NCBI GenBank assembly: GCA_050949525.1
Contig: JBMNFW010000001.1
Coordinates: forward strand, 65,078 to 129,077
Direction: 5' to 3'
Length of the DNA: 64,000 nucleotides
Source: Patescibacteria group bacterium
GTDB lineage: Bacteria > Patescibacteriota > Patescibacteriia > Patescibacteriales > UBA12465
Both the position numbers and the translations under genes were made by a program. Below are positions 1 through 64,000 of this stretch, in pieces (positions within the stretch are counted from its first letter, which is position 1; the number at the start of each line of letters is the position of its first letter). The notes beneath the pieces are model-generated. The model was not told the origin of the DNA and made no database searches. It saw nothing but the letters and a program-made list of their open reading frames with translations.

Positions 1-2
1 TA

Positions 3-680
3 TATAATGATGCTCGTTTTCAACCCGATCAGATAAAATTCTATCCTACGGTAGTAGTAAAAGATAGTTTGTTATATAGGTGGTGGAAGCAAGGAAAATA
101 TCAACCCTATACAGACAAAGAATTAGAGAATTTAATTATTGAAGCTAAAAAAATTACTCCCATCTATACTCGTATTATTCGTTTAATTCGAGATATCCCA
201 GGAGTTTCCATTGAGGCTGGTAATAAAATTACTAATTTGAGACAGGTTATAAAAAGTAAAGGAGTGATTTGTCGTTGTATTAGGTGTCGTGAGGTTGGAG
301 AAAAAAATATTAATGAAAAAAACATAAAATTAAATATTTTAGAATATGAAGCTTCTGAAGCTCAGGAATATTTTTTAAGTTTTGATAGTTCTGATAGTAA
401 AACATTATATGGGTTTTGTCGTTTACGTCTTGATTTTTCTAGTCCGATAGCGGTCGCCATAATTAGAGAGCTACATGTTTATGGTCAATTAGTTCCAGTC
501 GGAGGAAAAACAAAAGTCCAGCATCGAGGTTTAGGAAAAAAATTAGTAGCTCAGGCTGAAAAAATAGCCAAGAAAAAAGGAGCTCAAAAAATAGCAATTA
601 TATCCGGTGTTGGAGTTAGAAATTATTATCGAAATTTGGGGTATCGACTAAAAGATACTTATATGATAAAAAATATTTAA
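3..680 (+). CDS. ELP3-family (radical-SAM/GNAT) tRNA uridine(34) acetyltransferase-like protein, C-terminal part; 5' end lies outside the window
   Basis: Frame is open from position 3 (YNDARFQPDQIKFYPTVVVKD...). C-terminal GNAT block IRELHVYGQLVPVGGKTKVQHRGLGKKLVAQAEKIAKKKGAQKIAIISGVGVRNYYRNLGYRL closely matches the Elp3 acetyltransferase tail (FIRELHVYG...QH.G.G..L...AE.IA.......KI.VISGVGTR.YY.KLGY). Confidence 0.75.
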   Translation, partial: YNDARFQPDQIKFYPTVVVKDSLLYRWWKQGKYQPYTDKELENLIIEAKKITPIYTRIIRLIRDIPGVSIEAGNKITNLRQVIKSKGVICRCIRCREVGEKNINEKNIKLNILEYEASEAQEYFLSFDSSDSKTLYGFCRLRLDFSSPIAVAIIRELHVYGQLVPVGGKTKVQHRGLGKKLVAQAEKIAKKKGAQKIAIISGVGVRNYYRNLGYRLKDTYMIKNI

Positions 681-702
681 TATTAATAATTTAATTTTTT
701 AT

Positions 703-1944
703 ATGACAATTAATAAAAATTTAAGTCAGAGTGATCCTGATTTATTTAAACTAATTGGACAAGAGACTCAGCGACAAGAAGAGGGTATTGAATTAATTGC
801 TTCGGAAAATTATGCTTCCTTAGCGGTTTTAGAGGCTCTAGGGTCTTCTTTAAATAATAAATATAGTGAAGGTTATCCAGGAAAAAGATATTATGGGGGT
901 AATCATATTATTGATGAAATTGAGCTTTTAGCTATTGATCGCTTAAAAACTTTGTTTCAAGCTGAACATGCTAATGTTCAACCTCTATCAGGTTCATCAG
1001 CTAATTTAGCTGTTTATATGGCTTTTTTAGATTCAGGTGATAAAGTTTTGGGGTTAAAACTAGATCATGGAGGTCATCTTTCTCATGGTCATCATGTTAA
1101 TTTTTCTGGTCGTTTATATAATTTTGTTTCTTATGGTTTAAACTCTTCTGGCTTAATTGATATGGATGAAGTTAGAAAAATTGCTCTTAAGGAAAAACCT
1201 AAAATGATAGTGGCTGGTTTTAGTGCTTATTCACGAAATTTAGATTGGAAAACTTTTAAAGAAATTGCTGATGAGATTGGGGCTTATACCTTAGCTGATA
1301 TTTCTCATATTGCTGGATTAATTGCCGGCGGAGTTTTAGATAGTCCCGTTCCTTATTTTGATGTTATTTCTAGTACCACTCATAAAACTTTACGTGGTCC
1401 GCGAGGAGCTTTTATTTTATCTAAAGAAGAGCATGCTAAGAGAATTGATCAAGCAGTTTTTCCGGGACTTCAAGGTGGTCCTCATGATCATGCTATAGCT
1501 GCTAAAGCGGTAGCTTTTAAAGAAGCTTTAGATCCAAGTTTTAAAGATTATTGTCATCAGATAATTAAAAATTCTCAAACTATGGCCGAAGAATTTTTAA
1601 ATTTAAAATATGAAATAGTCTCAGGTGGAACCAGTAATCATTTAATGGTAGTTGATTTAAGAAATAAAGAAGTTGGTGGTTTAGAGGTTGAAAGAATTTT
1701 AGAGAGCATTGGTATTTCAGTTTCTCGCTCTACTATTCCTAATGATACTGCTTCTCCACGTAATCCTTCTGGAATTAGATTAGGGACTCCCGCTATTAGT
1801 ACTCGGGGTTTTAAAGAACCCGAGGTTAAAATCTTAGTACAATTAATTGATTTAGCGATTAAGAATAGAGAGGATCAGGATTATTTAAAAAAACTTAGTT
1901 TTGAGGTTCAAGCTTTAGCTAAAAAGTTTCCTGTTTATAAATAA
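703..1944 (+). CDS. glyA: serine hydroxymethyltransferase
   Basis: 413 aa. PLP-site motifs HLSHGHHVNFSGR and TTHKTLRGPRG; length typical of SHMT. Confidence 0.95.
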   Translation: MTINKNLSQSDPDLFKLIGQETQRQEEGIELIASENYASLAVLEALGSSLNNKYSEGYPGKRYYGGNHIIDEIELLAIDRLKTLFQAEHANVQPLSGSSANLAVYMAFLDSGDKVLGLKLDHGGHLSHGHHVNFSGRLYNFVSYGLNSSGLIDMDEVRKIALKEKPKMIVAGFSAYSRNLDWKTFKEIADEIGAYTLADISHIAGLIAGGVLDSPVPYFDVISSTTHKTLRGPRGAFILSKEEHAKRIDQAVFPGLQGGPHDHAIAAKAVAFKEALDPSFKDYCHQIIKNSQTMAEEFLNLKYEIVSGGTSNHLMVVDLRNKEVGGLEVERILESIGISVSRSTIPNDTASPRNPSGIRLGTPAISTRGFKEPEVKILVQLIDLAIKNREDQDYLKKLSFEVQALAKKFPVYK

Positions 1945-1948
1945 AAAT

Positions 1949-2818
1949 ATGAAAAAAATTGATGGTAAAAAAATTGCTGAAAGAATAAAAGATAAATTGG
2001 CTCTGGAGGTTTATCAGGTTTTAGAAAAAGAAGGCGGTCGTCGTCCTAATTTAGCCATTATTTTAGCGGGAGCTCGAGAAGACTCTAGGCTTTATGTTTC
2101 TTTAAAAGAAAAAGCCGCTAAAGAGGTCGGAATTGATACTAATCTTTATTTAATTTCTGAACATGAGGGGGAGGATGAGTTAATTTCTTTAATTGAGTTT
2201 TTAAACCAAGATTCTTCTATTGATGGTATTTTAGTTCAATTACCTTTACCAGAAAGATTTAATACTGATAAAATTTTATCTAAAATTTCTCCACAAAAAA
2301 ATGTTGATGGTTTTGATTCTCATGACAAGGTTTTTTTCTCTCCTTTAATTAAGGCCATTTGGTATTGTTTAGAAGAAACTCAAGAAGATTTATCTAAGAA
2401 AAAAGCTTTTTTATTTTTTAATTCACCTATTTTTGCTGAAGAAGTAAAAAAAGCTTTAAGCCCAATGGGGATTATTTTAGACTCTATTTCTAGTCAAGAT
2501 TTTTTAGAAATTAAAAAAGACAAAAAGAATTTTTTAGATTTAAAAGAAAAAATTAAAGCTTCTTCAATTTTAATTTCAGCTTTAGGTTGGCCAGAGTTTA
2601 TCGAAGCTGATTTTTTAAAAGATGAAATGATAGTAATTGATATTGGAATTACTAAAAAAGGTAAACGAGTTTTAGGTGATGTTAAATTTTCCGATAGTGA
2701 AAATTTAGTTGGTTATATTAGTCCAGTTCCTGGAGGTATTGGACCTATTACGGTTGTTAGTTTATTGGAAAATGTTTTTAAAGCTTATCAACATGGAAGA
2801 AAAAATTTCAAAAATTAA
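1949..2818 (+). CDS. folD: bifunctional methylenetetrahydrofolate dehydrogenase/cyclohydrolase
   Basis: 289 aa. N-terminal GKKIAERIK, C-terminal PVPGGIGPITVVSLLEN typical of FolD. Directly follows glyA (one-carbon pair). Confidence 0.8.
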   Translation: MKKIDGKKIAERIKDKLALEVYQVLEKEGGRRPNLAIILAGAREDSRLYVSLKEKAAKEVGIDTNLYLISEHEGEDELISLIEFLNQDSSIDGILVQLPLPERFNTDKILSKISPQKNVDGFDSHDKVFFSPLIKAIWYCLEETQEDLSKKKAFLFFNSPIFAEEVKKALSPMGIILDSISSQDFLEIKKDKKNFLDLKEKIKASSILISALGWPEFIEADFLKDEMIVIDIGITKKGKRVLGDVKFSDSENLVGYISPVPGGIGPITVVSLLENVFKAYQHGRKNFKN

Positions 2819-4556
2819 AGACCTACTTAAGAGATATTATGGGTTTTCTGAATTTCGGCTTGGTCAAGAAGAGGCTATTTCTCAAGTTTTAAATAAAAAA
2901 GATACGGTTGTTATTATGCCAACTGGAGGAGGAAAATCTCTAATTTTTCAATTACCCGCTTTAGTATTAGAGGGAGTGACTTTAGTCGTTTCTCCTTTAA
3001 TTGCTTTAATGAAAGATCAGGTTGATTCTCTTTTAAAACTAGGAATTCCTAGCACTTTTATTAATTCTTCAATTAGCTTATCAGAAACTAATGAAAGATT
3101 AGAACAGATAAAAAATGGTTTTTATAAAATAGTTTATGTAGCGCCAGAAAGATTTTATAACCAAGCTTTTTTAGAAGCTTTAAGTAAGGTTTCAGTTTCC
3201 CTTTTTGCTATTGATGAGGCTCATTGTATTAGTCAGTGGGGACATGATTTTAGGCCGAGCTATTTAAGATTGAAAAAGGTTATTGATTTTTTAAAAAGAC
3301 CAGTAGTTTTAACATTAACCGCTACGGCTACTATTGAGGTTCGGGATGATATTATCAAGCAGTTAGAATTAAAAAATCCTGCAGTTATTGTAACCGGTTT
3401 TGCTCGAGACAATCTTCAGTTTGGTGTTATTCAAGCTGCTAATAGTCGAAAAGCCGATTTAGTTTTAGAAGCTATTATGGGCTCGGCTGATGGATCTGGT
3501 ATTGTTTATGTTGGAACTCGAGCTAAGGCCGAGGAACTTTTAGAATTTTTATTAGCCAATGATGTATCGGCGGTAGTTTATCATGCTGGTTTAGATGCTG
3601 ATAGTCGAGAGTGGGTTCAGGATAGTTTTATGAATGGTCAGGCTCGAGTAGTGGTAGCTACTAATGCTTTTGGTATGGGAATAAATAAAAAAGATATTCG
3701 TTTTGTTATTCATTATGATTTACCGGGAACTATTGAAGCTTATTATCAAGAAGCCGGAAGAGCTGGACGCGATGGTTTACCCAGTTTATGTCTTCTTTTA
3801 TATTCCCCCAGCGATCGTTATTTGAGAGAGTTTTTTATCCAAGGAGATAATCCGGCTCCAGAGTTAATTACTAAAGTATATGAAAAATTATTAGAAAAAG
3901 AAGAGGTTCCGGGTCAAGCTATTTTAATTACTTATGCTGAGTTAGCTCGAGATTTATCAGAAAATGTTCCAGAGATGGCGATTGGAACAGCTTTAAAAAT
4001 TCTAGAAAAAGAGTCTTATATCTCCCGACCAAGTGAAAAAAATGGTCAAGCTTTTTTAAAATTTAAAGATGATTTTAATAATCTGTTAGGAGCTTTGAGT
4101 TCTCGAGCCAAGGTTCAAATTGAGGCTTTGAATAAAGTTTATGATTATTTTTCGGAGAAATTAAAAAAAGGAGTTAATTTTAATTTAGATGATTTGTCTG
4201 AGACTATCAAGGTGAAAAAGAATTCAATTTTAAGAATGTTTAAGACTCTTGAAGAAAAAGGTTTAATTGAGTATCAACCACCATTTCGGGGAACTGAGAT
4301 TAGGATATTAAAATCAGTAGCTCCTGAAGATTTAGAAATTGATGTTCGGGCTTTAAGGGAAAAGCTTAAAAATGCCGAAGCTAAATTAGATGCTATGGAA
4401 AATTATGTTTATTCTTCTTCTTGTCGACAGGCCTATATTTTAAAATATTTTGGTGAAGAGAATATAAAAAACTGTGGACAATGCGATCAATGTTTAAGAG
4501 GTTTTCCGGAGCCTGATATTTCGGAAAATTTTCGTCATAAGGAATATTTAGGATGA
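2793..4556 (+). CDS. recQ: ATP-dependent DNA helicase RecQ
   Basis: Start placed at MEEKISKIK (nt 2793); the tracked ORF starts upstream at 2709. Helicase motifs TGGGKSL and DEAHCISQWGHDFRPSY. C-terminal Zn-binding/wing region CRQAYILKYFGEE...CGQCDQC. TGA stop overlaps the next ATG. Confidence 0.9.
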   Translation: MEEKISKIKDLLKRYYGFSEFRLGQEEAISQVLNKKDTVVIMPTGGGKSLIFQLPALVLEGVTLVVSPLIALMKDQVDSLLKLGIPSTFINSSISLSETNERLEQIKNGFYKIVYVAPERFYNQAFLEALSKVSVSLFAIDEAHCISQWGHDFRPSYLRLKKVIDFLKRPVVLTLTATATIEVRDDIIKQLELKNPAVIVTGFARDNLQFGVIQAANSRKADLVLEAIMGSADGSGIVYVGTRAKAEELLEFLLANDVSAVVYHAGLDADSREWVQDSFMNGQARVVVATNAFGMGINKKDIRFVIHYDLPGTIEAYYQEAGRAGRDGLPSLCLLLYSPSDRYLREFFIQGDNPAPELITKVYEKLLEKEEVPGQAILITYAELARDLSENVPEMAIGTALKILEKESYISRPSEKNGQAFLKFKDDFNNLLGALSSRAKVQIEALNKVYDYFSEKLKKGVNFNLDDLSETIKVKKNSILRMFKTLEEKGLIEYQPPFRGTEIRILKSVAPEDLEIDVRALREKLKNAEAKLDAMENYVYSSSCRQAYILKYFGEENIKNCGQCDQCLRGFPEPDISENFRHKEYLG

Positions 4557-5254
4557 ATAAATTAGCTCAAAACTTTTTATTAAAAACAGTTTCTCAGGGT
4601 TATGAGGAAATTGCTTTATCATTTAATGAGACTCGGCAAAAACCAATGAAGCCAATGGTGTATGAAATAGTTAATAATTTAAAGATATCTAATGGAGATC
4701 AGATTTTAGATTTAGGTTGTGGTAATGGCTGTTTTTTTGAAGTGTTAACAAATTTAAAAAAAGATATATCTTGGAAATATTTGGGTTTAGATAATAGTTC
4801 GAAGTTGATCAAATTAGCTCAAGATAAATATGGTTCTCATTTTGAGGTTTTTGATTTACTTGATTTAGCCTCTAGAAATGAGTTAAAATATAATTATATA
4901 TTTAGTTGGGCGGTTTGGCATCATTTTCCCGGAAAAAAATTAAGAAAAAAAATTTTAAATGATGTTTATAATCAACTTCAACTTAAAGGATATTTTATTT
5001 TTAGTGTTTGGAAATTAAGACAGAGAAAAAATTTTTTCTTTCTAAGTTTAAAAACTTATTTAGGGCAAGCTATTCGAGGACGTTTAGTAGATTGGGGTGA
5101 TCTCTTATTCCGATGGAAAGGTGGGGTGGATAGTCTTAGATATTATCATGCTTTTTCGCTTCGAGGACTTAAGAAATTAATTAAGGGGAGCGATTTTAAA
5201 CTAGAAAAAATTCTTGAAGATAATTTTAATTACTATTATATTTTAAAGAAATAA
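4553..5254 (+). CDS. class I SAM-dependent methyltransferase
   Basis: 233 aa; SAM-binding motif I LDLGCGNGCF. Substrate unknown. Confidence 0.6.
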   Translation: MNKLAQNFLLKTVSQGYEEIALSFNETRQKPMKPMVYEIVNNLKISNGDQILDLGCGNGCFFEVLTNLKKDISWKYLGLDNSSKLIKLAQDKYGSHFEVFDLLDLASRNELKYNYIFSWAVWHHFPGKKLRKKILNDVYNQLQLKGYFIFSVWKLRQRKNFFFLSLKTYLGQAIRGRLVDWGDLLFRWKGGVDSLRYYHAFSLRGLKKLIKGSDFKLEKILEDNFNYYYILKK

Positions 5255-5257
5255 TAT

Positions 5258-6661
5258 ATGGCTTTAATTACTTCTATCTCGGGTATTAGGGGAACAATTG
5301 GTCCGGGGGATGACAATTTAAATCCTCTTAATTTAATTAGTTTTTTAGCTGCTTTTAAGGAGGAGTTAGATCAAAAAAAGAGAACTTCAAAAAATTTAAA
5401 AATAGTTTTAGGTCGTGATGGTCGCTCTAGTGGAGCTATGTTTTTGTCTTTAGCTACTAGTACTCTCTTATCTTTAGGGGTGGATGTTTTAAATTTGGAT
5501 TTAGCTACTACTCCAACAGTGGAGATGACAGTTATACTAGAAAAAGCTGATGGTGGAGTTATTATTAGCGCTTCACATAATCCCATGAATTGGAATGCTT
5601 TAAAGTTGTTAAATTCTAAAGGAGAGTTTTTAGATAAAGAGACTGGAGAGAGAGTAATAGCTCGAGCTAAAAAAGGACCAATAGCTTTTGTGGCAGAGTC
5701 AAAATTAGGATGTTTAAAAAATGATTTTTCCTATCATTTTAAACATATTGATGAGATTTTAAAATTATCTTTAGTTAAAAAGAGTTTAATAAAATCAACT
5801 CCGCTTAAAATAGTGGTAGATGGAGTTAATTCGGTCGGATCTTTAGTTGTACCTCAACTTTTAAAAGCCTTAGGAATTAAAGAGATAATTAGTATTAATA
5901 GTGAGATAGAAGGAAAATTTAATCATGATCCAGAACCAATAGAAAAAAATTTAAAACAATTATGTCAAGCAGTTTTAAAGCATCAAGCGGATTTAGGTTT
6001 AGCGGTGGATCCGGATGTTGATCGTTTAGCTATAGTTGATGATTTAGGTCGACCGATTGGCGAAGAGTATACTTTAGTTTCTGTGGCTGATTATGTTTTT
6101 AAAAATTTTTCAAAATTTAAAAATAAGTATAAAGCTATTAGTGTTTCTAATTTATCTTCTTCTATGGCTTTAGAAGATTTGAGTCTTCGTTTTGGTTTTA
6201 AATATCAAGCTTCGGCAGTCGGAGAAATTAATGTGGTTAATAAAATGAAAGAAGTTCAAGCGGTTATTGGAGGGGAAGGAAATGGCGGAATAATTTATCC
6301 TGAGCTCCATTATGGTCGCGATGCTCTAGTCGGAATAGCCTTATTTTTATCTTATTTAGTTAGTAGTAAGCAACCTTGTTCAGAGTTAAGAAAAACTTGG
6401 CCACAATACTTTTTATTAAAAGAAAAAATTGTCTTAGATTCAAAGGTTAATATTGATAAACTTTTAAATCGTTTAGAAAAAAAATATCAAGATCAGGAGA
6501 TAATAAAAATTGATGGTTTAAAAATTATTTTTAAAAATGAGCGAGCTTGGGTTCATTTAAGACGATCTAATACTGAACCCTTAATTAGAATATATTGTGA
6601 AGCTTCTAGTCGCTCTAGAGCGCAAAATATTTTTAAAGAGGTTTCAGAATTATTAAAATAA
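5258..6661 (+). CDS. phosphohexomutase (phosphoglucosamine/phosphomanno-mutase family)
   Basis: 467 aa. Active-site serine loop SASHNP (IISASHNPMNWNALK) and metal-binding GLAVDPDVDR, diagnostic of the alpha-D-phosphohexomutase superfamily. Confidence 0.8.
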   Translation: MALITSISGIRGTIGPGDDNLNPLNLISFLAAFKEELDQKKRTSKNLKIVLGRDGRSSGAMFLSLATSTLLSLGVDVLNLDLATTPTVEMTVILEKADGGVIISASHNPMNWNALKLLNSKGEFLDKETGERVIARAKKGPIAFVAESKLGCLKNDFSYHFKHIDEILKLSLVKKSLIKSTPLKIVVDGVNSVGSLVVPQLLKALGIKEIISINSEIEGKFNHDPEPIEKNLKQLCQAVLKHQADLGLAVDPDVDRLAIVDDLGRPIGEEYTLVSVADYVFKNFSKFKNKYKAISVSNLSSSMALEDLSLRFGFKYQASAVGEINVVNKMKEVQAVIGGEGNGGIIYPELHYGRDALVGIALFLSYLVSSKQPCSELRKTWPQYFLLKEKIVLDSKVNIDKLLNRLEKKYQDQEIIKIDGLKIIFKNERAWVHLRRSNTEPLIRIYCEASSRSRAQNIFKEVSELLK

Positions 6662-6666
6662 AAAAT

Positions 6667-7416
6667 ATGAAAAACAAAATTATTATTTTAGCGGCTGGGA
6701 AAGGAAAACGAATGATGTCAGATTTACCTAAGCCTCTTATTCCGGTAAATAATCGAGCTATGATTAAGTATTTACTTGATTCTATTATAGCTTCCAAAAT
6801 TGATTCTAAGCCGGTTGTAGTAGTGTCTCCGATTGGAGAAGAAATAATGAAAGAAAGTCTTAAGGAATATAATTTAAATTATGCTATACAAACTGAGGCT
6901 TTAGGAACTGGGCATGCCGTATCAGTTACAGAGAACTTAATTTCTGAAGATGTTGAAAATGTTTTAGTTCTTTATGGCGATCAACCTTTTATTAGCCAAA
7001 AATCAATGCAGAAAATTTTAGATATTCATCAATCAGAGCTTTCAATGTTGACAGTAAGCTTGGAAGATTTTAATGATTGGAGACAAGGATTCTTTCATTG
7101 GGGGAGAATTTTGAGGGGGGAAAAAGGAGAAATTAGGGAAATAGTTGAGTTTAAAGATGCTAGTGAAGAACAAAAAAAGATTACCGAACTTAATCCAGCT
7201 ATTTTTTGTTTTAATCGGAATTGGCTATTTGATAATATTAAAAATTTAAAGAATAATAATAATCAAAAAGAATATTATTTAACTGATTTAGTTAAAATAG
7301 CCTTTAATCAAGGGGTAAATATAGATAGTTGTCCAGTGGCTGCTTCTGAAGTTTTAGGGATTAATAGTCCAGAGGAGTTAGAGATAGTAGAAAAAATAAT
7401 CAAAAATGAAAAATAA
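6667..7416 (+). CDS. sugar-1-phosphate nucleotidyltransferase (GlmU N-terminal-like)
   Basis: 249 aa. N-terminal ILAAGKGKRM nucleotidyltransferase signature. Adjacent to the phosphohexomutase, so plausibly an NDP-sugar/UDP-GlcNAc route. Confidence 0.7.
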   Translation: MKNKIIILAAGKGKRMMSDLPKPLIPVNNRAMIKYLLDSIIASKIDSKPVVVVSPIGEEIMKESLKEYNLNYAIQTEALGTGHAVSVTENLISEDVENVLVLYGDQPFISQKSMQKILDIHQSELSMLTVSLEDFNDWRQGFFHWGRILRGEKGEIREIVEFKDASEEQKKITELNPAIFCFNRNWLFDNIKNLKNNNNQKEYYLTDLVKIAFNQGVNIDSCPVAASEVLGINSPEELEIVEKIIKNEK

Positions 7417-7660
7417 TTTAAAAATAATTATCTTAATAGTGGTCTTTATTTTTTTAGTAGTTTTTACTTTTCTTTTTTTTAATCGTGATAAAAAAACTAT
7501 TCAAGAAATGCCTTATGTGTCAGAAATATTTGAGTTTATTACTATTAGCTCTGAAAGAGTTGGGCAAATAAATTTTAATATTTTTCAAAAAAAAGATAAG
7601 AATAACGAGAATCTTTTACCGAGTGATTTTTCAGATTGGGAAAACTCCCTTTTAGAATAA
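7406..7660 (+). CDS. small membrane protein (hypothetical)
   Basis: 84 aa with one N-terminal TM helix (IIILIVVFIFLVVFTFLFF). No recognisable motif. Sits immediately upstream of the giant surface-protein gene. Confidence 0.35.
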   Translation: MKNNLKIIILIVVFIFLVVFTFLFFNRDKKTIQEMPYVSEIFEFITISSERVGQINFNIFQKKDKNNENLLPSDFSDWENSLLE

Positions 7661-7727
7661 ATTTTAGTTTACTTTTAATAAAAATTATGATAATCTAATA
7701 GTATAAAAACAATTATTTTATATTATT

Positions 7728-10700
7728 ATGATTAGTAAAAAAAATAAAACTCGTCGATTAGTTTTTTTGATTTATTTTCTTTTAGTTTCGGTTTTTCTTT
7801 TAGGAAAAATAGCTTTAGCTACCAGTAGTCCGAGTGTGGTTGATACCACTTTTGGTCTTGATTATGTTGAGGGTACTAATCCTGAAATGAGTAATGAGGA
7901 GGGTATTAAATTGGGGGCTAAAGATCCTCGCACTATAGCTGTTAAAATTATTAATGTTTCTCTTAGTGTTTTAGGTATAATTGCGGTTATTATTGTTATT
8001 TATGGTGGTTTTGTTTGGATGACAGCTGAAGGAAATGAGGATAAAATCTCTAAAGCTCGGGGTATATTAAAATCAGGTGTTATTGGCCTGATTATTATTT
8101 TAGCGGCTTGGGGTATAGTTACTTTAGTGTTTAATAAGTTAGGGGTTAGTACGGGTGTTAGTACTGGGGATCATTCCACTTCAACTAATAATAATATTGT
8201 TCCTCCTGGTGGTCCTGGAAGTAATTGCGGTAGTTATTATGGTAATCAATGTACTCCAGATAACACTGATTGTAATGATGGATTAGTTTGTAATAATAAT
8301 TGTATTTGTGTTCCAGATGAAACTGGTACACCATGTTCTGGTGGTGATGTTTGTACTAGCAATAATCCAGAGTGTGGTAGTAGTTTCTTTTGTGATTTTG
8401 AGGCAGATTGTACTTGTCAATTATTGGGCTACTCTAATTTAAACGAACCTTGTAGTGATGGAAATACTTGTAATGACTCTAGTAATACTTGTAATCCTCA
8501 TTATGGCTTATCTTGTGATCCTGATGCTTGTATTTGTGTGGGGGAGCCGATTATAACTGGTATTAGTCCGCAAGGAGGTTTTTGTGATAATGATATTAAT
8601 CAAGCTTGCTTAAATGATACTGCTTGTGATGGGGGTTCATGTAATATTAGTCAAGCTAATGGGGCTTTAGGAAATTTGATTACTGTTTATGGTTATAATT
8701 TTGATCACTATGATCAAGATTATTCCAAAGTTAATTTAATAAAAAGGGATGGAGAAGAAGAGATTATTATTACCGCTCAAGTTCCTAGCGAACTAAATGC
8801 TGCCTGTGGTAATTCTTGGAATAATCAACAGATAGTAGTTGCTATCCCTACTAGCACAGCACTTAGCGTTGAAGATGAGATAGAAATAGAGGTTGTTACT
8901 CGATTAGAAAAAACCGATCGGAGTCAAGATGAAAATGGTCCACTATTAGAGTCTTTGTTAATAAATAATTTAGAACGTCCGGGTTTATGTAGCGTGAAAA
9001 AGGTGGGAGATGATAATACTGAGGGGGAGTTAGAAGGGCAAATGAATGATGAACTAGAATATCATGGTTTAAATTTAATTAATAGCAAAGCTTATTTTGG
9101 TAACTCTGTTAGTAATATTTTAGGACTTTCACCTAATAATTTTTCTGATAATGATATAAAAGGAAGGGCTCGAGTTCCTAATTTATCAACTGGAAAAACT
9201 AGTACTTTTGCCAAGAAGGAAATATTACCTAGTAATTTTATGGATTTTAGAAAGATGGCTGAAGCTCCTCAAGGTCCTTCTATTTCTTTCTTTGATCCAG
9301 TGGAAGGATCTTCTGGTCAGTATGTCACTATTTATGGTAGTGGTTTTGGTAGTTTTAAAGGTATGAGTGCGGTTTATTTGGTCGGTGATAATCAAGGTTC
9401 TATTGAAGCTGATTATAATTTTCCGCCAGTTTGTTTACAATCAGTTTGGTCGGACGATAAAATTTTAATAAAAATTCCAGATAATATTGATGATGGTGAT
9501 TATTATTTAGTGCTTCAAATAGGTACTTGGAACGAAATTATATCTAGCGATACTTTTAAGGTTTCAGCTGATATTGCTTTAGGTCCTAGTTTGTGTAAAA
9601 TTAGTCCTAGTTCTGGTCCTCATAGCACCACTTTAGTTAATATGTGGGGAGAGTATTTTGGTACTCAAGCTAGAGCTGTGTTTAGTTATCAGAAATTCAC
9701 TGATTCAGTTACACCTGAAATAGAGGGAGGAGCTGATAAAATTAAAGTTTTTGTTCCTGCCGAATCAATTTCTGGTCCAGTTAAAGTTGAGAGAGATAAT
9801 ATTAGTGGCAATAGTTTAAATTTTTTAATTGGTGCTTGTTTATCTGATGATGATTGTTCTGGGTCTAATACTTGTTGTGGGGCTAATACTGTTTTAGCTG
9901 GATCTTGTGTTTCTGATAGCAATGCTTGTAATGAAGGAGCTCCTAGTAATTCTTTATTTAAATGGAGCTTTGATACTGGAGTAGCTGATGCTAGTCCATC
10001 CTTCACCGGAGATGAGCCTTATAGTTGTGCTAGCTATACTTATTGTCCTGAGACACCTTATGTTTGTCCTAATTCTCCTGGAGTTTGTTCTAAATATCTT
10101 GGTGGTCAATCAGTATTAATTTCTGGTACTTGTGATGATACTTGTCAGAGTATTTGCCCTGGTTCTATATATCGATCTGATTTAAATCGATGTGTAAAAG
10201 ATATAGGTAATTGTCATTTGGATAAAAAAATAGAGTATTCATTAGGAGAAGGTTTGGGAACCACAACTAAAATAGCAGTTTGTAAAAATTATGATATTAA
10301 TGGGACAAGAAAATCTTTTTTTGAGATTTCAGTTAGTACTAGTTGTCCTAATGGTTGGAGCATGATTTCTCCTGGTCGTTGTGTTAATGTTCCTAATGTT
10401 TATAGTGAAGAATATAGTTATACATGTGGTGCTTGTCCTTCAGGTTTAAGTTGTCAAAATTTGTATGGAAATGTTGAATTAGGTATATGTGCTTCTGGTC
10501 CTTTATGTTCTGGAGATTATTCTTGTATTAATGGTCAATGTCAAAAAGAAGATCTAGGTGATTGTCAGTGTTGTTGTGATAAGGATCAAAATAGTACTGA
10601 TGCTGATAGCTATGGTAATCCAGCTTGTTGTACTCCATTGATTTGTGATTATAAATGCGGTGTTAGCGCTAATGAGCCGACTAATAATGAAAATTATGGA

Positions 10701-13700
10701 TTATGTTCTGGTTGTAAGTTATCGGATTCAGCTGGTATTTTTGATCGAGATAATGCTTGTAATTGTTTAGGAACTTATGGTAAATTTTGCGAGGTTAGTA
10801 ATATTTATCCTGAGGGAGCTTGCTTAGATTGTTCCGCTATTCAAAGTGAAATTAATTGTAAAGAGCATGGTAATTCTTGTTGTTGGGATAAGAAAAATGA
10901 ATCTTGTCGTGGTATAAAGTCTGATAGTATTCCTTGGGATGAAGAAGATGCTAATTGGGGTTATTGCCCTTATTATTCTTGTCGAGAGGATCAACCAAAT
11001 CTTTGTAATCTTTCTTCACCATCTAGTGATAGTAATGATAATTATCTCTATTCTTCTACTAGCTCTTGTGCCATAGCTTGTCAAAAAAATTGTAATAAGT
11101 ATTTAACTTTTGATCATTGTAAAAATACTGATAATTGTTGTTGGGATGAAGAATCTAATCTTTGTTTGGAGGGAGCTGCTTTTAGTGATGAGGCAAATCT
11201 AGGAAAGTGTAAATATTATCAATGTTCTAATCCTGGAAGTGATTCACCTTGTACAGTAACTGATCAATCTAGTGATGGTGATAATCCTAATTATTTAAAA
11301 GAAAATATTTGTACACTTCAATGTAAAAACCAATCTCTAGGTTTTGGTAATTATTGCGCTTCTATTACTCCTAATTATACTAATCTTAATCCAGTTTGTG
11401 ATTCTAACGTTTGTAATTTATTTTCTTGTTTAACTAGTGAAGGAGCGGTAGCTTCTAACTCTACTGATTGTGGAGTTTGTTGTTGTAATCCAAATAGCTC
11501 AAATGATCAATGTACACAGATTAGTAGCAGCTTAACTTGTTTACCAAATAAAGGTTTGTGTACTGGATCAAAACGTGGTTTATGTTGTGGTTGTAGTACT
11601 GATGCTAGCTGTGTTAATCCTGGTTTATCGCCTCTCTTTGTTGGTTGTGGTCTCGATACTTGTTGTCGAGCTCGACCTAAAATAGAAACAAATATTAATA
11701 AATTTGCTGAGCTGGATGTTTTGCCGGAGCATGAAGATCATAATGTTTGTCGAAATGCCATGATTGAAATAAATTTTGATCAAAGAATAGATATTAATAG
11801 TTTGAGTAATAATATATTATTATTAGAGGAAACCAGCGGTGCTTGTTCTCCCGGTACATATTTTATTGGTCAAAGTAATTTTAAAAAAGATACTATTTTA
11901 GCTCGAATTTTAAAACCTATTTTAAAAATTTTTAAGAAAGATGCTTTAGCTCAAATCGGGGGAATACCAATAGATCTGCCATTTTTACCGATATCTGTAT
12001 TGAATATGCCATCATCAGTTAAAAATTATTGCGCTGTTTTAGGTAGTGTTGATTTTGAGCATTTAAGTAATAATAAAACTCGAGTTTTCTTTAAACCCAA
12101 TAATCTTCTTAAGGCCGGAACTAAATATTTTGTCGTGGTAAAAGGAGATGTTAATTTAAATAGTCAAAGTGGAATTAAAAGTTTGCACGGAATTGGTATG
12201 AGAGGTTCTGGGTATTATAGAATTACTGCGCCTTCTACTTTTTCTGGTTGGAGATCTAATGTTTTATTTAATAATGTTCGATATCCAAATTCATATATCT
12301 GGAGATTTATTACTCAATCAGTAAATTCTCCAGGAGAAGGAATTTGTACAATTGATCATGTAGAAGTGTCTCCTGATTCTTATCTTTTTCAAACATTTGA
12401 AAATGATCTTAATGAGAATGATGAAGATTCTAACCATTCCTCTTTTGATTCTGTTAAAGATCGGGATAAAGTATATGTAGCCAAAGCTTATTCCTCTGAT
12501 CATCAAAGACTACAACCTACCACTGGATATAGTTGGACTTGGGATTGGAATATTGATAATCAAGATGTTTTAAATTTCTATGATGTATTAGGTGAGGAAA
12601 GTAGTATTACTGGTTTTAGTTTAGATGGTGATAAGCGATTAATTGGAGTTAAGGGTGGTGTAACTAATGGAGAAACTTGGGTTTCTGCTACTACCGTTTT
12701 GTCTTCTCCTTATACTACTGATGGAAATAATGTTTCTAAATCAGTTCCTGCTTATGTTATGAATTGTAAAAATCCTTGGCCAGCGTTTAATGGTGAGACT
12801 TGGTCTCCATGGAAAGACACTCCTCAAAGTGGTATAGCTGGATATAATCATGAATTTTATTATTGTCGGGATGCCGGTGAGGATGGTACCGCTGATGATT
12901 TACCAGCATTTTTAAGTGATTTAGCTATCGTTAAGGGTAATAGCTTAATTAAGGTTTGCAGTAATGCCCCTACTCAGATTTGTGAAAATAGTAATGATTG
13001 TTCTAATGGTGGAATATGTTTAAGTAGTTTTTTAAAGGAAATATATTTCTTTAAAGAAAGAATTCCTCATTTTATTAAAAATATTTCCGCTAGTGATAAT
13101 GGTATGGGGGGCAGTATAAAGCTTTCCTGGGAATCAGATAAAAGTTTAGTTCATCGGTATAAGATTTATTATAATCCAGTAGCTAGTAATAATAATCAAG
13201 AGAAAATAATAAATCCTGAAACTGAATGTACTGTAGGAGGTAGTAAATATACTTGTTCAATTGATATTAATAATTTAACTAATGGGCAACAATATGCTTT
13301 CCGAGTCACAGCTCTTAGTGAGAATCAGGCTGAGACTAATTTTTCTGCCACTGTTTTTGCCACTCCTACAGTTGGAGTCTTAGAGGCGGAGGGTCTCAAT
13401 ATACCAACTAATTTAGTTGCTCAGATTGAATCATATGATGAAAAAAAGGTTAAATTATCTTGGACTGCCCCAACTAATTATCAAGTAGCTAATTATAAAG
13501 TGTATCGCGGAACTTCTCAAGGTGTTTATGCTTCTTCTTTTTTAACTAATAGTACTGAAACTGAAATTATAGTTATTTTACCATCTGGATCTGGGACTAA
13601 GCATTATTTAGCAGTCAGTACTATTGGGGTTAATAGTGTAGAGAGTGATAAATCTAATATGGTGCTAGTTGATTTTGGCGCCTTACCATTATTACCATAA
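7728..13700 (+). CDS. giant (1990 aa) cysteine-rich extracellular protein with N-terminal VirB2/TrbC-like pilin hairpin, Cys-rich modules and two C-terminal fibronectin-III-like domains
   Basis: N-terminal signal/TM (LVFLIYFLLVSVFLLGKIALA). Then two hydrophobic helices, IAVKIINVSLSVLGIIAVIIVIYGGFVWMTA and GVIGLIIILAAWGIVTLVF, separated by the charged loop EGNEDKISKARGILKS; this is the topology of TrbC/VirB2-type pilins. ~1850 aa follow with about 115 Cys by manual count, in repeated 25-30 aa modules (e.g. CTPDNTDCNDGLVCNNNCICV, CSGGDVCTSNNPECGSSFFCDFEADCTC, CSDGNTCNDSSNTCNPHYGLSCDPDACICV). Ig-like stretches (ITGISPQGG...ITVYGYNF). Two FN3-like domains near the C-terminus (KLSWESD...YAFRVTALSEN; KLSWTAPTNYQVANYKVYRG). 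Confidence 0.85.
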   Translation: MISKKNKTRRLVFLIYFLLVSVFLLGKIALATSSPSVVDTTFGLDYVEGTNPEMSNEEGIKLGAKDPRTIAVKIINVSLSVLGIIAVIIVIYGGFVWMTAEGNEDKISKARGILKSGVIGLIIILAAWGIVTLVFNKLGVSTGVSTGDHSTSTNNNIVPPGGPGSNCGSYYGNQCTPDNTDCNDGLVCNNNCICVPDETGTPCSGGDVCTSNNPECGSSFFCDFEADCTCQLLGYSNLNEPCSDGNTCNDSSNTCNPHYGLSCDPDACICVGEPIITGISPQGGFCDNDINQACLNDTACDGGSCNISQANGALGNLITVYGYNFDHYDQDYSKVNLIKRDGEEEIIITAQVPSELNAACGNSWNNQQIVVAIPTSTALSVEDEIEIEVVTRLEKTDRSQDENGPLLESLLINNLERPGLCSVKKVGDDNTEGELEGQMNDELEYHGLNLINSKAYFGNSVSNILGLSPNNFSDNDIKGRARVPNLSTGKTSTFAKKEILPSNFMDFRKMAEAPQGPSISFFDPVEGSSGQYVTIYGSGFGSFKGMSAVYLVGDNQGSIEADYNFPPVCLQSVWSDDKILIKIPDNIDDGDYYLVLQIGTWNEIISSDTFKVSADIALGPSLCKISPSSGPHSTTLVNMWGEYFGTQARAVFSYQKFTDSVTPEIEGGADKIKVFVPAESISGPVKVERDNISGNSLNFLIGACLSDDDCSGSNTCCGANTVLAGSCVSDSNACNEGAPSNSLFKWSFDTGVADASPSFTGDEPYSCASYTYCPETPYVCPNSPGVCSKYLGGQSVLISGTCDDTCQSICPGSIYRSDLNRCVKDIGNCHLDKKIEYSLGEGLGTTTKIAVCKNYDINGTRKSFFEISVSTSCPNGWSMISPGRCVNVPNVYSEEYSYTCGACPSGLSCQNLYGNVELGICASGPLCSGDYSCINGQCQKEDLGDCQCCCDKDQNSTDADSYGNPACCTPLICDYKCGVSANEPTNNENYGLCSGCKLSDSAGIFDRDNACNCLGTYGKFCEVSNIYPEGACLDCSAIQSEINCKEHGNSCCWDKKNESCRGIKSDSIPWDEEDANWGYCPYYSCREDQPNLCNLSSPSSDSNDNYLYSSTSSCAIACQKNCNKYLTFDHCKNTDNCCWDEESNLCLEGAAFSDEANLGKCKYYQCSNPGSDSPCTVTDQSSDGDNPNYLKENICTLQCKNQSLGFGNYCASITPNYTNLNPVCDSNVCNLFSCLTSEGAVASNSTDCGVCCCNPNSSNDQCTQISSSLTCLPNKGLCTGSKRGLCCGCSTDASCVNPGLSPLFVGCGLDTCCRARPKIETNINKFAELDVLPEHEDHNVCRNAMIEINFDQRIDINSLSNNILLLEETSGACSPGTYFIGQSNFKKDTILARILKPILKIFKKDALAQIGGIPIDLPFLPISVLNMPSSVKNYCAVLGSVDFEHLSNNKTRVFFKPNNLLKAGTKYFVVVKGDVNLNSQSGIKSLHGIGMRGSGYYRITAPSTFSGWRSNVLFNNVRYPNSYIWRFITQSVNSPGEGICTIDHVEVSPDSYLFQTFENDLNENDEDSNHSSFDSVKDRDKVYVAKAYSSDHQRLQPTTGYSWTWDWNIDNQDVLNFYDVLGEESSITGFSLDGDKRLIGVKGGVTNGETWVSATTVLSSPYTTDGNNVSKSVPAYVMNCKNPWPAFNGETWSPWKDTPQSGIAGYNHEFYYCRDAGEDGTADDLPAFLSDLAIVKGNSLIKVCSNAPTQICENSNDCSNGGICLSSFLKEIYFFKERIPHFIKNISASDNGMGGSIKLSWESDKSLVHRYKIYYNPVASNNNQEKIINPETECTVGGSKYTCSIDINNLTNGQQYAFRVTALSENQAETNFSATVFATPTVGVLEAEGLNIPTNLVAQIESYDEKKVKLSWTAPTNYQVANYKVYRGTSQGVYASSFLTNSTETEIIVILPSGSGTKHYLAVSTIGVNSVESDKSNMVLVDFGALPLLP

Positions 13701-13734
13701 TTATTTTAGTGTATTAAAAATTAAAATAAAAAAA

Positions 13735-16700
13735 ATGAAGAAAAAAAATATTTTTATAAGAAGAGTTTTTTTAATAACTTTGTTTTTCGGTATTCTCTTT
13801 TTAATATCTACTCAAGTATCACGAGCTTTTTCTGGGGTGGGTAATTTGGGTAATCAGGAACAGGTTGCTTCTAATACAGGTAGTGGTAATTATCAGACTA
13901 ATCCCCCCATTCTTAGTTCTCAAGAATCTTTTCAATCGGGGGAATCTGACGCTATTGCGGTTAGAGTTATTCCTAATCCCAATCATCTCAGTGCTCAGAA
14001 ATGGTATAAATCTCAAGGATTTTCTGGTTCGCCCCAATCTTTGATAGTTGATGGTTATCAAGCAGTTCGAGATGGAAGAACAGTTTATGTTTCGGCTACT
14101 AATGTGGTGGGAAATAATATTTATACTAATATTTATTTAATTTCCTATGATCAAGAAGCTGATCATCAAACGGTAGATATTTTTGGTAAAATCTTAAGTA
14201 ATTGGAAATTTAATACTAATATTAATGCTAATGTTGGTTCTTGTGTTATTTCTAATCGAAGTTGTTACTCTGATAGTGATTGCTCTGAAGGTTATGTTTG
14301 TGGAAGTCTTGGTAATGCTCAAGCTAATAAATGTATTTTAAAAGAAGCTGATGAAGATTATACTAGTTTAGAAAGTTCTCCACGTTGTTTACTTGATTCT
14401 GATTGTCCAGGAAAATTATTTTGCACTAGTCTAAAATCCAGAATTATTAGAGACTTAGATCGTTTAGAAAAAATAATTCTTTTAAAAGAAAAGATTGAAC
14501 AGTATAATAATAAGAATGGGCGATATCCAACTTTATTATCCGGAACTTATTTACCTCATGTTGCTATTTCCACTTGGCCTTCTTGGCAAAGTTCTTTTTT
14601 AGGGCAAATTGGGGCTAGTGGAGTTGTTGATCCAATTAATAGTTTAGGATCTTGTGCTGATGAGAATAAAAAGTTTGATCTCAATACTTGTTGGCGAGAA
14701 GAAGGTAATTATTTTTTTACTCCTAATAATAATTATAATAATTTTACTTTGCCGCCATATAGCTATGTTATCGCTTATACTTCTAATCCTAATGGCACTA
14801 ATTATAATCTTTGTGCGGTAATGGAAACAGTTTTAGGTGGAGATAATTATACAATTTCTGGTGGACCCTTATCTGATTTAACTTGTTCTCTTGGTTCTGG
14901 TGTAGGAAATACTGGATTCGTTGGACATAATACTAATCAAGCTCCCTATGTTTCAGAATATATGTTAGAGGGAGAGGCCGGACAAGAATTTAATGGTTAT
15001 ATTAAAGCCATTGATCCTGAGGGGCATTCTATTACTTGGGGTACTAGTATCCATACAGCACCTATGTTAATAACTAATTTTAGTTCTTGGACACCAGCCA
15101 ATAAGCCTCAACTTATTAATACTAACAATCCATTACAAAAAAGATTATGGGCTGAAAAAGCTGGGTCTCCGGGGGTGTATAAAATTAAGGTTAATTTAGC
15201 TGATAATGTTGGTTCTTCTAGTTCTGAAGTTTTGAATATTGTTATTAATCCTTCTAATCCCCAGATAATAGCTGGTGATGTTAATTATGTTTTAGGTTCA
15301 GGTTCAATTCAGGGTGAGATGTTGATTAAGTCTAAAACTCCTCTATCCAATGGAGATGTTAAAATTTTTAGAAGCAATAATGAAAGTAATAAAGTTTCTT
15401 TAAATATTATAGAAAGTGGATCACCGCTTTTTTATATCCCCCCCTTTTTACCGCCCCTTGAAGGTGGATTACGGGCTAGTTTAACAAAATTATCTGATCA
15501 AGATTATTCTCTTAAAATTTTTGGAACATTAAATCATAATGTTTTTCCTGCCGGATCTTATCCCTATACCATTGAGGTTACTACTCCATATGGATCTAGT
15601 ACTAAACAGTTTTCTATTAATGTTGCAGCTGAGAATTTAGTTTTGGATTTAAGTAATTGTCCTACTATTGCTCCTCTTGGTTCATATTATGTGTGTCCAG
15701 TAAGTGTGTTTGGTTCCAATGATGGAGTTAATTTTTCTGTTGAATCAAGCTTACCTCGAGGACTTTCATATAATAGTTCGGAAAAGAAAATTAAAGGATA
15801 TATTTTAGATTCTTTAGATCAGTATCCTATCAATGTTTCAGCTCATAATAATTTTGGGGCTAATACTTCTAAAACATTTACTTTAAGTACTTTTAGTGAT
15901 TGTGAAAATAGTCTAGTTAAGCATGAAGGAGGTCCTTGGAATTCTTCAGGAAGTACCAGAAATAATGGAGGTTATTATAAGACAGTGTTGATTGGTGGAC
16001 AATGTTGGTTAAAGGAAAATTTAAATATTGGAACGATGCTTATGTTGGGTAGTGAGCCTCATAATAATACTACTATTGAAAAACATTGTTTTGATGATAA
16101 TGAAATTTATTGTCAGAAACTTGGTGGAGTATATCAATGGGATGAAGCAATGGATTATTTCCATAACAATACACTTCAAGGTATTTGTCCTAATGGTTGG
16201 AGAGTGCCCACAGATAATGATTGGTATGTTTTAGAAAATTATTTAAAAGATCCTGGACAAGGTTGTAATGCTAATAGAGTAATGGGGTCAGAAGAGTGTT
16301 ATTCAACTGGGTTTAAGATTACAAAGAATCAAAAGTGTTGTGCTAATAATGATGATAATAATTGTACTAATTGGCCAGGAAATAATTCCTCTGGTTTTTC
16401 GGCCGTTTGTGCTCCTAGTATGAGTAGTGCTTGGTGGGGTTTTGATAATTTAAATACTGAGTGGACTGGCTGGTTAACATCAAGTTTATATGATAATGAT
16501 AATGTGCTTACTAGACACGTGTTTCATAATAATGGCTTAATTCAACGACAAAAGAAACCTAGAAATAGTGGGTTTTATGCGGTTCGGTGTGTTAAGGATG
16601 TTAAAGAGTGTCACAATAATTCTGATTGCGCTTATTTAGGAGGTGGATATACATGTAATAGTTATAATCTCTGTTCTTCAAATGTTATTAGTGGTGGAAC

Positions 16701-17091
16701 AGTTTCACCTGTTATTGTCCCTGGTACTATACCAACTGGTTCTGATGATAATAATACTCCAGGTACTATAACACCACCAAATGCAAGTACTGAGTTAGAA
16801 GCAACCACTGATACTCCCATAGTTACACCAACTGGTTCTGATGATAATAATATTCCGGGTACTATAACACCACCAAATGTGAGTACTGAACTAGGGACAA
16901 CCATTAATAAACCTACTGGTTCCGGAGATAATGTTTCTCCTGATGATAGTACTATAGCTCCACCAAATATTCATACTGGAGCTGTTGGTATAATAGAGGG
17001 CGGTACTACTAACTCTGGTTCTGGTAGCAATACTTCTCCAGGGTTAAATACCGGAACATTATTTACTGGCGGAATGACAGGTAAGCCTTAG
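13735..17091 (+). CDS. large secreted Cys-containing protein with Fibrobacter-succinogenes-major-paralogous (FISUMP) domain and C-terminal Pro/Thr-rich tandem repeats
   Basis: Start placed at MKKKNIFIRRVFLITLFFGILFLISTQVSRA (signal peptide); tracked ORF begins 13669. FISUMP-like block GGYYKTVLIGGQCWLKENLNIG...CQKLGGVYQWDEAMDY...ICPNGWRVPTDNDWYVLENYL...GFYAVRCVKD. Tail of imperfect 28-32 aa repeats PTGSDDNNTPGTITPPNASTEL... Confidence 0.8.
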   Translation: MKKKNIFIRRVFLITLFFGILFLISTQVSRAFSGVGNLGNQEQVASNTGSGNYQTNPPILSSQESFQSGESDAIAVRVIPNPNHLSAQKWYKSQGFSGSPQSLIVDGYQAVRDGRTVYVSATNVVGNNIYTNIYLISYDQEADHQTVDIFGKILSNWKFNTNINANVGSCVISNRSCYSDSDCSEGYVCGSLGNAQANKCILKEADEDYTSLESSPRCLLDSDCPGKLFCTSLKSRIIRDLDRLEKIILLKEKIEQYNNKNGRYPTLLSGTYLPHVAISTWPSWQSSFLGQIGASGVVDPINSLGSCADENKKFDLNTCWREEGNYFFTPNNNYNNFTLPPYSYVIAYTSNPNGTNYNLCAVMETVLGGDNYTISGGPLSDLTCSLGSGVGNTGFVGHNTNQAPYVSEYMLEGEAGQEFNGYIKAIDPEGHSITWGTSIHTAPMLITNFSSWTPANKPQLINTNNPLQKRLWAEKAGSPGVYKIKVNLADNVGSSSSEVLNIVINPSNPQIIAGDVNYVLGSGSIQGEMLIKSKTPLSNGDVKIFRSNNESNKVSLNIIESGSPLFYIPPFLPPLEGGLRASLTKLSDQDYSLKIFGTLNHNVFPAGSYPYTIEVTTPYGSSTKQFSINVAAENLVLDLSNCPTIAPLGSYYVCPVSVFGSNDGVNFSVESSLPRGLSYNSSEKKIKGYILDSLDQYPINVSAHNNFGANTSKTFTLSTFSDCENSLVKHEGGPWNSSGSTRNNGGYYKTVLIGGQCWLKENLNIGTMLMLGSEPHNNTTIEKHCFDDNEIYCQKLGGVYQWDEAMDYFHNNTLQGICPNGWRVPTDNDWYVLENYLKDPGQGCNANRVMGSEECYSTGFKITKNQKCCANNDDNNCTNWPGNNSSGFSAVCAPSMSSAWWGFDNLNTEWTGWLTSSLYDNDNVLTRHVFHNNGLIQRQKKPRNSGFYAVRCVKDVKECHNNSDCAYLGGGYTCNSYNLCSSNVISGGTVSPVIVPGTIPTGSDDNNTPGTITPPNASTELEATTDTPIVTPTGSDDNNIPGTITPPNVSTELGTTINKPTGSGDNVSPDDSTIAPPNIHTGAVGIIEGGTTNSGSGSNTSPGLNTGTLFTGGMTGKP
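16732..17010 (+). repeat. in-frame imperfect tandem repeat (96-nt, 84-nt, then a degenerate unit) encoding a Pro/Thr/Gly-rich linker
   Basis: ccaactggttctgatgataataatactccaggtactataacaccaccaaatgcaagtactgag... recurs at 16828 with a few substitutions. A further degenerate copy is at 16912. This repeat explains the spurious antisense ORF 16662..16904. Confidence 0.7.
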
Positions 17092-17111
17092 TGGTTTTAT
17101 TAAATTATTTA

Positions 17112-17120
17112 TGTTATAAT
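17112..17120 (+). promoter_or_regulatory. extended -10 element (TGtTATAAT) upstream of the acidic membrane-protein gene pair
   Basis: atgTTATAAT at 17111-17120, ~35 nt upstream of the ATG at 17154. No clear -35. Confidence 0.4.
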
Positions 17121-17153
17121 TTATTAACAATATTAATACTTAATTAAAAATGT

Positions 17154-17927
17154 ATGTTTGAAGATTTACAAAACGATCCTAATAGCAAAGTTGATGATAT
17201 CTTTGCTGATTCTGATCGAGTGGAGGAGCCAAAACCAAGAGTAGCTCCTTCTAATATAGATAGGGGGCCGGCTCCTCAAGCTCCGGCAACTTTACCTGAT
17301 TTTGATGAAGATGATAGTAGTGGAAGATCTGGGAAAATAATCAAAAAATTCTTTTTAGTTATTGTTATTTTGTTAGTTATTTTTATTTTAGCTTATATTC
17401 TATATTCTAAAGTATTATTACCTCGAACTGTTAATCAAGGATCTGGTTTAGATAATAATATTCCTTTAATAGATAACGAGGTTAATATTCCGTCTAATGT
17501 TGTCGATGTGGATACTGATGAAGACGCATTAGATAGCTTAGTTCCAGTTATTGCCGATGAAGAAGATAGTCTTATAGCTACTAGTTCTGAGGAAAATATT
17601 TTAGAGGAGGAAGAAGTCGAAGAGGTTATAGCAGACAGTGATAATGATGGTTTAAGTGATGATGATGAGATTTATGTTTATGGTACCAATCCTTATATTA
17701 TTGATACTGATGGTGATGGTTTAAGTGATTTTGATGAAATAATGATATTTGGTACTGATCCTTTAAATCCTGATACCGATAATGATGGATTTTTAGATGG
17801 AGGTGAAGTTTTAGCTGGTTATAGTCCATTATCAGCTGAGCCTAAAAAGCTTGATTTAGATTCAATTTTAGATCAAGAGCTTTTTCAGGAAAAATATCCG
17901 GAATTATGGACTAAAATTACACAATAA
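17154..17927 (+). CDS. acidic single-pass membrane protein with thrombospondin-type-3-like (DxDxDG) calcium-binding repeats
   Basis: 257 aa; TM helix FFLVIVILLVIFILAYILY. Extracytoplasmic tail is very acidic, with three repeats DSDNDGLSDDDE / DTDGDGLSDFDE / DTDNDGFLDGGE, each preceded by GTNP/GTDPLNP. Confidence 0.7.
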   Translation: MFEDLQNDPNSKVDDIFADSDRVEEPKPRVAPSNIDRGPAPQAPATLPDFDEDDSSGRSGKIIKKFFLVIVILLVIFILAYILYSKVLLPRTVNQGSGLDNNIPLIDNEVNIPSNVVDVDTDEDALDSLVPVIADEEDSLIATSSEENILEEEEVEEVIADSDNDGLSDDDEIYVYGTNPYIIDTDGDGLSDFDEIMIFGTDPLNPDTDNDGFLDGGEVLAGYSPLSAEPKKLDLDSILDQELFQEKYPELWTKITQ

Positions 17928-17932
17928 TAATC

Positions 17933-18949
17933 ATGTTGAAGAGGAAAAAAACAAAAACTGAAGATACTAAGGCTAATGTTCCTGAGCCGGTTTTTAAGGT
18001 TCATCGAATGCCTAAGGGTTATAAAAGTGGTCGATTTGAGCCTTCGGCTTTTTCTAGTAATCCGAGCAAGGAAAAAAGTTCTGGTGGGTCTAATAAGAAG
18101 GTGGGATTACTTATTATTTCTCTAGGCTCAATAATTGTTGTTTTTCTAATTTATATAATTATTTCTTATCTTAGCCAACCTGATTTCTCTTTGGGTGGAA
18201 TTTTTAAATTTAAATCATCTAATACTGCAGTGAAACCATCTCCAGTAGTTTTGAATGAGAAAGAACCAGCTATTTCATTAATTAACGAAGAAGAGCCTGT
18301 TGTAATAGAAGAAGAGGAGGATTTAGAATTAGATTTAGATATCGAAGAGGATTTAATAATAGATGAAGAAAATAATATGGAGGAAGAAGTAGAGGTGAGT
18401 GTTTCTTTTTTAGATAGTGATGGTGATGGCTTGAGTGATCAGGAGGAAGTATTAATTGGTACTAATCCTTTAGAGTCTGACAGTGATGGTGATGGTTATG
18501 ATGATTTTACTGAAGTTTCTAATCTTTATAATCCCTTAGGTTCGGGATTATTAAAAGATAATCGCAATATTCAGGAGTTACAAGATGATAATTTGGTTTA
18601 CTCAGTTTTATATCCTTCCTCTTTAGAGCCTAGTATTTCTAATGATGGTCATAATACTCTTTTCTTTTTGGATGATAATTCTTTTATTCAAATATTATTA
18701 GAGGAAAATGAAGGGCAACAGAATATTGCCTCTTGGTATGGGTCTCGATTTTTTAGCTTTATTGATAACTCAGAAATAATAGAGAAAGATGCTTGGTCAG
18801 GATTTTATACTTCTGATGGTTCATCTTTTTATTTAGGTGATCATGATCGAAAATATGTATTTACTATATTGTATAATTTTCCGGAAAATCAAAATCCTTT
18901 ATATATGAATATTTTTAAGATGATGATTAATTCGTTTCAATTGAAATAA
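17933..18949 (+). CDS. paralogous acidic single-pass membrane protein with TSP3-like calcium-binding repeats and extra C-terminal domain
   Basis: 338 aa; TM helix VGLLIISLGSIIVVFLIYIIISYL. Acidic E/D-rich stretch, then DSDGDGLSDQEEVLIGTNPLESDSDGDGYDDFTEV. A ~160 aa C-terminal domain of unknown function. Same architecture as the preceding gene. Confidence 0.7.
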   Translation: MLKRKKTKTEDTKANVPEPVFKVHRMPKGYKSGRFEPSAFSSNPSKEKSSGGSNKKVGLLIISLGSIIVVFLIYIIISYLSQPDFSLGGIFKFKSSNTAVKPSPVVLNEKEPAISLINEEEPVVIEEEEDLELDLDIEEDLIIDEENNMEEEVEVSVSFLDSDGDGLSDQEEVLIGTNPLESDSDGDGYDDFTEVSNLYNPLGSGLLKDNRNIQELQDDNLVYSVLYPSSLEPSISNDGHNTLFFLDDNSFIQILLEENEGQQNIASWYGSRFFSFIDNSEIIEKDAWSGFYTSDGSSFYLGDHDRKYVFTILYNFPENQNPLYMNIFKMMINSFQLK

Positions 18950-18960
18950 GTTTAAGTAAC

Positions 18961-18993
18961 AAAAAATAGAGAGGTGAAACTCTCTATTTTTTT
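18961..18993. terminator. bidirectional rho-independent terminator between convergent genes
   Basis: A-run, 7-bp stem tagagag/ctctcta with 6-nt loop, then T7 run. Serves the + strand locus ending at 18949 and clpP on the - strand. Confidence 0.6.
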
Positions 18994-19001
18994 ATTTCTC
19001 C

Positions 19002-19577
19002 CTATTTTATTATCTTATCTATTAAACCATATTTTTTTGCTTCTTCAGCGCTCATGAAATAATCACGATCACTATCTTTTTCTACTTCATTTAAGCTTTT
19101 TTTAGAATGATGTGATAATATTCGATTCATTTTATCTTTTATTTTTAAAATATGCTCGGCATGGATTTTAATATCACTAGCTTGTCCTTCGTAGCCACCC
19201 ATAACTTGATGAATCATTATTTCACTATTGGGTAGAGCCAGTCTTTTTCCTGGGGTTCCGGCTGCTAGAAGAACTGAGGCCATAGAAGCGGCTAAACCAA
19301 TACAGATAGTAGACACATCACAAGCAATATATTGCATGGTATCATAAATAGCTAGACCAGCTACAACTGATCCCCCTGGGGAGTTGATGTAGAATTTAAT
19401 ATCCTTAGTTTTGTCTTCAGCTTCTAGATACAAAAGTTGAGCAATAACTAGGTTGGCGGTATGATCATTAATGGGGCCTCCGAGAAAAATTATTCTGTCT
19501 TTTAAGAGACGAGAATAGATATCATAAGCTCTTTCCCCATGACTACTTTTCTCGATTACCATTGGTATAATAGACAT
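19002..19577 (-). CDS. clpP: ATP-dependent Clp protease proteolytic subunit
   Basis: 191 aa. Catalytic-triad region [14 protein letters not shown] (Ser), MIHQ (His), and [22 protein letters not shown]. Confidence 0.95.
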
Positions 19578-19702
19578 AATTTAAAGATTAATTTTAATAT
19601 TTTATTTATAACATATAATGCCTTAAAAAACAAGAAAAACTTGATTTTTGTTATGATTTGTTCTAAGATAAATTATACTTATTTAATTTATTTATACAAT
19701 TT

Positions 19703-21619
19703 ATGTCTAAGTTGAAATCGAATCTTTTTAAACAAAAAAGAAATGGCTTGATTTTCGCTTCAATTTTAATCTTTTTTGTTTTTGTGGCCTTAAAAGGAGC
19801 TGATATTTACTATAATCAGTTTTCTGATTATTTAGCTAAGAAAACTAATGATGTTATTATTTTACCTAAAATTAAGGAATCTCCCTTTCGTTTAGGACTA
19901 GATCTTCAGGGTGGAGCTCAATTAGTTTATCAAGCTGATGTGTCTCAAATTCCGGATCTTGATAAAGATGATGTTTTAGATGGAGTTCGAGATGTTATTG
20001 AAAAACGAGTTAATGCTTTTGGGGTTAGTGAGCCGATAATTCAGGTTAATAAGACTGTTGATGGTGAATATCGAATTATTGTTGAGTTAGCTGGAGTGAA
20101 GAGTGTTGAAGAGGCTATAAAGGAGATTGGGGAAACGCCTAAATTAGAGTTTAAAGAACAAGATTTAGATTCAGCTAGTTTGTCAGAAGAAGATTTAGCC
20201 TTAAAAGAAGAATATAATAATTCTTTAAAGAAAAAGGCTGAAGAGATTTATGAAAAGCTTTTAAATGGAGAAGATTTTTCATCTTTAGCTATTGCTAATA
20301 ATAGTCCAATTGTGCTTGATCCTAGTCAAGGAATTGGGGCTGAAAATGATGGTGATTTAGGTTGGATTAGCTCTAGTGACGATGCGGTTTTATATGGGAT
20401 TTTAGAAAATATTGAAATTGGTAAATTTTCTGAAATTATTGAAACTGAAGCCGATTATAATATTTTTAAGGTGGAAGATAAAAGATCATCGGTTGAAGGA
20501 GTTTTAGGTTCAGCTGAAGGAGAGGCTGAGTATAAGGTAAGGCGAATAGTTTTAAATAAGATTAGTGATCGTGATCTTTTAGAGTTTTCTGATAATTGGA
20601 AAAATACTGAATTAACTGGAAGAAATTTAAAGAAAGCGGTTTTGCAGTTTAATCCTAATACTAATGCTCCGGAAGTATCTTTAGAATTTGATGATGAAGG
20701 CGCTCAATTATTTGGTGATATTACTGAGAGAAATATTGGAAGACCAGTAGCTATTTATTTAGATGATTATGCTATTAGTGTTCCAACTGTTAATGAAAGA
20801 ATACCAGATGGTCGAGCTGTTATTTCAGGTCGTTTTAGTATCGCTGAGGCTAAAGAATTAATTCAAAGATTAAAAGCTGGAGCTTTACCAGTTCCAATTG
20901 AGTTAATAAATCAAAAAACAGTTGGTGCTAGTTTAGGAAGTCAGTCTATTCAAGATAGTTTAAAAGCTGGTATTATTGGTCTGATCTTAATCGCTCTTTT
21001 TATGATTATAGTTTATCGTTTACCAGGACTTTTATCAGTTTTCTCTTTAGTTATATATGGCTTTACTGTTTTGATTATTTTTAAATCTTTACCAGTTATT
21101 ACGGCCCTAATTATCGCTGTTTTCTTTGTGGTCATGATTTTTATAAGCTTTAATGAATTAAAAATATTGGATTTATCAATGATAGTTTTATTCCTTGTTA
21201 TTGGTATTGTTCTTTTTGTTTATAGTTTAGGTTCGGTTACCTTAACTTTAGCTGGTATTGCTGGTTTAATACTTTCAATTGGTATGGCTGTGGATGCTAA
21301 TGTTTTAATTTTTGAAAGGATGAAAGAAGAAATTCGCCAAGGTCGATCTTTAAAAAGTTCCATTGACGAGGGCATTCGTCGTTCTTGGCCTTCAATTCGC
21401 GATGGAAATATCTCTACTTTATTAACTTGTTTAGTACTAATGACTTTTGGTACCGGAGTTTTAAAAGGTTTTGGAACCACTCTTTTTATTGGGGTTTCAA
21501 TCTCTATGTTTGGTGCTATTGTTACTACTAGAGTTTTCTTAAACAAGTTTTTAGGTAAGAGGGTTGAAAAATGTCGATTTCTTTTAGGATTTAAAGTGAA
21601 ATCAGAAGAAAATAAATAA
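19703..21619 (+). CDS. secD: protein translocase subunit SecD, carrying an inserted parvulin-like (PpiC-type) PPIase-like domain in the first periplasmic region
   Basis: N-terminal TM. SecD P1 base LGLDLQGGAQLVYQAD...ELAGVKSVEEAIKEIGETPKLEFK. Then ~130 aa containing GDLGWISSSDDAVLYGILENIEIGKFSEIIETEADYNIFKVEDKR, which resembles the parvulin core (GGDLGWF...GYHIIKV). Canonical P1 head follows (LTGRNLKKAVLQFNP...GRPVAIYLDDYAISVPTV...GRFSIAEAKELIQRLKAGALPVP), then the six-TM C-terminal region. Confidence 0.9.
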   Translation: MSKLKSNLFKQKRNGLIFASILIFFVFVALKGADIYYNQFSDYLAKKTNDVIILPKIKESPFRLGLDLQGGAQLVYQADVSQIPDLDKDDVLDGVRDVIEKRVNAFGVSEPIIQVNKTVDGEYRIIVELAGVKSVEEAIKEIGETPKLEFKEQDLDSASLSEEDLALKEEYNNSLKKKAEEIYEKLLNGEDFSSLAIANNSPIVLDPSQGIGAENDGDLGWISSSDDAVLYGILENIEIGKFSEIIETEADYNIFKVEDKRSSVEGVLGSAEGEAEYKVRRIVLNKISDRDLLEFSDNWKNTELTGRNLKKAVLQFNPNTNAPEVSLEFDDEGAQLFGDITERNIGRPVAIYLDDYAISVPTVNERIPDGRAVISGRFSIAEAKELIQRLKAGALPVPIELINQKTVGASLGSQSIQDSLKAGIIGLILIALFMIIVYRLPGLLSVFSLVIYGFTVLIIFKSLPVITALIIAVFFVVMIFISFNELKILDLSMIVLFLVIGIVLFVYSLGSVTLTLAGIAGLILSIGMAVDANVLIFERMKEEIRQGRSLKSSIDEGIRRSWPSIRDGNISTLLTCLVLMTFGTGVLKGFGTTLFIGVSISMFGAIVTTRVFLNKFLGKRVEKCRFLLGFKVKSEENK

Positions 21620-21643
21620 TTAAATTAAATAATAATAAAGAAT

Positions 21644-22534
21644 ATGTTTAATCTAAATATAATAAAGTATCGTAAAATATGGCTAAGCTTATCAGGTGTT
21701 TTAGTGGTGGCTTCAATTTTAGCTTTATTTACTTGGGGTTTAAATTTTGGTATTGATTTTACTGGTGGTAGTCTTTTGGAGGTAGAATTTAAAGGTGAAG
21801 AGATTCCTAGCGTGATGGTTGTTAGAGAAAGTTTAGAAGAGTTAAGTCTAAATAGTTTGGTGGTGCAACCAACTGAAAGTGGTTCGGTTATTTTAAGATT
21901 TAAAGAGGATAGTCATGAAGTTTATCGTTCTGTTTTAGATAAGCTGAGTAGTTTATCAGAAATTGAAGAATTGCGTTATGAGTCGGTCGGACCCTCTATT
22001 GGAAAAGAGTTGAAGAATAAATCCTTTAACACTATGATTTTAGTTTTAGCTATTATCATTCTTTATATTGCTTTGGTGTTTAAAAAGGTGTCTCGACCAG
22101 TTTCTTCTTGGAAATATGGTATTGCTTCTGTTGTAGCCTTAGCTCATAATGTTATTATTGTTCTTGGAGTATTTTCTGTTTTGGGTCATTTTTGTGATAC
22201 AGAAATAAACGCGGCTTTTATCGCAGCTATTTTAACTATTCTAGGTTATAGCGTTAATGATACTATCGTTATTTTTGATCGAATTAGAGAGAATTTACCG
22301 AAGAGTCCTGATAATTTTGAGACCACGGTTAATAGGAGTATTAATCAATCTCTAACTCGTTCTATTAATACTTCTTTTACCACCCTTTTAGCTCTTTTAG
22401 CTATTATTATTTTTGGCGGAAGCTCTATTCGAGATTTTGTTTTAGCTTTAGCTATTGGAATCTTCGTTGGTGCTTATAGTTCTATATTTATTGCTAGTCC
22501 AATATTAGTTTGGTTTGAGAAAAGAAAAGCTTAG
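21644..22534 (+). CDS. secF: protein translocase subunit SecF
   Basis: 296 aa. SecF signature GIDFTGGSLLEV and six-TM C-terminal block. Immediately follows secD. Confidence 0.9.
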   Translation: MFNLNIIKYRKIWLSLSGVLVVASILALFTWGLNFGIDFTGGSLLEVEFKGEEIPSVMVVRESLEELSLNSLVVQPTESGSVILRFKEDSHEVYRSVLDKLSSLSEIEELRYESVGPSIGKELKNKSFNTMILVLAIIILYIALVFKKVSRPVSSWKYGIASVVALAHNVIIVLGVFSVLGHFCDTEINAAFIAAILTILGYSVNDTIVIFDRIRENLPKSPDNFETTVNRSINQSLTRSINTSFTTLLALLAIIIFGGSSIRDFVLALAIGIFVGAYSSIFIASPILVWFEKRKA

Positions 22535-22540
22535 GCTCAA

Positions 22541-24436
22541 ATGAAAAAACGATATTTAAATTATTTAATAGAGATTATATATTTAGGGATTATTTTTTTA
22601 ATCCCTATTTATTTTGGTTTTATTTTTCCTAGCGCTAATCCCTTTGATTTACAAAGATTAATATTGTTCAAGATCCTGTTAGGGCTTCTTTTTTTTCTAT
22701 CAGTTTTTAAGGCTTTTCTTTTAGAGTCAAGTTTGGATTTTAGGTTGAGTTTAAGAAAATTTTTTAAAAAATATTATTTAATTCCCTTATTATCATTAAT
22801 ATTCTTTTTACTTTCTCTTCTTTGGTCTTTTAATCCTAATTTATCTTGGGTCGGATCTTTAGAGCGACAATTAGGAATTAATACTTGGATTTTTTTAGGA
22901 CTTTTTTCTGTTTTATTATCCTTTAATCTTTTAAGTAGCCCAGATTTTAAAAAAAGTATTTATCGCATTTTTTTAGTTTCTGGTTTTTCGGCCACTATAG
23001 TTTCTTTATATGCTGTTTTTCAGTTCTGGGGAATTGATTTTTTATCTTGGAATGAGCCAGCTGTAATTACTAAAAGAGCTTTTTCTAGTTTAGGTCAACC
23101 TAATCTTTTAGGATCTTTTTTATTGCTTAATATTTTTATTATTCCCTATCTTTTTAAAAATACTAAGAATAAATATTTTCGTCTTTTATTTATTCTTAGT
23201 GGTGGGCTTCAGTTTTTAGCTTTATTATATTCAGCTAGTCGCGGGGCTTATTTAGGATTTTTATTTTCGCTTTTGATTTTTATTATTTATTGGTGTAGGC
23301 AGAGAAGGTTAAAATTTTTTATAGTTATTATTTTTATTGGTTTAATTTTTTTATTTCCTCGGGTTAAATCTATGGGTGGTTTTAGCTCTCGAGTTGATTT
23401 GTGGTCGGCCTCTTTGGCTGGGGTTTTAGATAATCCTTGGGGTTATGGTTTAGAAAATCAAAAAGAGGTTTTTATTAATTATTATCAACCTGATTGGGGA
23501 GTGTTTAATAAAGTGAATGTTGTTTTTGATCGAGCTCATAATTTTATTTTAGATACTTTATTGGTCGGAGGTTTTGTAGCATTAGCTTTATTAATGGCTT
23601 GGTTATTGTTTACTTATAAAATGTTGGTTAGTAATATAAGAAAGAGGGAGGACGGAGGGTTGTCACTTAGCTTAACTTTAGCTTTTACTTCATTTTTTAT
23701 ATCTTTATTGTTTGGTTTTGGTAGTTTTGTGTCTTTACTTTATTTAGTTAGTTTTTTTTCTATTATTAGCGTTAATGATTATCAATCTAAGAAAGAAGTA
23801 TTTTCTTTAATAGAGGAGCAAAAATTAAAATTTCATCATCAAATATTTTTAATAACATTAGCTTTAGTTTTGGGAACTTTCTTTTTTCGTGAGATTAATA
23901 AATTGAAATCTGATTATTACTTTTATGTTGGTCAAAGATATTTTTATCAAAATCAAGTTTCTAGCGCTATTATAAGTTTTTCTTATTTAAGACAAAATTC
24001 ATTAGTAAATCGAGAGTATTATTATCAGATTGCTAATTTATTTTTTGATAATTATTCTAAATTTCCCGATCAGGCTACTCGTTTCCTGGCTCAAGAAGAA
24101 TTAAAAGAGATAGCTTATGTTCTAGATAAGAGCATTAAGAAATCTTTTACTGATCAAGTTTTTTGGGCTCAGGTTTATAGCATCCTGGGTAAAGAGCAGT
24201 CTTCTCAAGCGTTGTTTGATGTTTTAATATCTCGATCTCCGTTTTATCCCTTATTATATTATCGTCAAGCTCAGGCTCATCTTTTTGCTGGCAACAAAGA
24301 ATTAGCTTTGGTTAATTATTATAAGGTTTTAGAGTTATTGCCAGTTAAAGAAAATATTGAGGGTGATATAAATCTAAGAGCTTATGAAGAGTTTAAAGCT
24401 TTAATATTAGAGGAAATTAATAATTTAGACTTATAA
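22541..24436 (+). CDS. O-antigen ligase (Wzy_C) family polytopic membrane protein with C-terminal TPR-like region
   Basis: 631 aa, about 10 TM helices. Wzy_C-type motifs YSASRGAYLGF and RAHNFILDTLLVGGF. C-terminal ~200 aa soluble helical repeats (TPR-like). Confidence 0.7.
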   Translation: MKKRYLNYLIEIIYLGIIFLIPIYFGFIFPSANPFDLQRLILFKILLGLLFFLSVFKAFLLESSLDFRLSLRKFFKKYYLIPLLSLIFFLLSLLWSFNPNLSWVGSLERQLGINTWIFLGLFSVLLSFNLLSSPDFKKSIYRIFLVSGFSATIVSLYAVFQFWGIDFLSWNEPAVITKRAFSSLGQPNLLGSFLLLNIFIIPYLFKNTKNKYFRLLFILSGGLQFLALLYSASRGAYLGFLFSLLIFIIYWCRQRRLKFFIVIIFIGLIFLFPRVKSMGGFSSRVDLWSASLAGVLDNPWGYGLENQKEVFINYYQPDWGVFNKVNVVFDRAHNFILDTLLVGGFVALALLMAWLLFTYKMLVSNIRKREDGGLSLSLTLAFTSFFISLLFGFGSFVSLLYLVSFFSIISVNDYQSKKEVFSLIEEQKLKFHHQIFLITLALVLGTFFFREINKLKSDYYFYVGQRYFYQNQVSSAIISFSYLRQNSLVNREYYYQIANLFFDNYSKFPDQATRFLAQEELKEIAYVLDKSIKKSFTDQVFWAQVYSILGKEQSSQALFDVLISRSPFYPLLYYRQAQAHLFAGNKELALVNYYKVLELLPVKENIEGDINLRAYEEFKALILEEINNLDL

Positions 24437-24437
24437 T

Positions 24438-25199
24438 ATGATAGTTATTTTTTTTATTTTGGGTTTAATAATTGGTAGTTTTTTAAATTGTTTGATTTGG
24501 CGGGTTTATAAAGGAGAAAGTATGTGGGGTTTTTCTCATTGTTTATCTTGTCAAAAAACTATTAAGTGGTATGACAATATTCCGGTGTTGAGTTTTTTTA
24601 TATTAAGGGGAAAATGTCGGTTTTGTCAGGCTAAAATTCCTTGGTATTATCCAGTGGTGGAATTGGTAACTGGACTTTTGTTTGCTGGTTCTTTTTATTA
24701 TCATGCTTATGTTTTAGATTTTAATTTATTTTATTTAATATTTTTTCTGTTAGTAATTTCTTTTTTAATTATATTTTTTGTTTTCGATTTACGCTGGTTT
24801 TTGGTTCCGGTAAATTTATTAATTGGAGGAGCGGTTTTGATTTTTTTCTTCCAATTATATTTTAATGTCTCTGTTTTAAACATATTGATTTCGGTTTTTT
24901 TAGGAGCGGCTTTTTTTGCTCTTCAGTTTTTTATTAGTCGAGGAAAATGGATTGGGGAGGGTGATATATGGTTAGGAGGCTTTTGGGGATTAGTTTTTGC
25001 TAAACCTTTTTTAGTGTTGTTTTTTATTCTTTTAACTTATATTATTGGTGGTTTAGTCTCAATTATTCTTATCGTTTCTGGTTACAAAAAACTAGGGGAG
25101 AAAATTCCTTTAGGAGTTTTTATGTCTTTAGCCGCTTTAATAGTCTTATTTTTTGGTGAACCTTTGCTTTCTTGGTATTTAGGTCTCTTTCTTTTTTAA
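24438..25199 (+). CDS. prepilin peptidase (A24 family, PilD-like)
   Basis: 253 aa. N-terminal tetracysteine Zn motif CLSCQKTIKWYDNIPVLSFFILRGKCRFCQAKIPWYYPVVE. Polytopic membrane domain with conserved acidic residues (FDLRW..., GEGDIWLGG). Confidence 0.8.
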   Translation: MIVIFFILGLIIGSFLNCLIWRVYKGESMWGFSHCLSCQKTIKWYDNIPVLSFFILRGKCRFCQAKIPWYYPVVELVTGLLFAGSFYYHAYVLDFNLFYLIFFLLVISFLIIFFVFDLRWFLVPVNLLIGGAVLIFFFQLYFNVSVLNILISVFLGAAFFALQFFISRGKWIGEGDIWLGGFWGLVFAKPFLVLFFILLTYIIGGLVSIILIVSGYKKLGEKIPLGVFMSLAALIVLFFGEPLLSWYLGLFLF

Positions 25200-25228
25200 T
25201 TGCTAATATTTAAAATTTTTAGTATAAT
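25200..25228 (+). promoter_or_regulatory. sigma70-type promoter TTGCTA-17-TATAAT upstream of ftsA
   Basis: ttgcta at 25200-25205, a 17-nt spacer, tataat at 25223-25228. ftsA ATG at 25257. Confidence 0.5.
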
Positions 25229-25256
25229 GTTAGGTATAAATAAATAATGATTTTTT

Positions 25257-26519
25257 ATGAAAAACGATATTATCGTTGGTCTTGATATCGGCTCTAGTCA
25301 AATTAAGCTGATTATCGCCCAAAAAAAACTAGAGTATAGTGAAGAAAAGCTACATATTATTGGAGCTGTATCTCATCCTAGTGCTGGAGTAGGAAAAAAT
25401 GGAACTATTAATAGTATTGAAGATGCGGTATCAGCTTTGTCAGCTTGTTTAGAAAAAGCCGAACGTTTAGTTGGAGTTCCAATTGATTCTGTTTATTTAG
25501 CCTATAATCATGCCAAGACTCAATATGAGCGAGTTAAGGGGGTTGCTATTGTTAGTAAAAATGATGGAGAGATTGATCAAGATGATATTGATCGAGCCAT
25601 TGAATCAGCCCGCTCTTTTCCAGTTTCTAATAATTATGAGATTTTTAAGACTATTCCGGTTAAGTATAATATTGATAACAATGAAGATGTTAAGGATCCA
25701 ATCGGAATGCGAGGTATTCGTTTAGAGGTGGAGGTAATAGTCTCTTTAGTTTTAAGTAGTCAGATAAATAATTTAGTAAAAATAGTGCAACGAGTTGGTT
25801 TAGATGTTGAAGATATTTTACCGTCAGCAGTTAATATGGCTGAATTATTTTTGAGTCATAAAGAAAAAGAATTAGGTGCTGCGGTTTTAGATATTGGATC
25901 AACCACTACCTCTTTAGCTGTATTTGAAGATGGTGTTCTTCTACATTTCAATGTTTTACCGATAGGATCAGAATATATTACTGCTGATATTGGTTTAGGA
26001 TTACGATGTCCGATTACTTTAGCCGAAAGAATTAAGTTAGAGTTTGGTCAAGCTGATTCTAGTGATGTTGATAGTTCAGAGGAAATTGATATTTCTCATT
26101 TATTAAAAGAGGAAAAAATTGATGATGAAAATTCAATTATTTCTCGACATCATTTAAGCGAAATTATTGAGGCTCGAGTTGAGGAAATTTTTAATTTAGT
26201 TGATGAAGACTTAAAAAAAATTAATCGTTCTAAGATTTTACCAGTCGGAATATTTTTAGCTGGTGGTGGTTCTTTATTAGATGGAATTGTCAAAGTGGCT
26301 AAGAGAACTTTATCATTGCCAGTAGCTTTTCTAGAGTCTCGTGAAGTTAGGGTTGAGGTTGATAAAGCGGCTCGACCAGAGTTTTTAAGTGCTTTAGGTT
26401 TAGCTGTTTTTGGTTCTTATGTTGGTGGATCTTCTTATCGTGGTACGGCTTTAAAAGATGGGGTTAAAAATGCTTTTAAAAAAGCTAGTAATTTATTTAA
26501 AAAAATTATTCCAAAATAA
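25257..26519 (+). CDS. ftsA: cell division protein FtsA
   Basis: 420 aa actin-fold ATPase. Phosphate-1 loop IVGLDIGSSQIKLII, adenosine motif FLAGGGSLLDGI. Immediately upstream of ftsZ. Confidence 0.85.
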   Translation: MKNDIIVGLDIGSSQIKLIIAQKKLEYSEEKLHIIGAVSHPSAGVGKNGTINSIEDAVSALSACLEKAERLVGVPIDSVYLAYNHAKTQYERVKGVAIVSKNDGEIDQDDIDRAIESARSFPVSNNYEIFKTIPVKYNIDNNEDVKDPIGMRGIRLEVEVIVSLVLSSQINNLVKIVQRVGLDVEDILPSAVNMAELFLSHKEKELGAAVLDIGSTTTSLAVFEDGVLLHFNVLPIGSEYITADIGLGLRCPITLAERIKLEFGQADSSDVDSSEEIDISHLLKEEKIDDENSIISRHHLSEIIEARVEEIFNLVDEDLKKINRSKILPVGIFLAGGGSLLDGIVKVAKRTLSLPVAFLESREVRVEVDKAARPEFLSALGLAVFGSYVGGSSYRGTALKDGVKNAFKKASNLFKKIIPK

Positions 26520-26534
26520 AATTAATATAAATAT

Positions 26535-27812
26535 ATGCCAGAAATAAAACCAAGTATTGAGACTTCAGCTAAGATTAAAGTAGTGGGAGTTGGAGGAGGA
26601 GGAGGAAATGCTGTTAATCGTATGATTGAAGCTGGTATTCGTGGAGTAGAGTTTATTGCCATAAATACTGATATCCAAGCTTTACAGAATAATCGAGCTA
26701 GTTCTAAGTTAAATATTGGTAAAAATATTACTCGAGGATTGGGTGCAGGAATGGATCCCGATATTGGTCGTAAAGCCGCCGAAGAATCACAAAATGAAAT
26801 TCGAGAACTTTTAAAAGGAGCGGATATGGTTTTTATTGCTTGTGGTTTAGGGGGCGGGACTGGAACTGGGGCTTCTCCAGTTATTGCTGAGATTGCTCGC
26901 GATTTAGGAGCTTTAACTATTGCGGTGGTTACTAAACCTTTCTTTTTTGAAGGGGGCTTGAGGCAAAAAATAGCTGAGACAGGTTATCAAAATTTAGCTG
27001 ATAAAGTTGATACTATTATCACTGTTTCTAATGAAAAATTACTAGAAGTTATTGACAAGCGTACTACTTTTATCGATTCTTTTAAGATGGCGGATAATAT
27101 TTTACGTCAAGGAGTTCAAGGTATTTCGGAGATTATTACTGTTCCAGGAATAGTTAATGCAGATTTTGCTGATGTTAGAACTATTATGTCTGGAACTGGT
27201 ACCGCTTTAATGGGAGTTGGTCAAGCGTCTGGAGAAAATAAAGCTATTGAGGCGGTTAAATCAGCTATTAATTCGGCACTTTTAGAAACTTCCATCAACG
27301 GAGCTAAAGGTATAGTCTTTACTATTACTGGTGGTAGTGATTTAAGTATGGCTGATGTGAGTGATGCGGCTAAATTGATCAATTCTTTAGCTGATAAAGA
27401 GGCTAAAATAATTTTTGGGGCTGTTATTGATGAAAGCTTAGGTGATGAAATTAAGATTACTATAGTGGCGACTGGCTTTGATGATAAAAATCAAAAACCA
27501 GCTATCAAGAAAGAACCAGAAAAGAAGATTGATCAGGATTTTTTCTCTTTTCAAAAAAAGGATTATGATTTTTTAGAAGAGGATAAAGGTAAAAATTCAT
27601 TTACTAAAAAAGAAGAAGCAAATTCTAAAAAATCATTTTTTAATTTTAATGCTAAAAGTGTTTTTAATAAAGAGCGGATTGATAAGGGGGAAGAAGATGA
27701 TTTAGAGGCTCCGGCTTTTTTAAGAAATAAATTAAAAACCAAGAAAGTTGATGATGAAGAAAAAGATGATCTTGATGTCCCGGCTTTTTTAAGAAATAAG
27801 ATTAAGAAGTAG
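26535..27812 (+). CDS. ftsZ: cell division GTPase FtsZ (with duplicated C-terminal conserved peptide)
   Basis: 425 aa. Tubulin signature GGGTGTGASPVIAEIA, T7 loop NADFADVRT. The C-terminus carries two copies of the FtsA-binding-type peptide (DDLEAPAFLRNKLK and DDLDVPAFLRNKIKK). Confidence 0.95.
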   Translation: MPEIKPSIETSAKIKVVGVGGGGGNAVNRMIEAGIRGVEFIAINTDIQALQNNRASSKLNIGKNITRGLGAGMDPDIGRKAAEESQNEIRELLKGADMVFIACGLGGGTGTGASPVIAEIARDLGALTIAVVTKPFFFEGGLRQKIAETGYQNLADKVDTIITVSNEKLLEVIDKRTTFIDSFKMADNILRQGVQGISEIITVPGIVNADFADVRTIMSGTGTALMGVGQASGENKAIEAVKSAINSALLETSINGAKGIVFTITGGSDLSMADVSDAAKLINSLADKEAKIIFGAVIDESLGDEIKITIVATGFDDKNQKPAIKKEPEKKIDQDFFSFQKKDYDFLEEDKGKNSFTKKEEANSKKSFFNFNAKSVFNKERIDKGEEDDLEAPAFLRNKLKTKKVDDEEKDDLDVPAFLRNKIKK

Positions 27813-27834
27813 TAAAAAATAAAAGATAATACAT

Positions 27835-27862
27835 AAAAACCTCGATTGTTCGAGGTTTTTTA
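27835..27862. terminator. bidirectional rho-independent terminator (ftsZ + / fic -)
   Basis: A5, stem cctcga/tcgagg with ttgt loop, then T6. Confidence 0.6.
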
Positions 27863-27863
27863 T

Positions 27864-28946
27864 TTAATAATTCAATGTTTGTATATATCTTGTGCCTCGA
27901 CCACGACCAATTCGCTTCACTTTATCAAGTTCAAGTAAACGATTAAGTGCTTGACGCACAGTTCCTAGAGCAATACCAGTTGCTTTAACAATTTCACTAG
28001 GCCCTACTCCCTTGTTAGTACTTATTAAATATTGCCAAACTTCATATTGTTTTGGTGAAAGAACATCTTCAGCTTCTTCTTTATTTAAATATGATAAAGC
28101 TCTTGTAGCTTGTTCTTTGATAATGGATAAAAAGAAAATAAGCCAAGATAAAATATTATCTTGTTTAGTTTGAAATGTTTCTTGTGATTGACGTAAAGCA
28201 ATATAATATTCATCTTTACGTTGCTCAATTAATTGTTCGTGTGAAACATATTGAGTAAATTGATAACCTGATTTTAATAATAAAAGATTAGTTAGGATAC
28301 GTGATAAGCGACCATTACCATCTTCAAAGGGGTGAATTTTTAAAAATTCAATTATAAAATTAGCAATAATTAAAAGATGATGAAAACGATTTTTTTCAAA
28401 AGCGTTATTAGTCCATTCAACTAATTCTTGCATTTCTTTGCCGGTGAGAAAAGCTGGAGTAGTCTTAAACATTATTTTAACAATTTTCCCATCTGGACCG
28501 AGAACGCCAACAGTATTTTCTTTCTTTTTATACGCACCACGATGTGTATCATCTTTAGTGGAATATTTAAGAAGTTGATTATGAAGTGAAGTAATTAAAC
28601 TTTCTTTAAGAGTTAAGTTTTGATGATTATTAAAAATATTTTGTAAAACTTCTAAATAGCCTTGAACTTCTTGAAAATCACGATTGGCAAATTTAGAAAT
28701 AGTTAGACCACGCATGATTTTTTCAATTTCCTTGTCACTTAGTTTTGAACCCTCAATACGAGTAGAGGCACCAGTAGAAGTAATTAAGGTAGATTTTTTA
28801 AGATTGGTAACAGCTTGTGGAGTCATTTTAAAACTAGCTTTAAATTCACCTTTAATTTCATCAATTTCAGCTAAGGTATTAACAATCTGAGGATTAATGT
28901 ATTGTAAGCGGTGATCAAATTTATTTAAAATTTTATTTTTTGACAT
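27864..28946 (-). CDS. Fic-family protein (class II, auto-inhibited AMP-transferase type) with C-terminal winged-helix DNA-binding domain
   Basis: 360 aa. Canonical Fic motif HPFEDGNGRLSR. N-terminal inhibitory-helix motif STRIEG ([ST]xxxE[GN]). C-terminal wHTH LGTVRQALNRLLELDKVKRIGRGRGTRY. Confidence 0.9.
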   Translation of the reverse strand: MSKNKILNKFDHRLQYINPQIVNTLAEIDEIKGEFKASFKMTPQAVTNLKKSTLITSTGASTRIEGSKLSDKEIEKIMRGLTISKFANRDFQEVQGYLEVLQNIFNNHQNLTLKESLITSLHNQLLKYSTKDDTHRGAYKKKENTVGVLGPDGKIVKIMFKTTPAFLTGKEMQELVEWTNNAFEKNRFHHLLIIANFIIEFLKIHPFEDGNGRLSRILTNLLLLKSGYQFTQYVSHEQLIEQRKDEYYIALRQSQETFQTKQDNILSWLIFFLSIIKEQATRALSYLNKEEAEDVLSPKQYEVWQYLISTNKGVGPSEIVKATGIALGTVRQALNRLLELDKVKRIGRGRGTRYIQTLNY

Positions 28947-28966
28947 AAGTTTATGATTATAATCTC

Positions 28967-28996
28967 TATAGCGGATTATAGCGGATTATAGCGGTA
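28967..28996. repeat. three tandem 10-bp direct repeats (tatagcggat x2 + tatagcggta) immediately upstream of fic
   Basis: Direct reading: ctatagcggattatagcggattatagcggtaaatg, 21-50 nt upstream of the fic start codon on the - strand. Confidence 0.5.
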
Positions 28997-29096
28997 AATG
29001 CAAATTTAATTTTATAATTATTAATTCAGAGTAGATTTATTTAATAATTAATTATAATATAAATTGTTTAACCATGACATTTCTACTTTGCTAATT

Positions 29097-29123
29097 TTAG
29101 CACTCTTGACATCGGACTGCTAA
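29097..29123 (+). promoter_or_regulatory. CIRCE operator (HrcA binding site) TTAGCACTC-N9-GACTGCTAA
   Basis: One mismatch to the consensus TTAGCACTC-N9-GAGTGCTAA. Lies just upstream of hrcA and overlaps the promoter spacer. Confidence 0.8.
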
Positions 29124-29134
29124 TTTTATATAAT
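29106..29134 (+). promoter_or_regulatory. consensus sigma70-type promoter TTGACA-17-TATAAT for the hrcA-grpE-hsp20-dnaK-dnaJ cluster
   Basis: ttgaca 29106-29111 (inside the CIRCE spacer), 17-nt spacer, tataat 29129-29134. hrcA ATG at 29141. Confidence 0.6.
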
Positions 29135-29140
29135 CAAAAT

Positions 29141-29830
29141 ATGAAGATGAGTCCCCGACAAAATTTAATATTATTAACCTTAGTTCAGGAGTATATTAAA
29201 ACGGCTAAAGCTATTAGCTCTGGTTCTTTGGTTAAAAAATATAAATTAGGAATTTCTTCAGCTACCGCTCGAAATGAGTTAGCTGAATTAGAAAGTCAGG
29301 GATACATTTTCCAGCCACACACTTCAGCTGGACGTATTCCAACCGAGAAAGCTTATCAATACTACGTTGATGAAAAATTATTAAAGGAAAAGATTATCGG
29401 GCCTAATTTAAAAGATTTATCTCAAATTTTTGGTAATAATGAGGAGGATTTAAAGAAGGTAGCACGGGCGATAGCTGATTTTTCTAATAATGCTGTTTTC
29501 TGGGCCTTTCATAAAAATAATTTATATTACACTGGAATATCTAATCTTTTTACTCAGCCCGAGTTTCAACAAGGCGAAGTAATAATTGATGTTTCGTTAA
29601 TTATTGATCAGATGGAAGATATTATTGCTGATATTTTTGATCAAGTTAAAAATGGTATTAGCATTGAGATTGGTAATAAAAATCCTTTTGGTTCTTTTCT
29701 TAGTGTAGTTTTTTTAAAGTACGTTTCTCAGGGACAGATGGGAATAGTTGGTATTTTAGGACCTTTACGAATGGATTATCAAAAGAATTTAAGTTTAGTT
29801 CATTTTTTAAAAGAAAAATTAAATAATTAA
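29141..29830 (+). CDS. hrcA: heat-inducible transcription repressor HrcA (short form, 229 aa)
   Basis: N-terminal wHTH SPRQNLILLTLVQEYIKTAKAISSGSLVKKYKLGISSATARNELAELESQGYIFQPHTSAGRIPTEKAYQYYV typical of HrcA. CIRCE upstream; grpE downstream. Markedly shorter than the usual ~340 aa. Confidence 0.8.
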   Translation: MKMSPRQNLILLTLVQEYIKTAKAISSGSLVKKYKLGISSATARNELAELESQGYIFQPHTSAGRIPTEKAYQYYVDEKLLKEKIIGPNLKDLSQIFGNNEEDLKKVARAIADFSNNAVFWAFHKNNLYYTGISNLFTQPEFQQGEVIIDVSLIIDQMEDIIADIFDQVKNGISIEIGNKNPFGSFLSVVFLKYVSQGQMGIVGILGPLRMDYQKNLSLVHFLKEKLNN

Positions 29831-29836
29831 TATTTT

Positions 29837-30331
29837 ATGTCAAAAGAAAAAGAAGAAAAAAAAGAAGATTTATTAAAAAAATTAGAAGAAGAAAAAAATG
29901 AATTAGATTTAGCTCATAAAAGAGCTTTAGCTGATTATCAAAATTTATTAAAAACTAGTAATAAAGAAAAAGTTGAATTTTTTAAATATGCTTTAGCTGA
30001 TTTTTTTCTAGAATTTTTACCAATTTTTGATAATTTAAAAATGGCTATTAGTACTTTAAGTCCAGAAGAAGAAAAAAGTTCTTGGGTTGTTGGTTTACGA
30101 CATGTTATTAAACAATTTCAGGATCTTTTTTCGGCTCAAGGAGTTGAAGCTATTAAAACTGTTGGTGAGCCCTTTGATTATCATACTATGGAAGCAGTTG
30201 AAGGTGATGGAGAGATAGTTAAAGAAGAAATGCGACCCGGTTATACTCTTAAAGGTAAGGTTATTATTCCAGCGAAAGTGATTCTTTTTTCTCAAAATGA
30301 ATCTGAAGAAAAAAAGTTAAAAGAAAAATAA
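29837..30331 (+). CDS. grpE: nucleotide exchange factor GrpE
   Basis: 164 aa. Coiled-coil N-terminus. C-terminal MEAVEGDGEIVKEEMRPGYTLKGKVIIPAKV typical of GrpE. Sits between hrcA and dnaK. Confidence 0.85.
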   Translation: MSKEKEEKKEDLLKKLEEEKNELDLAHKRALADYQNLLKTSNKEKVEFFKYALADFFLEFLPIFDNLKMAISTLSPEEEKSSWVVGLRHVIKQFQDLFSAQGVEAIKTVGEPFDYHTMEAVEGDGEIVKEEMRPGYTLKGKVIIPAKVILFSQNESEEKKLKEK

Positions 30332-30390
30332 TTTATTCTTCTTTTCTACATCCATAATTAAATTATTTTGTAGAAAAGATTATTAAACAT

Positions 30391-30822
30391 ATGTCATTAA
30401 TTAAATGGAGTCCTTTTTTAAGCGACAATTACTTTGATGATATGGATAAAATGATTTCTGAATTTATGTCCATAAGTCGAGGTAATAAAGGATTTATGCC
30501 GGCTGTTGATATGTATGAGGACAATGATAATGTAGTTGTTGAAACTCAATTAGCAGGTATTGATCTAGAAAAAATTGATATTTCTATTGAGAATGATGTT
30601 TTATGTATTAAAGGTGAAGGTGAAAAAAAGACTGAGGTTGAAGAAAAAAATTATTATCGTAAAGAAATTCGACGAGGTAATTTTTACCGATCTATTCCTT
30701 TACCAACCCGAGTTGATGGTGATAAAGCGTCAGCGGTAGCTGAGGATGGTATTTTAAAAATATATATCCCTAAAGCTTCTGAAGCTAAACCTAAATCTAT
30801 TAAAATTAAAACTAAGAAATAG
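30391..30822 (+). CDS. small heat shock protein (Hsp20/alpha-crystallin family)
   Basis: 143 aa. Alpha-crystallin domain (PAVDMYEDNDNVVVETQLAGIDLEKIDISIENDVLCIKGE...FYRSIPLP). Inserted between grpE and dnaK. Confidence 0.85.
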   Translation: MSLIKWSPFLSDNYFDDMDKMISEFMSISRGNKGFMPAVDMYEDNDNVVVETQLAGIDLEKIDISIENDVLCIKGEGEKKTEVEEKNYYRKEIRRGNFYRSIPLPTRVDGDKASAVAEDGILKIYIPKASEAKPKSIKIKTKK

Positions 30823-30928
30823 TGTTTCTTTTCGGCTCCCTGTTAGGGGGTCGAGGAATAAACATTAATATATAATAAAATTAGGTTTTGTAATATTGTA
30901 AGATTTATAAAACTAAATATTAAACATT

Positions 30929-32815
30929 ATGGCAAAAATATTAGGTATTGATTTAGGAACTACTAATTCGGCTATGGCTATTATTGAAGGTGGTCAACCG
31001 AAGATTTTAGAAAATGCGGAAGGTAATCGCACCACCCCATCAGTTTTAGCTATCTCTAAGAGTGGCGAAAGATTAGCTGGACAATCAGCTAAAAGACAGG
31101 CGGTAACTAATCCCAAAAATACAGTTCATTCCGTTAAAAGATTGATTGGGCGAAAGTTTGAAGATGCAGAGGTGCAAAAAGATTTGGAAATGGTTCCTTA
31201 TGAGATTATTAAGGCTGGTGAGGGAGTTAAAGTTAAAATGAGTGATAAGGACTATACTCCACAAGAGGTTTCAGCTATGATTTTATCTAAACTTAAAAGT
31301 GATGCTGAAGCTAAAATTGGTGAAAAAATTAGTGAAGTGGTAATTACCGTTCCAGCTTATTTTAATGATGCTCAAAGACAAGCTACTAAAGACGCTGGAA
31401 AAATAGCTGGATTAGAAGTTAAGCGTATTATTAATGAGCCAACCGCGGCGGCTTTAGCTTATGGTTTTGATAAGCGAACCGGAGAGCAAGCAGTAGTTTA
31501 TGACTTAGGTGGTGGAACTTTTGATGTTTCCGTGTTGGATATTTCAGCTGATACAGTTGAGGTTAAGGCTACTAATGGTAATACTCATTTAGGTGGAGAA
31601 GACTTTGATCAAAGAATTATTGATTGGATTATTGCTGAGTTTAAAAAGGATCAAGGTATTGATTTATCTAAAGATCCTTTAGCTTTACAACGAATTAAAG
31701 AATCAGCTGAGAAGGCTAAAATTGAGCTTTCTACCACTATGGAAACTGAAATTAATCAACCTTTCATCACTACTGATGCTGATGGACCTAAGCATTTAGT
31801 TATGAAAATGAGTCGAGCTAAATTAGAAGAATTAATTGAAGATTTAGTTGACAAGACTTTAGAGCCTTGTCAAAAAGCTTTAGATGATGCTGGTATGAAA
31901 GTTGAAGATTTGGAAGAAGTTATTTTAGTAGGAGGAATGAGTCGAATGCCTTTAGTACAAAGGAAGGTCAAAGAATTTTTTAAGAGAGAACCTAATTTAA
32001 GCGTTAATCCGGATGAGGTAGTAGCTATTGGGGCAGCTGTTCAAGCTGGTGTTTTACAGGGTGATGTTAAAGATGTTTTACTCTTAGATGTTACTCCTTT
32101 AACTTTAGGTATTGAAACTTTAGGTGGTGTTGCCACTCCTTTAATTGAACGTAATACTACTGTTCCGACTTCTAAATCACAAATATTCTCTACGGCTGTT
32201 GATAATCAACCTAGTGTGGAAATTCATATTGTTCAAGGTGAAAGACCTTTAGCAGCTGATAATAAAACTTTGGGGCGCTTTATCTTAGATGGTTTACCAC
32301 CAGCTCCTCGAGGAGTTCCTCAAATTGAAGTTACTTTTGATATTGATGCTAATGGAATTTTGAATGTTATTGCTAAAGATAAGGCTACAAATAAAGAACA
32401 AAAAATTACTATTACCGCTTCTTCTGGTCTTAGTCAGGAAGAAATTGAAAGAATGCAGAAGGAGGCTGAATTACATGCTGAGGAAGATAAGAAAAAGAGA
32501 GAAAATATTGAGATTAAAAATCAGGCTGAAGCGGCGGTCTTTACTACGGAAAAATTATTAAAAGAATCAGGTGATAAAATGAGCGAAGAGGATAAGAAAA
32601 GTTTAGAAGAAAAAATGGAAGACTTAAAGAAAGTTAAGGATAGTGAAGATTATGAAGAGATGAAATCAAAAATGGAAGCTTTAAATGAAGTAGCTCAGAA
32701 AATTGGTGCTGCCATGTATCAAGCTCAATCTCAAACTAGCGCCACAGAAGAAAAAAATGAAGAAAAAAAAGATGATGATAATGTTGTTGAAGGTGAAGTT
32801 GAGGAGAGTAAATAA
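30929..32815 (+). CDS. dnaK: molecular chaperone DnaK (Hsp70)
   Basis: 628 aa. [27 protein letters not shown] signatures. Confidence 0.97.
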
Positions 32816-32822
32816 ATAATTT

Positions 32823-33887
32823 ATGGCTGGAAAAGACTACTACGCGATCTTAGGTGTTTCCAAAACAGCTAAGCCAGATGAAATTAAAGCTGCCTTTAGA
32901 AAATTAGCTCATAAACACCACCCTGATAAGGGTGGTGATGAGGCTAAGTTTAAGGAAATTAATGAAGCTTATCAAGTTTTAAGTAATGAAGATAAGCGAA
33001 GGCAGTATGATCAATTTGGCTCCGGTTTTGAAAATATGGCCGGAGGTGGTTTTGATTTTGGTGGTGGTTTTTCTGGAGCTAATGTTAATTTTGAAGATCT
33101 GGGTGATTTGTTTGGTGGTTTAGGGGATATGTTTGGTTTTTCTTCTACATCCTCCTCTCGTCGATCTAATCGTGGTGAAAGTATAGAAGCTATTCTTTCG
33201 CTTGATTTTAAAGAAGCTGTTTTTGGTGTTGAAAAAGAAATTTTAGTTGATAAAAATATTGCTTGTCAAAAATGTAACGGTAGTGGAGCTGAACCGGGAG
33301 CCAAGATTGAACAGTGTAAAACTTGCAAAGGACGGGGGCGAGTTTTTAAGGTTCAGCGAACTATTTTTGGGGCTATGCAATCGGAAGTAATTTGTTCTGA
33401 TTGTCATGGAGAGGGGCAAACTTATTCTAAAAAATGTTCTCAATGTCAGGGACAAGGATTTTATGCTGGTCAGGAAAAAATGAAAGTAAAAATTCCCGCT
33501 GGTATTAATGAAGGCGAAGCTATTCGTTTAGCGGGTAAAGGACATTATGCTTCTAAAAAATACCCAGCTGGAGATTTAATTTTAAGAATTAAGATAAGTC
33601 CTAGTTCCGATTTTAGGCGACAGGGCCATGATATATATAGTAATTTAAAGATTAATGTTAAACAGGCTATTTTAGGTGATAAAGTTAAGGTTTTAACAGT
33701 TCATGGAGAAGTTATACTTAAAATTCCTGAAGGGACTCAGTCAGGCACCACTTTTAAAATTAAGGGTAAGGGAGTGCCAAAACTTCGAGGTTTAGGACAG
33801 GGTGATCATTTAGTGGAAGTAGAGGTTTTGATTCCTAAAGGACTATCTAAAAAAGATAAAAAACTTTTAGAAGAAATAGATTTATAA
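32823..33887 (+). CDS. dnaJ: molecular chaperone DnaJ
   Basis: 354 aa. J domain with HPD (KHHPDKGG), G/F-rich linker, four CxxCxGxG zinc repeats (CQKCNGSG, CKTCKGRG, CSDCHGEG, CSQCQGQG). Confidence 0.95.
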   Translation: MAGKDYYAILGVSKTAKPDEIKAAFRKLAHKHHPDKGGDEAKFKEINEAYQVLSNEDKRRQYDQFGSGFENMAGGGFDFGGGFSGANVNFEDLGDLFGGLGDMFGFSSTSSSRRSNRGESIEAILSLDFKEAVFGVEKEILVDKNIACQKCNGSGAEPGAKIEQCKTCKGRGRVFKVQRTIFGAMQSEVICSDCHGEGQTYSKKCSQCQGQGFYAGQEKMKVKIPAGINEGEAIRLAGKGHYASKKYPAGDLILRIKISPSSDFRRQGHDIYSNLKINVKQAILGDKVKVLTVHGEVILKIPEGTQSGTTFKIKGKGVPKLRGLGQGDHLVEVEVLIPKGLSKKDKKLLEEIDL

Positions 33888-33888
33888 T

Positions 33889-34659
33889 ATGTTTTTTGAT
33901 ACACACTGTCATTTAAATTTTTCTGATTATGATTCTGATTATCAAGAAGTTATAACCCGAGCTTTGGAGGCTGGGGTTTTTATGATTTTAGTGGGTTCTG
34001 ATTTTTCCAGTTCAGAACGAGGGGTTCATTTAGCTCAAAATTTTCCCAAGGGAGTTTATGCTTCTATTGGACTTCATCCTAATGGAGTTTTAGAAGAAGA
34101 TTTTTCTGAGGATAAGTTTCAAGCTATTATTGATAATAATGATCGAGTAGTGGCTATTGGTGAGACTGGATTGGATTATTATCGTTCTGATTTAGCTAAA
34201 TCTAAACAGCAAGAAGTTTTTTATCAGCACCTAAATTTAGCTTATAAAAATAATTTACCAGTTATTATTCATTGTCGTGAAGCTCATAATGATCTCTATG
34301 ATATTTTAAAAAAGTTTAAAGAAGAAAAGAATCCGCTTAATGACTGGGGAGTTATCCATTGTTTTTCAGGAAATTATCAAGAGGCTCAGAATTATATTGA
34401 TTTAGGTTTGAAAATATCTTTTACTGGTTTAATTACTTTTGCGTCTAATTGGGATAAACTTATTAAAAAAATATCCTTAGAACATTTAATGATAGAAACT
34501 GATTCTCCTTATTTATCTCCATTACCCTATCGGGGTCAAAGAAATGAACCTTTGAGAGTGATTGAAGTGGCTAAGAAAATAGCTGAGTTAAAATCTTTAG
34601 ATTTGAAGCTAGTAGCAGATGTTTTATGGAGAAATTCGTTTAAATTTTTCAAAATCTAG
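33889..34659 (+). CDS. tatD: TatD-family metal-dependent DNase/hydrolase
   Basis: 256 aa. N-terminal FDTHCHL, GETGLDYY and IHCR motifs. Confidence 0.85.
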   Translation: MFFDTHCHLNFSDYDSDYQEVITRALEAGVFMILVGSDFSSSERGVHLAQNFPKGVYASIGLHPNGVLEEDFSEDKFQAIIDNNDRVVAIGETGLDYYRSDLAKSKQQEVFYQHLNLAYKNNLPVIIHCREAHNDLYDILKKFKEEKNPLNDWGVIHCFSGNYQEAQNYIDLGLKISFTGLITFASNWDKLIKKISLEHLMIETDSPYLSPLPYRGQRNEPLRVIEVAKKIAELKSLDLKLVADVLWRNSFKFFKI

Positions 34660-34740
34660 TCAAGCTTTTTGACCCTTGACTTTTATTTTTTTTTGGTAAT
34701 ATAATTAAGGTGTTAATTTATTCAAAAATCATTTCGGTTT

Positions 34741-35010
34741 TTGAATCATTTTTTTATCATGACCAAAGATAATAAAAAAGCACTAGCTTGGAAGCTAGTG
34801 ATTGATATTGCCCTTAATATTTCAGCTTGGATAATAATTCCAGTTTTAGTAGGACTCTTTCTAGGATCCTATTTAGATCGGAGATTTTTTACCGCTCCTC
34901 GTTATCTTTTAATAGTTTTGGGGATTTCTTTTGTCATTTCTATTTTTGGCTTAAGTAAATATGTTTCTAAGGAGGCCAAAAAAATGGAAGAAAAAAATAA
35001 AGTCGAATAA
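34741..35010 (+). CDS. AtpZ/ATP-synthase-gene-1-like small membrane protein
   Basis: 89 aa, two TM helices (LAWKLVIDIALNISAWIIIPVLVGLFLGSYLD...LLIVLGISFVISIFG). Position immediately upstream of atpB is typical of atpZ/atpI. Confidence 0.5.
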   Translation: MNHFFIMTKDNKKALAWKLVIDIALNISAWIIIPVLVGLFLGSYLDRRFFTAPRYLLIVLGISFVISIFGLSKYVSKEAKKMEEKNKVE

Positions 35011-35018
35011 TAATTTTT

Positions 35019-35837
35019 ATGGAAGAACAAATTTTACACGAAGACACTTTATTTGCTGAGCCGATATTTAATATTGGAAATTTCTCAGTTACTAATTCTT
35101 TAATTAATTCTTGGATAGTTTTAATTGTCGTGTTAATTTTTGCTTTCTCTATTAGAAAAAAGATTAGACGAGTTCCTCGTGGAATGCAGAATCTTCTGGA
35201 AGTAATTATAGATTGGTTTTTAAATTTATCTGATCAGGTTACTGGTAGTCGAAAAGTTTCTTTAAAAGTTTTACCAATTGTTCTGTCTTTTTTCTTTTTT
35301 ATTTTATTAAATAACTGGTTAGGATTACTGCCTGGAATTGGGTCTATTGGAAAAATAGTTATGGAGGATGGGCAGAAAGTTTTTGTCCCCTTTTTTCGTG
35401 GGGCTACCGCTGATTTAAATACTACTTTGGCTTTAGCTTCAGTAGCCTTAGTTATTGTCCATATTTTTGGTACGGTTGCCCATGGTGCTTGGAATTATTT
35501 GAATAAGTTTGTTAATATTAGAATGTTAGTAGACATTCCAAAGAAAGTTTTTAAAGATCCAACTGTTTTATTAATTAATCCAGTTAAGATTTTTGTTGGT
35601 CTTTTAGAAATAATTGGAGAAATAGCTAAAGCAGCTAGTCTTTCTTTTCGTCTTTTTGGTAATATTTTTGCTGGTGAAGTTCTTTTATCCGCTATGTCAG
35701 CTATTTTTGCTTTTTTAGTCCCTCTACCTTTTATAGCTTTAGAGATTATGGTGGGATTAATTCAGGCTATGATTTTTTCAATTCTGATTTTGATATATAC
35801 ATCTGTCAGTATGGCGCCCGAGGAGGAAGAGGCATAA
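35019..35837 (+). CDS. atpB: F0F1 ATP synthase subunit a
   Basis: 272 aa. Conserved Arg-containing motif LSFRLFGNIFAGEVLL. Confidence 0.9.
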   Translation: MEEQILHEDTLFAEPIFNIGNFSVTNSLINSWIVLIVVLIFAFSIRKKIRRVPRGMQNLLEVIIDWFLNLSDQVTGSRKVSLKVLPIVLSFFFFILLNNWLGLLPGIGSIGKIVMEDGQKVFVPFFRGATADLNTTLALASVALVIVHIFGTVAHGAWNYLNKFVNIRMLVDIPKKVFKDPTVLLINPVKIFVGLLEIIGEIAKAASLSFRLFGNIFAGEVLLSAMSAIFAFLVPLPFIALEIMVGLIQAMIFSILILIYTSVSMAPEEEEA

Positions 35838-35868
35838 ATTATTTATTTAAAATATTAATTATTAATAA

Positions 35869-36090
<222 letters not shown>

Positions 36091-36102
36091 TAAGTTGACG
36101 AA

Positions 36103-36120
36103 CTGCTCCTTTAGGAGCAG
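36103..36120 (+). terminator. perfect 7-bp GC-rich stem-loop (ctgctcc-ttta-ggagcag) just after atpE; intra-operon attenuator/processing-type hairpin
   Basis: Seen directly. Followed by a T-rich but interrupted tract (cggttagtttattattttg). Placement after the c-subunit gene is a common site for partial termination or mRNA stabilisation. Confidence 0.45.
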
Positions 36121-36150
36121 CGGTTAGTTTATTATTTTGATTATTATTAT

Positions 36151-36639
36151 ATGGATTTAATTGTTTCAACTTTTCATGTTAATGTAGAATTATTAATCGC
36201 TCAGGCGGTTAACTTTCTAATTATTTTCCTTATTTTGTATTTTTTTGCTTTCAAACCTATTTCTAAAATTATGCAAGAGCGGACTGCTACCATTGAAAAG
36301 AGTTTGGATGATGCTAAAAAAATTGAGGAAAATTTAGCCTCAGCAGAAGCTGAGAGTCAAGCTATTTTAAGTCGAGCCCAAAAAGAATATTCTGAAATTA
36401 TTAATCAGGCTAATAAGTCAGCGGAAGAAAATCGACAAAAATTAATTGCTAAAACTAAAGAGGAGGTGGCTGAAATTATTAAGAAAGAAAAGGAGAATAT
36501 TCAAGCTGAAAAAGAAGCTATGCTTAAAGAGGTTCGAGGTGAAGTAGCTGAGTTAGTAGTTTTAGCTACTGAAAAAATCATTAAAGAAAAGTTAGATAGC
36601 CAAAAGGATCATGAGATTATAAATAACGCTATAAAATAG
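36151..36639 (+). CDS. atpF: F0F1 ATP synthase subunit b
   Basis: 162 aa. N-terminal TM then a long charged coiled coil. Operon position. Confidence 0.75.
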   Translation: MDLIVSTFHVNVELLIAQAVNFLIIFLILYFFAFKPISKIMQERTATIEKSLDDAKKIEENLASAEAESQAILSRAQKEYSEIINQANKSAEENRQKLIAKTKEEVAEIIKKEKENIQAEKEAMLKEVRGEVAELVVLATEKIIKEKLDSQKDHEIINNAIK

Positions 36640-36643
36640 TGAT

Positions 36644-37045
36644 ATGAAAAGCCTAGCTAGACAATATGCTCTTAGTCTTTTTAATCTTTTAGAGAGTGAA
36701 TCAAAAGAATCTTGGTCAGCTTTAATTAAAGATTGGACTGATTTATTAATTGAAAATGGTGATTATAAATTGGTTGATGAAATTATTATAGAGTTTTCAA
36801 AAATTTGGGATCAAGAAAAGAAAGAGTTAAAAGCTGTTTTAAGTAGTGCTTATCCCCTTTTAGATGAATCACGTCAATTAGTGATGGAGTATTTAAAGAC
36901 TAAAACTGATTCTAAGATGATTAGTCTTAAAGAGGAGATTGATGAAGATATTTTAGGTGGGGTAGTTTTACGTTATGATGATAAAGTTATTGACGCTAGT
37001 TTAAAAAATAATTTAAATAATTTAAAAAGTAATATAAAAAAATAA
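36644..37045 (+). CDS. atpH: F0F1 ATP synthase subunit delta (short, 133 aa)
   Basis: Operon position between atpF and atpA. OSCP-like C-terminal motif [25 protein letters not shown]. Confidence 0.6.
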
Positions 37046-37049
37046 ATGT

Positions 37050-38576
37050 ATGTCTAATAAAGAACTCATAATTAATCAAATTAAAAAACAGATTAGTGAT
37101 TTTAAGCATGAAATTAAAGAGCAAACTATTGGTCGGGTTTTAAAGATTTCGGATGGTATTGCTTTAGTATCAGGTTTAACTGATGTTATGATGAGCGAAA
37201 TTTTAGTCTTTAAATCTGGTAATAAAGAAATTATGGGAGTAGTTTTAAACCTTGAAGAAGATGTAGTTGGAGCTATTATTTTTGATGATTTTACTATTAT
37301 TAAGGAGGGCGATGAGGTTTTATCAACTAAAAGAGTTTTAGAGGTTCCAGTGGGAGAAAATATTATTGGTCGAGTTCTTAATCCTCTTGGATTACCTTTA
37401 GATGGAGGTGAGGAATTAAGAGCTAAGGAATTTTATCCAGTAGAAAAAATTGCTCCTGGTGTTATTACTCGAGCTCCAGTTAAGGAACCATTACAGACTG
37501 GAATTAAAGCTATTGATGCTATGATTCCAATTGGTCGAGGACAACGAGAATTAATTATTGGTGATCGTCAAATTGGAAAAACTGCTATCGCTATTGATAC
37601 TATTATTAATCAAAAGGGACAGGGGGTTAAATGTATTTATGTTGGAATTGGACAAAAAGAATCAAAAGTAGCTAATATTGTGGCTAAGTTAAAAGATGCC
37701 GGAGCTATGGAATATACTACTGTTATTCTAGCGGGAGCTTCTAGTTCTGCTTCATTATTATATATTGCTCCTTATGCTGGTTGTGCTATGGCCGAATATT
37801 TTCTAGATAAGGGGGAAGATGTTTTAATTATTTATGATGATTTATCTAAACATGCTGCTGCTTATCGAGAATTATCATTGCTTTTGAAGCGAGCTCCAGG
37901 TCGCGAAGCTTATCCTGGAGATGTATTCTATCTTCATTCTCGATTATTAGAAAGAGCTTGTAAATTAAGTGATGATTTTGGTGGGGGGTCAATTACTGCT
38001 TTACCAATTATTGAAACTCAGGCTGGTGATCTTTCTGCTTATATCCCAACTAATGTTATTTCGATTACTGATGGTCAAATTTATTTAGAAACTGATCTTT
38101 TTTATGAGGGAACTCGTCCGGCTATTAATGCTGGTTTATCTGTTTCTCGGGTTGGAAGTAGTGCTCAGATTAAGGCCATGAAAAAGGTAGCGGGAAAAAT
38201 GCGTTTAGAGGCGGCTCAGTTTAGGGAATTAGCTGCTTTTACTCAATTTGGTTCTGACTTAGATGATGAAACTAAGAAAAAATTAGAGCGAGGACGAAGG
38301 TTAATGGAGGTTTTAAAGCAAGGTCAATATGAGCCAATGGAGGTAAGTGAGCAGGTAGTAGTTTTTTATTCCTTAGTTAATGGTTTAATGGATGATGTTC
38401 CAGTGAAAAAGGTGAGAGAATTTGAAAGTACTTTAATACATTATTTTAATAATACTGCGGTTAATGTTTTAGAGGAAATTAGAAAAGCTAAAGATTTAAA
38501 TGAAGATATTGAAGATAAAATTAAAAAGGCGGTTAATACCTTTAAAGAAGGTTTAGATTATTTAATTAAAGATTAA
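37050..38576 (+). CDS. atpA: F0F1 ATP synthase subunit alpha
   Basis: 508 aa. Walker A GDRQIGKT; [41 protein letters not shown]. Confidence 0.97.
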
Positions 38577-38584
38577 TTTTTCTT

Positions 38585-39541
38585 ATGGCTAAAACCAAGG
38601 AAATACAACGAAGAATTAAATCGGTTAACAGTATTAAAAAGGTTACCCGAGCTATGGAGATGGTCGCAGCTTCTAAGATGAGACGCTCAGTCGAAGCTGT
38701 TTTAAAGACTCGAACTTATTCTAATTTAGCTTGGTTAACTGTTTTAAATATTGCTGGCTCTATTGAATCTAAAGAGGGTATTCATCCTTTATTAGATCCG
38801 CGTCCTCAGGCTAAGAAGGTGGCTATCATTTTAATTAGCTCTAATCGAGGTTTATGTGGTAGTTTTAATTCTAATATTATAAATAAGGCGGTTGATTCAA
38901 TAAAAAAACAAGGAAATTTAGATACCGATTTTATTTTAATTGGAAAAAAGGGCTTAGCAGTTAATAGTCGTTTCCAATATAATGTTTCAGCTGAATTTGA
39001 TAAGGAGGATTTTATTTCTGAAATTAAGGAGGTTCAGCCTATTGCTAAAATGGTTATTGATGATTTTTTAGCTAAGAAATATGATAAGGTTATGGTAGCC
39101 TATACTGACTTTATTAATTCAGTTAAACAAGTTCCTCGAGTTAAGCAATTATTACCAATAGAAATTGATTCTGATGATGAATATTTAGGTGTAGTTGGAA
39201 AAGGAGAGAATGTTTCTACTACTAAAACCTATATTAAATCTAAAGAAGATAAATATTTAAAAAGTGATAAATATCAATATGAATTTATTTATGAACCATC
39301 TCCTGATTTAGTTTTGGATCAAATGTTGCCACGATTGATTGAGGTTCAATTATTTCAAGCTTTATTAGAGTCTAATGCTTCTGAGCATAGTGTTAGAATG
39401 ACTTCTATGCATCAGGCTAGTGAAGCTGCGACTGAGTTGGTGGATGAATTGGTGCTTTATTATAATAAAGCACGTCAAGCAGCTATTACTTCGGAGATTT
39501 CCGAAATATCAGCTGGAGCTAATGCTTTAAATTCTAAGTAG
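38585..39541 (+). CDS. atpG: F0F1 ATP synthase subunit gamma
   Basis: 318 aa. N-terminal IQRRIKSVNSIKKVTRAMEMVAASKMRR and C-terminal helix ARQAAITSEISEI. Confidence 0.9.
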   Translation: MAKTKEIQRRIKSVNSIKKVTRAMEMVAASKMRRSVEAVLKTRTYSNLAWLTVLNIAGSIESKEGIHPLLDPRPQAKKVAIILISSNRGLCGSFNSNIINKAVDSIKKQGNLDTDFILIGKKGLAVNSRFQYNVSAEFDKEDFISEIKEVQPIAKMVIDDFLAKKYDKVMVAYTDFINSVKQVPRVKQLLPIEIDSDDEYLGVVGKGENVSTTKTYIKSKEDKYLKSDKYQYEFIYEPSPDLVLDQMLPRLIEVQLFQALLESNASEHSVRMTSMHQASEAATELVDELVLYYNKARQAAITSEISEISAGANALNSK

Positions 39542-39564
39542 TTTATAATATAATTTAAATATAA

Positions 39565-40962
<1,398 letters not shown>

Positions 40963-40975
40963 ATAAAGATTTAAT

Positions 40976-41413
40976 ATGTCAGAAGAAAAAATGATAAATT
41001 TTGAAATAGCTACTCCGGAAAGAGTTGTGTTTCGAGAGCAGGTTCGACAAGTTTCTGTTCCAACTTTGGATGGGGAAATAACTGTTTTACCACATCATTT
41101 ACCTTTGGTTTCAATTTTAAGTCCAGGGGTTTTGGAGTTAAAAAAAGCTGACAATTCTCTTGAAGTTATTTCTGTTTCTGGGGGATTTATTGAAGTGCTT
41201 CAAGATAAAGTTATTATTCTAGCTGATACCGCGGAAAGAGCTGAAGAGATTGACTTAGCTCGAGCTGAAGAATCTCGTAAGAGAGCTGAAGAATCACTTA
41301 GTAAGTTAAAAGATACCGATTCACTTGAGTTTAGTCGTTTGGCTTCTCAAATCGAAAAAGAGTTGGCTAGAAGTCGTTCGGTACGTAAGTGGCGTAATTT
41401 AAAAGGAAAATAA
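40976..41413 (+). CDS. atpC: F0F1 ATP synthase subunit epsilon
   Basis: 145 aa; beta-sandwich N-terminus plus helical C-terminus. Last gene of the operon. Confidence 0.85.
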   Translation: MSEEKMINFEIATPERVVFREQVRQVSVPTLDGEITVLPHHLPLVSILSPGVLELKKADNSLEVISVSGGFIEVLQDKVIILADTAERAEEIDLARAEESRKRAEESLSKLKDTDSLEFSRLASQIEKELARSRSVRKWRNLKGK

Positions 41414-41415
41414 AT

Positions 41416-41874
41416 ATGAGAAGAAAATATTTTTTAACAATATCTTTAATATTAGGGTTAATATTAACTCTTTCAGCTTGTTCCAAGAATCAAGTCGAAG
41501 AAATAATACCAGAAAGTGAAATAACTTCTTGTACTAGCCCTAGTGAGAAGGGCTGTGAGACTTGTTTAAGAGCTCATGAAGATGGATTTTGTGTTGAGTT
41601 ATCTTGGTCTGGGGGTGAAAATACCGAAATTGATCCTTGGTATAATGTTAATTCAGTTGTTTCTTGTGATTCTGATTTAATTCCTTGCGATAGTTGTTTA
41701 AAGAGAGATCAAGAAGATTTACAAGCTCTTTTAAGTAATACTAATTTTCAAGAATGTAATTGTGATAATATTATTTTAAAAGATTTGATCGATCCTTGTT
41801 TTATGCCGAGTAGTTGTGAGTGTTTGTGTCAGCGTTTTGATCATTTAAATAACGCTTGTCCTGATAATAATTAA
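41416..41874 (+). CDS. cysteine-rich lipoprotein (hypothetical)
   Basis: 152 aa. Signal peptide with lipobox LSAC. Mature part has >12 Cys (CTSPSEKGCETCL...CDSCL...CNCDN...CECLCQ). Confidence 0.6.
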   Translation: MRRKYFLTISLILGLILTLSACSKNQVEEIIPESEITSCTSPSEKGCETCLRAHEDGFCVELSWSGGENTEIDPWYNVNSVVSCDSDLIPCDSCLKRDQEDLQALLSNTNFQECNCDNIILKDLIDPCFMPSSCECLCQRFDHLNNACPDNN

Positions 41875-41895
41875 ATAAATTTATATATATAAAAA

Positions 41896-41920
41896 AACCT
41901 CCAAGATAGGAGGTTTTTTT
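41896..41920. terminator. bidirectional rho-independent terminator
   Basis: A7, stem cctcc/ggagg with 6-nt loop, then T7. Lies downstream of the lipoprotein gene (+) and of tRNA-Cys (-). Confidence 0.6.
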
Positions 41921-41923
41921 GTT

Positions 41924-42000
41924 TGGAGGTCCGAGTGGGATTCGAACCCACGAATAACAGTTTTGCAAACTGCAGTGTTAGACCGCTTCACCATCGGACC
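41924..42000 (-). tRNA. tRNA-Cys (anticodon GCA)
   Basis: Reverse complement GGTCCGATGGTGAAGCGGTCTAACACTGCAGTTTGCAAAACTGTTATTCGTGGGTTCGAATCCCACTCGGACCTCCA folds as a cloverleaf. 7-bp acceptor GGTCCGA/TCGGACC. T-arm GTGGG-TTCGAAT-CCCAC. Anticodon stem GCAGT/ACTGT with loop TTGCAAA (U33, GCA, A37). Encoded CCA. Confidence 0.8.
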
Positions 42001-42095
42001 ATTAATACTATAATAATATATATTAAAAAAAAATGCTATATTGACAGTATTAATCTATTATAGCATACTGAAGATAGTTCTTTAAAAATGAAAAT

Positions 42096-42632
42096 ATGAT
42101 ATGGATAACAATAACTTTAATAATTTTAAATAAATTATTAGGGGAAAAAAGACAAAAAAATATTAATGAAACCTTAAGTGCACCGAGGTTTCAAAAATTA
42201 AGAATTAAGAACCCTAAAAGGGTTCCAGCTCCTCAAGAAATTTTTTCTTGGATAGATTTAAAGTTCCAAGATTGGGATTGGCAAGAAGATTTTTTTATAA
42301 TCTATGAGGAGTATTATAAAGTTTATAATCTCAAACATGTGGCTCGAGCTCATGAGATGGTTGAGTCACTAAAGGAAGGGGACTTAAGGTCTTTAAGCTT
42401 AAGTCCAGCGGAATTCTTAATTTTCTGCCAAAAATATCTTAAATATATTAGGCAGAAAAGTTTTGGAGTCTTTTTCTTAGTGGAAAAAGACAGTGAACTA
42501 TATTTTATTTTAGTTGAAACTAGCTCCAAGGATCCAGCTATAATTCTATATCCATACGATTATTTTAATCGTTGGAACCATAGGTATGGATATAGACTGG
42601 TTCTTAGAGATCCAATCTCCTTGAAAAAATAG
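42096..42632 (+). CDS. hypothetical protein
   Basis: 178 aa, N-terminal hydrophobic segment, no recognisable motif. Located next to the tRNA gene. Confidence 0.45.
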   Translation: MIWITITLIILNKLLGEKRQKNINETLSAPRFQKLRIKNPKRVPAPQEIFSWIDLKFQDWDWQEDFFIIYEEYYKVYNLKHVARAHEMVESLKEGDLRSLSLSPAEFLIFCQKYLKYIRQKSFGVFFLVEKDSELYFILVETSSKDPAIILYPYDYFNRWNHRYGYRLVLRDPISLKK

Positions 42633-42666
42633 GAGATTTTTTATTTTTTAACTTAATTTACCTATC

Positions 42667-42726
42667 TTGACACTATTTTCTCTTGTGCTAAAATACTTAT
42701 TAGCAGTCAGGTGTCTTGATTGCTAA
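42667..42726 (+). promoter_or_regulatory. groESL promoter (TTGACA-16-TAAAAT) followed by a degenerate CIRCE (TTAGCAGTC-N9-GATTGCTAA)
   Basis: ttgaca 42667-42672; taaaat 42689-42694. CIRCE-like inverted repeat 42700-42726, two mismatches to consensus. Confidence 0.55.
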
Positions 42727-42799
42727 AGTAATTATTAATATTTAAGAGCTGAGTTATTAAATTATTTATAATAATTAATAATGGAGGCTATATTTTTTT

Positions 42800-43090
42800 A
42801 TGAAGTTAAGACCTTTAAACAATCATCTTATTGTTAAGGCTTCTTCTAAGGAGGAAGTTAGTAAATCTGGTATAGTTTTACCTGATACCATTGATCAAGA
42901 AAGGCCAGCTCAAGGAGAAGTTATTGCTGTTGGTCCCGGTAAGATGAATGATCAAGGACAACGAATTGAAATGACTGTTAAAGTCGGTGATCAAGTTGTT
43001 TTTAAAAAATATTCACCTGATGATATTAAAGTTGATGGTGAGGAATACTTAGTAATTAGCGAAAATGATGTTTTGGCAATTATTGAGTAA
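42800..43090 (+). CDS. groES: co-chaperonin GroES
   Basis: 96 aa. MKLRPLNNHLIVK...GIVLPDT...GEVIAVGPG. Confidence 0.95.
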   Translation: MKLRPLNNHLIVKASSKEEVSKSGIVLPDTIDQERPAQGEVIAVGPGKMNDQGQRIEMTVKVGDQVVFKKYSPDDIKVDGEEYLVISENDVLAIIE

Positions 43091-43097
43091 TTTATAA

Positions 43098-44750
<1,653 letters not shown>

Positions 44751-44763
44751 AAAGATTATTTAA

Positions 44764-44790
44764 AGAACCGCTTCAAGCGGTTCTTTTTTT
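44764..44790 (+). terminator. rho-independent terminator after groEL
   Basis: 8-bp stem agaaccgc/gcggttct with 5-nt loop, then T7. Confidence 0.65.
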
Positions 44791-44853
44791 AATTGCTAAG
44801 AATCTTTTTTTTTGTTAAAATGTTAGTATTATAATTAATTTTTTTAAAACTTT

Positions 44854-45804
44854 ATGTTTTGGCAAGTTGTTATTTTAATTGTTTCTTTAGTAGTTTTAGC
44901 GGTTTCAGCTAACTATTTAGTTAATGCCAGTATTAAGATTGCTCGTAAATGGGGGGTTTCCGAGATGTTTATTGGTTTAACTATCGTAGCTATGGGAACC
45001 TCGGCTCCTGAATTAGCGGTTTCAGCCTTTGCTGCTTTAAAAGGGCAAGGAGATTTATCGGTTGGAAATGTGATTGGCTCTAATATTTTTAATCTGGGAT
45101 TTATTTTAGGGATAGTAGCTATTATTACTCCTCAAATTATTCCTAAAAAAATGGTACGTCGTGATGGTATGGTTTTATTAGGGGTGACAGCTTTGATTTT
45201 TTTATTTATGTTAGATGGAAAAGTTGTTTTATGGGAAGGATTAGTCTTATTAGCGGCTTTAGTTAGTTATTTATCACTTCTTTTTATTAAAAAAGATGTT
45301 GAGACTGAGGAGGATAATGGTGAAAAGGCTAAACCAAAAGATTATTTAATTTTTTTAGTTAGTTTATTTTTCTTAATTAAGGCTTCTGATTTTACAGTTT
45401 CATCGGCTACTTATATCGCTAAGTATTTTGGTGTTTCCGCTTGGGCTATTGGAGCCACTATCGTAGCTGCTGGTACTAGTTTACCAGAATTAGCTACTTC
45501 AATTATTGCGACTTTAAAAAAGAAATTTGGTTTATCAATTGGTAATGTGATTGGTTCAGATATTTTTAATACCTTTGGTATAATTGGTATTAGTAGTGTG
45601 ATAGCTCCGATTAGTCTTAGTACCGAAGGAGTTATTTTAGGTATGTCAGCCCCTCTGTTTTCAGTAATATTATTAATGGCGACTTTAGTTTTGTTATTAA
45701 TTTTTATGCGAACCGGTTGGAAGCTTAGTCGACGAGAAGGGGCTGCGATATTAATAATTGCGATTTTAAGAATGGCTTTTGAAATTTATATTGGTAAAAG
45801 CTAA
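44854..45804 (+). CDS. Ca2+/cation antiporter (CaCA family, YrbG-like sodium/calcium exchanger)
   Basis: 316 aa, 10 TM. Two alpha-repeat signatures GTSAPELAVS and GTSLPELATS. Confidence 0.85.
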   Translation: MFWQVVILIVSLVVLAVSANYLVNASIKIARKWGVSEMFIGLTIVAMGTSAPELAVSAFAALKGQGDLSVGNVIGSNIFNLGFILGIVAIITPQIIPKKMVRRDGMVLLGVTALIFLFMLDGKVVLWEGLVLLAALVSYLSLLFIKKDVETEEDNGEKAKPKDYLIFLVSLFFLIKASDFTVSSATYIAKYFGVSAWAIGATIVAAGTSLPELATSIIATLKKKFGLSIGNVIGSDIFNTFGIIGISSVIAPISLSTEGVILGMSAPLFSVILLMATLVLLLIFMRTGWKLSRREGAAILIIAILRMAFEIYIGKS

Positions 45805-45813
45805 TATTTTATT

Positions 45814-46248
45814 ATGAATAAGCAAGATAAAATTGTCGTAGCTGTTAGTGGGTATTTTAATCCTCTTCATGTGGGTCATTTAGAGATGATTGAGAAAGCT
45901 AAAAAGCTCGGTGATTATTTAGTAGTGATTATTAACAATGATAATCAAGTTAAGATTAAGGGTAGTGTTCCTTTTATGTCAGAAGATGATCGAGTTAAAA
46001 TCATTTCAGCCCTAAGAGATGTGGATGAGGTTTTTTTATCAATTGATCAAGACTCAACAGTTTGTCAATCTTTAGCTCAAGTTAAACCTCATATTTTTGC
46101 TAATGGCGGAGATCGAAAAAATCTTAATGATGTTCCTGAATATGATATTTGTCAGGATTTAAATATTAAAATGGTGGATGGACTAGGGGATAAAATTCGT
46201 TCTAGCTCTACCTTAATTGCTAATGCCTCAATTACTAAAAAAGAGTAA
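45814..46248 (+). CDS. cytidylyltransferase-family protein (TagD / RfaE-domain-II-like, HxGH nucleotidyltransferase)
   Basis: 144 aa. VSGYFNPLHVGHLEMIEKAKKLGDYLVVIINND parallels glycerol-3-phosphate cytidylyltransferase [28 protein letters not shown]. Confidence 0.7.
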   Translation: MNKQDKIVVAVSGYFNPLHVGHLEMIEKAKKLGDYLVVIINNDNQVKIKGSVPFMSEDDRVKIISALRDVDEVFLSIDQDSTVCQSLAQVKPHIFANGGDRKNLNDVPEYDICQDLNIKMVDGLGDKIRSSSTLIANASITKKE

Positions 46249-47245
46249 TTTTAAAGTTTTATTTTTTTTACTTTTGTTGATAATTATAATTTTTATTGGT
46301 GTTTATAATACAAAGGTTAAAAAGAGTGTGGGTGGTAATGTAGAAAAAACTTTCTCGGTGGCGAATGGTCAGAATGCTACTCAAATTGCTCAAAATTTAA
46401 AAAAGGAAGGTTTAATTAATTCGACTTTCTTTTTTACACTTTATGTTGGTATAAATAAAAAGAGCGCTTCTTTTCAGGTGGGAGATTTTGATTTGAATAG
46501 TAGTATGAGTATAAAAGAGATTGTTCGAGATTTAACTGAAAAAAATATTTTAAAACCTGAAGAAAAAATTACTTTCATCGAAGGTTGGTCTTTAAAGGAT
46601 TATGATAAAGCTTTAAAGCAAAGTCGTTTATTAAATGTTGATAATTTTTTAGAATTAACTAAAAAAGATTATTCTAAACAGTTTTCTTTTTTAGCTGATA
46701 AGCCTTTATCTCATGATTTAGAAGGTTATCTTTTTCCGGATACTTATCGTTTTTTCTTAGATATTGAGGGTCAAGATTTAATTTTAAAAATTTTAAGTAA
46801 TTTTGATAAAAAACTTGATTCTCAAATGCGAGCTGATATTAAAGCTCAAGGAAAAACTATTTTCGAGATTGTTACTATGGCGTCTATTATTGAAAAAGAA
46901 GTTCGAAGTGAAAAAGATATGAAAATAGTGTCTGGTATTTTTTGGAATCGAATAAAAAATGGTCAAGCTTTAGAATCTTGTGCTAGTTTAGCTTATATAT
47001 TAGGTGTTAATAAGAGTCAGTATAGTTATGAAGATACTAGAGTTGATTCACCTTATAATACTTATCTTCATCGCGGTTTACCTCCAGGGCCAATTGCTAA
47101 CCCAGGACTTAAAGCTATTGAAGCTGCTATTTATCCACAAGAAACCAATTATAATTATTTTTTAACGGCCACTGAGAGTGGAAAAACCATTTTTAATGAA
47201 AGTTACGAACAACATTTAATTGATAAAAATAAATATATAAAATAA
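46217..47245 (+). CDS. mltG: endolytic murein transglycosylase MltG (YceG family)
   Basis: 342 aa. N-terminal membrane anchor. YceG signatures DTYRF and YNTYLHRGLPPGPIANPG. Tracked start overlaps the upstream gene by ~30 nt; the true start may be slightly downstream. Confidence 0.8.
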   Translation: MLMPQLLKKSNFKVLFFLLLLIIIIFIGVYNTKVKKSVGGNVEKTFSVANGQNATQIAQNLKKEGLINSTFFFTLYVGINKKSASFQVGDFDLNSSMSIKEIVRDLTEKNILKPEEKITFIEGWSLKDYDKALKQSRLLNVDNFLELTKKDYSKQFSFLADKPLSHDLEGYLFPDTYRFFLDIEGQDLILKILSNFDKKLDSQMRADIKAQGKTIFEIVTMASIIEKEVRSEKDMKIVSGIFWNRIKNGQALESCASLAYILGVNKSQYSYEDTRVDSPYNTYLHRGLPPGPIANPGLKAIEAAIYPQETNYNYFLTATESGKTIFNESYEQHLIDKNKYIK

Positions 47246-47251
47246 AAAACT

Positions 47252-49564
47252 ATGTCCGAGAATTTAAAAAAAGTTATTATTATTATCGTCTTTTTTATTA
47301 TCGTAGCTGGACTACCTTTGTTTTTTATTTTAAGAAAAAAAACCCCCAGCACTCCTAAGGCTGAAAATACAGCTCCGCCGGTGGAGCAGATGGAGGCTCC
47401 GGTTAATCCTTTAGAGTCCCTAATCGATTCTTCTCGCTTAATTGGCGGTTTACCTAGTAGTGATGAAAGAATTGAAGCTCTTTTCTTAGAGGGCGATGAG
47501 GATCATTTAATTGAATATATTTCTTTTTTGGATTTTTATAAAGAGCAACAAGATGATTTTGATTTGAATATTCCTTCTTATCAATTGCCTTTAAATGTTA
47601 AAACTGAGGTTTTAAATTATTATGATATTTCTCGAAAAATAAATTTAGATCCATATTTGGATCAGTTAAATAATGAGGGCTTTGCTTTGGTTAATAATCC
47701 CTTTGATTCGGGTAATTTTTATGATATTTATGCTGAATTATATCAAAGAGAGATTCCTTTATTAATTACTTCTGATTTTTTAATATATTACTATCAAACG
47801 ACTCTTAAAAAAGTTTTTAAAGATTTAGAGGAACATATTTTTTATGATAATCTTTGGGCTATTAATTATTTTTTATATAATCAAGCTCGAGAAAGATATG
47901 AGGAAAGTTTAGCTAGAATTGGACATGTTAATGATCGGGTATTGGAAGCGGAACGATTGTCAGCGGCCTATTTTGCTGTTTCTTTAGAGCTTTTAAAACC
48001 TCGGCCTGATCAGATTAATTCTGATAATAATATTGCTAACACAGCCTTTTTCTCCCCTTTTGAAGTTAGTAATTATACATTTGTACTTCCTGATTATTTA
48101 AAGGTTGATGTTGAGAGAGAGTTAGATTTAATTAAAGAAGCTCGACAGATGACCAAGTCGCCAGTTTTACTTTATCAGAGAAATTATCAAGATTTTAAAG
48201 TTCCTAATGAGTATAAATTTCATGCTAAGCTTTATAATTTTTATTTAACTACTAAATGGTTATCATCTAATTTTCCTTTATATTATCAGGGGGAGGATTG
48301 TCCTTCTTGTCAGTTGGATTTTGATGATTGGAGAATTAGTTTAATCACTGCTACTCGTATTGCTCAGGATATTTTTGATAGTTATCCGATCAAGAATAAA
48401 TGGGCGAGAATTTATAAAACACTAGCTTTTTTTAAGGGTTTGCGAGGGGATTTGACTTATGTTCATTATCGCGATGCTTTAGTATCATTATTTGGTGATG
48501 ATTATAATATTTCTGAAATTTTTGCTGATCAAAATCCGGAGGCTATTAATAATATGAGGCAGTTTAGGGATAAAGTTTTATCTTATGAATTCTCGGAGAT
48601 TGAGGGAGGTTTAAAGAAAGATTCTCGTAATCGAGATAAATTAGGAGTAAAAATGTTAACTGAGTTTTATTGGCCCAACGATTATATTTTTAGTAAGTTA
48701 TCTTATCCTCAGGTTTTAGCTTATCAGGGAGGAAGTCCAAGTAAAAGCAATATTACTTCTTGTCGTCTAGGTCGAAGTGGCGATAATCTTAGATGTAATG
48801 GTTTTTCTTTAGATATTATTGCTTTAATTAATCAAGATAGTCTCCTGAATAATGAATATTTTTTAGAAAATTCTAATTATGATCAATATCAATCTAGTTT
48901 AGATAAATTAAAGGAGGGATTATTTAAGTCATCTAACTTGTGGCATTATAATAATTATTGGAAGACTTTAAGTTTGATTAAAAATTATTTAACCGATCAG
49001 TATACTGATTTGCCGTTTACTAAAAATTTATCTTGGCCTAAGAAAGAGCTTCATACTGCTATTGGGGCTTGGATTGATTTACAATTAGCTCCTGATCAAT
49101 TAAAGGTATTTTTAAAGAACCATAAATTTTTAGCTCCGGATAGTGAGACTAATTTCGTCAATTTTAATTATATTGATCCACAGATTGCTTTGATTAATGA
49201 GCAGATCTCTAATACCGAAATGATTATTGAAATGTTTAATTTATTAAAAATATCAGAAGAATTGCGAACAGTAGCTATGAGCTTAGAGGATCTTCGATCT
49301 AATTTATCTAGGGTTAAGGAGATTATGGTTAAGGAATTACAGTCTATTCCTCTAAGTGTGAATGATTTGAATTTTATAAATTCTTTAGCTTTAGAATATC
49401 GCTTAGATCAAGCTGAAAATAAGGTTTTAAAAATTTTTGGAGAAAATAATAGATCTTTAAGTTATGATTTAGGAAAACCTAAATTAGTTGTGGTAATCAC
49501 CGGAAATGATGAAAAAAGAAGCTTTGCAGTTGGTCCAGCTTTCTCTTATATAGAGAGGAAGTAG
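47252..49564 (+). CDS. large hypothetical membrane-anchored protein (770 aa)
   Basis: N-terminal TM (VIIIIVFFIIVAGLPLFFIL), Pro-rich linker, then ~700 aa extracytoplasmic region with no motif I recognise. Confidence 0.6.
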   Translation: MSENLKKVIIIIVFFIIVAGLPLFFILRKKTPSTPKAENTAPPVEQMEAPVNPLESLIDSSRLIGGLPSSDERIEALFLEGDEDHLIEYISFLDFYKEQQDDFDLNIPSYQLPLNVKTEVLNYYDISRKINLDPYLDQLNNEGFALVNNPFDSGNFYDIYAELYQREIPLLITSDFLIYYYQTTLKKVFKDLEEHIFYDNLWAINYFLYNQARERYEESLARIGHVNDRVLEAERLSAAYFAVSLELLKPRPDQINSDNNIANTAFFSPFEVSNYTFVLPDYLKVDVERELDLIKEARQMTKSPVLLYQRNYQDFKVPNEYKFHAKLYNFYLTTKWLSSNFPLYYQGEDCPSCQLDFDDWRISLITATRIAQDIFDSYPIKNKWARIYKTLAFFKGLRGDLTYVHYRDALVSLFGDDYNISEIFADQNPEAINNMRQFRDKVLSYEFSEIEGGLKKDSRNRDKLGVKMLTEFYWPNDYIFSKLSYPQVLAYQGGSPSKSNITSCRLGRSGDNLRCNGFSLDIIALINQDSLLNNEYFLENSNYDQYQSSLDKLKEGLFKSSNLWHYNNYWKTLSLIKNYLTDQYTDLPFTKNLSWPKKELHTAIGAWIDLQLAPDQLKVFLKNHKFLAPDSETNFVNFNYIDPQIALINEQISNTEMIIEMFNLLKISEELRTVAMSLEDLRSNLSRVKEIMVKELQSIPLSVNDLNFINSLALEYRLDQAENKVLKIFGENNRSLSYDLGKPKLVVVITGNDEKRSFAVGPAFSYIERK

Positions 49565-49592
49565 TTGGGGATAAAATCTGTAAAACTATAGT

Positions 49593-49621
49593 TTGACAAG
49601 CTTTCTTTATTATTATATTAT
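49593..49621 (+). promoter_or_regulatory. candidate promoter (TTGACA plus AT-rich -10 region) upstream of rpoB
   Basis: ttgaca at 49593-49598 followed 14-17 nt later by tattat/atatta. ~140 nt leader before the rpoB ATG. Confidence 0.35.
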
Positions 49622-49763
49622 CTAATACATAAAAACTTAACTTTAATATAAAAGTGAATATTTATATTAAATAAACTTTTAACAGCTAAAAATCCGAACC
49701 AGCTATGGTTTTGGCATTTTTTTGTTGGGTCTTCTTTTTTATTAATAAAACTTAAATAAACTT

Positions 49764-52700
49764 ATGTCTAGCGCCTCTAAAAATTATTTTATCAATGATC
49801 AGCGTAAATATTTTACTGACTTTAAATCAGTTATGCCTGTTCCAGATTTAATAGAATTGCAGAAAAATTCTTATCAGTGGTTTTTAGATGAAGGGTTAGC
49901 TGAGTTGTTTGATGAAATCTCTCCTATTACTGATTTTAATGATCGTGAGCTGGAATTATATTTTAAAGAGTATTATTTTGATAAACCTAAGTTTAATGAA
50001 ATTGAAAGTCAAGAAAAGAATATTACCTATGAAGCTCCTTTGAGAATAAAGGTGGTTTTGAAGAATAAAAAAACATCTAAGAGTATAACCCAAGAGGTTT
50101 ATTTAGGAGATTTTCCTTTAATGACTAAAAATGGAACTTTCATTATTAATGGAATTGAGCGAGTGGTTGTTTCTCAATTAGTTAGAAGTGCGGGAGTAAT
50201 GTTTAGTTCAGAATATATTAGGGGTAAGAAGTATTATGGAGCTAAGATTATTCCTAATCGAGGAGCTTGGTTAGAATTAGAAACTGATGCTAATAAGGTT
50301 ATTTGGGTTAAAATTGATCGAAAAAGAAAGGTTGCAGTAACCTCTTTATTACGAGCTTTTGGTTATGAGAGTGATGAAGAATTATTAGAACTTTTTAAAG
50401 ATGTTGATTTAATTACCGGTGATGATGAACCTAGTTTTATTGAAGCCACTATTAAGAAGGATTTGGCTAAAAATCAAGTTGAGGGATTACAGGAGGTTTA
50501 TCGTCGTATTAGACCTGGAGATATGGCCGATGACAAGAACGTAAAACAGATGATTGAAAATATGTTTTTTCGTTTTGATCGTTATGATTTTGGTCGAGTT
50601 GGTCGTTATAAACTAAATCGTCGTTTTGGTGAAAACTTAGCGATTAATAAAGAGAATCGAGTTTTAAGAAAAGAAGATTTACTAAATATTGTTCGTGAAG
50701 TTATTCGACTTAATATTACCAAAGAACCAGAAGACGATATTGATCATTTAGGTAATCGTCGAATTCGAGCTATTGGAGGTTTAGTCCAGAATCGTCTCAG
50801 AGTTGGTTTAGCTCGAATGGAGCGAATTATTAAAGATAAAATGAGTATTATTGATGTTGATACTATTGCGCCTAATAAATTAGTGAATGCTCGTCCTGTT
50901 ATTGCTGTTATTAGAGAGTTTTTTATGTCTTCGCAATTATCTCAATTCATGGATCAGACTAATCCTTTAGCTGAGTTAGAGCATAAGAGAAGATTATCAG
51001 CTATGGGACCAGGAGGTTTAACTCGGGAGAGAGCTGGTTTTGATGTTCGAGATGTGCACACTACTCATTATGGTCGAATTTGTCCTATTGCTACTCCTGA
51101 GGGACCTAATATTGGTTTAGTTGGACACTTAGCTAGTTATGCTAAATTAAATTCTTATGGATTCTTAGAGGTACCTTATCGTAAGGTTATTAAAGGAAAA
51201 GGAAAACCTCGAGTTAGTGATGAAATTGTCTATATCGATGCTTTTGAAGAAGAAAAATATGTTATTGCTGACGCTACTATTCCTTTGAATGCCAAGGGGG
51301 AGTTTTTAATTGATAAATATCCAGCTCGACAAGGTGGAAATCCAGAAACAGTTTTAACTGATGATATTGATTTTATTGGTGTATCCCCTAATCAAATAGT
51401 TTCTATTGCTACTTCTTTAATTCCTTTTATGGAACATAATGATGGACAGAGATCTTTGATGGGAACTAATATGCAACGCCAAGCTTTACCGTTAGTTAAA
51501 AGCGAAGCTCCAATAGTTGGAACTGGTATTGAAGCTATTGCAGCTCGGGATTCAGGTCATATTATTATTGCTGAAGAGGATGGTGAGATTATTAAGGCTG
51601 ATTCTTCTGAAATTCATGTCGCTTACAAAAAAGGAAAAATTAAAAAATATAATTTAAATAAATTTTTACGCTCTAACTTTTTAACTTGTATTAATCAGAG
51701 CCCCATTGTTTTACCGGGAGATAAAGTTAAAAAGGGACAAGTATTAACTGATGGTCCAGCCATTTCTAATGGAGAACTGGCTTTAGGAAAAAACGTTTTA
51801 GTCGCCTATATGACCTGGGAGGGTTATAATTATGAGGATGCGATTATTATCTCAGAGCGTTTAGTTAAAGAAGATGTTTATTCTTCTATTCAAATTGAAA
51901 ATTATACTATTGATGTTCGTGATACTAAATTAGGGGCTGAAGTTATTACTAATGATATTCCTAATATTTCAGAAGAAAAACTTAAGAATTTGGATGAAGA
52001 TGGTATTATTAGAATTGGAGCGGAAGTTTCTAGTGGTGATATTTTAGTAGGGAAAATTACTCCTAAAGGAGAAACTAAGTTGAGTGCTGAAGAGAGATTG
52101 CTTCGAGCTATATTCGGTGATAAAGCCAAAGATGTTCGAGATTCATCTCTTTATTTAGAGCATGGAGAGCACGGGAAAGTAATTGATGTTAAGGTTTTTT
52201 CTCGAAAAGAAGGGGATAAATTAGATGCCGGAGTTTTAAAATCGGTTCAAGTGTCAGTGGCTAATTTAAGAAAAATTCAAGCTGGAGATAAGATGTCCGG
52301 TCGACATGGTAATAAAGGAGTTATTTCTAAGGTGGTGCCAGTTGAGGATATGCCTTATATGGAAGATGGAACTCCAATTGATATTATATTATCTCCATTA
52401 GGAATTCTTTCTCGTATGAACTTGGGTCAACTTTTAGAAACTCATATGGGCTTAGCTGCTAAAAAATTAGGTTATAAAGTAGCTACTCCGGCATTAAATG
52501 GAATTACTGAAGAGCAAATTAGAGAAGAGTTAAAAAAAGCTGGATATCCAGAAGATGGTAAGGTAGTTTTATATGATGGAAAAACTGGTGAGCAATATGA
52601 TAATCCGGTTACTGTGGGTTATAAATATCTTCTTAAACTAAATCATATGGTAGAAGATAAGATCCACCAGAGATCAATTGGTCCTTACTCTTTAATTACT

Positions 52701-53096
52701 CAACAACCTCTAGGAGGAAAAGCTCAATTTGGTGGACAAAGATTTGGTGAGATGGAGGTGTGGGCTTTAGAAGGGTATGGAGCTGCTCATACTTTACAAG
52801 AAATTTTAACTATTAAATCTGATGATGTTCCAGGAAGAAGTAAGGCCTACGAGTCTATTATTAAAGAGGAAGAAATTCAAAAACAAAATGTTCCCGAGTC
52901 ATTCAATGTTTTAATTCGAGAGTTAAAAGGCTTAGGTCTTAATATTGAACTCTTAGGTGGAACACCAGAGTTAGAAGAAGATGAAGAGTTAGAGGAAGAA
53001 GGTTTAAGTCCTGAAATGATTAATAAAGCTGATCAAGCTGTGTTTGAAGAAGGAAGCTTAGAAACTAAAACTGAGGTAGACGAGGAAAAAGAATAA
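49764..53096 (+). CDS. rpoB: DNA-directed RNA polymerase subunit beta
   Basis: 1110 aa. Conserved blocks throughout (e.g. GRYKLNRR, NMQRQA, SRMNLGQLLE, GGQRFGEMEVWALE). Confidence 0.98.
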   Translation: MSSASKNYFINDQRKYFTDFKSVMPVPDLIELQKNSYQWFLDEGLAELFDEISPITDFNDRELELYFKEYYFDKPKFNEIESQEKNITYEAPLRIKVVLKNKKTSKSITQEVYLGDFPLMTKNGTFIINGIERVVVSQLVRSAGVMFSSEYIRGKKYYGAKIIPNRGAWLELETDANKVIWVKIDRKRKVAVTSLLRAFGYESDEELLELFKDVDLITGDDEPSFIEATIKKDLAKNQVEGLQEVYRRIRPGDMADDKNVKQMIENMFFRFDRYDFGRVGRYKLNRRFGENLAINKENRVLRKEDLLNIVREVIRLNITKEPEDDIDHLGNRRIRAIGGLVQNRLRVGLARMERIIKDKMSIIDVDTIAPNKLVNARPVIAVIREFFMSSQLSQFMDQTNPLAELEHKRRLSAMGPGGLTRERAGFDVRDVHTTHYGRICPIATPEGPNIGLVGHLASYAKLNSYGFLEVPYRKVIKGKGKPRVSDEIVYIDAFEEEKYVIADATIPLNAKGEFLIDKYPARQGGNPETVLTDDIDFIGVSPNQIVSIATSLIPFMEHNDGQRSLMGTNMQRQALPLVKSEAPIVGTGIEAIAARDSGHIIIAEEDGEIIKADSSEIHVAYKKGKIKKYNLNKFLRSNFLTCINQSPIVLPGDKVKKGQVLTDGPAISNGELALGKNVLVAYMTWEGYNYEDAIIISERLVKEDVYSSIQIENYTIDVRDTKLGAEVITNDIPNISEEKLKNLDEDGIIRIGAEVSSGDILVGKITPKGETKLSAEERLLRAIFGDKAKDVRDSSLYLEHGEHGKVIDVKVFSRKEGDKLDAGVLKSVQVSVANLRKIQAGDKMSGRHGNKGVISKVVPVEDMPYMEDGTPIDIILSPLGILSRMNLGQLLETHMGLAAKKLGYKVATPALNGITEEQIREELKKAGYPEDGKVVLYDGKTGEQYDNPVTVGYKYLLKLNHMVEDKIHQRSIGPYSLITQQPLGGKAQFGGQRFGEMEVWALEGYGAAHTLQEILTIKSDDVPGRSKAYESIIKEEEIQKQNVPESFNVLIRELKGLGLNIELLGGTPELEEDEELEEEGLSPEMINKADQAVFEEGSLETKTEVDEEKE

Positions 53097-53125
53097 TTTT
53101 ATTATAAAAAAATAATTTAAATAAT

Positions 53126-56100
53126 ATGTTAAACCCTATAAAAACAAGCGATTTTGACGCTATTAGATTGTCTCTAGCTTCTCCTGATGATATTTTATCT
53201 TGGTCAAATGGAGAGGTGGTTCGTCCTGAGACTATTAATTATCGAACTCAAAAACCAGAAAAAGATGGTCTATTTTGTGAAAAGATATTTGGTCCAACCA
53301 AAGATTGGGAATGTGCCTGTGGTAAGTATAAAAAAATAAGATATAAAGGAGTAGTTTGTGATAAGTGTGGCGTTGAAGTAACTAGAAGTGTGGTTCGTCG
53401 AGAGAGAATGGGGCATATTAAATTACAAGTTCCCTGTTCGCATATTTGGTTTTTAAAGGGTTTATCATCTAAGGTTGGTTTGATACTAAATTTGAGTGTT
53501 CAAGCTTTAGAAAAGGTAGTTTATTTCGCTAATTTTATTGTTACCGATGTTGATGAAAAATTAAAAGAGGAGACCTTGGAGATTATTAAAAAAGAATATA
53601 AGAACAAAATTAAAAATATTGAAGCTGAGGCGGAGAGAAAGGTTGAAGCTTTAAAAAAGGATCCTATCAAAGTTTTAGGTTTAGAAGAAACAATTGATAA
53701 AAAAAGTTTAGTAGAACTTAAAAATAAAGGTATTGATGAAATTCTTAAAGATCGGGAAGAGAAGGTAACTAAATTAGATTTAGATTTTGAAACCGTTAAA
53801 AAAGAGTTAAAAGATTTAAAACCTTTATTAATCCTAACTGAACAAGAATATCAAAACTTAAGTTTAAAATTTGGTCATATATTTGAAGCTGGAATTGGAG
53901 CAGCAGCCATTCAAGCTCTTTTAAAGAGAATTAATTTAAGTAAAACTATTAAAAATTTAGAAAGTAAATTAGAAACAGTAGTAGAAAGCAAGAAAGACCG
54001 TTTAATTAAAAGATTAAGATTGTTAAAAGGTTTAGAGAGGAATAAAATTAGACCGGAATGGATGATAATTGATGTTTTACCAGTTATTCCGCCTGATTTA
54101 AGACCGATGGTGGCTTTAGATGGGGGACGTTTTGCTTCTTCAGATTTAAATGATCTTTATCGTCGGGTTATTAATAGAAATAATCGTTTAAGACAATTAA
54201 TTGAGCTCAATGCTCCTGAAGTTATTTGTCGTAATGAAAAAAGAATGTTACAAGAGGCGGTGGATTCTTTAATTGATAATTCGGCTCGTAATAGTAAGAT
54301 GGTTACTGCTTCTACTGGACAAAAGAGACAATTAAAATCTTTAGCTGATTCACTTAAGGGAAAACAAGGTCGGTTTAGGCAGAATCTTCTAGGAAAAAGA
54401 GTTGATTATTCTGGTCGCAGTGTTATTGTGGTTAATCCTAAATTAAATTTAGATCAATGTGGTTTACCTAAGATTATGGCTTTAGAGTTATTTAAACCTT
54501 TTATTATTTCAGAGTTAATTAAAAAAGAGATAGTTCATAATGTTCGAAGCGCTTCTAGATATATTGAAGCTGGTCATGATGAAGTTTTTGATATTTTACA
54601 AAAAGTTATTGATGAAGCTTATGTACTTTTAAACCGAGCTCCAACCCTTCATCGTTTAGGTATTCAAGCTTTTCGACCAGTATTAATTGAGGGAAAAGCT
54701 ATTCAAATTCATCCTTTAGTTTGTTCAGCTTTTAATGCTGATTTTGACGGTGATCAAATGGCTGTTCATGTTCCTTTGACTAAGGAGGCAGTGGCTGAAG
54801 CTCGAGATATTATGTTATCTTCTCATAATTTATTAAAACCTGCTACTGGTGAGCCAATTGTTACTCCGAATCAAGATATTATTTGGGGAGCTTATTACAT
54901 TACTTTGGAAAATAAAAATGATAAGAAGGATGAAGATTTGAAAGTTTTTTCTAGTCAGGAAGAAGCTTTATTGGCTTTTAATCATGGATATTTAGAATTA
55001 CATGATGTTATCAGAGTTAGAATTGGAAAAGAGCTTTTAAAAACCACGGCGGGAAGAATTATTTTTAATCAAATTTTACCCGAGAAATTAAAATATGTTA
55101 ATGAAATTTTAGATAAGAAAAAAATTAAAAACTTAATTAAGGATTGTTTAAGTTTTTATGGAGAAGATAAAACTGTTGAATTTATTGATGATTTGAAAAA
55201 TCTTAGTTTTAAATATATTACCAAGAGTGGATTATCTTTTGGTTTTGGTGATTTACCAGAGATATCAGAAAAGGATCAATTAATTGAGGATGCTAATGAT
55301 TTAGTGAGCCAGATTCAAGATCAGTTTGAAGACGGTCTTTTAACTGATAGTGAGAGATATAGTAAGATTATAGAAACTTGGACGGTGACTAAAGAAAAAA
55401 TTTCTGATCTTTGTAAAGATAGCTTAAAAGTTTCTTTACCAGTTTATTCGATGATTGATTCGGGAGCTCGAGGTTCTTGGGCTCAACCAGTTCAGATTAT
55501 CGGTATGAAAGGTTTAGTAACCTCACCGTCTGGAGAGATTATTGAGCTTCCTATTAAGGGAAATATGAAGAAAGGATTTTCAGTTTTAGAGTATTTTATT
55601 GCTACTCATGCTACTCGAAAAGGTTTATCTGATACTGCTCTTAGAACTGCTAATGCTGGATATTTAACTCGAAGATTGGTTGATGTAGCTCAAGATGTTA
55701 TTGTTACTGAAGAAGATTGTGGTGATAAAGAGGGGTTAATCATTGATCGAGCGGAAGTGGAAAAAGATAATGAGGACTTCTTTAGAAAGATTATTGGTCG
55801 CTATCTTTTAGAGGACTTGAAGGATGAAAAGGGTAAGGTTTATATAAAGGCTGGAGAATTAGTTTCGGAAGAGGATGTTAAAAATTTAGAGGATAAAGAT
55901 ATTCGTTTTGCTACTATTAGATCAGTATTAAATTGTAAACTTCATAAGGGGGTATGTGCTAAATGTTATGGAGTAGATTTAGCTTATAATCAAAAAGTAA
56001 AAGTTGGAACTACGGTTGGAATTATTGCGGCTCAATCTATTGGAGAGCCCGGAACTCAATTAACTATGAGAACCTTTCATACCGGAGGAGTGGCTAGTGC

Positions 56101-57091
56101 GGAGGATATTACTCAAGGTTTACCTCGAGTTGAGGAAATTTTTGAAAATAGAAGTCCTAAGAAAAAGGCTTTAATGTCTGAAGTAGAAGGAAAGGTTAAA
56201 ATTGAAGTTGGACAAAAAATTATTAAAGATAAAGATGGTAAAGATATAGTAGTTAATAATCCACAAGAAAAAATCTTAAAAATTATTTATAAAGGTCCGG
56301 CAGTAGAAAAATATTACTTTAGAGAACTAGCTAATGAGATTAAGTTAAGGGGTGATAAAAAATCTAAGAAAGATTTAGAACCAAAAATTAAAGTTAAAGA
56401 TGGTGATAAAGTATCTAAAGGAACTGAACTTTATTCAATTTTAGATCAATCAGTTAAAGCTAAGCTTTCTGGAACAGTTAAGGTTTTTGATAAATATATT
56501 GAATTAAGTTCGAGTGTTAATAAGACTCAAGAATTTACTATTCCTCGAGGTTTGATGTTATGGGTCAAAGATGGTGATGAAGTTAAACCTGGAGATCGTT
56601 TAACTGAGGGAAGTTTTGATCTTAAGGAATTGTTTCATTTACGGGGTCGATTAGAGACACAGAAATATATTATTAAAGAAATTCAATATGTTTATTCTTC
56701 TCAGGGTCAGCCACTTAATGATAAACATATTGAGATTATTGCTCGTCAAATGTTTTCTCGTTATTTAATTGAAGATTCTGGTTCTACTAATTTGTTTCCT
56801 GGAGAAATAATTGAGGAAGAGGTTTTGATGCAGGCTAATAAAGAGTTCAAGAGTGCAAAAGAAAAAGCTAAAGCTAGTCGATTATTATTAGGAGTTACTA
56901 AAACATCTTTAAGTACCGACAGCTTTTTATCGGCTGCTTCTTTCCAGGAAACTCCTCGAATTTTAATTGATGCGGCTTTAAGTGGAAAAATTGATTATTT
57001 AGAAGGATTAAAAGAAAATGTTATTATTGGTTGTTTAATTCCAGCCGGAACAGCTTATCAGGGAAAAAAGAAGCGAGAGATTTATAAATAA
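53126..57091 (+). CDS. rpoC: DNA-directed RNA polymerase subunit beta'
   Basis: 1321 aa. Zn finger CACGKYKKIRYKGVVCDKCGVEV. Catalytic NADFDGDQMAVH. Trigger loop and bridge helix regions. Confidence 0.98.
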   Translation: MLNPIKTSDFDAIRLSLASPDDILSWSNGEVVRPETINYRTQKPEKDGLFCEKIFGPTKDWECACGKYKKIRYKGVVCDKCGVEVTRSVVRRERMGHIKLQVPCSHIWFLKGLSSKVGLILNLSVQALEKVVYFANFIVTDVDEKLKEETLEIIKKEYKNKIKNIEAEAERKVEALKKDPIKVLGLEETIDKKSLVELKNKGIDEILKDREEKVTKLDLDFETVKKELKDLKPLLILTEQEYQNLSLKFGHIFEAGIGAAAIQALLKRINLSKTIKNLESKLETVVESKKDRLIKRLRLLKGLERNKIRPEWMIIDVLPVIPPDLRPMVALDGGRFASSDLNDLYRRVINRNNRLRQLIELNAPEVICRNEKRMLQEAVDSLIDNSARNSKMVTASTGQKRQLKSLADSLKGKQGRFRQNLLGKRVDYSGRSVIVVNPKLNLDQCGLPKIMALELFKPFIISELIKKEIVHNVRSASRYIEAGHDEVFDILQKVIDEAYVLLNRAPTLHRLGIQAFRPVLIEGKAIQIHPLVCSAFNADFDGDQMAVHVPLTKEAVAEARDIMLSSHNLLKPATGEPIVTPNQDIIWGAYYITLENKNDKKDEDLKVFSSQEEALLAFNHGYLELHDVIRVRIGKELLKTTAGRIIFNQILPEKLKYVNEILDKKKIKNLIKDCLSFYGEDKTVEFIDDLKNLSFKYITKSGLSFGFGDLPEISEKDQLIEDANDLVSQIQDQFEDGLLTDSERYSKIIETWTVTKEKISDLCKDSLKVSLPVYSMIDSGARGSWAQPVQIIGMKGLVTSPSGEIIELPIKGNMKKGFSVLEYFIATHATRKGLSDTALRTANAGYLTRRLVDVAQDVIVTEEDCGDKEGLIIDRAEVEKDNEDFFRKIIGRYLLEDLKDEKGKVYIKAGELVSEEDVKNLEDKDIRFATIRSVLNCKLHKGVCAKCYGVDLAYNQKVKVGTTVGIIAAQSIGEPGTQLTMRTFHTGGVASAEDITQGLPRVEEIFENRSPKKKALMSEVEGKVKIEVGQKIIKDKDGKDIVVNNPQEKILKIIYKGPAVEKYYFRELANEIKLRGDKKSKKDLEPKIKVKDGDKVSKGTELYSILDQSVKAKLSGTVKVFDKYIELSSSVNKTQEFTIPRGLMLWVKDGDEVKPGDRLTEGSFDLKELFHLRGRLETQKYIIKEIQYVYSSQGQPLNDKHIEIIARQMFSRYLIEDSGSTNLFPGEIIEEEVLMQANKEFKSAKEKAKASRLLLGVTKTSLSTDSFLSAASFQETPRILIDAALSGKIDYLEGLKENVIIGCLIPAGTAYQGKKKREIYK

Positions 57092-57096
57092 ATCAT

Positions 57097-57636
57097 ATGA
57101 AAATTGTAGTTGGATTAGGTAATCCGGGAGATAAATATCAAAAAACTCGGCATAATTTTGGTTTTATGTTTTTGGATTATCTAGTGCCTGAGGTTAATGC
57201 TTGGAAATTTGAGAAAAAATTTAATGCTAATGTTTCAGAATTTCAGGGTTTAACTTTAATTAAACCTCAGACTTTTATGAATAATTCTGGTTTATCTCTA
57301 CGATCATTTTTAGATTATTATCAGCTCCTGCCTAAAAGACTGGGGTTTTTTTTACCATCTCATTTAGATCTAAGTTCTGAATTAATAGTAGTTCATGATG
57401 AGCTTGATCTTGATTTTACTAAATACAAAAGATCAGTTAATACTTCTAGTGCCGGACACAAAGGAGTTGAATCAATTATTAGACATTTAAAAACTAAGAA
57501 TTTTACTCGAATTCGTTTAGGTATTAAAAATGAGCTAAAGTCTAAGATGGCTGGAGAAGATTTTGTGATGCAAAAGTTTTCTAGTCAAGAGCTAGAACAA
57601 CTTCCAGCTATTTTTTCTAAAATAGATTTATTTTAA
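57097..57636 (+). CDS. pth: peptidyl-tRNA hydrolase
   Basis: 179 aa. KIVVGLGNPGDKYQKTRHNFGF N-terminal signature. Confidence 0.9.
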   Translation: MKIVVGLGNPGDKYQKTRHNFGFMFLDYLVPEVNAWKFEKKFNANVSEFQGLTLIKPQTFMNNSGLSLRSFLDYYQLLPKRLGFFLPSHLDLSSELIVVHDELDLDFTKYKRSVNTSSAGHKGVESIIRHLKTKNFTRIRLGIKNELKSKMAGEDFVMQKFSSQELEQLPAIFSKIDLF

Positions 57637-57668
57637 ATTTAAGAGTTATTAGTTAAGGTGATTTTAGT

Positions 57669-58544
57669 ATGAACGAGAATCAACTTTGGCAGATAGCTTT
57701 TAATTGTTTAGGCGGTTTTGATTTTAATAGTTATCAATTATTAAAAAAGTATTTTTTTAGTTTTAAAAAGGCTTTTCAAGCTAAAAAAAGAGATTTAGAG
57801 TTGGCTGGTCTAAGGCATTCTTTTATTAGTAATTTTTTAGAAAAAAGACGAGGTTTAAGGTTGTCTAATGTGTTAAGGATAATGAAGCGAGAGGGTATTT
57901 CAGTTTGTTTTTATTCCGATGATAATTATCCTGATCTTCTAAAAGAGATATTTAGTCCTCCGCCGTTAATATATTATCGTGGTTCTTTGGATATAGATTG
58001 GTCGAGGTCTTTATCAGTAGTTGGTTCAAGGCGGTTTTCTTCTTATGGGCAGCAGGTAATTAATAATTTTATTCCGATATTAGTGACTGAGGATATTTAT
58101 ATTGTTAGTGGATTGGCTATTGGTATTGATTGTTTGGCTCATAAAAAAACTATCGATAGTGGCGGAATAACTATAGCAGTTTTAGGCTCAGGTTTAGATT
58201 GGAATTCAGTTTATCCACGACAAAATAAGGCTTTATTTCAAGAAATAATAGAGCAGGGAGGTTTAGTGTTATCAGAATTTTGTCCTCAAACGGCTCCGTA
58301 TGCTTCTAATTTTATTCAGCGGAATAGAATTATTGCCGGACTTTCCATTGGTACTTTAGTGATTGAGGCTCAATTAAGATCAGGTTCTTTAGTCACAGCT
58401 CGTTATGCTTTGGACGAGGGGCGCAATGTTTGGGCTTGTCCCGGATCTATTTTTAATGCTAATTCATTAGGTACTAATGAATTAATAAAATCGGGTGCCT
58501 ATTTAACTAATCATCCCAAAGATATTTATCAGGATTTTATTTAG
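57669..58544 (+). CDS. dprA: DNA processing protein DprA (Smf family)
   Basis: 291 aa. Rossmann-like core VSGLAIGIDCLAHKKTIDSGGITIAVLGSGLD. Conserved dprA-topA synteny. Confidence 0.85.
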   Translation: MNENQLWQIAFNCLGGFDFNSYQLLKKYFFSFKKAFQAKKRDLELAGLRHSFISNFLEKRRGLRLSNVLRIMKREGISVCFYSDDNYPDLLKEIFSPPPLIYYRGSLDIDWSRSLSVVGSRRFSSYGQQVINNFIPILVTEDIYIVSGLAIGIDCLAHKKTIDSGGITIAVLGSGLDWNSVYPRQNKALFQEIIEQGGLVLSEFCPQTAPYASNFIQRNRIIAGLSIGTLVIEAQLRSGSLVTARYALDEGRNVWACPGSIFNANSLGTNELIKSGAYLTNHPKDIYQDFI

Positions 58545-58598
58545 ATATTTGTTTTTTTATCCATTTAATACTATAATTATTTTATTGATAAATTATAT

Positions 58599-60797
58599 AT
58601 GAAATTAATAATTGTAGAATCACCAACTAAAGCCAAGACTATTGCTAAATTTTTAGGTTCAGCTTATCGTCTGGAGTCTTCTTTTGGTCATATTAGAGAT
58701 TTACCAGCTAAAGAATTGGGGATCGATATTGAGAATAATTTTACACCAAAATATATTATTCCTGATAAATCCAAAAAGAAAGTAGCCGAATTAAAAAAAT
58801 TAGCTCAATCGGCTGATTTGGTAGTTTTAGCTTCGGATGATGACCGAGAGGGAGAGGCTATTGCTTGGCATTTAGTTCAGGCTTTATCCTTAAAAGAAGG
58901 TCAGTATCAGCGAATTGTTTTTCATGAGATTACTTCGGAAGCTATTTCAGGAGCCCTAAAAGAGCCACGAGGGATTAATTTAAATTTAGTAGATGCTCAA
59001 CAAGCTCGACGTGTTTTAGATCGTTTAGTGGGGTATAAATTATCTCCTTTTCTTTGGAAAAAGGTTTTAAGAGGTTTATCAGCTGGAAGAGTACAAAGTG
59101 TGGCTGTTCGTCTAGTAGTAGAAAAAGAACGAGAAATACAAGCTTTTATTCCACAAGAGTATTGGGATTTAAACGCTTATTTTAAGAAAGATAAACTTGA
59201 TTTTTCGGCTAAGTTATTAAAAATAGATCAAAAAAGTTTAGATAAGTTTTATTTTAAAAATGAATCTGATATATCTAAAATAGTACAAAATCTTAAGGGG
59301 GCCTCCTTTTCAGTGGCAAAAATTGAGGCTAAAGAGGGGAGTAAAAATCCTTTACCACCTTTTATTACTTCAACTTTACAACAAGCGGCTAATAATAGGT
59401 TAGGGTTTAGCGCTAAACAAACTATGATGATAGCTCAGAAGTTGTATGAAAAGGGATTTATTACTTATATGAGAACTGATTCTTTTAATTTATCTGATAA
59501 ATTTAGACAAGAAGCTAAGCAATATTTAAGGGATAATTTAGGTGATAAATATTTAAGTTCTGGCAAAGGTGTTTTTAAAAATAAGAATAAAAAGGCCCAG
59601 GAGGCTCATGAGGCTATTAGGCCCACTTCAGCTTTGTTAACGGCGGAAAATTTAGGATCTAAATTAGATCGGAATCAATCTAGGCTTTATCAGCTTATTT
59701 GGCAAAGAGCTATAGCTTCACAGATGTCACCAGCTATTTTAGACACAGTTGCGATTGATATTTCGGCGGGTCAATATCTGTTTCGAGCTAATGGACAACG
59801 AGTTAAGTTTAAAGGTTATCTAGAGGTTTATCCTGAAAAAGTTAGTGAAAATGATTTACCCAATTTAGAGTTAAAAGAGTTGTTAACTTTAAAAAAGTTA
59901 GAACCTGATCAACATTTTACTCAAGCCCCAGCTCGTTACTCTGATGCTAGTTTAGTAAAAGAGTTGGAGAAACATGGTATTGGTCGGCCTTCTACTTATG
60001 CCCCAACTATCGCTACTATTATTGATAGAAATTATGTTCAACGTGATGATAAGAAACGACTTTTTCCAACAGATATAGCTTATATAGTTAATGATGTTTT
60101 AGTTGAACATTTTCCGAATATTGTTAATTATAAGTTTACTGCTGAAATGGAGAATGATTTAGATCGCATTTCTTTAGGAGAAAAAAAATGGCAACCAGTT
60201 GTTAATGATTTTTGGCAGGATTTTTCTAAAAATTTAGAAAAAAAAGAAAAAGAGTTAGATAAAGAAAGCTTAGTTCCGGCTGAAGAATCTGATGAGATTT
60301 GTGAATTATGTGGGGCTAAGATGTTAGTTAAAATTGGTCGTTATGGAAAGTTTTTATCTTGTAGCGATTATCCTAAGTGTAAAAGCATTAAATCATTAAA
60401 ATCTAAAGATGTTGAATCAGAGGATAATCCTGAGTTATTAAATTTGAAGGAAAAATTACAAGGAGAAACTTGTGATTTATGTGGGGCTGAGATGATAGTT
60501 CGTTCTGGTCGTTTTGGTTATTTTTTAGGTTGTAGTCAATATCCTAAATGTAAGGGTATTAAGAATATTGATCCAAAAGGGGAAAAAGAAATTGAAGTTG
60601 ATTGTCCTCTTTGTGGACAAGGTAAAATAGTTAAAAAATTTAGTCGACGAGGACCTTTCTATGCTTGTAGCGCTTATCCTGATTGTAAGAATGCGTATAA
60701 TTCTCGACCAACAGGAGAAAAGTGCTCTAAGTGTGGATCTTTGATGATTGAGTCAAAGGATGGATCTCGTTGTTCAAATAAAGAATGTTTAAAATAA
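58599..60797 (+). CDS. topA: DNA topoisomerase I
   Basis: 732 aa. TOPRIM N-terminus (LIIVESPTKAKTI, DDDREGE). Catalytic Tyr region (GFITYMRTDS). Three C-terminal C4 zinc ribbons (CELCGAKM...CSDYPKCK and two similar). Confidence 0.95.
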   Translation: MKLIIVESPTKAKTIAKFLGSAYRLESSFGHIRDLPAKELGIDIENNFTPKYIIPDKSKKKVAELKKLAQSADLVVLASDDDREGEAIAWHLVQALSLKEGQYQRIVFHEITSEAISGALKEPRGINLNLVDAQQARRVLDRLVGYKLSPFLWKKVLRGLSAGRVQSVAVRLVVEKEREIQAFIPQEYWDLNAYFKKDKLDFSAKLLKIDQKSLDKFYFKNESDISKIVQNLKGASFSVAKIEAKEGSKNPLPPFITSTLQQAANNRLGFSAKQTMMIAQKLYEKGFITYMRTDSFNLSDKFRQEAKQYLRDNLGDKYLSSGKGVFKNKNKKAQEAHEAIRPTSALLTAENLGSKLDRNQSRLYQLIWQRAIASQMSPAILDTVAIDISAGQYLFRANGQRVKFKGYLEVYPEKVSENDLPNLELKELLTLKKLEPDQHFTQAPARYSDASLVKELEKHGIGRPSTYAPTIATIIDRNYVQRDDKKRLFPTDIAYIVNDVLVEHFPNIVNYKFTAEMENDLDRISLGEKKWQPVVNDFWQDFSKNLEKKEKELDKESLVPAEESDEICELCGAKMLVKIGRYGKFLSCSDYPKCKSIKSLKSKDVESEDNPELLNLKEKLQGETCDLCGAEMIVRSGRFGYFLGCSQYPKCKGIKNIDPKGEKEIEVDCPLCGQGKIVKKFSRRGPFYACSAYPDCKNAYNSRPTGEKCSKCGSLMIESKDGSRCSNKECLK

Positions 60798-60807
60798 TAT
60801 TAATTTT

Positions 60808-61806
60808 ATGAAAAAAGATATTGTGGTGGGAGTATCATCTTTCGCCCCTCTAGTTAGTGGATCAGGTTCAAGTTTTAAAGGCTTTGAAGTTGATTTATGG
60901 GAAATGATTGCTAAAAAGCTAAATCTTTCCTTTAGTTATAAAAAATACAATTTTACTAATCTTTTAGAAGCGGTTAAAGATAAAGAAGTGGATATTGCTT
61001 TTGCGGGTATTACTAGAACTAAGGAAAGGGAAGAAAAATTTAGCTTTTCTTACTTTACTTTAAGAACCGGTTTAGCTATTTTGATTAATGAAGATAATAA
61101 AATAAGTTTTTTAAAGAGTTTTAAAGATATGATCTTAAAAAATTTAAAAAAAATTCTTAATATTATTTTATTTTTCTTTGTTTTAATTGTTATTGTTAGT
61201 AATATTATTTGGTTTTTAGAGCGAGATTTAGATTCTTTAAATATTAGATCGTCTTATGGTCAGGGTATTATTGATTCTTTATGGTGGACTACTGGTGTAA
61301 TGAGTGGAGCAGGAGGAACATATCCTGAATCGGGGCTTGGTAAATTTTTAGGATTTTTTTCAATTTTTGTTGGTTTAGTAATTTTTTCTATTATTGTAGC
61401 TCAAGTAACCTCTTTTATTACTCTTAGTAAAATGAAGCATAGTATTAGCGATCCTAAAGATTTAGCTGGTAAAAAAGTTGGAACTAAAAGAGGCACCACT
61501 TCAGAAAAGGAATTAGAAAAATTAGGTGCCAAAATTGTTTTAGAGGATAATATTGAAGATGTTTTTGATAAATTAGCTAATAAAGAAATTGATGCTGTGG
61601 TTTTTGATGAACCAGTTATTCGTAATTTTGTTAAACACAATGATGAGTCCAATTTGATTATTGCTAGTGAAACTTTTAATAAGCAAACTTATGGTTTTGC
61701 TTTTCCTGAGGGTAGTGCTTTACGAGAGAAGTTTAATCGGGAGTTATTAGGTTTATTTGAATCAGGTGAGTACGATGCTTTATTAGCTAAATGGTTTGGT
61801 GTTTAG
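60808..61806 (+). CDS. glutamate-receptor-like ligand-gated channel: periplasmic substrate-binding (SBP family 3) domain split by an M1-pore loop-M2 channel module (GluR0-type architecture)
   Basis: 332 aa. S1 half (DIAFAGITRTKEREEKFSFSYF). Then hydrophobic M1 (ILNIILFFFVLIVIVSNIIWFL), a pore-helix/loop DSLWWTTGVMSGAGGTYPES, M2 (FLGFFSIFVGLVIFSIIVAQVTSFI), then S2 half (KDLAGKKVGTKRGTTSEKEL...IDAVVFDEPVI...). Confidence 0.65.
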   Translation: MKKDIVVGVSSFAPLVSGSGSSFKGFEVDLWEMIAKKLNLSFSYKKYNFTNLLEAVKDKEVDIAFAGITRTKEREEKFSFSYFTLRTGLAILINEDNKISFLKSFKDMILKNLKKILNIILFFFVLIVIVSNIIWFLERDLDSLNIRSSYGQGIIDSLWWTTGVMSGAGGTYPESGLGKFLGFFSIFVGLVIFSIIVAQVTSFITLSKMKHSISDPKDLAGKKVGTKRGTTSEKELEKLGAKIVLEDNIEDVFDKLANKEIDAVVFDEPVIRNFVKHNDESNLIIASETFNKQTYGFAFPEGSALREKFNRELLGLFESGEYDALLAKWFGV

Positions 61807-62801
61807 TTAAAATAATCTAATTTCATAGCCATTTTAACTTTTTTCATAGTGGCCTGAGCTCGAGCTTGGGCCTTTTTTGTACCTTCTTGAAGTATTTTAT
61901 GGACCAATTCAGGTCGATCCTGATAATATTTTCTTTTTTCTTGAATAGGTTTTAAGAAGTTGATAATAATTTGACTTAGTTCCTTTTTACATTGAAGACA
62001 ACCTCGTGATCCAAGACGACATTCTGATTCTATTTCCTTTAAATGACTTGATTTAAATAATTGGTGGTAATAGAAAGCGGTACAAATTTTAGGATTACCA
62101 GGATCATTTAAATGTATTTTTTTTGTATCAGTTAAAGCTTGTTTAACCTTTTTTTCAATTATCTCTGGACTATCAGATAGGTAAATAGCATTACCTAAAC
62201 TTTTTCCCATTTTAGTTTTTCCATCTAATCCCTTAATTCGAGGATTAGGGCTTAATAAGGTTTCGGGGGATTTTAAAGTATTGCCATAAATATTATTAAA
62301 TTTTTTAACAATTTCTCTAGTTTGTTCCATCATTGGTAATTGATCTTCGCCAACTGGAACTAGATCAGCTTCAAAGATGGTAATATCAGCTGCTTGACTA
62401 ATGGGGTAGCCCAAAAATCCATAAGTAACTCCATTTTTAAAAATTTCTTTTTTTTGGTTTATTTCTTCTTTAACGGTTGGGTTTCTTTGTAAACGATTGA
62501 TATTAACTAAATTAGAATAAAAAACAGTTAATTCGGCAATTTCTGGAATTAAGGATTGAATAAAAATGGTGGAAACTTTAGGATCTAGACCAATAGCTAA
62601 ATTATCTAAAGCCACTTCTAAAACATTTTTTCTAACTTTTTCTGGTTGAGAAAAATTATCGGTTAAAGCTTGAACATCGGCAATCATGATATAGTTTTGA
62701 TATTCTTCTTGTAATTTAATTCGGTTTAACATGGAACCAAAAAGGTGTCCAATATGTAATGGTCCAGTTGGTCGATCTCCAGTTAGAACTATTTTTTTCA
62801 T
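61803..62801 (-). CDS. trpS: tryptophan--tRNA ligase
   Basis: 332 aa. Class I HIGH (TGPLHIGH) and KMSKS (KMGKS) motifs. TrpS-specific GDRPTG start. Confidence 0.93.
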   Translation of the reverse strand: MKKIVLTGDRPTGPLHIGHLFGSMLNRIKLQEEYQNYIMIADVQALTDNFSQPEKVRKNVLEVALDNLAIGLDPKVSTIFIQSLIPEIAELTVFYSNLVNINRLQRNPTVKEEINQKKEIFKNGVTYGFLGYPISQAADITIFEADLVPVGEDQLPMMEQTREIVKKFNNIYGNTLKSPETLLSPNPRIKGLDGKTKMGKSLGNAIYLSDSPEIIEKKVKQALTDTKKIHLNDPGNPKICTAFYYHQLFKSSHLKEIESECRLGSRGCLQCKKELSQIIINFLKPIQEKRKYYQDRPELVHKILQEGTKKAQARAQATMKKVKMAMKLDYFN

Positions 62802-62806
62802 AAATT

Positions 62807-63121
62807 TTATTTTTTCAATTTTTTCTTGGAAGTGTCTTGGTTTGATTTTTTATTTTTTTTCTTATCTTTAAAATATTCTAAAGCTTTTTCGATTAAATTA
62901 ACTAAGAGAAGCAAGTGAGAACTACTACTTTTAAAACGGTTTTTTATGAGATCAATTAATTCATTGGTTTTATTAACGGCTTCCTCGATCCCATCACCAA
63001 TATTTTTTAATCGACGTAAATTTTGAATTAGATAGAAGAGAAAACGAGCGGTGAAAAAAGTTAGTATAATAACCGCTAGGGCTATTGATAGATTTAAGAT
63101 ATCTTTACTAGTGTTAAACAT
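62807..63121 (-). CDS. small membrane protein (hypothetical) with Lys-rich C-terminus
   Basis: 104 aa, one TM (LSIALAVIILTFFTARFLFYLI), tail KKKNKKSNQDTSKKKLKK. Confidence 0.4.
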   Translation of the reverse strand: MFNTSKDILNLSIALAVIILTFFTARFLFYLIQNLRRLKNIGDGIEEAVNKTNELIDLIKNRFKSSSSHLLLLVNLIEKALEYFKDKKKNKKSNQDTSKKKLKK

Positions 63122-63138
63122 ATGTTTTTTTAATTATA

Positions 63139-64000
63139 TTAAAAATCTCTAATTTGAGCTGAAAATTTATTTTCTAAATGTTTAATTAATTCGGCTTGAA
63201 TTTTATCTACTTCTTCAGTGCTTAAGGTTTTTTCTTCGGAGGCATAGCTAAGATGAAAAGCTAAACTTTTTTTATTTTCTTCTAAGTTATAGACATCAAA
63301 AAGCTCTAGTTCTTTAAGCAGTGGGCTAAAATTCTTTATTTCGCGATTAATATCATTATATAATATTTTTTGATCAATCACAAAGGCTAGGTCTCTTTTT
63401 AGGCTTGGAAATTTGGCCGGAGCTTGATATTCAGCTTTAGGGGTTTCATTTAAGATATTGAGTAAATTTTTTAAACTTATTTCAGCTAAACTGACATCTT
63501 TTTTTAATGAGTTTTTTTTGATAGCTTCCGGACTTAATTTGGCAATAAATCCAATTTCTCGATTGTTTAACATAATGAGAGCGTTTTCATCTTTTTTAGC
63601 CCAAGGAATTTCTAGGTCACTAGGTAAAAACTCTAAATTTAAATTATTTTGTATTTCATTTAAAAAGCTAGTAATAATACTTTTTAGATTAGAAAAAGAG
63701 TCTCCTTGGTAATTAGCTAGGGCTAAACCTAGTTTTTTTTCTTGATAAGGTAGGCTTTCATTTTGTTTTTTATCTTTCGGTATTTCTCCAGCTACATTTA
63801 GAAAAATATTTCCAATTTCGAAAAAAGATAAGTTTTCTTTTTTAGCTTGGTTACTTTGAATATTAGATACTAGACCAGCAATTAAGTCGGTTCTTAAAAA
63901 TTCAAAGTGGCTTGAGCTGGGGTTTAGTAATCTTAAGTGATTATTAGTATCAATATTGAGTTTAGTTAATTGTTCTTGGCCTAAGAAGGAATAATTATAT
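63139..64000 (-). CDS. pheT: phenylalanine--tRNA ligase beta subunit, C-terminal part (N-terminal part lies beyond the window end)
   Basis: Minus-strand frame is open from 63139 to the window edge. I checked it codon by codon from 63574 to 64000 and found no stop. FPSLKRDLAFVID matches the PheT FPxxxRDLA motif. The C-terminus FDVYNLEENKKSLAFHLSYASEEKTLSTEEVDKIQAELIKHLENKF is the FDX-ACB anticodon-binding domain. Confidence 0.8.
   Translation of the reverse strand, partial: YNYSFLGQEQLTKLNIDTNNHLRLLNPSSSHFEFLRTDLIAGLVSNIQSNQAKKENLSFFEIGNIFLNVAGEIPKDKKQNESLPYQEKKLGLALANYQGDSFSNLKSIITSFLNEIQNNLNLEFLPSDLEIPWAKKDENALIMLNNREIGFIAKLSPEAIKKNSLKKDVSLAEISLKNLLNILNETPKAEYQAPAKFPSLKRDLAFVIDQKILYNDINREIKNFSPLLKELELFDVYNLEENKKSLAFHLSYASEEKTLSTEEVDKIQAELIKHLENKFSAQIRDF

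Follow-up and report, generated by a model that had tools for sequence, protein, structure and literature searches.

A conserved block of surface-protein genes in Patescibacteria that may encode an attachment fibre

In the solved structures of the F- and T-pilus, both pilin termini point outward, so that a C-terminal fusion to a pilin could be displayed. Patescibacteria, class ABY1 included, widely possess T4SSs with VirB2-like pilins, in which a PrgB-type adhesin was not found (PMC12102498). Among candidate binding domains, FISUMP has been grouped with the CLec2 C-type-lectin-fold targets of DGRs (PMC5758913). An earlier note on the DNA analysed here proposed that five adjacent genes combine a VirB2-like anchor, a FISUMP protein and an acidic Ca-binding pair into an apparatus for attachment. 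Our analysis partly supports that interpretation.

The window, a 64-kb stretch from an uncultivated Patescibacteria bacterium of the UBA12465 lineage with a tiny genome, carries five ORFs (g1 to g5) in a row on the plus strand at 7406-18949, and the locus is closed by a palindromic hairpin terminator at 18961-18992, as the note had described. The terminator has a 13-bp stem flanked on both sides by A/T runs (-15.5 kcal/mol, z = -3.57) and sits between the convergent genes g5 and clpP, the latter on the minus strand. GlmM-like and GlmU-N-like genes lie on the 5' side. All gene and domain coordinates below refer to the plus strand. Searches of Pfam and NCBIfam gave no enzymatic match in any of the five proteins, in agreement with the note, and placed its T4SS_pilin, fn3, Big_5, FISUMP and TSP3 calls above cutoff. 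Its appeal to co-orientation adds nothing, since the plus strand carries 46 of the window's 51 ORFs with a length of 100 aa or more.

The first gene, g1 (7406-7660), starts 11 nt inside the glmU-like gene and encodes an 84-aa protein whose N-terminal part contains a single TM helix (aa 7-25) and which has no Pfam match above cutoff. Its homologs were confined to the subclade of the window (L005, L006, L092, L094, L095 and L096), each immediately 5' of the giant gene. Judged by this distribution, g1 is a subclade-specific add-on and the weakest member of the module.

The giant itself, g2 (7728-13700; 1990 aa), begins with a predicted signal peptide (7728-7820; aa 1-31, ...KIALA/TSS, hydrophobic segment aa 11-29). 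The cleavage site was read off the sequence by eye, without a prediction tool, and the signal peptides of 15 homologs line up in an alignment. A VirB2/TrbC-like helical hairpin follows (7932-8132), consisting of TM1 (aa 74-92), the basic loop WMTAEGNEDKISKARG and TM2 (aa 117-135). It matches T4SS_pilin (PF18895) over aa 69-134 with 35.8 bits (cutoff 26.6) and scores 26.9 bits, under the cutoff of 40, against the Mbov_0395 pilin-like model NF045849. In alignment A5 the hairpin aligns with free-standing 124-aa pilins whose ends fall just past TM2. By its predicted topology, g2 is anchored in the membrane by the hairpin, with ~1850 aa facing outward.

The giant is rich in cysteine (115 residues, 5.8%). 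Full-length homologs in Patescibacteria share 33-54% identity with g2, and 108 of the 115 cysteines are each shared by 80% or more of a set of 32 homologs. The first Cys-rich module (8175-8627; aa 150-300, 21 Cys) is common to a ~900-aa pilin-anchored paralog of relatives, and the central Cys-rich block (9825-11777; aa ~700-1350) holds ~80 Cys, almost all of them conserved; neither has a Pfam match. Proteins P0036 and P0037 lack aa 753-1120 of the central block. Between these regions lies an IPT/TIG-like Ig domain (9276-9548; aa 517-607), for which the earlier call fell just short in this protein (19.8 bits, cutoff 20.9) and is borne out by PF01833 matches recorded on many homologs. A Big_5 bacterial Ig-like domain (11718-11858; aa 1331-1377, 28.3 bits, cutoff 23.6) and a C-terminal FN3 pair (13077-13682; aa 1784-1873 and ~1890-1985, fn3 41.2 bits) complete the protein. 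FN3 matches recur along the giant of L006, and the giants of L005 and L006 carry a FISUMP domain after the FN3 region. FISUMP is also annotated on the giants P0002, P0003, P0005, P0012 and P0015, where its position is not C-terminal in every case.

The listed ORF of g3 (13669-17091, from a TTG) gives the 1140 aa stated in the note. The most likely start is instead the ATG at 13735 (13735-17091, 1118 aa), because gene callers and the signal peptide (aa 1-33) favour it. The protein is predicted to be secreted, and a check for an LPXTG signal, a C-terminal TM segment and a lipobox found none of them. Its conserved N-module (13921-14904; aa ~63-390) has an unclassified fold, modelled by AF2 with pLDDT mostly above 85, and its likeness to pilin-like alpha1-C reaches an E value of about 0.03 only. 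A stalk of tandem Ig/cadherin-like beta-sandwich domains (14905-15939; aa ~391-735) leads to a FISUMP (Fib_succ_major) head at 15985-16596 (PF09603, 78.9 bits; TIGR02145, 84.2 bits). Across the g3 family the stalk is conserved and the heads are interchangeable, with FISUMP swapped for vWA, DUF1566, Flg_new, beta-helix or LamG. The PT-rich linker reported earlier was recovered as a tail with a tandem repeat (16728-16909) of two 86-nt copies, 86% identical and 96 nt apart.

Both g4 (17154-17927; 257 aa) and g5 (17933-18949; 338 aa) encode bitopic membrane proteins with a pI of ~4, no cysteine, and a D+E content of 24% and 18%, respectively. In g4, the cytoplasmic N-terminus 'MFEDL...VDDIFADSD' is followed by a TM helix (aa 66-84), an acidic linker and three TSP3 motifs (aa 161-218). 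In g5, the cytoplasmic motif VHRMPKGYKSGRF (aa 23-35) precedes a TM helix (aa 55-81), a disordered acidic linker, TSP3 motifs (aa 161-194) and a C-terminal PsbP/Mog1-like domain (aa ~200-338). The cytoplasmic motifs of both proteins are strongly conserved. TSP3_bac matched g4 with 50.7 bits and g5 with 38.1 bits, and canonical DxDxDGxxDxxE motifs (3 in g4, 2 in g5) suggest Ca2+ binding at the level of the motif. The two had been called paralogous, which is overstated: they have in common only a 36-aa TSP3 stretch (58% identity) and their overall layout, and the C-terminal domain is g5's own, ruling them out as full-length paralogs. Of the modules that the note had called adhesion-type, TSP3 is not specifically of that type, because it is also found fused to L,D-transpeptidases (YkuD) in Patescibacteria and in OmpA-family proteins of other phyla. 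TSP3 repeats are common among wall-associated proteins, and the domain classes behind an adhesion reading also occur in non-adhesive envelope proteins; both observations count against attachment.

Gene neighbourhoods bore out the proposed block for g2 to g5, and for g1 within its subclade only. Among 51 metagenome loci collected with g3 as the entry point, 45 had the full order g2-g3-g4-g5. Retrieval via g3 placed the giant immediately 5' in 65 of 74 loci and g4 and g5 downstream in 46 of 52, and with g5 alone as the query the true orthologs lay beside a giant or g3-like gene in 4 of 4 cases. Orthologs across this conserved gene order share 30-45% identity, and in every related locus, Uhrbacteria and Jacksonbacteria included, the g4 ortholog comes directly after g3 or the giant. 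In seven deep, highly diverged loci (L010, L011, L015, L023, L172, L173 and L174), some of them from named Uhrbacteria and Jacksonbacteria, a single polypeptide of 2.4-3.4 kaa comprises the pilin hairpin, the g2 body and the g3 N-module, as phmmer and HMM maps indicate. All seven keep the order of fused giant, g4-like gene and g5-like gene, followed by ybeY-(dgkA)-ftsA-ftsZ. The link between g2 and g3 is thus more than adjacency, since they are a single polypeptide in distant relatives. Furthermore, FISUMP is carried by g2 in some relatives and by g3 in others, and g3 paralogs located elsewhere likewise have a TSP3 protein as their downstream neighbour. Rearrangements are confined to the module's borders: the upstream neighbour varies by lineage (GlmM/GlmU, RelA or YqeY), and in the window's clade ClpP-SecDF-Wzy-PilD is inserted ahead of ftsA. 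The deep syntenic block also holds the unrelated housekeeping genes hisS, rpsU, yqeY, ybeY, dgkA, ftsA and ftsZ, so gene order is conserved in these genomes even without a functional link. We conclude that g2 to g5 very probably form one functional module, vertically inherited in Parcubacteria/ABY1-type Patescibacteria and conserved across a large part of Patescibacteria.

The best explanation, to which we give an even chance, is that g2 to g5 build an extracellular fibre that is anchored in the membrane, stabilised by disulfides and dependent on Ca2+, and that attaches through its tip to a ligand on a surface or another cell. We infer that Sec would export g2, with the signal peptide cut and the two-helix hairpin left in the membrane. 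The 108 conserved cysteines would form ~54 disulfides and, together with the TIG, Big_5 and FN3 domains, give a rigid projecting stalk. Secreted on its own, g3 may dock on g2, because its N-module directly continues the g2-like giant in distant lineages; it would contribute an Ig/cadherin-like extension and the exchangeable head, here a C-type-lectin-class FISUMP that may set binding specificity. At the fibre base, g4 and g5 would be bitopic partners, with TSP3 repeats binding Ca2+, the PsbP/Mog1-like domain of g5 acting as a protein-docking module, and the cytoplasmic motifs tying the assembly to a putative cytoplasmic partner. The domain types and head-swapping make an attachment role plausible. 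Against it count the strong and even conservation of g2 along its whole length (typical adhesins evolve fast), the finding of no head-focused diversification of the module among strain variants, and a DGR near the module in L006 that does not target it.

The module may instead be part of the envelope (a wall-spanning or S-layer-like scaffold) or a divisome accessory, with host binding secondary or absent. We consider such a role unlikely; in its favour, the module keeps its ancestral place by ftsA-ftsZ, directly upstream of the ybeY-(dgkA)-ftsA-ftsZ genes in all seven deep loci and still within 7 kb of ftsA-ftsZ in the window. Here g4 and g5, bitopic and with conserved cytoplasmic motifs, would connect division or polarity proteins in the cytoplasm with the wall, as a functional stand-in for bitopic divisome proteins such as FtsQ/DivIB; ftsQ is poorly conserved and often identified only from its position ahead of ftsA (PMC8871954). 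The recurrence of TSP3 in peptidoglycan-associated YkuD and OmpA-family proteins fits this role, as does the PsbP/Mog1 fold, to which LpqN and DcrB, lipoproteins of envelope biogenesis, are related. The giant also occurs just once in the window and in almost all loci sampled, and its even conservation resembles that of a core structural gene. However, neither a POTRA nor an FtsQ fold was found in g5, ybeY and often also dgkA always lie between g5 and ftsA, and proximity to ftsAZ may mean nothing, given the clearly unrelated genes in the same block. S-layer proteins are typically Cys-poor, in contrast to g2, and the exchange of lectin, vWA and DUF1566 heads seen on g3 and g2 is hard to square with a purely structural or division role.

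A still less probable reading takes the hairpin as a working VirB2-type pilin, with a T4SS encoded elsewhere in the genome pulling g2 (and, in relatives, the ~900-aa paralog) out of the membrane and building it into a conjugative-type pilus or onto its tip. The C-terminal 1850 aa would then be the pilus adhesin that T4SSs of Patescibacteria otherwise seem to be without, and the outward pilin termini would allow its display. The above-cutoff PF18895 match, free-standing pilins that stop exactly where the giants go on, and a weak additional TrbC match (PF04956) in P0019 are in line with this, as are the widespread T4SSs of these bacteria. Yet VirB4, VirB6 and VirD4 were not found in the window or in the flanking DNA retrieved for ~95 related loci (10 kb at most); the module is fixed beside ftsA-ftsZ rather than T4SS genes, and the free 124-aa pilin of L142 likewise sits among housekeeping genes. 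The hairpin had no relative among plasmid pilins (tblastn) or solved pilins (profile search), and 1850 aa of disulfide-rich cargo per subunit is sterically implausible in a polymer, leaving g2 a minor or tip subunit at best. Finally, that these are unrelated surface proteins kept together by the generally frozen gene order of small genomes would fit the equally deep conservation of unrelated neighbours and the prevailing co-orientation, but it is improbable, and already disfavoured for g2-g3, given their fusion, the FISUMP head that shifts between them, the repeated pairing of a g3 paralog with a TSP3 protein, an interior intact through every border rearrangement and the 5-nt gap between g4 and g5.

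Together, these data uphold the co-occurrence of g2 to g5 and the fusion of g2 with g3 in relatives; attachment is the inferred part of the earlier proposal, beside which the ftsA-ftsZ position leaves room for an envelope or division role. A literature search found no published description of this gene combination, in agreement with the note, and the module appears to be previously undescribed. Compared with known systems, the stalk of g3 resembles SraP/GspB/cadherin modules, and the hairpin of g2 is linked to VirB2 at the level of profile and topology only, a likeness that holds for the anchor and does not extend to T4SS machinery in the regions covered.

The coordinates that the earlier note had assigned to five consecutive plus-strand genes were reproduced: g1 (7406-7660, 84 aa), g2 (7728-13700, 1990 aa), g3 (13669-17091 from a TTG start), g4 (17154-17927, 257 aa) and g5 (17933-18949, 338 aa, separated from g4 by 5 nt). 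Gene callers start g3 at an ATG at 13735 (1118 aa), which opens a classic signal peptide. Upstream of the locus are genes for a GlmM-type mutase, which scores as an archaeal-type GlmM (TIGR03990, 457 bits), and a GlmU N-terminal-type nucleotidyltransferase (6667-7416), which consists of the nucleotidyltransferase half alone (249 aa) and has no acetyltransferase left-handed-helix domain; the start of g1 overlaps this GlmU-like gene by 11 nt. A palindromic hairpin terminator (18961-18992, -15.5 kcal/mol, z = -3.6) lies between g5 and the convergent clpP. GC content of the window is 31%, with a strongly positive GC skew. The plus strand carries 46 of the 51 ORFs that reach 100 aa, so the co-orientation that had been offered as evidence of linkage is uninformative. 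The nearest database entries to the locus are MAGs labelled 'Patescibacteria group bacterium', with remoter homologs labelled Falkowbacteria, Uhrbacteria and Jacksonbacteria. GenBank calls the giant encoded by g2 merely 'FN3 domain-containing protein', and the parts of the locus carry individual labels only ('IPT/TIG', 'FISUMP', 'thrombospondin type 3 repeat', 'hypothetical').

Comparison with related genomes revealed that g2 to g5 travel together. Full-length homologs of the giant are found at 33-54% identity, and five long contigs carry g2, g3, g4 and g5 orthologs (30-45% identity) in unchanged order, followed by clpP on the minus strand, secD, secF and a Wzy_C gene and, where the flank suffices, by pilD, ftsA and ftsZ. 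A contig scan based on g5 alone was dominated by the ubiquitous TSP3 motif; 4 of 80 loci held true orthologs, and all four followed a giant or g3-like gene plus g4. Retrieval with the N-terminal region of g3 yielded 80 metagenome loci, in which the giant lies immediately 5' of g3 (65 of 74 loci), g4 and g5 lie 3' of g3 (46 of 52) and all four genes, g2-g3-g4-g5, occur together in 45 of 51. Of the six cases that depart from the full set, five are g3 paralogs located elsewhere in the genome; in the sixth, L165, g3 may be split. All rearrangements seen are at the module borders and none is internal. The five-gene module proposed earlier thus stands for g2 to g5, which co-occur in order, and not for g1, whose homologs are confined to the window's subclade, always immediately 5' of the giant, and which is the least secure member. 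The idea that g1 is a relocated version of a ~100-aa TM protein found between g3 and g4 in a sister clade was not established, having produced a single weak iterative match. Other lineages mostly have a second pilin-anchored Big_5 protein (600-900 aa) 5' of the giant (32 of 42 loci), which is absent from the window.

The link between g2 and g3 is strongest in seven deeply diverged loci (L010, L011, L015, L023, L172, L173 and L174; L172 comes from an Uhrbacteria assembly, and the L174 giant, P0087, carries the name Jacksonbacteria). Here a single polypeptide of 2.4-3.4 kaa unites the g3 N-module with the pilin hairpin and body of g2 (in L015 and L023 the giant is cut by the contig end, leaving the hairpin out of view). 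Because they are fused in these lineages, g2 and g3 are halves of one protein elsewhere, a link independent of gene order. The deep order is giant, g4-like, g5-like, ybeY, sometimes dgkA, and then ftsA-ftsZ-nrdR, with two g5-like proteins in L015 instead of a g4-like and a g5-like one. Deep g4-like proteins mostly start with MF(E/D)D...(E/D)DIF and have TSP3 motifs; deep g5-like proteins have the same C-terminal domain as g5, and [IV]-[HY]-x-M-P is visible in four of the seven. The deep block is shared with lepB, hisS, rpsU, yqeY, ybeY, dgkA, ftsA and ftsZ, which indicates that gene order in such genomes can persist without a functional link, and the case for functional linkage is weaker for g4 and g5 than for g2 and g3. 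At unrelated loci, g3 paralogs are again directly followed by a TSP3 protein. Taken together, g2 to g5 very probably form one functional module. One such paralog pair (L136 9887-13912, also in L140, L142 and L150) comprises a second g3-family protein of ~1010 aa and a 325-aa TSP3-repeat protein; the pair is surrounded by unrelated housekeeping genes, and a gene for a free-standing 124-aa T4SS_pilin lies ~7 kb upstream of it. In L173, the stretch 1-4107, which lies a few kb upstream of the fused giant, also codes for dockerin, cohesin and CarboxypepD_reg/SpaA-like proteins; these make up a second group of surface-assembly modules near the locus.

Several genes beyond the module showed features of their own. 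SecD (19703-21619) has a PPIC-type peptidyl-prolyl isomerase (Rotamase) domain inserted at aa 169-261, within its P1 region; the insertion is also found in L005 and L006 and is absent in L007, L008 and L009. The conserved C-terminal peptide of FtsZ normally binds FtsA and other partners, and the FtsZ of the window (26535-27812) ends, unusually, in two tandem copies of it (27679-27730, ...LEAPAFLRNK; 27748-27799, ...LDVPAFLRNK). One of the few minus-strand genes (27864-28946), between ftsZ and an hrcA-grpE-hsp20-dnaK-dnaJ cluster, encodes a Fic/DOC-family protein whose C-terminal domain is DIP2311-like. The gene at 47252-49564, just upstream of rpoB, encodes a 770-aa DUF3160 protein of unknown function, and a 332-aa protein (60808-61806) combining an SBP_bac_3/Lig_chan-Glu_bd solute-binding domain with an ion-channel pore would, from these domains, be a GluR0-like prokaryotic glutamate-receptor channel, unexpected for so small a genome.

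Profile searches recovered the domains that had been called by eye (T4SS_pilin, FN3 and Big_5 in g2, FISUMP in g3, TSP3 in g4 and g5), and, as had been supposed, Pfam and NCBIfam profiles revealed no enzymatic domain in g1 to g5. LPXTG signals, RTX nonapeptide repeats and lipoboxes are absent from all five proteins, and no T1SS genes lie within the window. In g2, PF18895 (T4SS_pilin) scored 35.8 bits (cutoff 26.6) over profile positions 7-71 of 71, and NF045849 scored 26.9 bits, under its cutoff of 40. Hydrophobic segments lie at aa 11-29, 74-92 and 117-135, and the hairpin loop (WMT.EG.E.KI..A[KR]) is conserved across 15 aligned sequences. Because the g2 N-terminus aligns residue by residue with free-standing 124-aa PF18895 pilins of related genomes, which terminate just after TM2 (L136, L142) while the giants run on, g2 is predicted to have a cleaved signal peptide, TM1, a short basic cytoplasmic loop, TM2 and ~1850 extracellular residues. 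At 1990 aa, with 1850 aa beyond TM2, it is not a small pilin (~100-130 aa, hairpin only). The N-terminal domain is all that g2 shares with many other large proteins of Patescibacteria (P0079-P0088), so the hairpin may simply act as a membrane anchor. The fn3 and Big_5 domains scored 41.2 bits (cutoff 25) and 28.3 bits (cutoff 23.6); the TIG domain also attributed to the giant fell marginally under its cutoff here (19.8 against 20.9 bits) and is present across the family, PF01833 being recorded for most homologs. The 115 cysteines of g2 are clustered at aa 150-300 and 700-1350, and the central Cys-rich block matches no Pfam model; g2 has no sequence relatives in the PDB. Among 32 homologs (33-54% identical overall), 108 of the 115 cysteines are kept in at least 80% and conservation is even from end to end, which would fit a structural protein under constraint and not a variable antigen that evolves fast.

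The g3 family (more than 457 members) combines a conserved N-terminal region of 650-700 aa with interchangeable C-terminal heads: FISUMP, vWA, DUF1566, Flg_new, beta-helix, LamG-like or CarboxypepD_reg. Some relatives carry FISUMP on the giant, others carry it on g3. In g3 itself, FISUMP matched PF09603 (78.9 bits, cutoff 33.9) and TIGR02145 (84.2 bits, cutoff 41.65), and two cysteines, C83 and C217, never vary in the domain alignment (A4). Neither g3 nor the FISUMP domain (the latter by profile search) has sequence relatives in the PDB. A survey of diversity-generating retroelements (DGRs) grouped Fib_succ_major with DUF1566 and DUF823 in a C-type-lectin-fold class of diversified binding domains (PMC5758913), and on this grouping the g3 head is predicted to belong to that class. 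An AF2 model of g3 aa 1-760, which ends before FISUMP (pLDDT 83.7), contains an N-module (aa ~63-390) followed by tandem beta-sandwich domains; Foldseek matched this stalk best to the cadherin-like modules of two Gram-positive adhesins, SraP and GspB, and to protocadherins, titin and an RTX-adhesin extender (6xi1). The N-module resembles a type IV pilin-like head by in-register alignment only (E ~0.03-0.05, to an N_methyl pilin from L005), and fold searches on it were swamped by the Ig stalk. An HMM of the g5 C-terminal domain matched g3 aa ~65-146, the first beta-rich part of the N-module, weakly (E = 4e-5), and roughly ten g3 homologs within the 80-locus set gave similar matches, owing perhaps to remote homology, perhaps to an artefact of composition. 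In L005 (1330-2388), a gene lying a few kb upstream of the module encodes a 352-aa fusion of an N_methyl type IV pilin with FISUMP, indicating that the FISUMP head is also mounted on type IV pili in this lineage. Head-focused micro-diversity among strains was not seen; the sole dense patch is g3 aa 435-461 (about 15037-15117), inside an Ig-like domain, where almost all of the 27 residues are changed in the strain variant P0209 (97% overall identity), with one 1-aa indel at the start, and which looks like a compensated frameshift or short recombination tract.

The products of g4 and g5 share a layout of cytoplasmic tail, one TM helix, acidic linker and TSP3 repeats. They had been described as paralogs; their common part is this layout and a 36-aa TSP3 stretch, and they are not full-length paralogs. 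PF18884 (bacterial TSP3) scored 50.7 bits in g4 (three DxDxDGxxDxxE motifs) and 38.1 bits in g5 (two motifs), and D161, D163, D165, D183, D185 and D187 of g5 are invariant among 47 homologs. These motifs suggest that both proteins bind Ca2+. Neither protein has cysteine, and 24% and 18% of their residues, respectively, are acidic. A Na+/Ca2+ exchanger gene lies at 44854-45804 and could, speculatively, serve the Ca2+ supply of the TSP3 proteins. A confident model of the g5 C-terminal domain matches PsbP/Mog1p fold members structurally, and a PDB profile search gave 2xb3 (E = 0.0097); PF01789 (PsbP) did not match the window's g5 at E <= 0.01 and is annotated in only P0100 and P0143. Homology of g5 to FtsQ/DivIB, suggested by its position 5' of ftsA, was rejected on this PsbP/Mog1-like fold, and no POTRA or FtsQ Pfam match was found in g5. 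In sister lineages, 63-71-aa proteins encoded between g4 and g5 (L007 20157-20351, L008 20533-20727, L009 20855-21070, L013 9632-9823) have a cytoplasmic H-x-M-P and a TM helix as in g5, like a minimal copy of its N-terminus; the window has no such gene.

We hypothesize that the module is a surface fibre whose job is to bind another cell or surface, a reading to which we give an even chance. The giant would be rooted in the membrane by its pilin-type hairpin and project a disulfide-rich stalk; g3, secreted separately, would dock on g2 (with which it is covalently continuous where fused), lengthen the fibre by its Ig/cadherin-like modules and set ligand specificity through its lectin-class head. 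At the base, g4 and g5 would bind Ca2+ and contact an unnamed partner with their cytoplasmic tails. The topology, the domain identities, the g2-g3 fusion, the exchange of heads and the conservation are established from the sequences; we infer that these proteins assemble into a complex exposed on the cell and, most tentatively, that it serves attachment.

The module could instead be an envelope or division scaffold. Its location stays fixed beside ftsA-ftsZ and the cytoplasmic motifs of g4 and g5 are conserved, both of which fit such a role, as do the occurrence of TSP3 repeats in wall-associated proteins and the fact that the PsbP fold has relatives in envelope biogenesis. A scaffold has little call for swappable binding heads, however, and the fold of g5 is not that of FtsQ, so we regard this role as unlikely. 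Display on a T4SS pilus, with the giant as tip or minor pilin, has the appeal that the T4SSs of Patescibacteria have VirB2-like pilins and no recognised adhesin (PMC12102498). It seems distinctly doubtful, however: the 64-kb window and the flanks fetched for related loci contain no T4SS machinery gene (VirB4, VirB6, VirB3 etc.), and neither annotated plasmids (tblastn) nor solved structures (profile search) yielded a relative of the hairpin. The L142 locus, where a g3 paralog lies near a free 124-aa pilin, likewise contains housekeeping genes and no T4SS genes. A broader synthesis, which we consider improbable, would see in the module an ancestral organelle for host contact that spans the envelope of Parcubacteria/ABY1-type Patescibacteria. 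Its disulfide-rich fibre of 2-3.4 kaa with swappable lectin-type heads would have as its membrane root a hairpin co-opted from a conjugative pilin (or one still handled by the T4SS), and two Ca2+-binding bitopic proteins would couple it to FtsA/FtsZ-linked division/polarity machinery via the cytoplasmic motifs MF..L...DDIFA (g4) and [VI]H.MP (g5). If so, attachment would be physically tied to cell-cycle state. That there is no module at all is very improbable given the g2-g3 fusion in deep lineages and the paralogous g3-TSP3 pair elsewhere.

To our knowledge, nothing is known of cell contact in the uncultivated Patescibacteria radiation outside a few cultivated Saccharibacteria. If it is a surface-binding fibre, as we prefer, the locus offers a concrete candidate apparatus (anchor, stalk, exchangeable head and base) that is single-copy in the window and widely conserved in non-Saccharibacteria lineages, and the type of head could be used to predict which host or ligand is bound. 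Experiments have so far implicated type IV pili, a T4SS whose role is unknown and a few adhesins in Patescibacteria cell contact (PMC10633639, PMC11665869). Full-text literature searches for the Pfam family, the domain combination and large Patescibacteria surface proteins returned only work on type IV pili, on a few adhesins of Saccharibacteria and on small VirB2-like pilins encoded near virB4; they gave no account of the module, in agreement with the earlier view that the combination is undescribed. The 'T4SS pilin' domain is reported to dominate freshwater-specific protein clusters (bioRxiv 10.1101/2025.04.23.650224), and it may often be the anchor of giant surface proteins rather than a free pilin, in which case counts of 'VirB2 homologues' in genome surveys could be affected.

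Among known systems, VirB2/TrbC-type T4SS pilins (PF18895; Saccharibacteria T4SS pilin arrays) share with the g2 N-terminus a signal peptide, two hydrophobic helices and a short basic loop. Such a pilin lies near virB4 in 1,135 of 1,948 assemblies (PMC12102498), whereas g2 is ~15 times longer, with 1850 extracellular residues beyond TM2 and no nearby T4SS genes. Unlike serine-rich-repeat and other modular Gram-positive adhesins (SraP, GspB/Hsa), the locus has no LPXTG/sortase signal, serine-rich repeats or accessory Sec system; the proteins are Cys-rich, and anchoring would be via a partner with a pilin-like hairpin. RTX adhesins of the LapA, MpIBP and FrhA type have in common with the module very large size, repetitive Ig-like extenders, Ca2+ dependence (predicted here) and distal ligand-binding modules; however, the module has no RTX nonapeptides or T1SS and belongs to a monoderm cell, and its putative Ca-binding repeats are on separate small membrane proteins, outside the fibre. 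The g3 head falls in the same predicted domain class as DGR-diversified C-type-lectin-fold proteins (Legionella LdtA; the DUF1566/DUF823/Fib_succ_major 'CLec2' class), and g3 relatives bear DUF1566 where g3 bears FISUMP. Diversification of the FISUMP heads by a DGR was nevertheless rejected: the window contains no reverse transcriptase or template/variable repeat (TR/VR) pair, and the DGR (bAvd and RT) a few kb upstream of the module in L006 (1-1683) has no template match in it, its target lying outside the DNA that was fetched.

TSP3 Ca-binding repeats are common to g4/g5 and to Myxococcus CglD (gliding adhesion complex) and MtsD (cell-cell cohesion), by weak NCBIfam matches. CglD is a TSP3 plus vWA protein, and some g3 relatives also have vWA heads. 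The likeness is restricted to the repeats, which score 17-34 bits where the cutoffs are 400-800; the proteins are built differently, and the Myxococcus envelope is diderm. PsbP/Mog1-fold extracytoplasmic proteins (cyanobacterial PsbP, BT_1490, mycobacterial LpqN/Apa/MTC28, DcrB, T6SS immunity proteins Tsi3/TplEi) are 5-16% identical to g5, which, unlike them, is bitopic with TSP3 repeats and a conserved cytoplasmic motif. FtsQ/DivIB, like g5, is bitopic, with a short cytoplasmic tail, one TM helix, an extracytoplasmic domain and a gene just upstream of ftsA-ftsZ; g5 differs in having no POTRA and in the ybeY between it and ftsA, and a functional analogy is possible. A modular adhesin fibre with accessory membrane proteins is already known in kind, while rooting by a pilin hairpin, a giant that is either split or fused, and conserved bitopic partners of the TSP3/PsbP-like type beside ftsAZ appear to be undescribed.

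Follow-up and report, generated by a model that had tools for sequence, protein, structure and literature searches.

The forward strand of the window (the whole 64-kb stretch of Patescibacteria DNA that was analysed) codes for a giant, disulfide-rich surface protein that begins as a pilin: residues 1 to ~141 make up a complete pilin of the VirB2-like family PF18895. The giant gene opens a conserved cassette of four surface-protein genes. The account to which we incline, tentatively and at somewhat less than even confidence, is that the giant is a fibrillar adhesin of a Falkowbacteria-type Patescibacterium, anchored by its pilin module and probably co-assembling with small pilins.

The giant gene and its cassette

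The conserved order of the cassette is giant, ~1000-aa partner and two TSP3-repeat membrane proteins. Its features in the window are the following.

7728..13700, + strand: giant gene, coding a pilin-headed, Cys-rich surface protein of 1990 aa, ATG start
13735..17091, + strand: cassette gene 2 (d1140), coding a secreted protein of 1118 aa whose N-terminal region is conserved and which has a FISUMP/Fib_succ_major domain and a tail rich in T, P and G
17154..17927, + strand: cassette gene 3 (d257), coding a single-pass membrane protein in which an acidic linker is combined with Ca-binding TSP3 repeats
17933..18949, + strand: cassette gene 4 (d338), coding a single-pass membrane protein that contains a TSP3 repeat and ends in a conserved domain
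18961..18992, + strand: terminator-like hairpin (13 bp stem and T-run) between d338 and the convergent clpP

Residue numbers below (aa 1-1990) are those of the giant encoded in the window. The terminator-like hairpin is the probable end of the four-gene unit. The promoter scan gave fewer sites than shuffles and was not informative. A d1140 homolog is found directly 3' of the giant in 59 of 70 loci, and d338 accompanies d257 in 44 of 46. The FISUMP domain, which is carried here by the second gene, lies within the giant itself in some orthologs. Upstream of the giant at L003, at a distance of 8 kb, a Fib_succ_major domain is found fused to a type IV pilin (N_methyl).

The head sits at residues ~1-140 in every one of 88 homologous giants (1134-3471 aa, with identities as low as 25%), and relatives were found in no fewer than 79 species-level genomes of Falkowbacteria and allies. 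The pilin-headed giant design recurs across a whole bacterial class, in which the cassette is single-copy, syntenic, vertically inherited and placed beside ClpP, SecDF, Wzy-like and FtsA/FtsZ genes. The architecture that the original prediction had singled out as unusual is thus present but not exceptional, being standard in a conserved protein family of Falkowbacteria-type Patescibacteria. Judged by the 88 homologs with the same N-terminal head and by Cys conservation, the association of pilin head and giant ectodomain is far beyond chance. Most genomes code for two pilin-headed proteins in tandem, a medium-sized one preceding the giant, an arrangement reminiscent of minor-pilin sets. The family also includes "poly-pilins" with 2-17 domains.

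A pilin module followed by a Cys-rich ectodomain

The amino-terminal region of the giant is organized as follows.

7728..7820, + strand: signal peptide (aa 1-31), with an n-region containing 5 K/R, an h-region and an ALA|TS cleavage motif
7821..7931, + strand: acidic N-terminus of the mature protein, ahead of the helices (aa 32-68), predicted to be disordered and to lie outside the cytoplasm
7848..7931, + strand: mosaic (gene-conversion-like) tract of the head, 84 nt, shared with array gene 1
7932..8129, + strand: PF18895 T4SS_pilin match (aa 69-134), family motif YGGFxWMTxxGNE
Hairpin parts: transmembrane (TM) helix 1, aa 67-99; K/R-rich cytoplasmic loop, aa 100-116; TM helix 2, aa 104-142 (AlphaFold2, AF2)
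8151..8225, + strand: low-complexity linker (aa 142-166, GVSTGVSTGDHSTSTNNNIVPPGGPGSN), which starts exactly at the end of stand-alone pilins (...ATG)

The PF18895 profile matches at 35.8 bits in the full protein and at 40.1-40.2 bits in the head alone (Pfam gathering threshold 26.6 bits), covering profile positions 7-71 of 71. This is the CPR-associated pilin-like family to which the original prediction had alluded. The other family proposed there for the hmmscan, TrbC/VirB2 (PF04956), gives a sub-threshold match only (17.0-17.2 bits, E 0.006-0.007, cutoff 27.9 bits); it is the second most frequent family among the 31 family members, 12 of which match it at E<=0.1 (best E 2.6e-4). A profile built from 30 small pilins recognizes 88/88 giants at residues ~1-140 (E 1e-16 to 1e-40). 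The consensus of giant heads (n=85) is virtually the same as that of stand-alone pilins, including YGGFxWMTxxGxEEK..AKK and GVIGLxIIL, and alignment with the 30 small pilins places the family-invariant residues G94, W97, M98, T99, G102 and G120 (window numbering) in the head. All giants extend onward from the small-pilin C-terminus. For the head by itself, the 30 nearest relatives are all stand-alone proteins of 98-153 aa; aa 32-141 are 57-63% identical to P0001-P0005, pilins of the arr1 type, which heads a six-pilin array in the same genome. The giant itself, with 1990 aa and no other pilin ORF in the window, is not a small stand-alone array pilin.

Relations beyond this family are faint. Against PDB sequences the head profile gave one spurious match only (E=0.79). 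Fold searches with the head return a generic helical hairpin, a non-discriminating fold, with no match to solved pilins. No homolog of the hairpin was found by tblastn in 72,556 plasmids, and NCBIfam yielded only a sub-threshold match to a Mycoplasma ICE pilin-like protein (26.9 bits, cutoff 40).

Two hydrophobic helices separated by a short charged loop had been described after the signal segment. The quoted peptide IYGGFVWMTA-EGNEDKISKARGILKS-GVIGLIIILAAWGI is found in the giant, whose hydrophobic segments (7-35, 68-102 and 110-141 by hydropathy) agree with the AF2 helices (3-32, 67-99 and 104-142; hairpin pLDDT 80-90). The 17-aa loop of the hairpin has 4 K/R versus 0 in the 125 aa that follow TM helix 2. 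The Ala at -1 of the cleavage site is kept in at least 80% of giants, likewise in at least 80% of small pilins. Hydropathy, AF2 and charge distribution together predict a cleaved signal, an outer N-terminus, a two-helix hairpin with a cytoplasmic K/R-rich loop and an outer C-terminus, in line with the expected signal and two TM helices; the Cys-rich, Ig-like and fn3 part would therefore lie outside the cell, as had been proposed. The N-terminus is a classical type I signal (ALA|TS), with no Pfam match to the class III signal (N_methyl, PF07963). Note that a prepilin peptidase gene is present in the window at 24438-25199.

The ectodomain is composed of six regions.

8226..8537, + strand: three tandem 6-Cys modules (aa 167-270; 167-194, 203-230 and 242-270), defined by Cys spacing
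8538..9827, + strand: IPT/TIG-like beta-sandwich region (aa 271-700), with a Pfam TIG match at 517-607 just below cutoff
9828..11687, + strand: central Cys-rich region (aa 701-1320), with 84 Cys, nearly all conserved, and no Pfam match
11688..12764, + strand: Big_5/Ig-like beta-sandwiches (aa 1321-1679), AF2 pLDDT mostly 80-95, with one disordered insertion
12765..13067, + strand: module of high conservation that could be placed in no family (aa 1680-1780), NPWP...YYCRDAG, low AF2 confidence
13068..13697, + strand: two C-terminal fn3 domains (aa 1781-1990) at the membrane-distal end, from Pfam and AF2

The giant has exactly 115 Cys, none before residue 167, of which 108 are shared by 70% or more of 31 orthologs, against an identity of 35% for the remaining positions. 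This conservation points to an oxidised, extracytoplasmic fold. The recurring Cys modules that had been noticed correspond to the 6-Cys triplet and to a tandem pair of ~80-aa 9-Cys modules in the central region (1044-1118 and 1131-1199); they are seen via Cys spacing alone, self-BLAST for internal repeats giving nothing at E<0.01. The TIG match scores 19.8 bits (cutoff 20.9) and PF01833 is found in orthologs. The Ig-like stretches are recovered as a Pfam Big_5 match at 1331-1377 and AF2 beta-sandwiches, and the terminal FN3 pair as a Pfam fn3 match at 1784-1873 and two AF2 sandwiches. Invariant in the aa 1680-1780 module are NPWP (1682-1685), W.PW.D, YCRD (1712-1715) and DLP. The C-terminal third, all-beta in its AF2 model, resembles only fn3/Ig adhesion-type arrays in Foldseek, with no enzyme fold in AF2 or fold searches; matches of the giant are to fn3/Ig arrays and the Bap BSP domain. 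Tandem extracellular Ig-like, fn3 and TIG domains make the giant a fibrillar-adhesin stalk by composition, in which Pfam and NCBIfam detect no recognised adhesive (ligand-binding) domain.

The original prediction holds as an observation in its ORF, 115 Cys, signal peptide, two-helix hairpin and C-terminal fn3 pair. It had named a single TM helix with no hairpin, the lack of any pilin-family hit and an intracellular Cys-rich region as outcomes that would contradict it; none of these was found and the tests it proposed came out favourably.

Adhesin, anchor or scaffold

As a pilin-anchored adhesin, the giant would be exported by Sec and its signal cleaved, leaving both ends of the hairpin facing outward, so that the ectodomain would project as a long, rigid stalk contacting the host cell. 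The head may be more than an anchor and enter the assembly pathway of the small pilins from the six-gene array, in which case the giant would be a rare minor, priming or tip subunit of a T4SS-type fibre. Structures of conjugative pili (F and T pilus) have the pilin termini on the outer fibre surface, hence a C-terminal fusion would be displayed outward. The monoderm envelope would lack an outer-membrane channel that could block such a bulky fusion. The giant would supply a VirB5/PrgB-like adhesin function, not found in the T4SSs of Patescibacteria. To our knowledge, nobody has demonstrated that PF18895 proteins form a fibre. It also speaks against the adhesin reading that the giant is inherited vertically, keeps its synteny and is conserved in structure, whereas adhesins that set host range typically evolve fast.

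A possible, though doubtful, alternative is that the hairpin was co-opted as a static N-terminal two-TM anchor and that the giant remains in the cytoplasmic membrane and reaches through the wall as a fibrillar adhesin, with no part played by a T4SS or pilus. It would then be what LPXTG-anchored adhesins are elsewhere, in Patescibacterial form. The genomic context is in its favour. No VirB4, VirB6, VirB10 or VirB3 was found within the 64-kb window or within 10 kb of giant homologs, nor any T4SS machinery in the 10 kb around this lineage's pilin arrays, in a search that covered the window and 10-kb flanks and used no Patescibacterial VirB4 query sequence. A stand-alone pilin lies within 10 kb of the giant in 0 of 79 loci, which leaves the giants genetically unlinked to a pilus machine. 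Both d257 and d338, their neighbours in the cassette, are membrane-anchored in the ordinary way, a helical fibre would have little room for an appendage of 1850 aa, the "poly-pilins" have the look of polytopic membrane proteins more than of subunits of a fibre, and the fold of the head is that of a generic hairpin only.

The conservation of the head argues against a static anchor. Across 50 loci the hairpin is 48% conserved versus 29-30% for the single-pass TM anchors of d257 and d338, which are true passive anchors of the same cassette (Wilcoxon p~5e-7), and versus 35% for the giant's own TIG-region stretch (aa 275-700). The most distant giants match through the head alone (36-58% identity). 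The whole pilin is kept with its motifs intact, namely signal peptide, mature N-terminus and loop. This high conservation could instead reflect shared membrane-insertion or processing constraints, not polymerisation. The exposed N-terminal tract has, in addition, been homogenised with an array pilin. It agrees at 78/84 nt (93%) with gene 1 of the six-pilin array, versus 142/225 (63%) for the hairpin, and it is 94% identical to L002; the flanks are at 47-64%. A 9-aa insertion in the tract (GTNPEMSNE) is absent from all other giants. The six-pilin array lies 47 kb from the giant in the same genome, and the giant gene there and that of the window are 99.93% identical. The intragenomic mosaic links the head to the array pilin, while gene conversion requires sequence similarity only, not common function.

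A more far-reaching proposal, which we consider unlikely, is that the giants and their medium-sized pilin-headed predecessors are genuine T4SS-type pilus subunits and the first natural VirB2-adhesin fusions. They would act as a tip or priming subunit of a conjugative-type fibre, whose covalent 1850-aa adhesin replaces VirB5/PrgB and sets the host cell for docking, a solution feasible only because Patescibacteria are monoderm.

It is improbable that the cassette is instead a constitutive surface layer or spacer of the envelope (S-layer-like or wall-spanning, Ca2+-stabilised via TSP3), in which the pilin head oligomerises the giant in the membrane and no host adhesin is involved. A single-copy, syntenic and vertical cassette beside housekeeping envelope and division genes would suit such a role, as would a near-invariant Cys framework, which suggests structural rather than diversifying selection, and a giant with no recognisable ligand-binding or enzymatic domain. 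However, a stalk of Ig/TIG/fn3 domains accompanied by FISUMP and TSP3 partners is a typical feature of adhesion systems, identity between orders drops to ~22% in the ectodomain but the head remains conserved, and lattice-forming domains are not in evidence. Finally, the joining of a small pilin gene to a downstream giant by sequencing or assembly error, frameshift or stop-codon loss, which the stand-alone state of the 30 closest relatives of the head might suggest, can be practically dismissed: the head/ectodomain junction is a single clean frame with abundant stops in both other frames, an identical protein was recovered on independent assemblies, the 88 fused homologs span at least 79 species, and the small pilins nearest to the head lie in six-gene arrays with no giant downstream.

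Relation to known systems and significance

Stand-alone PF18895 pilins, such as those of Southlakia (PMC10633639, PMC12102498), share with the giant head the signal peptide, the hairpin, the motifs and the above-cutoff family match, and the arr1-type pilin also carries the recombination tract. They differ in their size of 98-180 aa, in ending after helix 2 and in forming arrays of 2-11 genes, often near virB4, whereas the giant has 1850 aa more and is single-copy in a separate conserved cassette away from arrays and virB4. Arrays of small PF18895 pilins are essential and lie inside the T4SS cluster of Southlakia epibionticum (PMC10633639); class ABY1 has virB4 loci, and adhesins such as PrgB were reported as not detected in Patescibacteria (PMC12102498).

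VirB2, TrbC and TraA (PF04956) of diderm T4SSs resemble the giant head in their long cleaved signal, two hydrophobic helices and basic loop; however, the head is below the Pfam cutoff of this family and has no plasmid homolog by tblastn. Neither sequence searches nor fold searches, the latter unable to tell one helical hairpin from another, gave a match to solved pilins. We know of no natural VirB2 with a large C-terminal domain, and none was met in the literature searched. The logic of a fibre-subunit module joined to an adhesive part is shared with FimH/PapG of chaperone-usher systems and with minor type IV pilins that have large appended domains. Their folds and assembly pathways are unrelated to those of the giant, whose head has no class III (prepilin peptidase) signal or Ig-type pilin domain. 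The likeness to such rare-subunit tip adhesins is one of design logic, fibre incorporation of the giant being putative. Gram-positive fibrillar adhesins, including the T4SS-associated PrgB, likewise extend a long Ig-like/fn3 stalk from a monoderm surface, but they are anchored C-terminally by LPXTG/sortase while the giant is held N-terminally by its pilin hairpin. The giant further differs from them by its 115 Cys and by having no recognised adhesive head domain. No description of a pilin-headed giant was found in the searchable literature.

Patescibacteria are ultra-small, represent much of bacterial diversity and spend their lives attached to other microbes. Their unusual secretion-system pili lack a known adhesin for host attachment, a gap that the giant may fill. 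In the one genetically tractable species the T4SS and the VirB2-like pilin arrays are essential. The giant family, with its full pilin module, is a concrete candidate for the host-contact element, and it offers a test made by nature of whether pilins of the VirB2 type can bear cargo. Testable handles are provided by the four-gene cassette, by the pairing of medium and giant proteins in tandem and by the recombination tract common with an array pilin. Even if the hairpin is a static anchor, the giant defines a new N-terminal anchoring mode for surface proteins of monoderm bacteria.

Pilin module of the giant protein

The giant is the first gene of a conserved cassette, laid out in the window as follows:

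7728..13700 (+), giant, a real ORF of 1990 aa
13735-17091 (+), d1140, a secreted protein of 1118 aa with a FISUMP/Fib_succ_major domain
17154..17927 (+), d257, a TSP3-repeat single-pass membrane protein
17933..18949 (+), d338, a TSP3-repeat single-pass membrane protein
18961-18992, a strong terminator-like hairpin closing the cassette unit

The hydrophobic segments of the giant are residues 7-35, 68-102 and 110-141, with no others by Kyte-Doolittle, and AlphaFold2, given an alignment of 31 sequences, places helices at 3-32, 67-99 and 104-142 (pLDDT 80-90 in the hairpin; residues 34-64 disordered), which bears out the signal and two-helix hydrophobic hairpin of the original prediction. Segment 7-35 is a classical signal peptide whose n-region has five K/R and whose ALA|TS site keeps the Ala at -1 in at least 80% of relatives. 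The hairpin loop carries four K/R in 17 aa and the 125 aa after TM2 hold 0 K/R and 16 D/E, a distribution that fits an N-out, loop-in, C-out topology.

Residues 69-134 match PF18895 (T4SS_pilin), the VirB2-like pilin family of Patescibacteria, with 35.8 bits, rising to 40.1 when the head (aa ~1-140) is searched alone (cutoff 26.6). Of the two families proposed originally, this CPR pilin family stood while PF04956 (TrbC/VirB2) did not, its match to the giant being 17 bits, under the 27.9 cutoff. PF04956 is the runner-up across the head alignment (12 of 31 members, best E 2.6e-4; every other family at most 6). NCBIfam gives the giant a sub-threshold match only, to a Mycoplasma ICE 'pilin-like conjugal transfer protein'. 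The head family is very large (77,617 cluster representatives at E<=1e-3 in an exhaustive profile search) and, in each of its motifs, the consensus of 85 giant heads is practically identical to the small-pilin consensus. The top ranks of this search are filled by 'poly-pilins' (P0119-P0227), in which one polypeptide carries 2-17 PF18895 domains in tandem (17 in the 1775 aa of P0140, 8 in the 820 aa of P0119, for example) and which may be genuine polyproteins or the product of run-on gene calling; no description of them was found in the PF18895 literature examined.

Fusion, conservation and mosaicism of the head

All 30 proteins among the matches listed for a head-only search are stand-alone PF18895 pilins of 98-153 aa, so that an artefactual fusion had to be considered. 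The closest small pilins (P0001-P0005) stop just past helix 2 ('...ATGVGE'), at a point where the giant reads '...LGVSTGVSTG' and carries on; their genes are the first of six-gene pilin arrays, with no giant downstream. The full-length search yielded 88 giants (1134-3471 aa, identity 99% to about 25%), and the small-pilin HMM matches 88/88 at residues ~1-140. These fused homologs, the single clean reading frame of the head-ectodomain junction and the presence of the identical protein on several independent assemblies reject an artefact with near certainty: the proteins are truly fused, the fusion is old, and the pilin part is N-terminal in every case.

The single-pass TM anchors of d257 and d338 provided an internal control at the same 50 loci. 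Identity to the window is 48% for the hairpin versus 29% and 30% for these anchors (Wilcoxon p~5e-7) and 35% for the TIG-region stretch of the giant ectodomain (aa 275-700). The most distant giants are recognisable through the head alone.

The head has a mosaic structure. Its aa 41-68 are encoded by a tract (window 7848-7931) that holds a 9-aa insertion missing from every other giant and is 94% identical in nucleotides (90% at third codon positions) to a stand-alone pilin gene (L002 39-467); in the flanking segments of the giant gene, identity to that pilin gene is 47-64% (binomial tail of the excess 3e-11). Cluster look-ups place pilin and giant in one genome (NCBI MGI6347594, 'pilin', and MGI6347656, 62 accessions apart), and both genes map 47 kb apart to one 742,870-bp JGI contig, whose giant gene is 99.93% identical to that of the window. 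Within that genome (pilin at L085 10001-10429) the identity is 78/84 nt in the tract versus 142/225 in the hairpin, and the tract is 93-94% identical to array gene 1 versus ~63% in the flanks. The segment is a recombination or gene-conversion tract, and its excess of identity within one genome shows that the giant and the first pilin of the array have recently been homogenised in their exposed, mature N-terminal part. Directly upstream of the array is a gene for an rve-family integrase (L085 8881-9954). The consensus shared with small pilins, the hairpin conservation above that of control anchors and the mosaic tract speak for a head that would be more than an anchor.

Ectodomain and cassette

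The ~115 Cys estimated originally are exactly 115, none before residue 167, and the recurring modules are recovered as three tandem 6-Cys modules (aa 167-270) and a tandem pair of ~80-aa 9-Cys modules (aa 1044-1199). At 108/115 Cys positions at least 70% of 31 orthologs keep the residue, and mean identity is 0.96 at Cys versus 0.35 elsewhere, which indicates a disulfide-stapled extracytoplasmic fold. Pfam identifies fn3 (1784-1873), Big_5 (1331-1377) and, near threshold, TIG (517-607). The predicted model of the C-terminal 671 aa is all-beta, made up of sandwiches and two fn3 domains (mean pLDDT 77; mostly 80-95 within the domains); the two terminal FN3 domains and Ig-like stretches expected are thus found, TIG being the marginal part. 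This model matches only fn3/Ig arrays (adhesion receptors, titin, fibronectin, a biofilm-associated protein), with no enzyme fold among the matches. No family matches the strongly conserved, poorly modelled module at aa ~1680-1730 (NPWP...W.PW.D...YYCRDAG...DDLPA).

Ectodomain relatives are encoded at 79 loci of species-representative genomes. Named carriers are mostly Candidatus Falkowbacteria, with Komeilibacteria, Magasanikbacteria, Parcubacteria and Paceibacter, all of which we take to be GTDB class ABY1. Dozens of MAGs that clearly bear this Patescibacteria-specific cassette (L006-L080) are titled 'uncultured Gammaproteobacteria bacterium' in bulk submissions, a label that is probably a placeholder or an erroneous taxonomic assignment. 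A d1140 homolog lies directly 3' of the giant in 59/70 loci with room, d257 and d338 both follow in 44/46, and the order is kept even where ectodomain identity is just 21-27%. In most genomes (L011-L084) a second, medium-sized pilin-headed protein (546-982 aa) is encoded directly upstream of the giant, for example:

L014 3493-6175, medium pilin-headed protein, PF18895 + Big_5
L005 7305-9986, medium pilin-headed protein, PF18895 + Big_5

Neither the window nor the loci most closely related to it (L006-L010, L012, L064) have this protein, which they lost or never had.

The conserved N-terminal region of d1140 (aa ~71-330) belongs to no family and its C-terminal tail is repetitive and T/P/G-rich. 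In some orthologs its FISUMP/Fib_succ_major domain is part of the giant, and 8 kb upstream of an orthologous giant lies a gene for a type IV pilin (N_methyl) fused to a Fib_succ_major-like domain (L003 1330-2388), which places the same putative binding domain on two kinds of pilin-like carrier. A conserved 84-aa single-TM protein directly upstream of the giant (window 7406-7660; also L003, L006, L007, L064) has no family, its NCBIfam CedD match of 20.6 bits (cutoff 600) being meaningless.

The window is housekeeping chromosome, with SHMT, FolD, RecQ and PGM upstream of the giant and ClpP, SecDF, a Wzy-like protein, prepilin peptidase, FtsA/FtsZ, chaperones and ATP synthase downstream of the cassette. 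SecD (19703-21619) has an inserted PpiC-type peptidyl-prolyl isomerase (Rotamase) domain (aa 169-261), as in L003, an unusual architecture adjoining a cassette of very large exported proteins. This reduced genome also encodes a GluR0-like ligand-gated channel (60808-61806), whose 332 aa combine an SBP_bac_3/Lig_chan-Glu_bd periplasmic-binding fold with a Lig_chan, Ion_trans ion-channel pore. Every 2-kb bin of the window (~32% GC) shows positive GC skew and the + strand carries nearly all the genes, so the window lies wholly on one leading-strand replichore.

Proposed role

The giant unites a complete PF18895 module, a Sec-type signal, an outward C-terminus and a disulfide-rich Ig/fn3 stalk in a conserved surface-protein cassette. 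It would be a fibrillar adhesin whose pilin module may admit it to the pathway that assembles the small pilins, where it would serve as a minor, priming or tip subunit of a putative fibre. In conjugative pili (F and T pilus structures) the pilin termini are on the outer surface of the fibre and the loop faces the lumen, so a C-terminal fusion is topologically displayable; a monoderm has no outer-membrane channel to keep a bulky one out. Small pilin arrays are essential and belong to the T4SS cluster in Southlakia (PMC10633639), while in Patescibacteria 'No adhesins, such as PrgB, were detected' and virB4 loci are present in class ABY1 (PMC12102498), which together suggest the need for a host-contact element.

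Counting against co-assembly, the giants are genetically unlinked to T4SS genes and to pilin arrays: the 64-kb window encodes neither VirB4 nor VirB6 nor a coupling protein, and there is no stand-alone pilin within 10 kb of any giant. We hold co-assembly with small pilins to be tentative, somewhat short of an even chance. A head that only holds the giant in the membrane accounts for much of the data equally well, while the conservation and mosaicism of the head speak for more; it is only slightly less probable. A constitutive envelope scaffold seems unlikely.

The giants are visible in databases, with precomputed Pfam domains and NCBI names such as 'IPT/TIG domain-containing' and 'fibronectin type III domain-containing protein'. 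The PF18895 literature found treats small pilins and arrays only, and a full-text literature search returned no pilin-headed giants and no natural VirB2 with a large C-terminal domain. We know of no cultured Falkowbacteria. The giants are of interest to T4SS and CPR specialists, and make the question of what contacts the host testable.

What the first reader, a model, noticed from the sequence alone, without database searches (positions are those of the whole stretch)
20150..20560. SecD carries an inserted parvulin-like PPIase domain
Between the conserved P1-base motif (...PKLEFK) and the conserved P1-head (LTGRNLK...) of SecD there is a ~130-aa insertion. Its core GDLGWISSSDDAVLYGILENIEIGKFSEIIETEADYNIFKVEDKR parallels the PpiC/parvulin signature (GGDLGWF...G.IS.PV.T.FGYHIIKV). 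A folding catalyst fused directly into the periplasmic head of the translocon motor would couple translocation to folding. In most bacteria the chaperones PpiD/YfgM only associate with SecDF non-covalently. The segment is also very acidic before the parvulin core, so catalytic competence is uncertain.
Basis: partly seen in the sequence, partly recalled or inferred. Interest (0 to 1): 0.55.

Follow-up and report, generated by a model that had tools for sequence, protein, structure and literature searches.

The report
SecD with built-in permuted parvulin domain
The SecD subunit of this bacterium's protein-export motor carries an extra, rearranged and probably enzymatically dead copy of a parvulin protein-folding domain, which makes covalent a link between export and folding helpers that is only non-covalent in model bacteria.

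Summary
The 638-aa SecD (window 19703-21619) has about 145 residues (aa 154-298) between the P1-base strand LEFKE and the first P1-head strand. Solved SecDFs and some close relatives have only 20-60 residues there. The stretch passes Pfam's Rotamase and Rotamase_3 gathering thresholds.

1. The insert is a family trait of Patescibacteria SecD. It occurs as single intact, two-unit, single degenerate (this window), motif-less and absent forms.
2. The domain is circularly permuted. It starts at helix 1, and the strand that normally opens a parvulin (..HILI..) follows the last strand. Relatives align across the junction of a tandemly duplicated canonical parvulin. In the window this rests on homology and an AlphaFold strand (aa 275-285).
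3. The window's copy lacks the catalytic residues. Neither histidine position holds His in any of 55 close relatives, yet GDLGW is invariant.

It is most likely a non-catalytic, PpiD-like binding or holdase module at the P1 base-head junction. That function is inferred, not shown. I found no paper describing this architecture, although databases already tag these proteins with both domains. I rate it a new variant of known kinds, of moderate interest.

The parts
19703..21619 (+). secD gene, 638 aa
   Evidence: ORF. TIGR01129 scores 367 bits against a cutoff of 244. Pfam finds SecD_1st, SecDF_P1_head and SecD_SecF_C. The full-length AF2 model's best PDB matches are SecDF 5yhf, 5xan and 3aqp.
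19868..20161 (+). N-terminal part of the P1 base (aa 56-153), ending in the conserved strand LEFKE (aa 148-153)
   Evidence: Pfam SecD_1st at aa 94-154. Aligns to 3AQP residues 30-124. AF2 strand E148-153.
20162..20596 (+). Inserted parvulin-like domain (aa 154-298): acidic linker, helices, GDLGW strand, helix, beta-hairpin and short exit helix
   Evidence: Rotamase and Rotamase_3 above gathering. Absent from solved SecDFs and from class D relatives. The AF2 crop model has pLDDT 80.8, with 87 residues at or above 90.
20186..20263 (+). Long helix (aa 162-187). Its C-terminal part (from about aa 169) matches parvulin helix 1, where the Pfam match starts at profile position 12
   Evidence: AF2 H162-187. 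Rotamase match covers aa 169-259 and profile positions 12-97.
20351..20368 (+). GDLGWI strand, the parvulin signature (strand 2)
   Evidence: G217, L219, G220 and W221 are invariant in 55/55 class A relatives and D218 in 52/55. AF2 strand E218-222.
20453..20488 (+). Strand DYNIFKVEDKRS, the parvulin last strand (strand 4), with Asn253 in place of the catalytic His (Pin1 His157)
   Evidence: Aligns to ..GYHIIK.. of PrsA and of relatives. AF2 strand E251-262. This column is never His in class A.
20525..20557 (+). Strand AEYKVRRIVLN, the displaced parvulin strand 1 placed after strand 4, with Arg281 in place of the first catalytic His (Pin1 His59)
   Evidence: It is homologous in the alignment to EYKISHIFI and EVRSRHILI of relatives. 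In those relatives the strand matches the start of the parvulin profile only when moved to the front, and it aligns to strand 1 of the second copy of a duplicated canonical parvulin. AF2 strand E275-285 has block pLDDT up to 94. It is among the best conserved parts of the insert. It is absent from relatives without the insert.
20597..20923 (+). P1 head and return to the base (aa 299-407)
   Evidence: Pfam SecDF_P1_head at aa 300-397, 101 bits. Aligns to 3AQP residues 145-311.
21080..21232 (+). Extra pair of hydrophobic helices between TM2 and TM3 of SecD (aa ~460-510). This is a second lineage-specific insertion, separate from the parvulin
   Evidence: It has no counterpart in 3AQP or 5XAN. 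AF2 H465-486 and H491-509 have pLDDT 85-89. It is present in most of the 120 close relatives but not in P0101 or in seven more distant GTDB loci.
21644..22534 (+). secF, the partner subunit, 24 nt downstream
   Evidence: Pfam SecD_SecF_C 202 bits plus Sec_GG.

Best explanation
The SecD subunit of this Patescibacteria-type SecDF motor carries a parvulin-fold domain of about 145 aa. The domain is spliced into the connector between the P1 base and the P1 head, which is the mobile extracytoplasmic element thought to grip and pull emerging preproteins.

The domain is a circular permutant. The chain enters at parvulin helix 1 and runs through the GDLGW strand and the last strand. It then turns back in a hairpin to supply the strand that normally comes first, and exits into the P1 head.

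In this protein the catalytic positions are substituted:
- First His becomes Arg281.
- Second His becomes Asn253.
- The Ser/Thr position becomes Ala250.
- The Cys/Asp loop is replaced by a longer hydrophobic loop.

It is therefore most probably not a prolyl isomerase. I infer that it acts like the inactive parvulin domains of PpiD and SurA-P1, as a tethered binding surface or holdase. In that role it would meet the unfolded chain next to the P1 head, limit back-sliding or aggregation, and perhaps modulate head movement. Relatives with intact active sites probably also isomerise prolyl bonds as the chain emerges.

Shown: domain identity, insertion site, distribution among relatives, loss of catalytic residues, and conservation of fold-determining motifs. 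Permutation is shown for relatives and inferred by homology plus a predicted strand for the window. Substrate binding or holdase function, and any effect on P1 movement, are inferred only.
For: Identity and site:
- Rotamase and Rotamase_3 score above gathering between SecD_1st and SecDF_P1_head.
- About 145 residues separate the conserved flanking blocks, against about 35 in 3AQP.

Family trait:
- Among the 119 aligned sequences (the window protein plus 118 of its best 120 homologues), 55 have one GDLGW-bearing unit, 20 have two units, 37 have a same-length motif-less insert and 7 have none.
- The named homologues are Patescibacteria or Falkowbacteria.
- 12 of 16 GTDB loci are labelled as Patescibacteria lineages.

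Permutation:
- The Pfam match starts at profile position 12 of 97.
- Single-unit relatives read LEFK-linker-helix1...FGYHII-loop-EVxxRHILI-head.
- Their inserts align across the junction of a duplicated canonical parvulin, gaining +23, +32 and +26 in score.
- Moving the trailing strand to the front extends profile coverage to position 1, with +13.5 bits for P0055 unit 2 and +3.4 bits for L004. A reversed-strand control for L004 gives no gain.
- AF2 predicts strands 251-262 and 275-285 joined by a low-confidence 12-residue loop.
- The trailing strand is highly conserved and is missing in insert-less relatives.

Inactivity:
- In 55 class A sequences the His59-equivalent column holds mainly E, Q, R, S or K, and the His157-equivalent column mainly S, K, T, A or N. 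Neither is ever His.

Maintenance:
- G, L, G and W of GDLGW are invariant in 55/55 and D in 52/55.
- The insert is 45% identical within class A, against 81-82% for the flanking P1 parts.

Structure:
- The best PDB Foldseek match of the excised model is a PPIase (8hm4_A, probability 1.00). PpiD-YfgM is at rank 7.

Functional analogy from the literature:
- PpiD has an inactive parvulin domain, contacts chains leaving SecY and improves release (PMC8082313, PMC9643414).
- PrsA-like PPIase lipoproteins form a dome over the Sec translocon, including SecDF, in Mycoplasma (10.1101/2025.04.25.650208), and Mpn444 cross-links to SecD (10.1101/2024.09.05.611430).
Against: - No experiment or contact map was available, and model coordinates could not be inspected. 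Pairing of strand 275-285 with strand 251-262 inside the parvulin sheet is therefore not directly seen.
- For the window's own sequence, the re-permutation test gave no gain (35.4 to 34.9 bits) and the tandem-duplicate test gave +2 only.
- The insert evolves about twice as fast as its flanks.
- Related SecDs have lost the signature motif or the whole insert. This is equally what a dispensable, decaying domain would look like.
- Substrate binding by this domain is untested.
Confidence: 0.55

Rival explanations
1. The insert is a working prolyl isomerase, so this SecD itself catalyses cis/trans isomerisation of chains as they leave SecYEG.
For: - The domain passes the Rotamase thresholds.
- Single-unit and two-unit relatives keep the full Par10/PrsA-type residue set: S-x-D, GG(D/E)LG, M..F, T-x-F-G-Y-H and the H-I-L strand.
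- A preprint reports that Pin1 tolerates Asn at one catalytic histidine position (cited in 10.1101/2024.09.05.611430). The window has Asn253 at the position I assign to Pin1 His157.
Against: - All four catalytic positions are changed in the window.
- The two His columns are variable and never His in 55 relatives, so no alternative conserved catalytic constellation exists.
- The M..F proline-pocket segment is replaced.
- The Cys/Asp loop is 6-7 residues longer.
Confidence: 0.1
2. The insert is a decaying relic or a mere spacer. An ancestral active parvulin lost its function and is tolerated at a permissive loop, on its way to deletion, with no role in substrate handling.
For: - Close relatives show a graded series: two units, one degenerate unit, a same-length insert without GDLGW, and a 21-63-aa acidic linker.
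- The insert is 45% identical against 81-82% for the flanks.
- Catalytic residues are lost.
Against: - G, L, G and W of GDLGW are invariant in 55/55 and D in 52/55. The trailing EYKV..I.L strand is 80-95% conserved across 45 distinct class A inserts.
- The length is kept at 132-150 aa even in motif-less forms.
- AF2 folds it with high confidence.
- These points indicate continued selection for a folded domain.
Confidence: 0.25
3. The insert mainly tunes the mechanics of the motor, or anchors SecDF to another envelope component (cell wall, S-layer or a partner protein), rather than touching substrates.
For: - It lies in one of the two base-head connectors, where the head rotates (PMC8082313).
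- It is strongly acidic, with 34 D+E against 14 K+R.
- The same lineage also added two transmembrane helices to SecD, which suggests broader remodelling of the machine.
Against: - Nothing specific points to a partner.
- Relatives keep a complete PPIase active site at the same position, which argues that the ancestral role was on polypeptide substrates.
Confidence: 0.1

Closest known systems
SecDF of Thermus thermophilus and Deinococcus radiodurans (PDB 3AQP, 5YHF, 5XAN, 5XAM) and E. coli SecD (5MG3)
   Same: - Same family: TIGR01129 above cutoff, P1 base and head, C-terminal SecD_SecF_C bundle with the conserved AVDAN aspartate, and adjacent SecF.
- Presumably the same proton-driven pulling by P1-head rotation (PMC8082313).
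   Different: - The solved proteins have only about 35 residues between the LEFR strand and the head. Here about 145 residues form a parvulin-like domain.
- There is also an extra helical hairpin between TM2 and TM3.
E. coli PpiD (with YfgM), a membrane-anchored chaperone at SecYEG with an inactive parvulin domain
   Same: - It has a parvulin domain lacking catalytic residues, placed at the exit of the translocon.
- PpiD is the best NCBIfam PPIase match of the insert, appears in the PDB sequence hits (2KGJ), and PpiD-YfgM is Foldseek hit 7.
- Its proposed role is to receive emerging chains and prevent back-sliding (PMC8082313, PMC9643414).
   Different: - PpiD is a separate protein with its own TM anchor and a SurA-like N/C chaperone module. 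It binds SecY non-covalently.
- Here there is no chaperone module, the parvulin is covalently inside SecD, and its strand order is permuted.
PrsA of Bacillus subtilis and the PrsA-like Mdp/Mpn444 'dome' of Mycoplasma pneumoniae
   Same: - These are extracytoplasmic parvulin foldases of monoderm or wall-less, genome-reduced bacteria that act on Sec substrates.
- PrsA gives the best PDB sequence matches of the insert (4WO7, 1ZK6).
- The Mycoplasma proteins sit physically on the Sec translocon and cross-link to SecD (10.1101/2025.04.25.650208, 10.1101/2024.09.05.611430).
   Different: - Those are separate lipoproteins with N/C chaperone domains and, for PrsA and Mpn444, catalytic residues.
- The association with SecDF is non-covalent.
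- Their parvulin has the canonical strand order.
Single-unit and two-unit SecD-parvulin proteins of other Patescibacteria (loci L001-L016; P0055-type proteins)
   Same: - The insertion site and the permuted layout are the same.
- The window's core is most similar to unit 1 of the two-unit forms: median 32.7 bits, against 17.1 for unit 2 and 18.2 for single intact units.
   Different: - Those keep one catalytically complete parvulin.
- The window keeps only the degenerate unit.

Membership tests
SecD (protein translocase subunit; TIGR01129, RND superfamily) | Full-length match to the SecD equivalog-domain model above its curated cutoff | tested here: met
   TIGR01129 scores 367.2 bits against a cutoff of 244.4.
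SecD (protein translocase subunit; TIGR01129, RND superfamily) | Extracytoplasmic P1 domain with base and head subdomains between TM1 and TM2 | tested here: met
   SecD_1st scores 60 bits and SecDF_P1_head 101 bits. It aligns to the isolated P1 domain 3AQO. Foldseek gives TM-score 0.62-0.64 (normalised to the target) against 3aqo.
SecD (protein translocase subunit; TIGR01129, RND superfamily) | C-terminal helical bundle with the conserved membrane-embedded Asp (AVDAN motif) and a SecF partner | tested here: met
   SecD_SecF_C match. D531 is invariant in 119 sequences. secF lies 24 nt downstream.
SecD (protein translocase subunit; TIGR01129, RND superfamily) | Proton-motive-force-dependent stimulation of translocation | not testable with these tools
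   This needs biochemistry.
Parvulin / PpiC-type PPIase domain (Pfam PF00639, PF13616) | Profile match above the gathering threshold | tested here: met
   PF00639 scores 30.3 bits (whole protein) and 34-35.4 bits (excised) against 21.7. PF13616 scores 29-33.7 bits against 22.5.
Parvulin / PpiC-type PPIase domain (Pfam PF00639, PF13616) | Parvulin fold (four-stranded antiparallel sheet with helices) | tested here: inconclusive
Parvulin / PpiC-type PPIase domain (Pfam PF00639, PF13616) | Canonical order of elements, with strand 1 (the ..H-I-L.. strand) at the N-terminus | tested here: not met
   The profile match starts at position 12 of 97, and no strand-1-like segment precedes helix 1. The strand-1 homologue follows strand 4. 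The domain is therefore a circular permutant.
Parvulin / PpiC-type PPIase domain (Pfam PF00639, PF13616) | Catalytic residues (Pin1 His59, Cys113 or Asp, Ser154/Thr152, His157) | tested here: not met
   Window residues are Arg281, a hydrophobic extended loop, Ala250 (Thr248 is kept) and Asn253. The His columns are never His in 55 relatives. The Pin1 numbering equivalence is assigned from my knowledge of the Pin1, Par10 and PrsA sequences.
Parvulin / PpiC-type PPIase domain (Pfam PF00639, PF13616) | Measured peptidyl-prolyl isomerase activity | not testable with these tools
   This needs an enzyme assay.
PpiD / SurA / PrsA-type chaperones | Parvulin domain inserted into a SurA-like N-/C-terminal chaperone module | tested here: not met
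   No SurA_N-type or other chaperone-module family appears in the Pfam list, which runs to E of 10. PpiD, SurA and PrsA NCBIfam models score 12-26 bits against cutoffs of 343-493. The host scaffold is SecD P1.

The most novel reading that the evidence does not exclude
In Patescibacteria the SecDF motor has absorbed the extracytoplasmic foldase. A circularly permuted parvulin, catalytically complete in many lineages, is built into the P1 base-head hinge. Pulling of the chain and prolyl isomerisation or holding would then happen on one polypeptide, possibly replacing separate PrsA/PpiD-type factors in these minimal genomes. The window's protein would be a derived member that kept only the substrate-holding function. 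The two-unit relatives would preserve the duplication or nesting intermediate by which the permutation arose.
Probability: 0.4. Interest if true: 0.75.

Novelty: new variant of a known kind. Interest (0 to 1): 0.58.

Why it matters
How SecDF hands emerging chains to extracytoplasmic chaperones is still unsettled. In E. coli the link is indirect, through PpiD/YfgM and SurA at SecYEG. In Mycoplasma it is a large non-covalent dome.

A natural covalent fusion is "Rosetta-stone" evidence that a parvulin module works at the P1 domain of SecDF. It also gives a compact, genetically tractable object to test this. Active, inactive, doubled and absent versions exist in otherwise more than 50% identical SecDs.

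It appears to be an undescribed circular permutation of the parvulin fold, with apparent evolutionary intermediates still extant. It also flags an annotation problem: the same family is variously named peptidylprolyl isomerase, MMPL transporter or SecD.

Tried and rejected
- **Re-permutation of the window's own insert.** I moved aa 273-288 to the front and rescanned Pfam. There was no gain (35.4 to 34.9 bits) and no difference from a reversed-strand control. The window's trailing strand is too diverged to prove permutation by sequence alone. The test worked on relatives.
- **Tandem-duplicate alignment for the window.** It gave +2 only, against +23 to +32 for relatives.
- **Exhaustive phmmer of the insert against 1.84 billion cluster representatives.** It found 250 hits at E of 1e-3 or better. 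These were mostly proteins of 420-460 aa with two matched stretches (SurA-like by size, not checked). Of 24 listed proteins of 550-700 aa that I inspected, one was a SecD. This search is therefore not usable to count the family.
- **Genome-collection scan.** Distribution figures are minimum sightings, not frequencies.
- **LEFKE as parvulin strand 1.** Rejected. The strand is conserved in all SecDs, including those without an insert, and belongs to the P1 base.
- **The trailing strand as part of the P1 head.** Rejected. Insert-less relatives have no counterpart, and the head Pfam match begins at aa 300.
- **Assembly chimera.** Rejected. The same architecture occurs in dozens of independent clusters and contigs.
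- **Another parvulin gene in the window.** None was found in the 64-kb window. This says nothing about the rest of the genome.
- **Literature.** Seven searches found no description of a SecD-parvulin fusion or of a permuted parvulin. The library does not cover subscription journals.
Full report
**The gene and the observation**

The window is AT-rich (about 29-35% G+C) with uniformly positive GC skew. The ORF 19703..21619 (+) encodes a 638-aa protein. It is unambiguously SecD:
- TIGR01129 scores 367 bits against a cutoff of 244.
- Pfam finds SecD_1st at aa 94-154, SecDF_P1_head at aa 300-397 and SecD_SecF_C.
- secF follows 24 nt downstream.
- The best PDB matches of the full-length AlphaFold model are the SecDF crystal structures 5yhf, 5xan and 3aqp.

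Neighbouring genes are a divergently transcribed clpP, an upstream acidic TSP3-repeat protein and a downstream Wzy_C-type protein.

Between the two P1 Pfam domains, Pfam finds Rotamase (aa 169-259, 30.3 bits, gathering 21.7, E 8.6e-7) and Rotamase_3 (29 bits, gathering 22.5). On the excised stretch these rise to 34 and 32.6 bits.

In the phmmer alignment to T. thermophilus SecDF, the conserved blocks on either side enclose about 145 residues here and about 35 in 3AQP. PrsA, PpiD and SurA parvulin domains are the only meaningful PDB sequence matches of the excised stretch.

**Distribution**

The best 120 homologues in the 5.8-billion-protein collection share 47-100% identity over the aligned part. 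Where named, they are Patescibacteria or Falkowbacteria. I aligned 118 of them with the window protein (119 sequences in all) and they fall into four classes.

| Class | Insert | Count |
|---|---|---|
| A | One unit with GDLGW, 140-156 aa (includes the window) | 55 |
| B | Two parvulin units, about 247 aa | 20 |
| C | Similar length (131-142 aa), signature lost, no Pfam hit | 37 |
| D | Only a 21-63-aa acidic linker | 7 |

It still returned 16 loci from MAGs labelled Parcubacteria, Komeili-, Buchanan-, Moran- and Magasanikbacteria and unclassified Patescibacteria.
- Seven loci carry a single unit with a complete Par10/PrsA-type residue set.
- Nine loci carry two units.
- Four loci come from MAGs labelled otherwise (Lysobacteraceae, Binatia, two Gammaproteobacteria). 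The Lysobacteraceae contig has 30% G+C and is surely mis-binned. The others are unresolved, but their SecDs are 50-53% identical to the Patescibacteria two-unit forms.

Solved SecDFs from Thermus, Deinococcus and E. coli lack the insert. It is lineage-specific.

**Circular permutation**

The Pfam match begins only at profile position 12. Nothing resembling the first parvulin strand precedes helix 1.

The single-unit relatives read: LEFK, a 15-20-aa linker, helix 1, S-x-D-P-G-S...GG(D/E)LG...T-x-F-G-Y-H-I-I, a short loop, then E-V-x-x-R-H-I-L-I, then the P1 head. The hallmark strand-1 motif therefore sits after strand 4.

Two tests support this.
1. **Tandem-duplicate alignment.** The native inserts of L004, L002 and L011 were aligned to a canonical stand-alone parvulin (P0247) and to that parvulin duplicated in tandem. 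The alignments run from helix 1 of copy 1 through strand 4 into strand 1 of copy 2. Scores rise from 140, 127 and 142 to 163, 159 and 168.
2. **Re-permutation in Pfam.** Placing the trailing strand in front extends Pfam coverage to profile position 1. The gain is +13.5 bits (Rotamase_3) for unit 2 of P0055 and +3.4 bits for L004, with no gain for a reversed control on L004.

For the window's own sequence both tests are silent. Its trailing strand AEYKVRRIVLN (aa 275-285) has lost the histidine and is separated by a longer loop. Four observations still support the assignment:
- The strand aligns column-for-column with EYKISHIFI and EVRSRHILI of relatives.
- It is one of the most conserved stretches of the insert in 45 distinct class A sequences.
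- It has no counterpart in insert-less relatives.
- AlphaFold predicts an 11-residue strand right after the 12-residue strand 251-262. The two are joined by a loop with pLDDT below 50, while the strand itself reaches block pLDDT 94 in the excised model.

I could not inspect coordinates. The pairing itself is therefore inferred.

**Evolutionary series**

Histidine occupancy in the 25 distinct two-unit inserts is as follows.

| Element | His present |
|---|---|
| Strand after the first core | 25/25 |
| Strand 4 of unit 2 | 25/25 |
| Strand 4 of unit 1 | 1/25 |
| Trailing strand | 15/25 |

This pattern fits best a canonical, always-intact parvulin nested in the strand 4-strand 1 hairpin of an outer, permuted, degenerating one. 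A tandem of two permuted units is not excluded.

The window's core resembles unit 1 (median 32.7 bits) more than unit 2 (17.1 bits) or the single intact units (18.2 bits). The window's form therefore looks like a two-unit protein that lost the catalytic inner unit. The polarity of these steps was not tested with a rooted tree.

**Catalytic competence**

I aligned the insert with PrsA and PpiD and with the intact relatives, using the Pin1/Par10 residue roles from established knowledge. The window has the following substitutions.

| Pin1 position | Window residue |
|---|---|
| His59 | Arg281 |
| His157 | Asn253 |
| Ser154 | Ala250 |
| Thr152 | Thr248 (kept) |
| Ser-x-Cys/Asp loop | Longer, largely hydrophobic loop (NNSPIVLDPSQGIGAEN) |
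| Met/Phe proline-pocket segment after GDLGW | Replaced |

Across the 55 class A sequences the two histidine columns are never His and are not conserved. The most frequent residues are E31, Q10, R6, S3, K2 in one column and S16, K15, T7, A7, N4 in the other. GDLGW is essentially invariant.

The insert is 45% identical within class A, against 81-82% for the flanking P1 segments. The picture is a maintained fold with an abandoned active site. This is the situation documented for the parvulin domain of PpiD (PMC8082313).

**Mechanism**

SecDF is thought to use the proton-motive force to rotate the P1 head, which binds the emerging preprotein, and so to pull it out of SecYEG (PMC8082313). The insert occupies one of the two polypeptide connections between the static base and the mobile head.

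Precedents for a parvulin module at this place are all non-covalent:
- PpiD/YfgM contacts chains leaving SecY and improves their release (PMC9643414, PMC8082313).
- PrsA-like lipoproteins form a dome over the Sec translocon, including SecDF, in Mycoplasma pneumoniae (10.1101/2025.04.25.650208).
- One of these lipoproteins, Mpn444, has measured PPIase activity and cross-links to SecD (10.1101/2024.09.05.611430).

I therefore propose that the Patescibacteria insert is the covalent version of this arrangement. In lineages with intact sites it would be a foldase. In this window's protein it would be a catalytically silent holdase or binding surface.

The main rival is that the domain here is a tolerated relic. 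The graded loss series supports that rival. The strict conservation of fold-determining motifs and of insert length argues against it. An active enzyme with unconventional residues is unlikely, and a purely mechanical or anchoring role cannot be excluded.

**Novelty**

Databases already record both domains on these proteins. NCBI names many of them 'peptidylprolyl isomerase', and others 'MMPL family transporter' or 'SecD'. The architecture is therefore visible, but inconsistently annotated.

Seven full-text searches found no paper describing a SecD-parvulin fusion, its distribution or a permuted parvulin. The library lacks most subscription-journal papers.

I class it as a new variant of known kinds (SecDF, and translocon-associated parvulin chaperones), of moderate interest. 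The window's copy is the degenerate form. The family as a whole is the more interesting object.

**Limits**

- The representative-library search was uninformative for counting the family.
- The genome scan was truncated.
- The absence of other foldases could be checked only within the 64-kb window.

Noticed in passing
window 21080-21232 (SecD aa ~460-510): A second lineage-specific insertion in SecD adds two hydrophobic helices (AF2 H465-486 and H491-509, pLDDT 85-89) between TM2 and TM3, which would give SecD 8 rather than 6 TM helices. It is absent from solved SecDFs, from P0101 and from seven more distant Patescibacteria loci (45-50 aa against 92-93 aa between the YRLPG and AVDAN motifs).
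   Followed up: partly
window 17933-18949 (+): A 338-aa protein with one TM segment, a very acidic low-complexity region and a bacterial thrombospondin type-3 (TSP3_bac) calcium-binding repeat. It is probably a surface protein.
   Followed up: partly
window 22541-24436 (+): A 631-aa polytopic Wzy_C (O-antigen ligase-like) protein starts 7 nt after the secF stop, so it is probably co-transcribed with secDF. A terminator-like hairpin at 22584-22607 lies inside its 5' end.
   Followed up: no
loci L001, L003, L007, L009, L010, L012-L014, L016; proteins P0055-P0123 (two-unit forms): In the two-unit SecD relatives the inner parvulin is always catalytically complete, with both His present in 25/25. 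In most of them it carries a Cys...Cys pair just after its first strand (HLLICYEGxxNCE), possibly a disulfide. The outer unit is degenerate. This pattern suggests a canonical parvulin nested in the hairpin of a permuted one.
   Followed up: partly
L004 (JAACEG010000012.1), L007 (DATJFD010000021.1), L012, L014: Contigs with the Patescibacteria-type SecD-parvulin gene sit in MAGs labelled Lysobacteraceae (contig 30% G+C, almost certainly mis-binned), Binatia (64% G+C) and Gammaproteobacteria (47% G+C). Either these are binning errors or the architecture extends beyond Patescibacteria.
   Followed up: partly
homologue table (P0005, P0013, P0028, P0069, P0094 and others): Public annotation of one and the same protein family is inconsistent. 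Names include 'peptidylprolyl isomerase', 'MMPL family transporter', 'protein translocase subunit SecD' and 'hypothetical protein'.
   Followed up: no
window 1-64000: GC skew is positive in every 2-kb bin and the cumulative skew rises monotonically, so the whole window lies on one replichore with no origin or terminus. All the genes examined except clpP are on the + strand.
   Followed up: no
window 21220-21546 (-): A 108-aa TTG-initiated ORF lies antisense inside secD. It is most likely spurious, since it lies wholly within the conserved SecD TM region.
   Followed up: no
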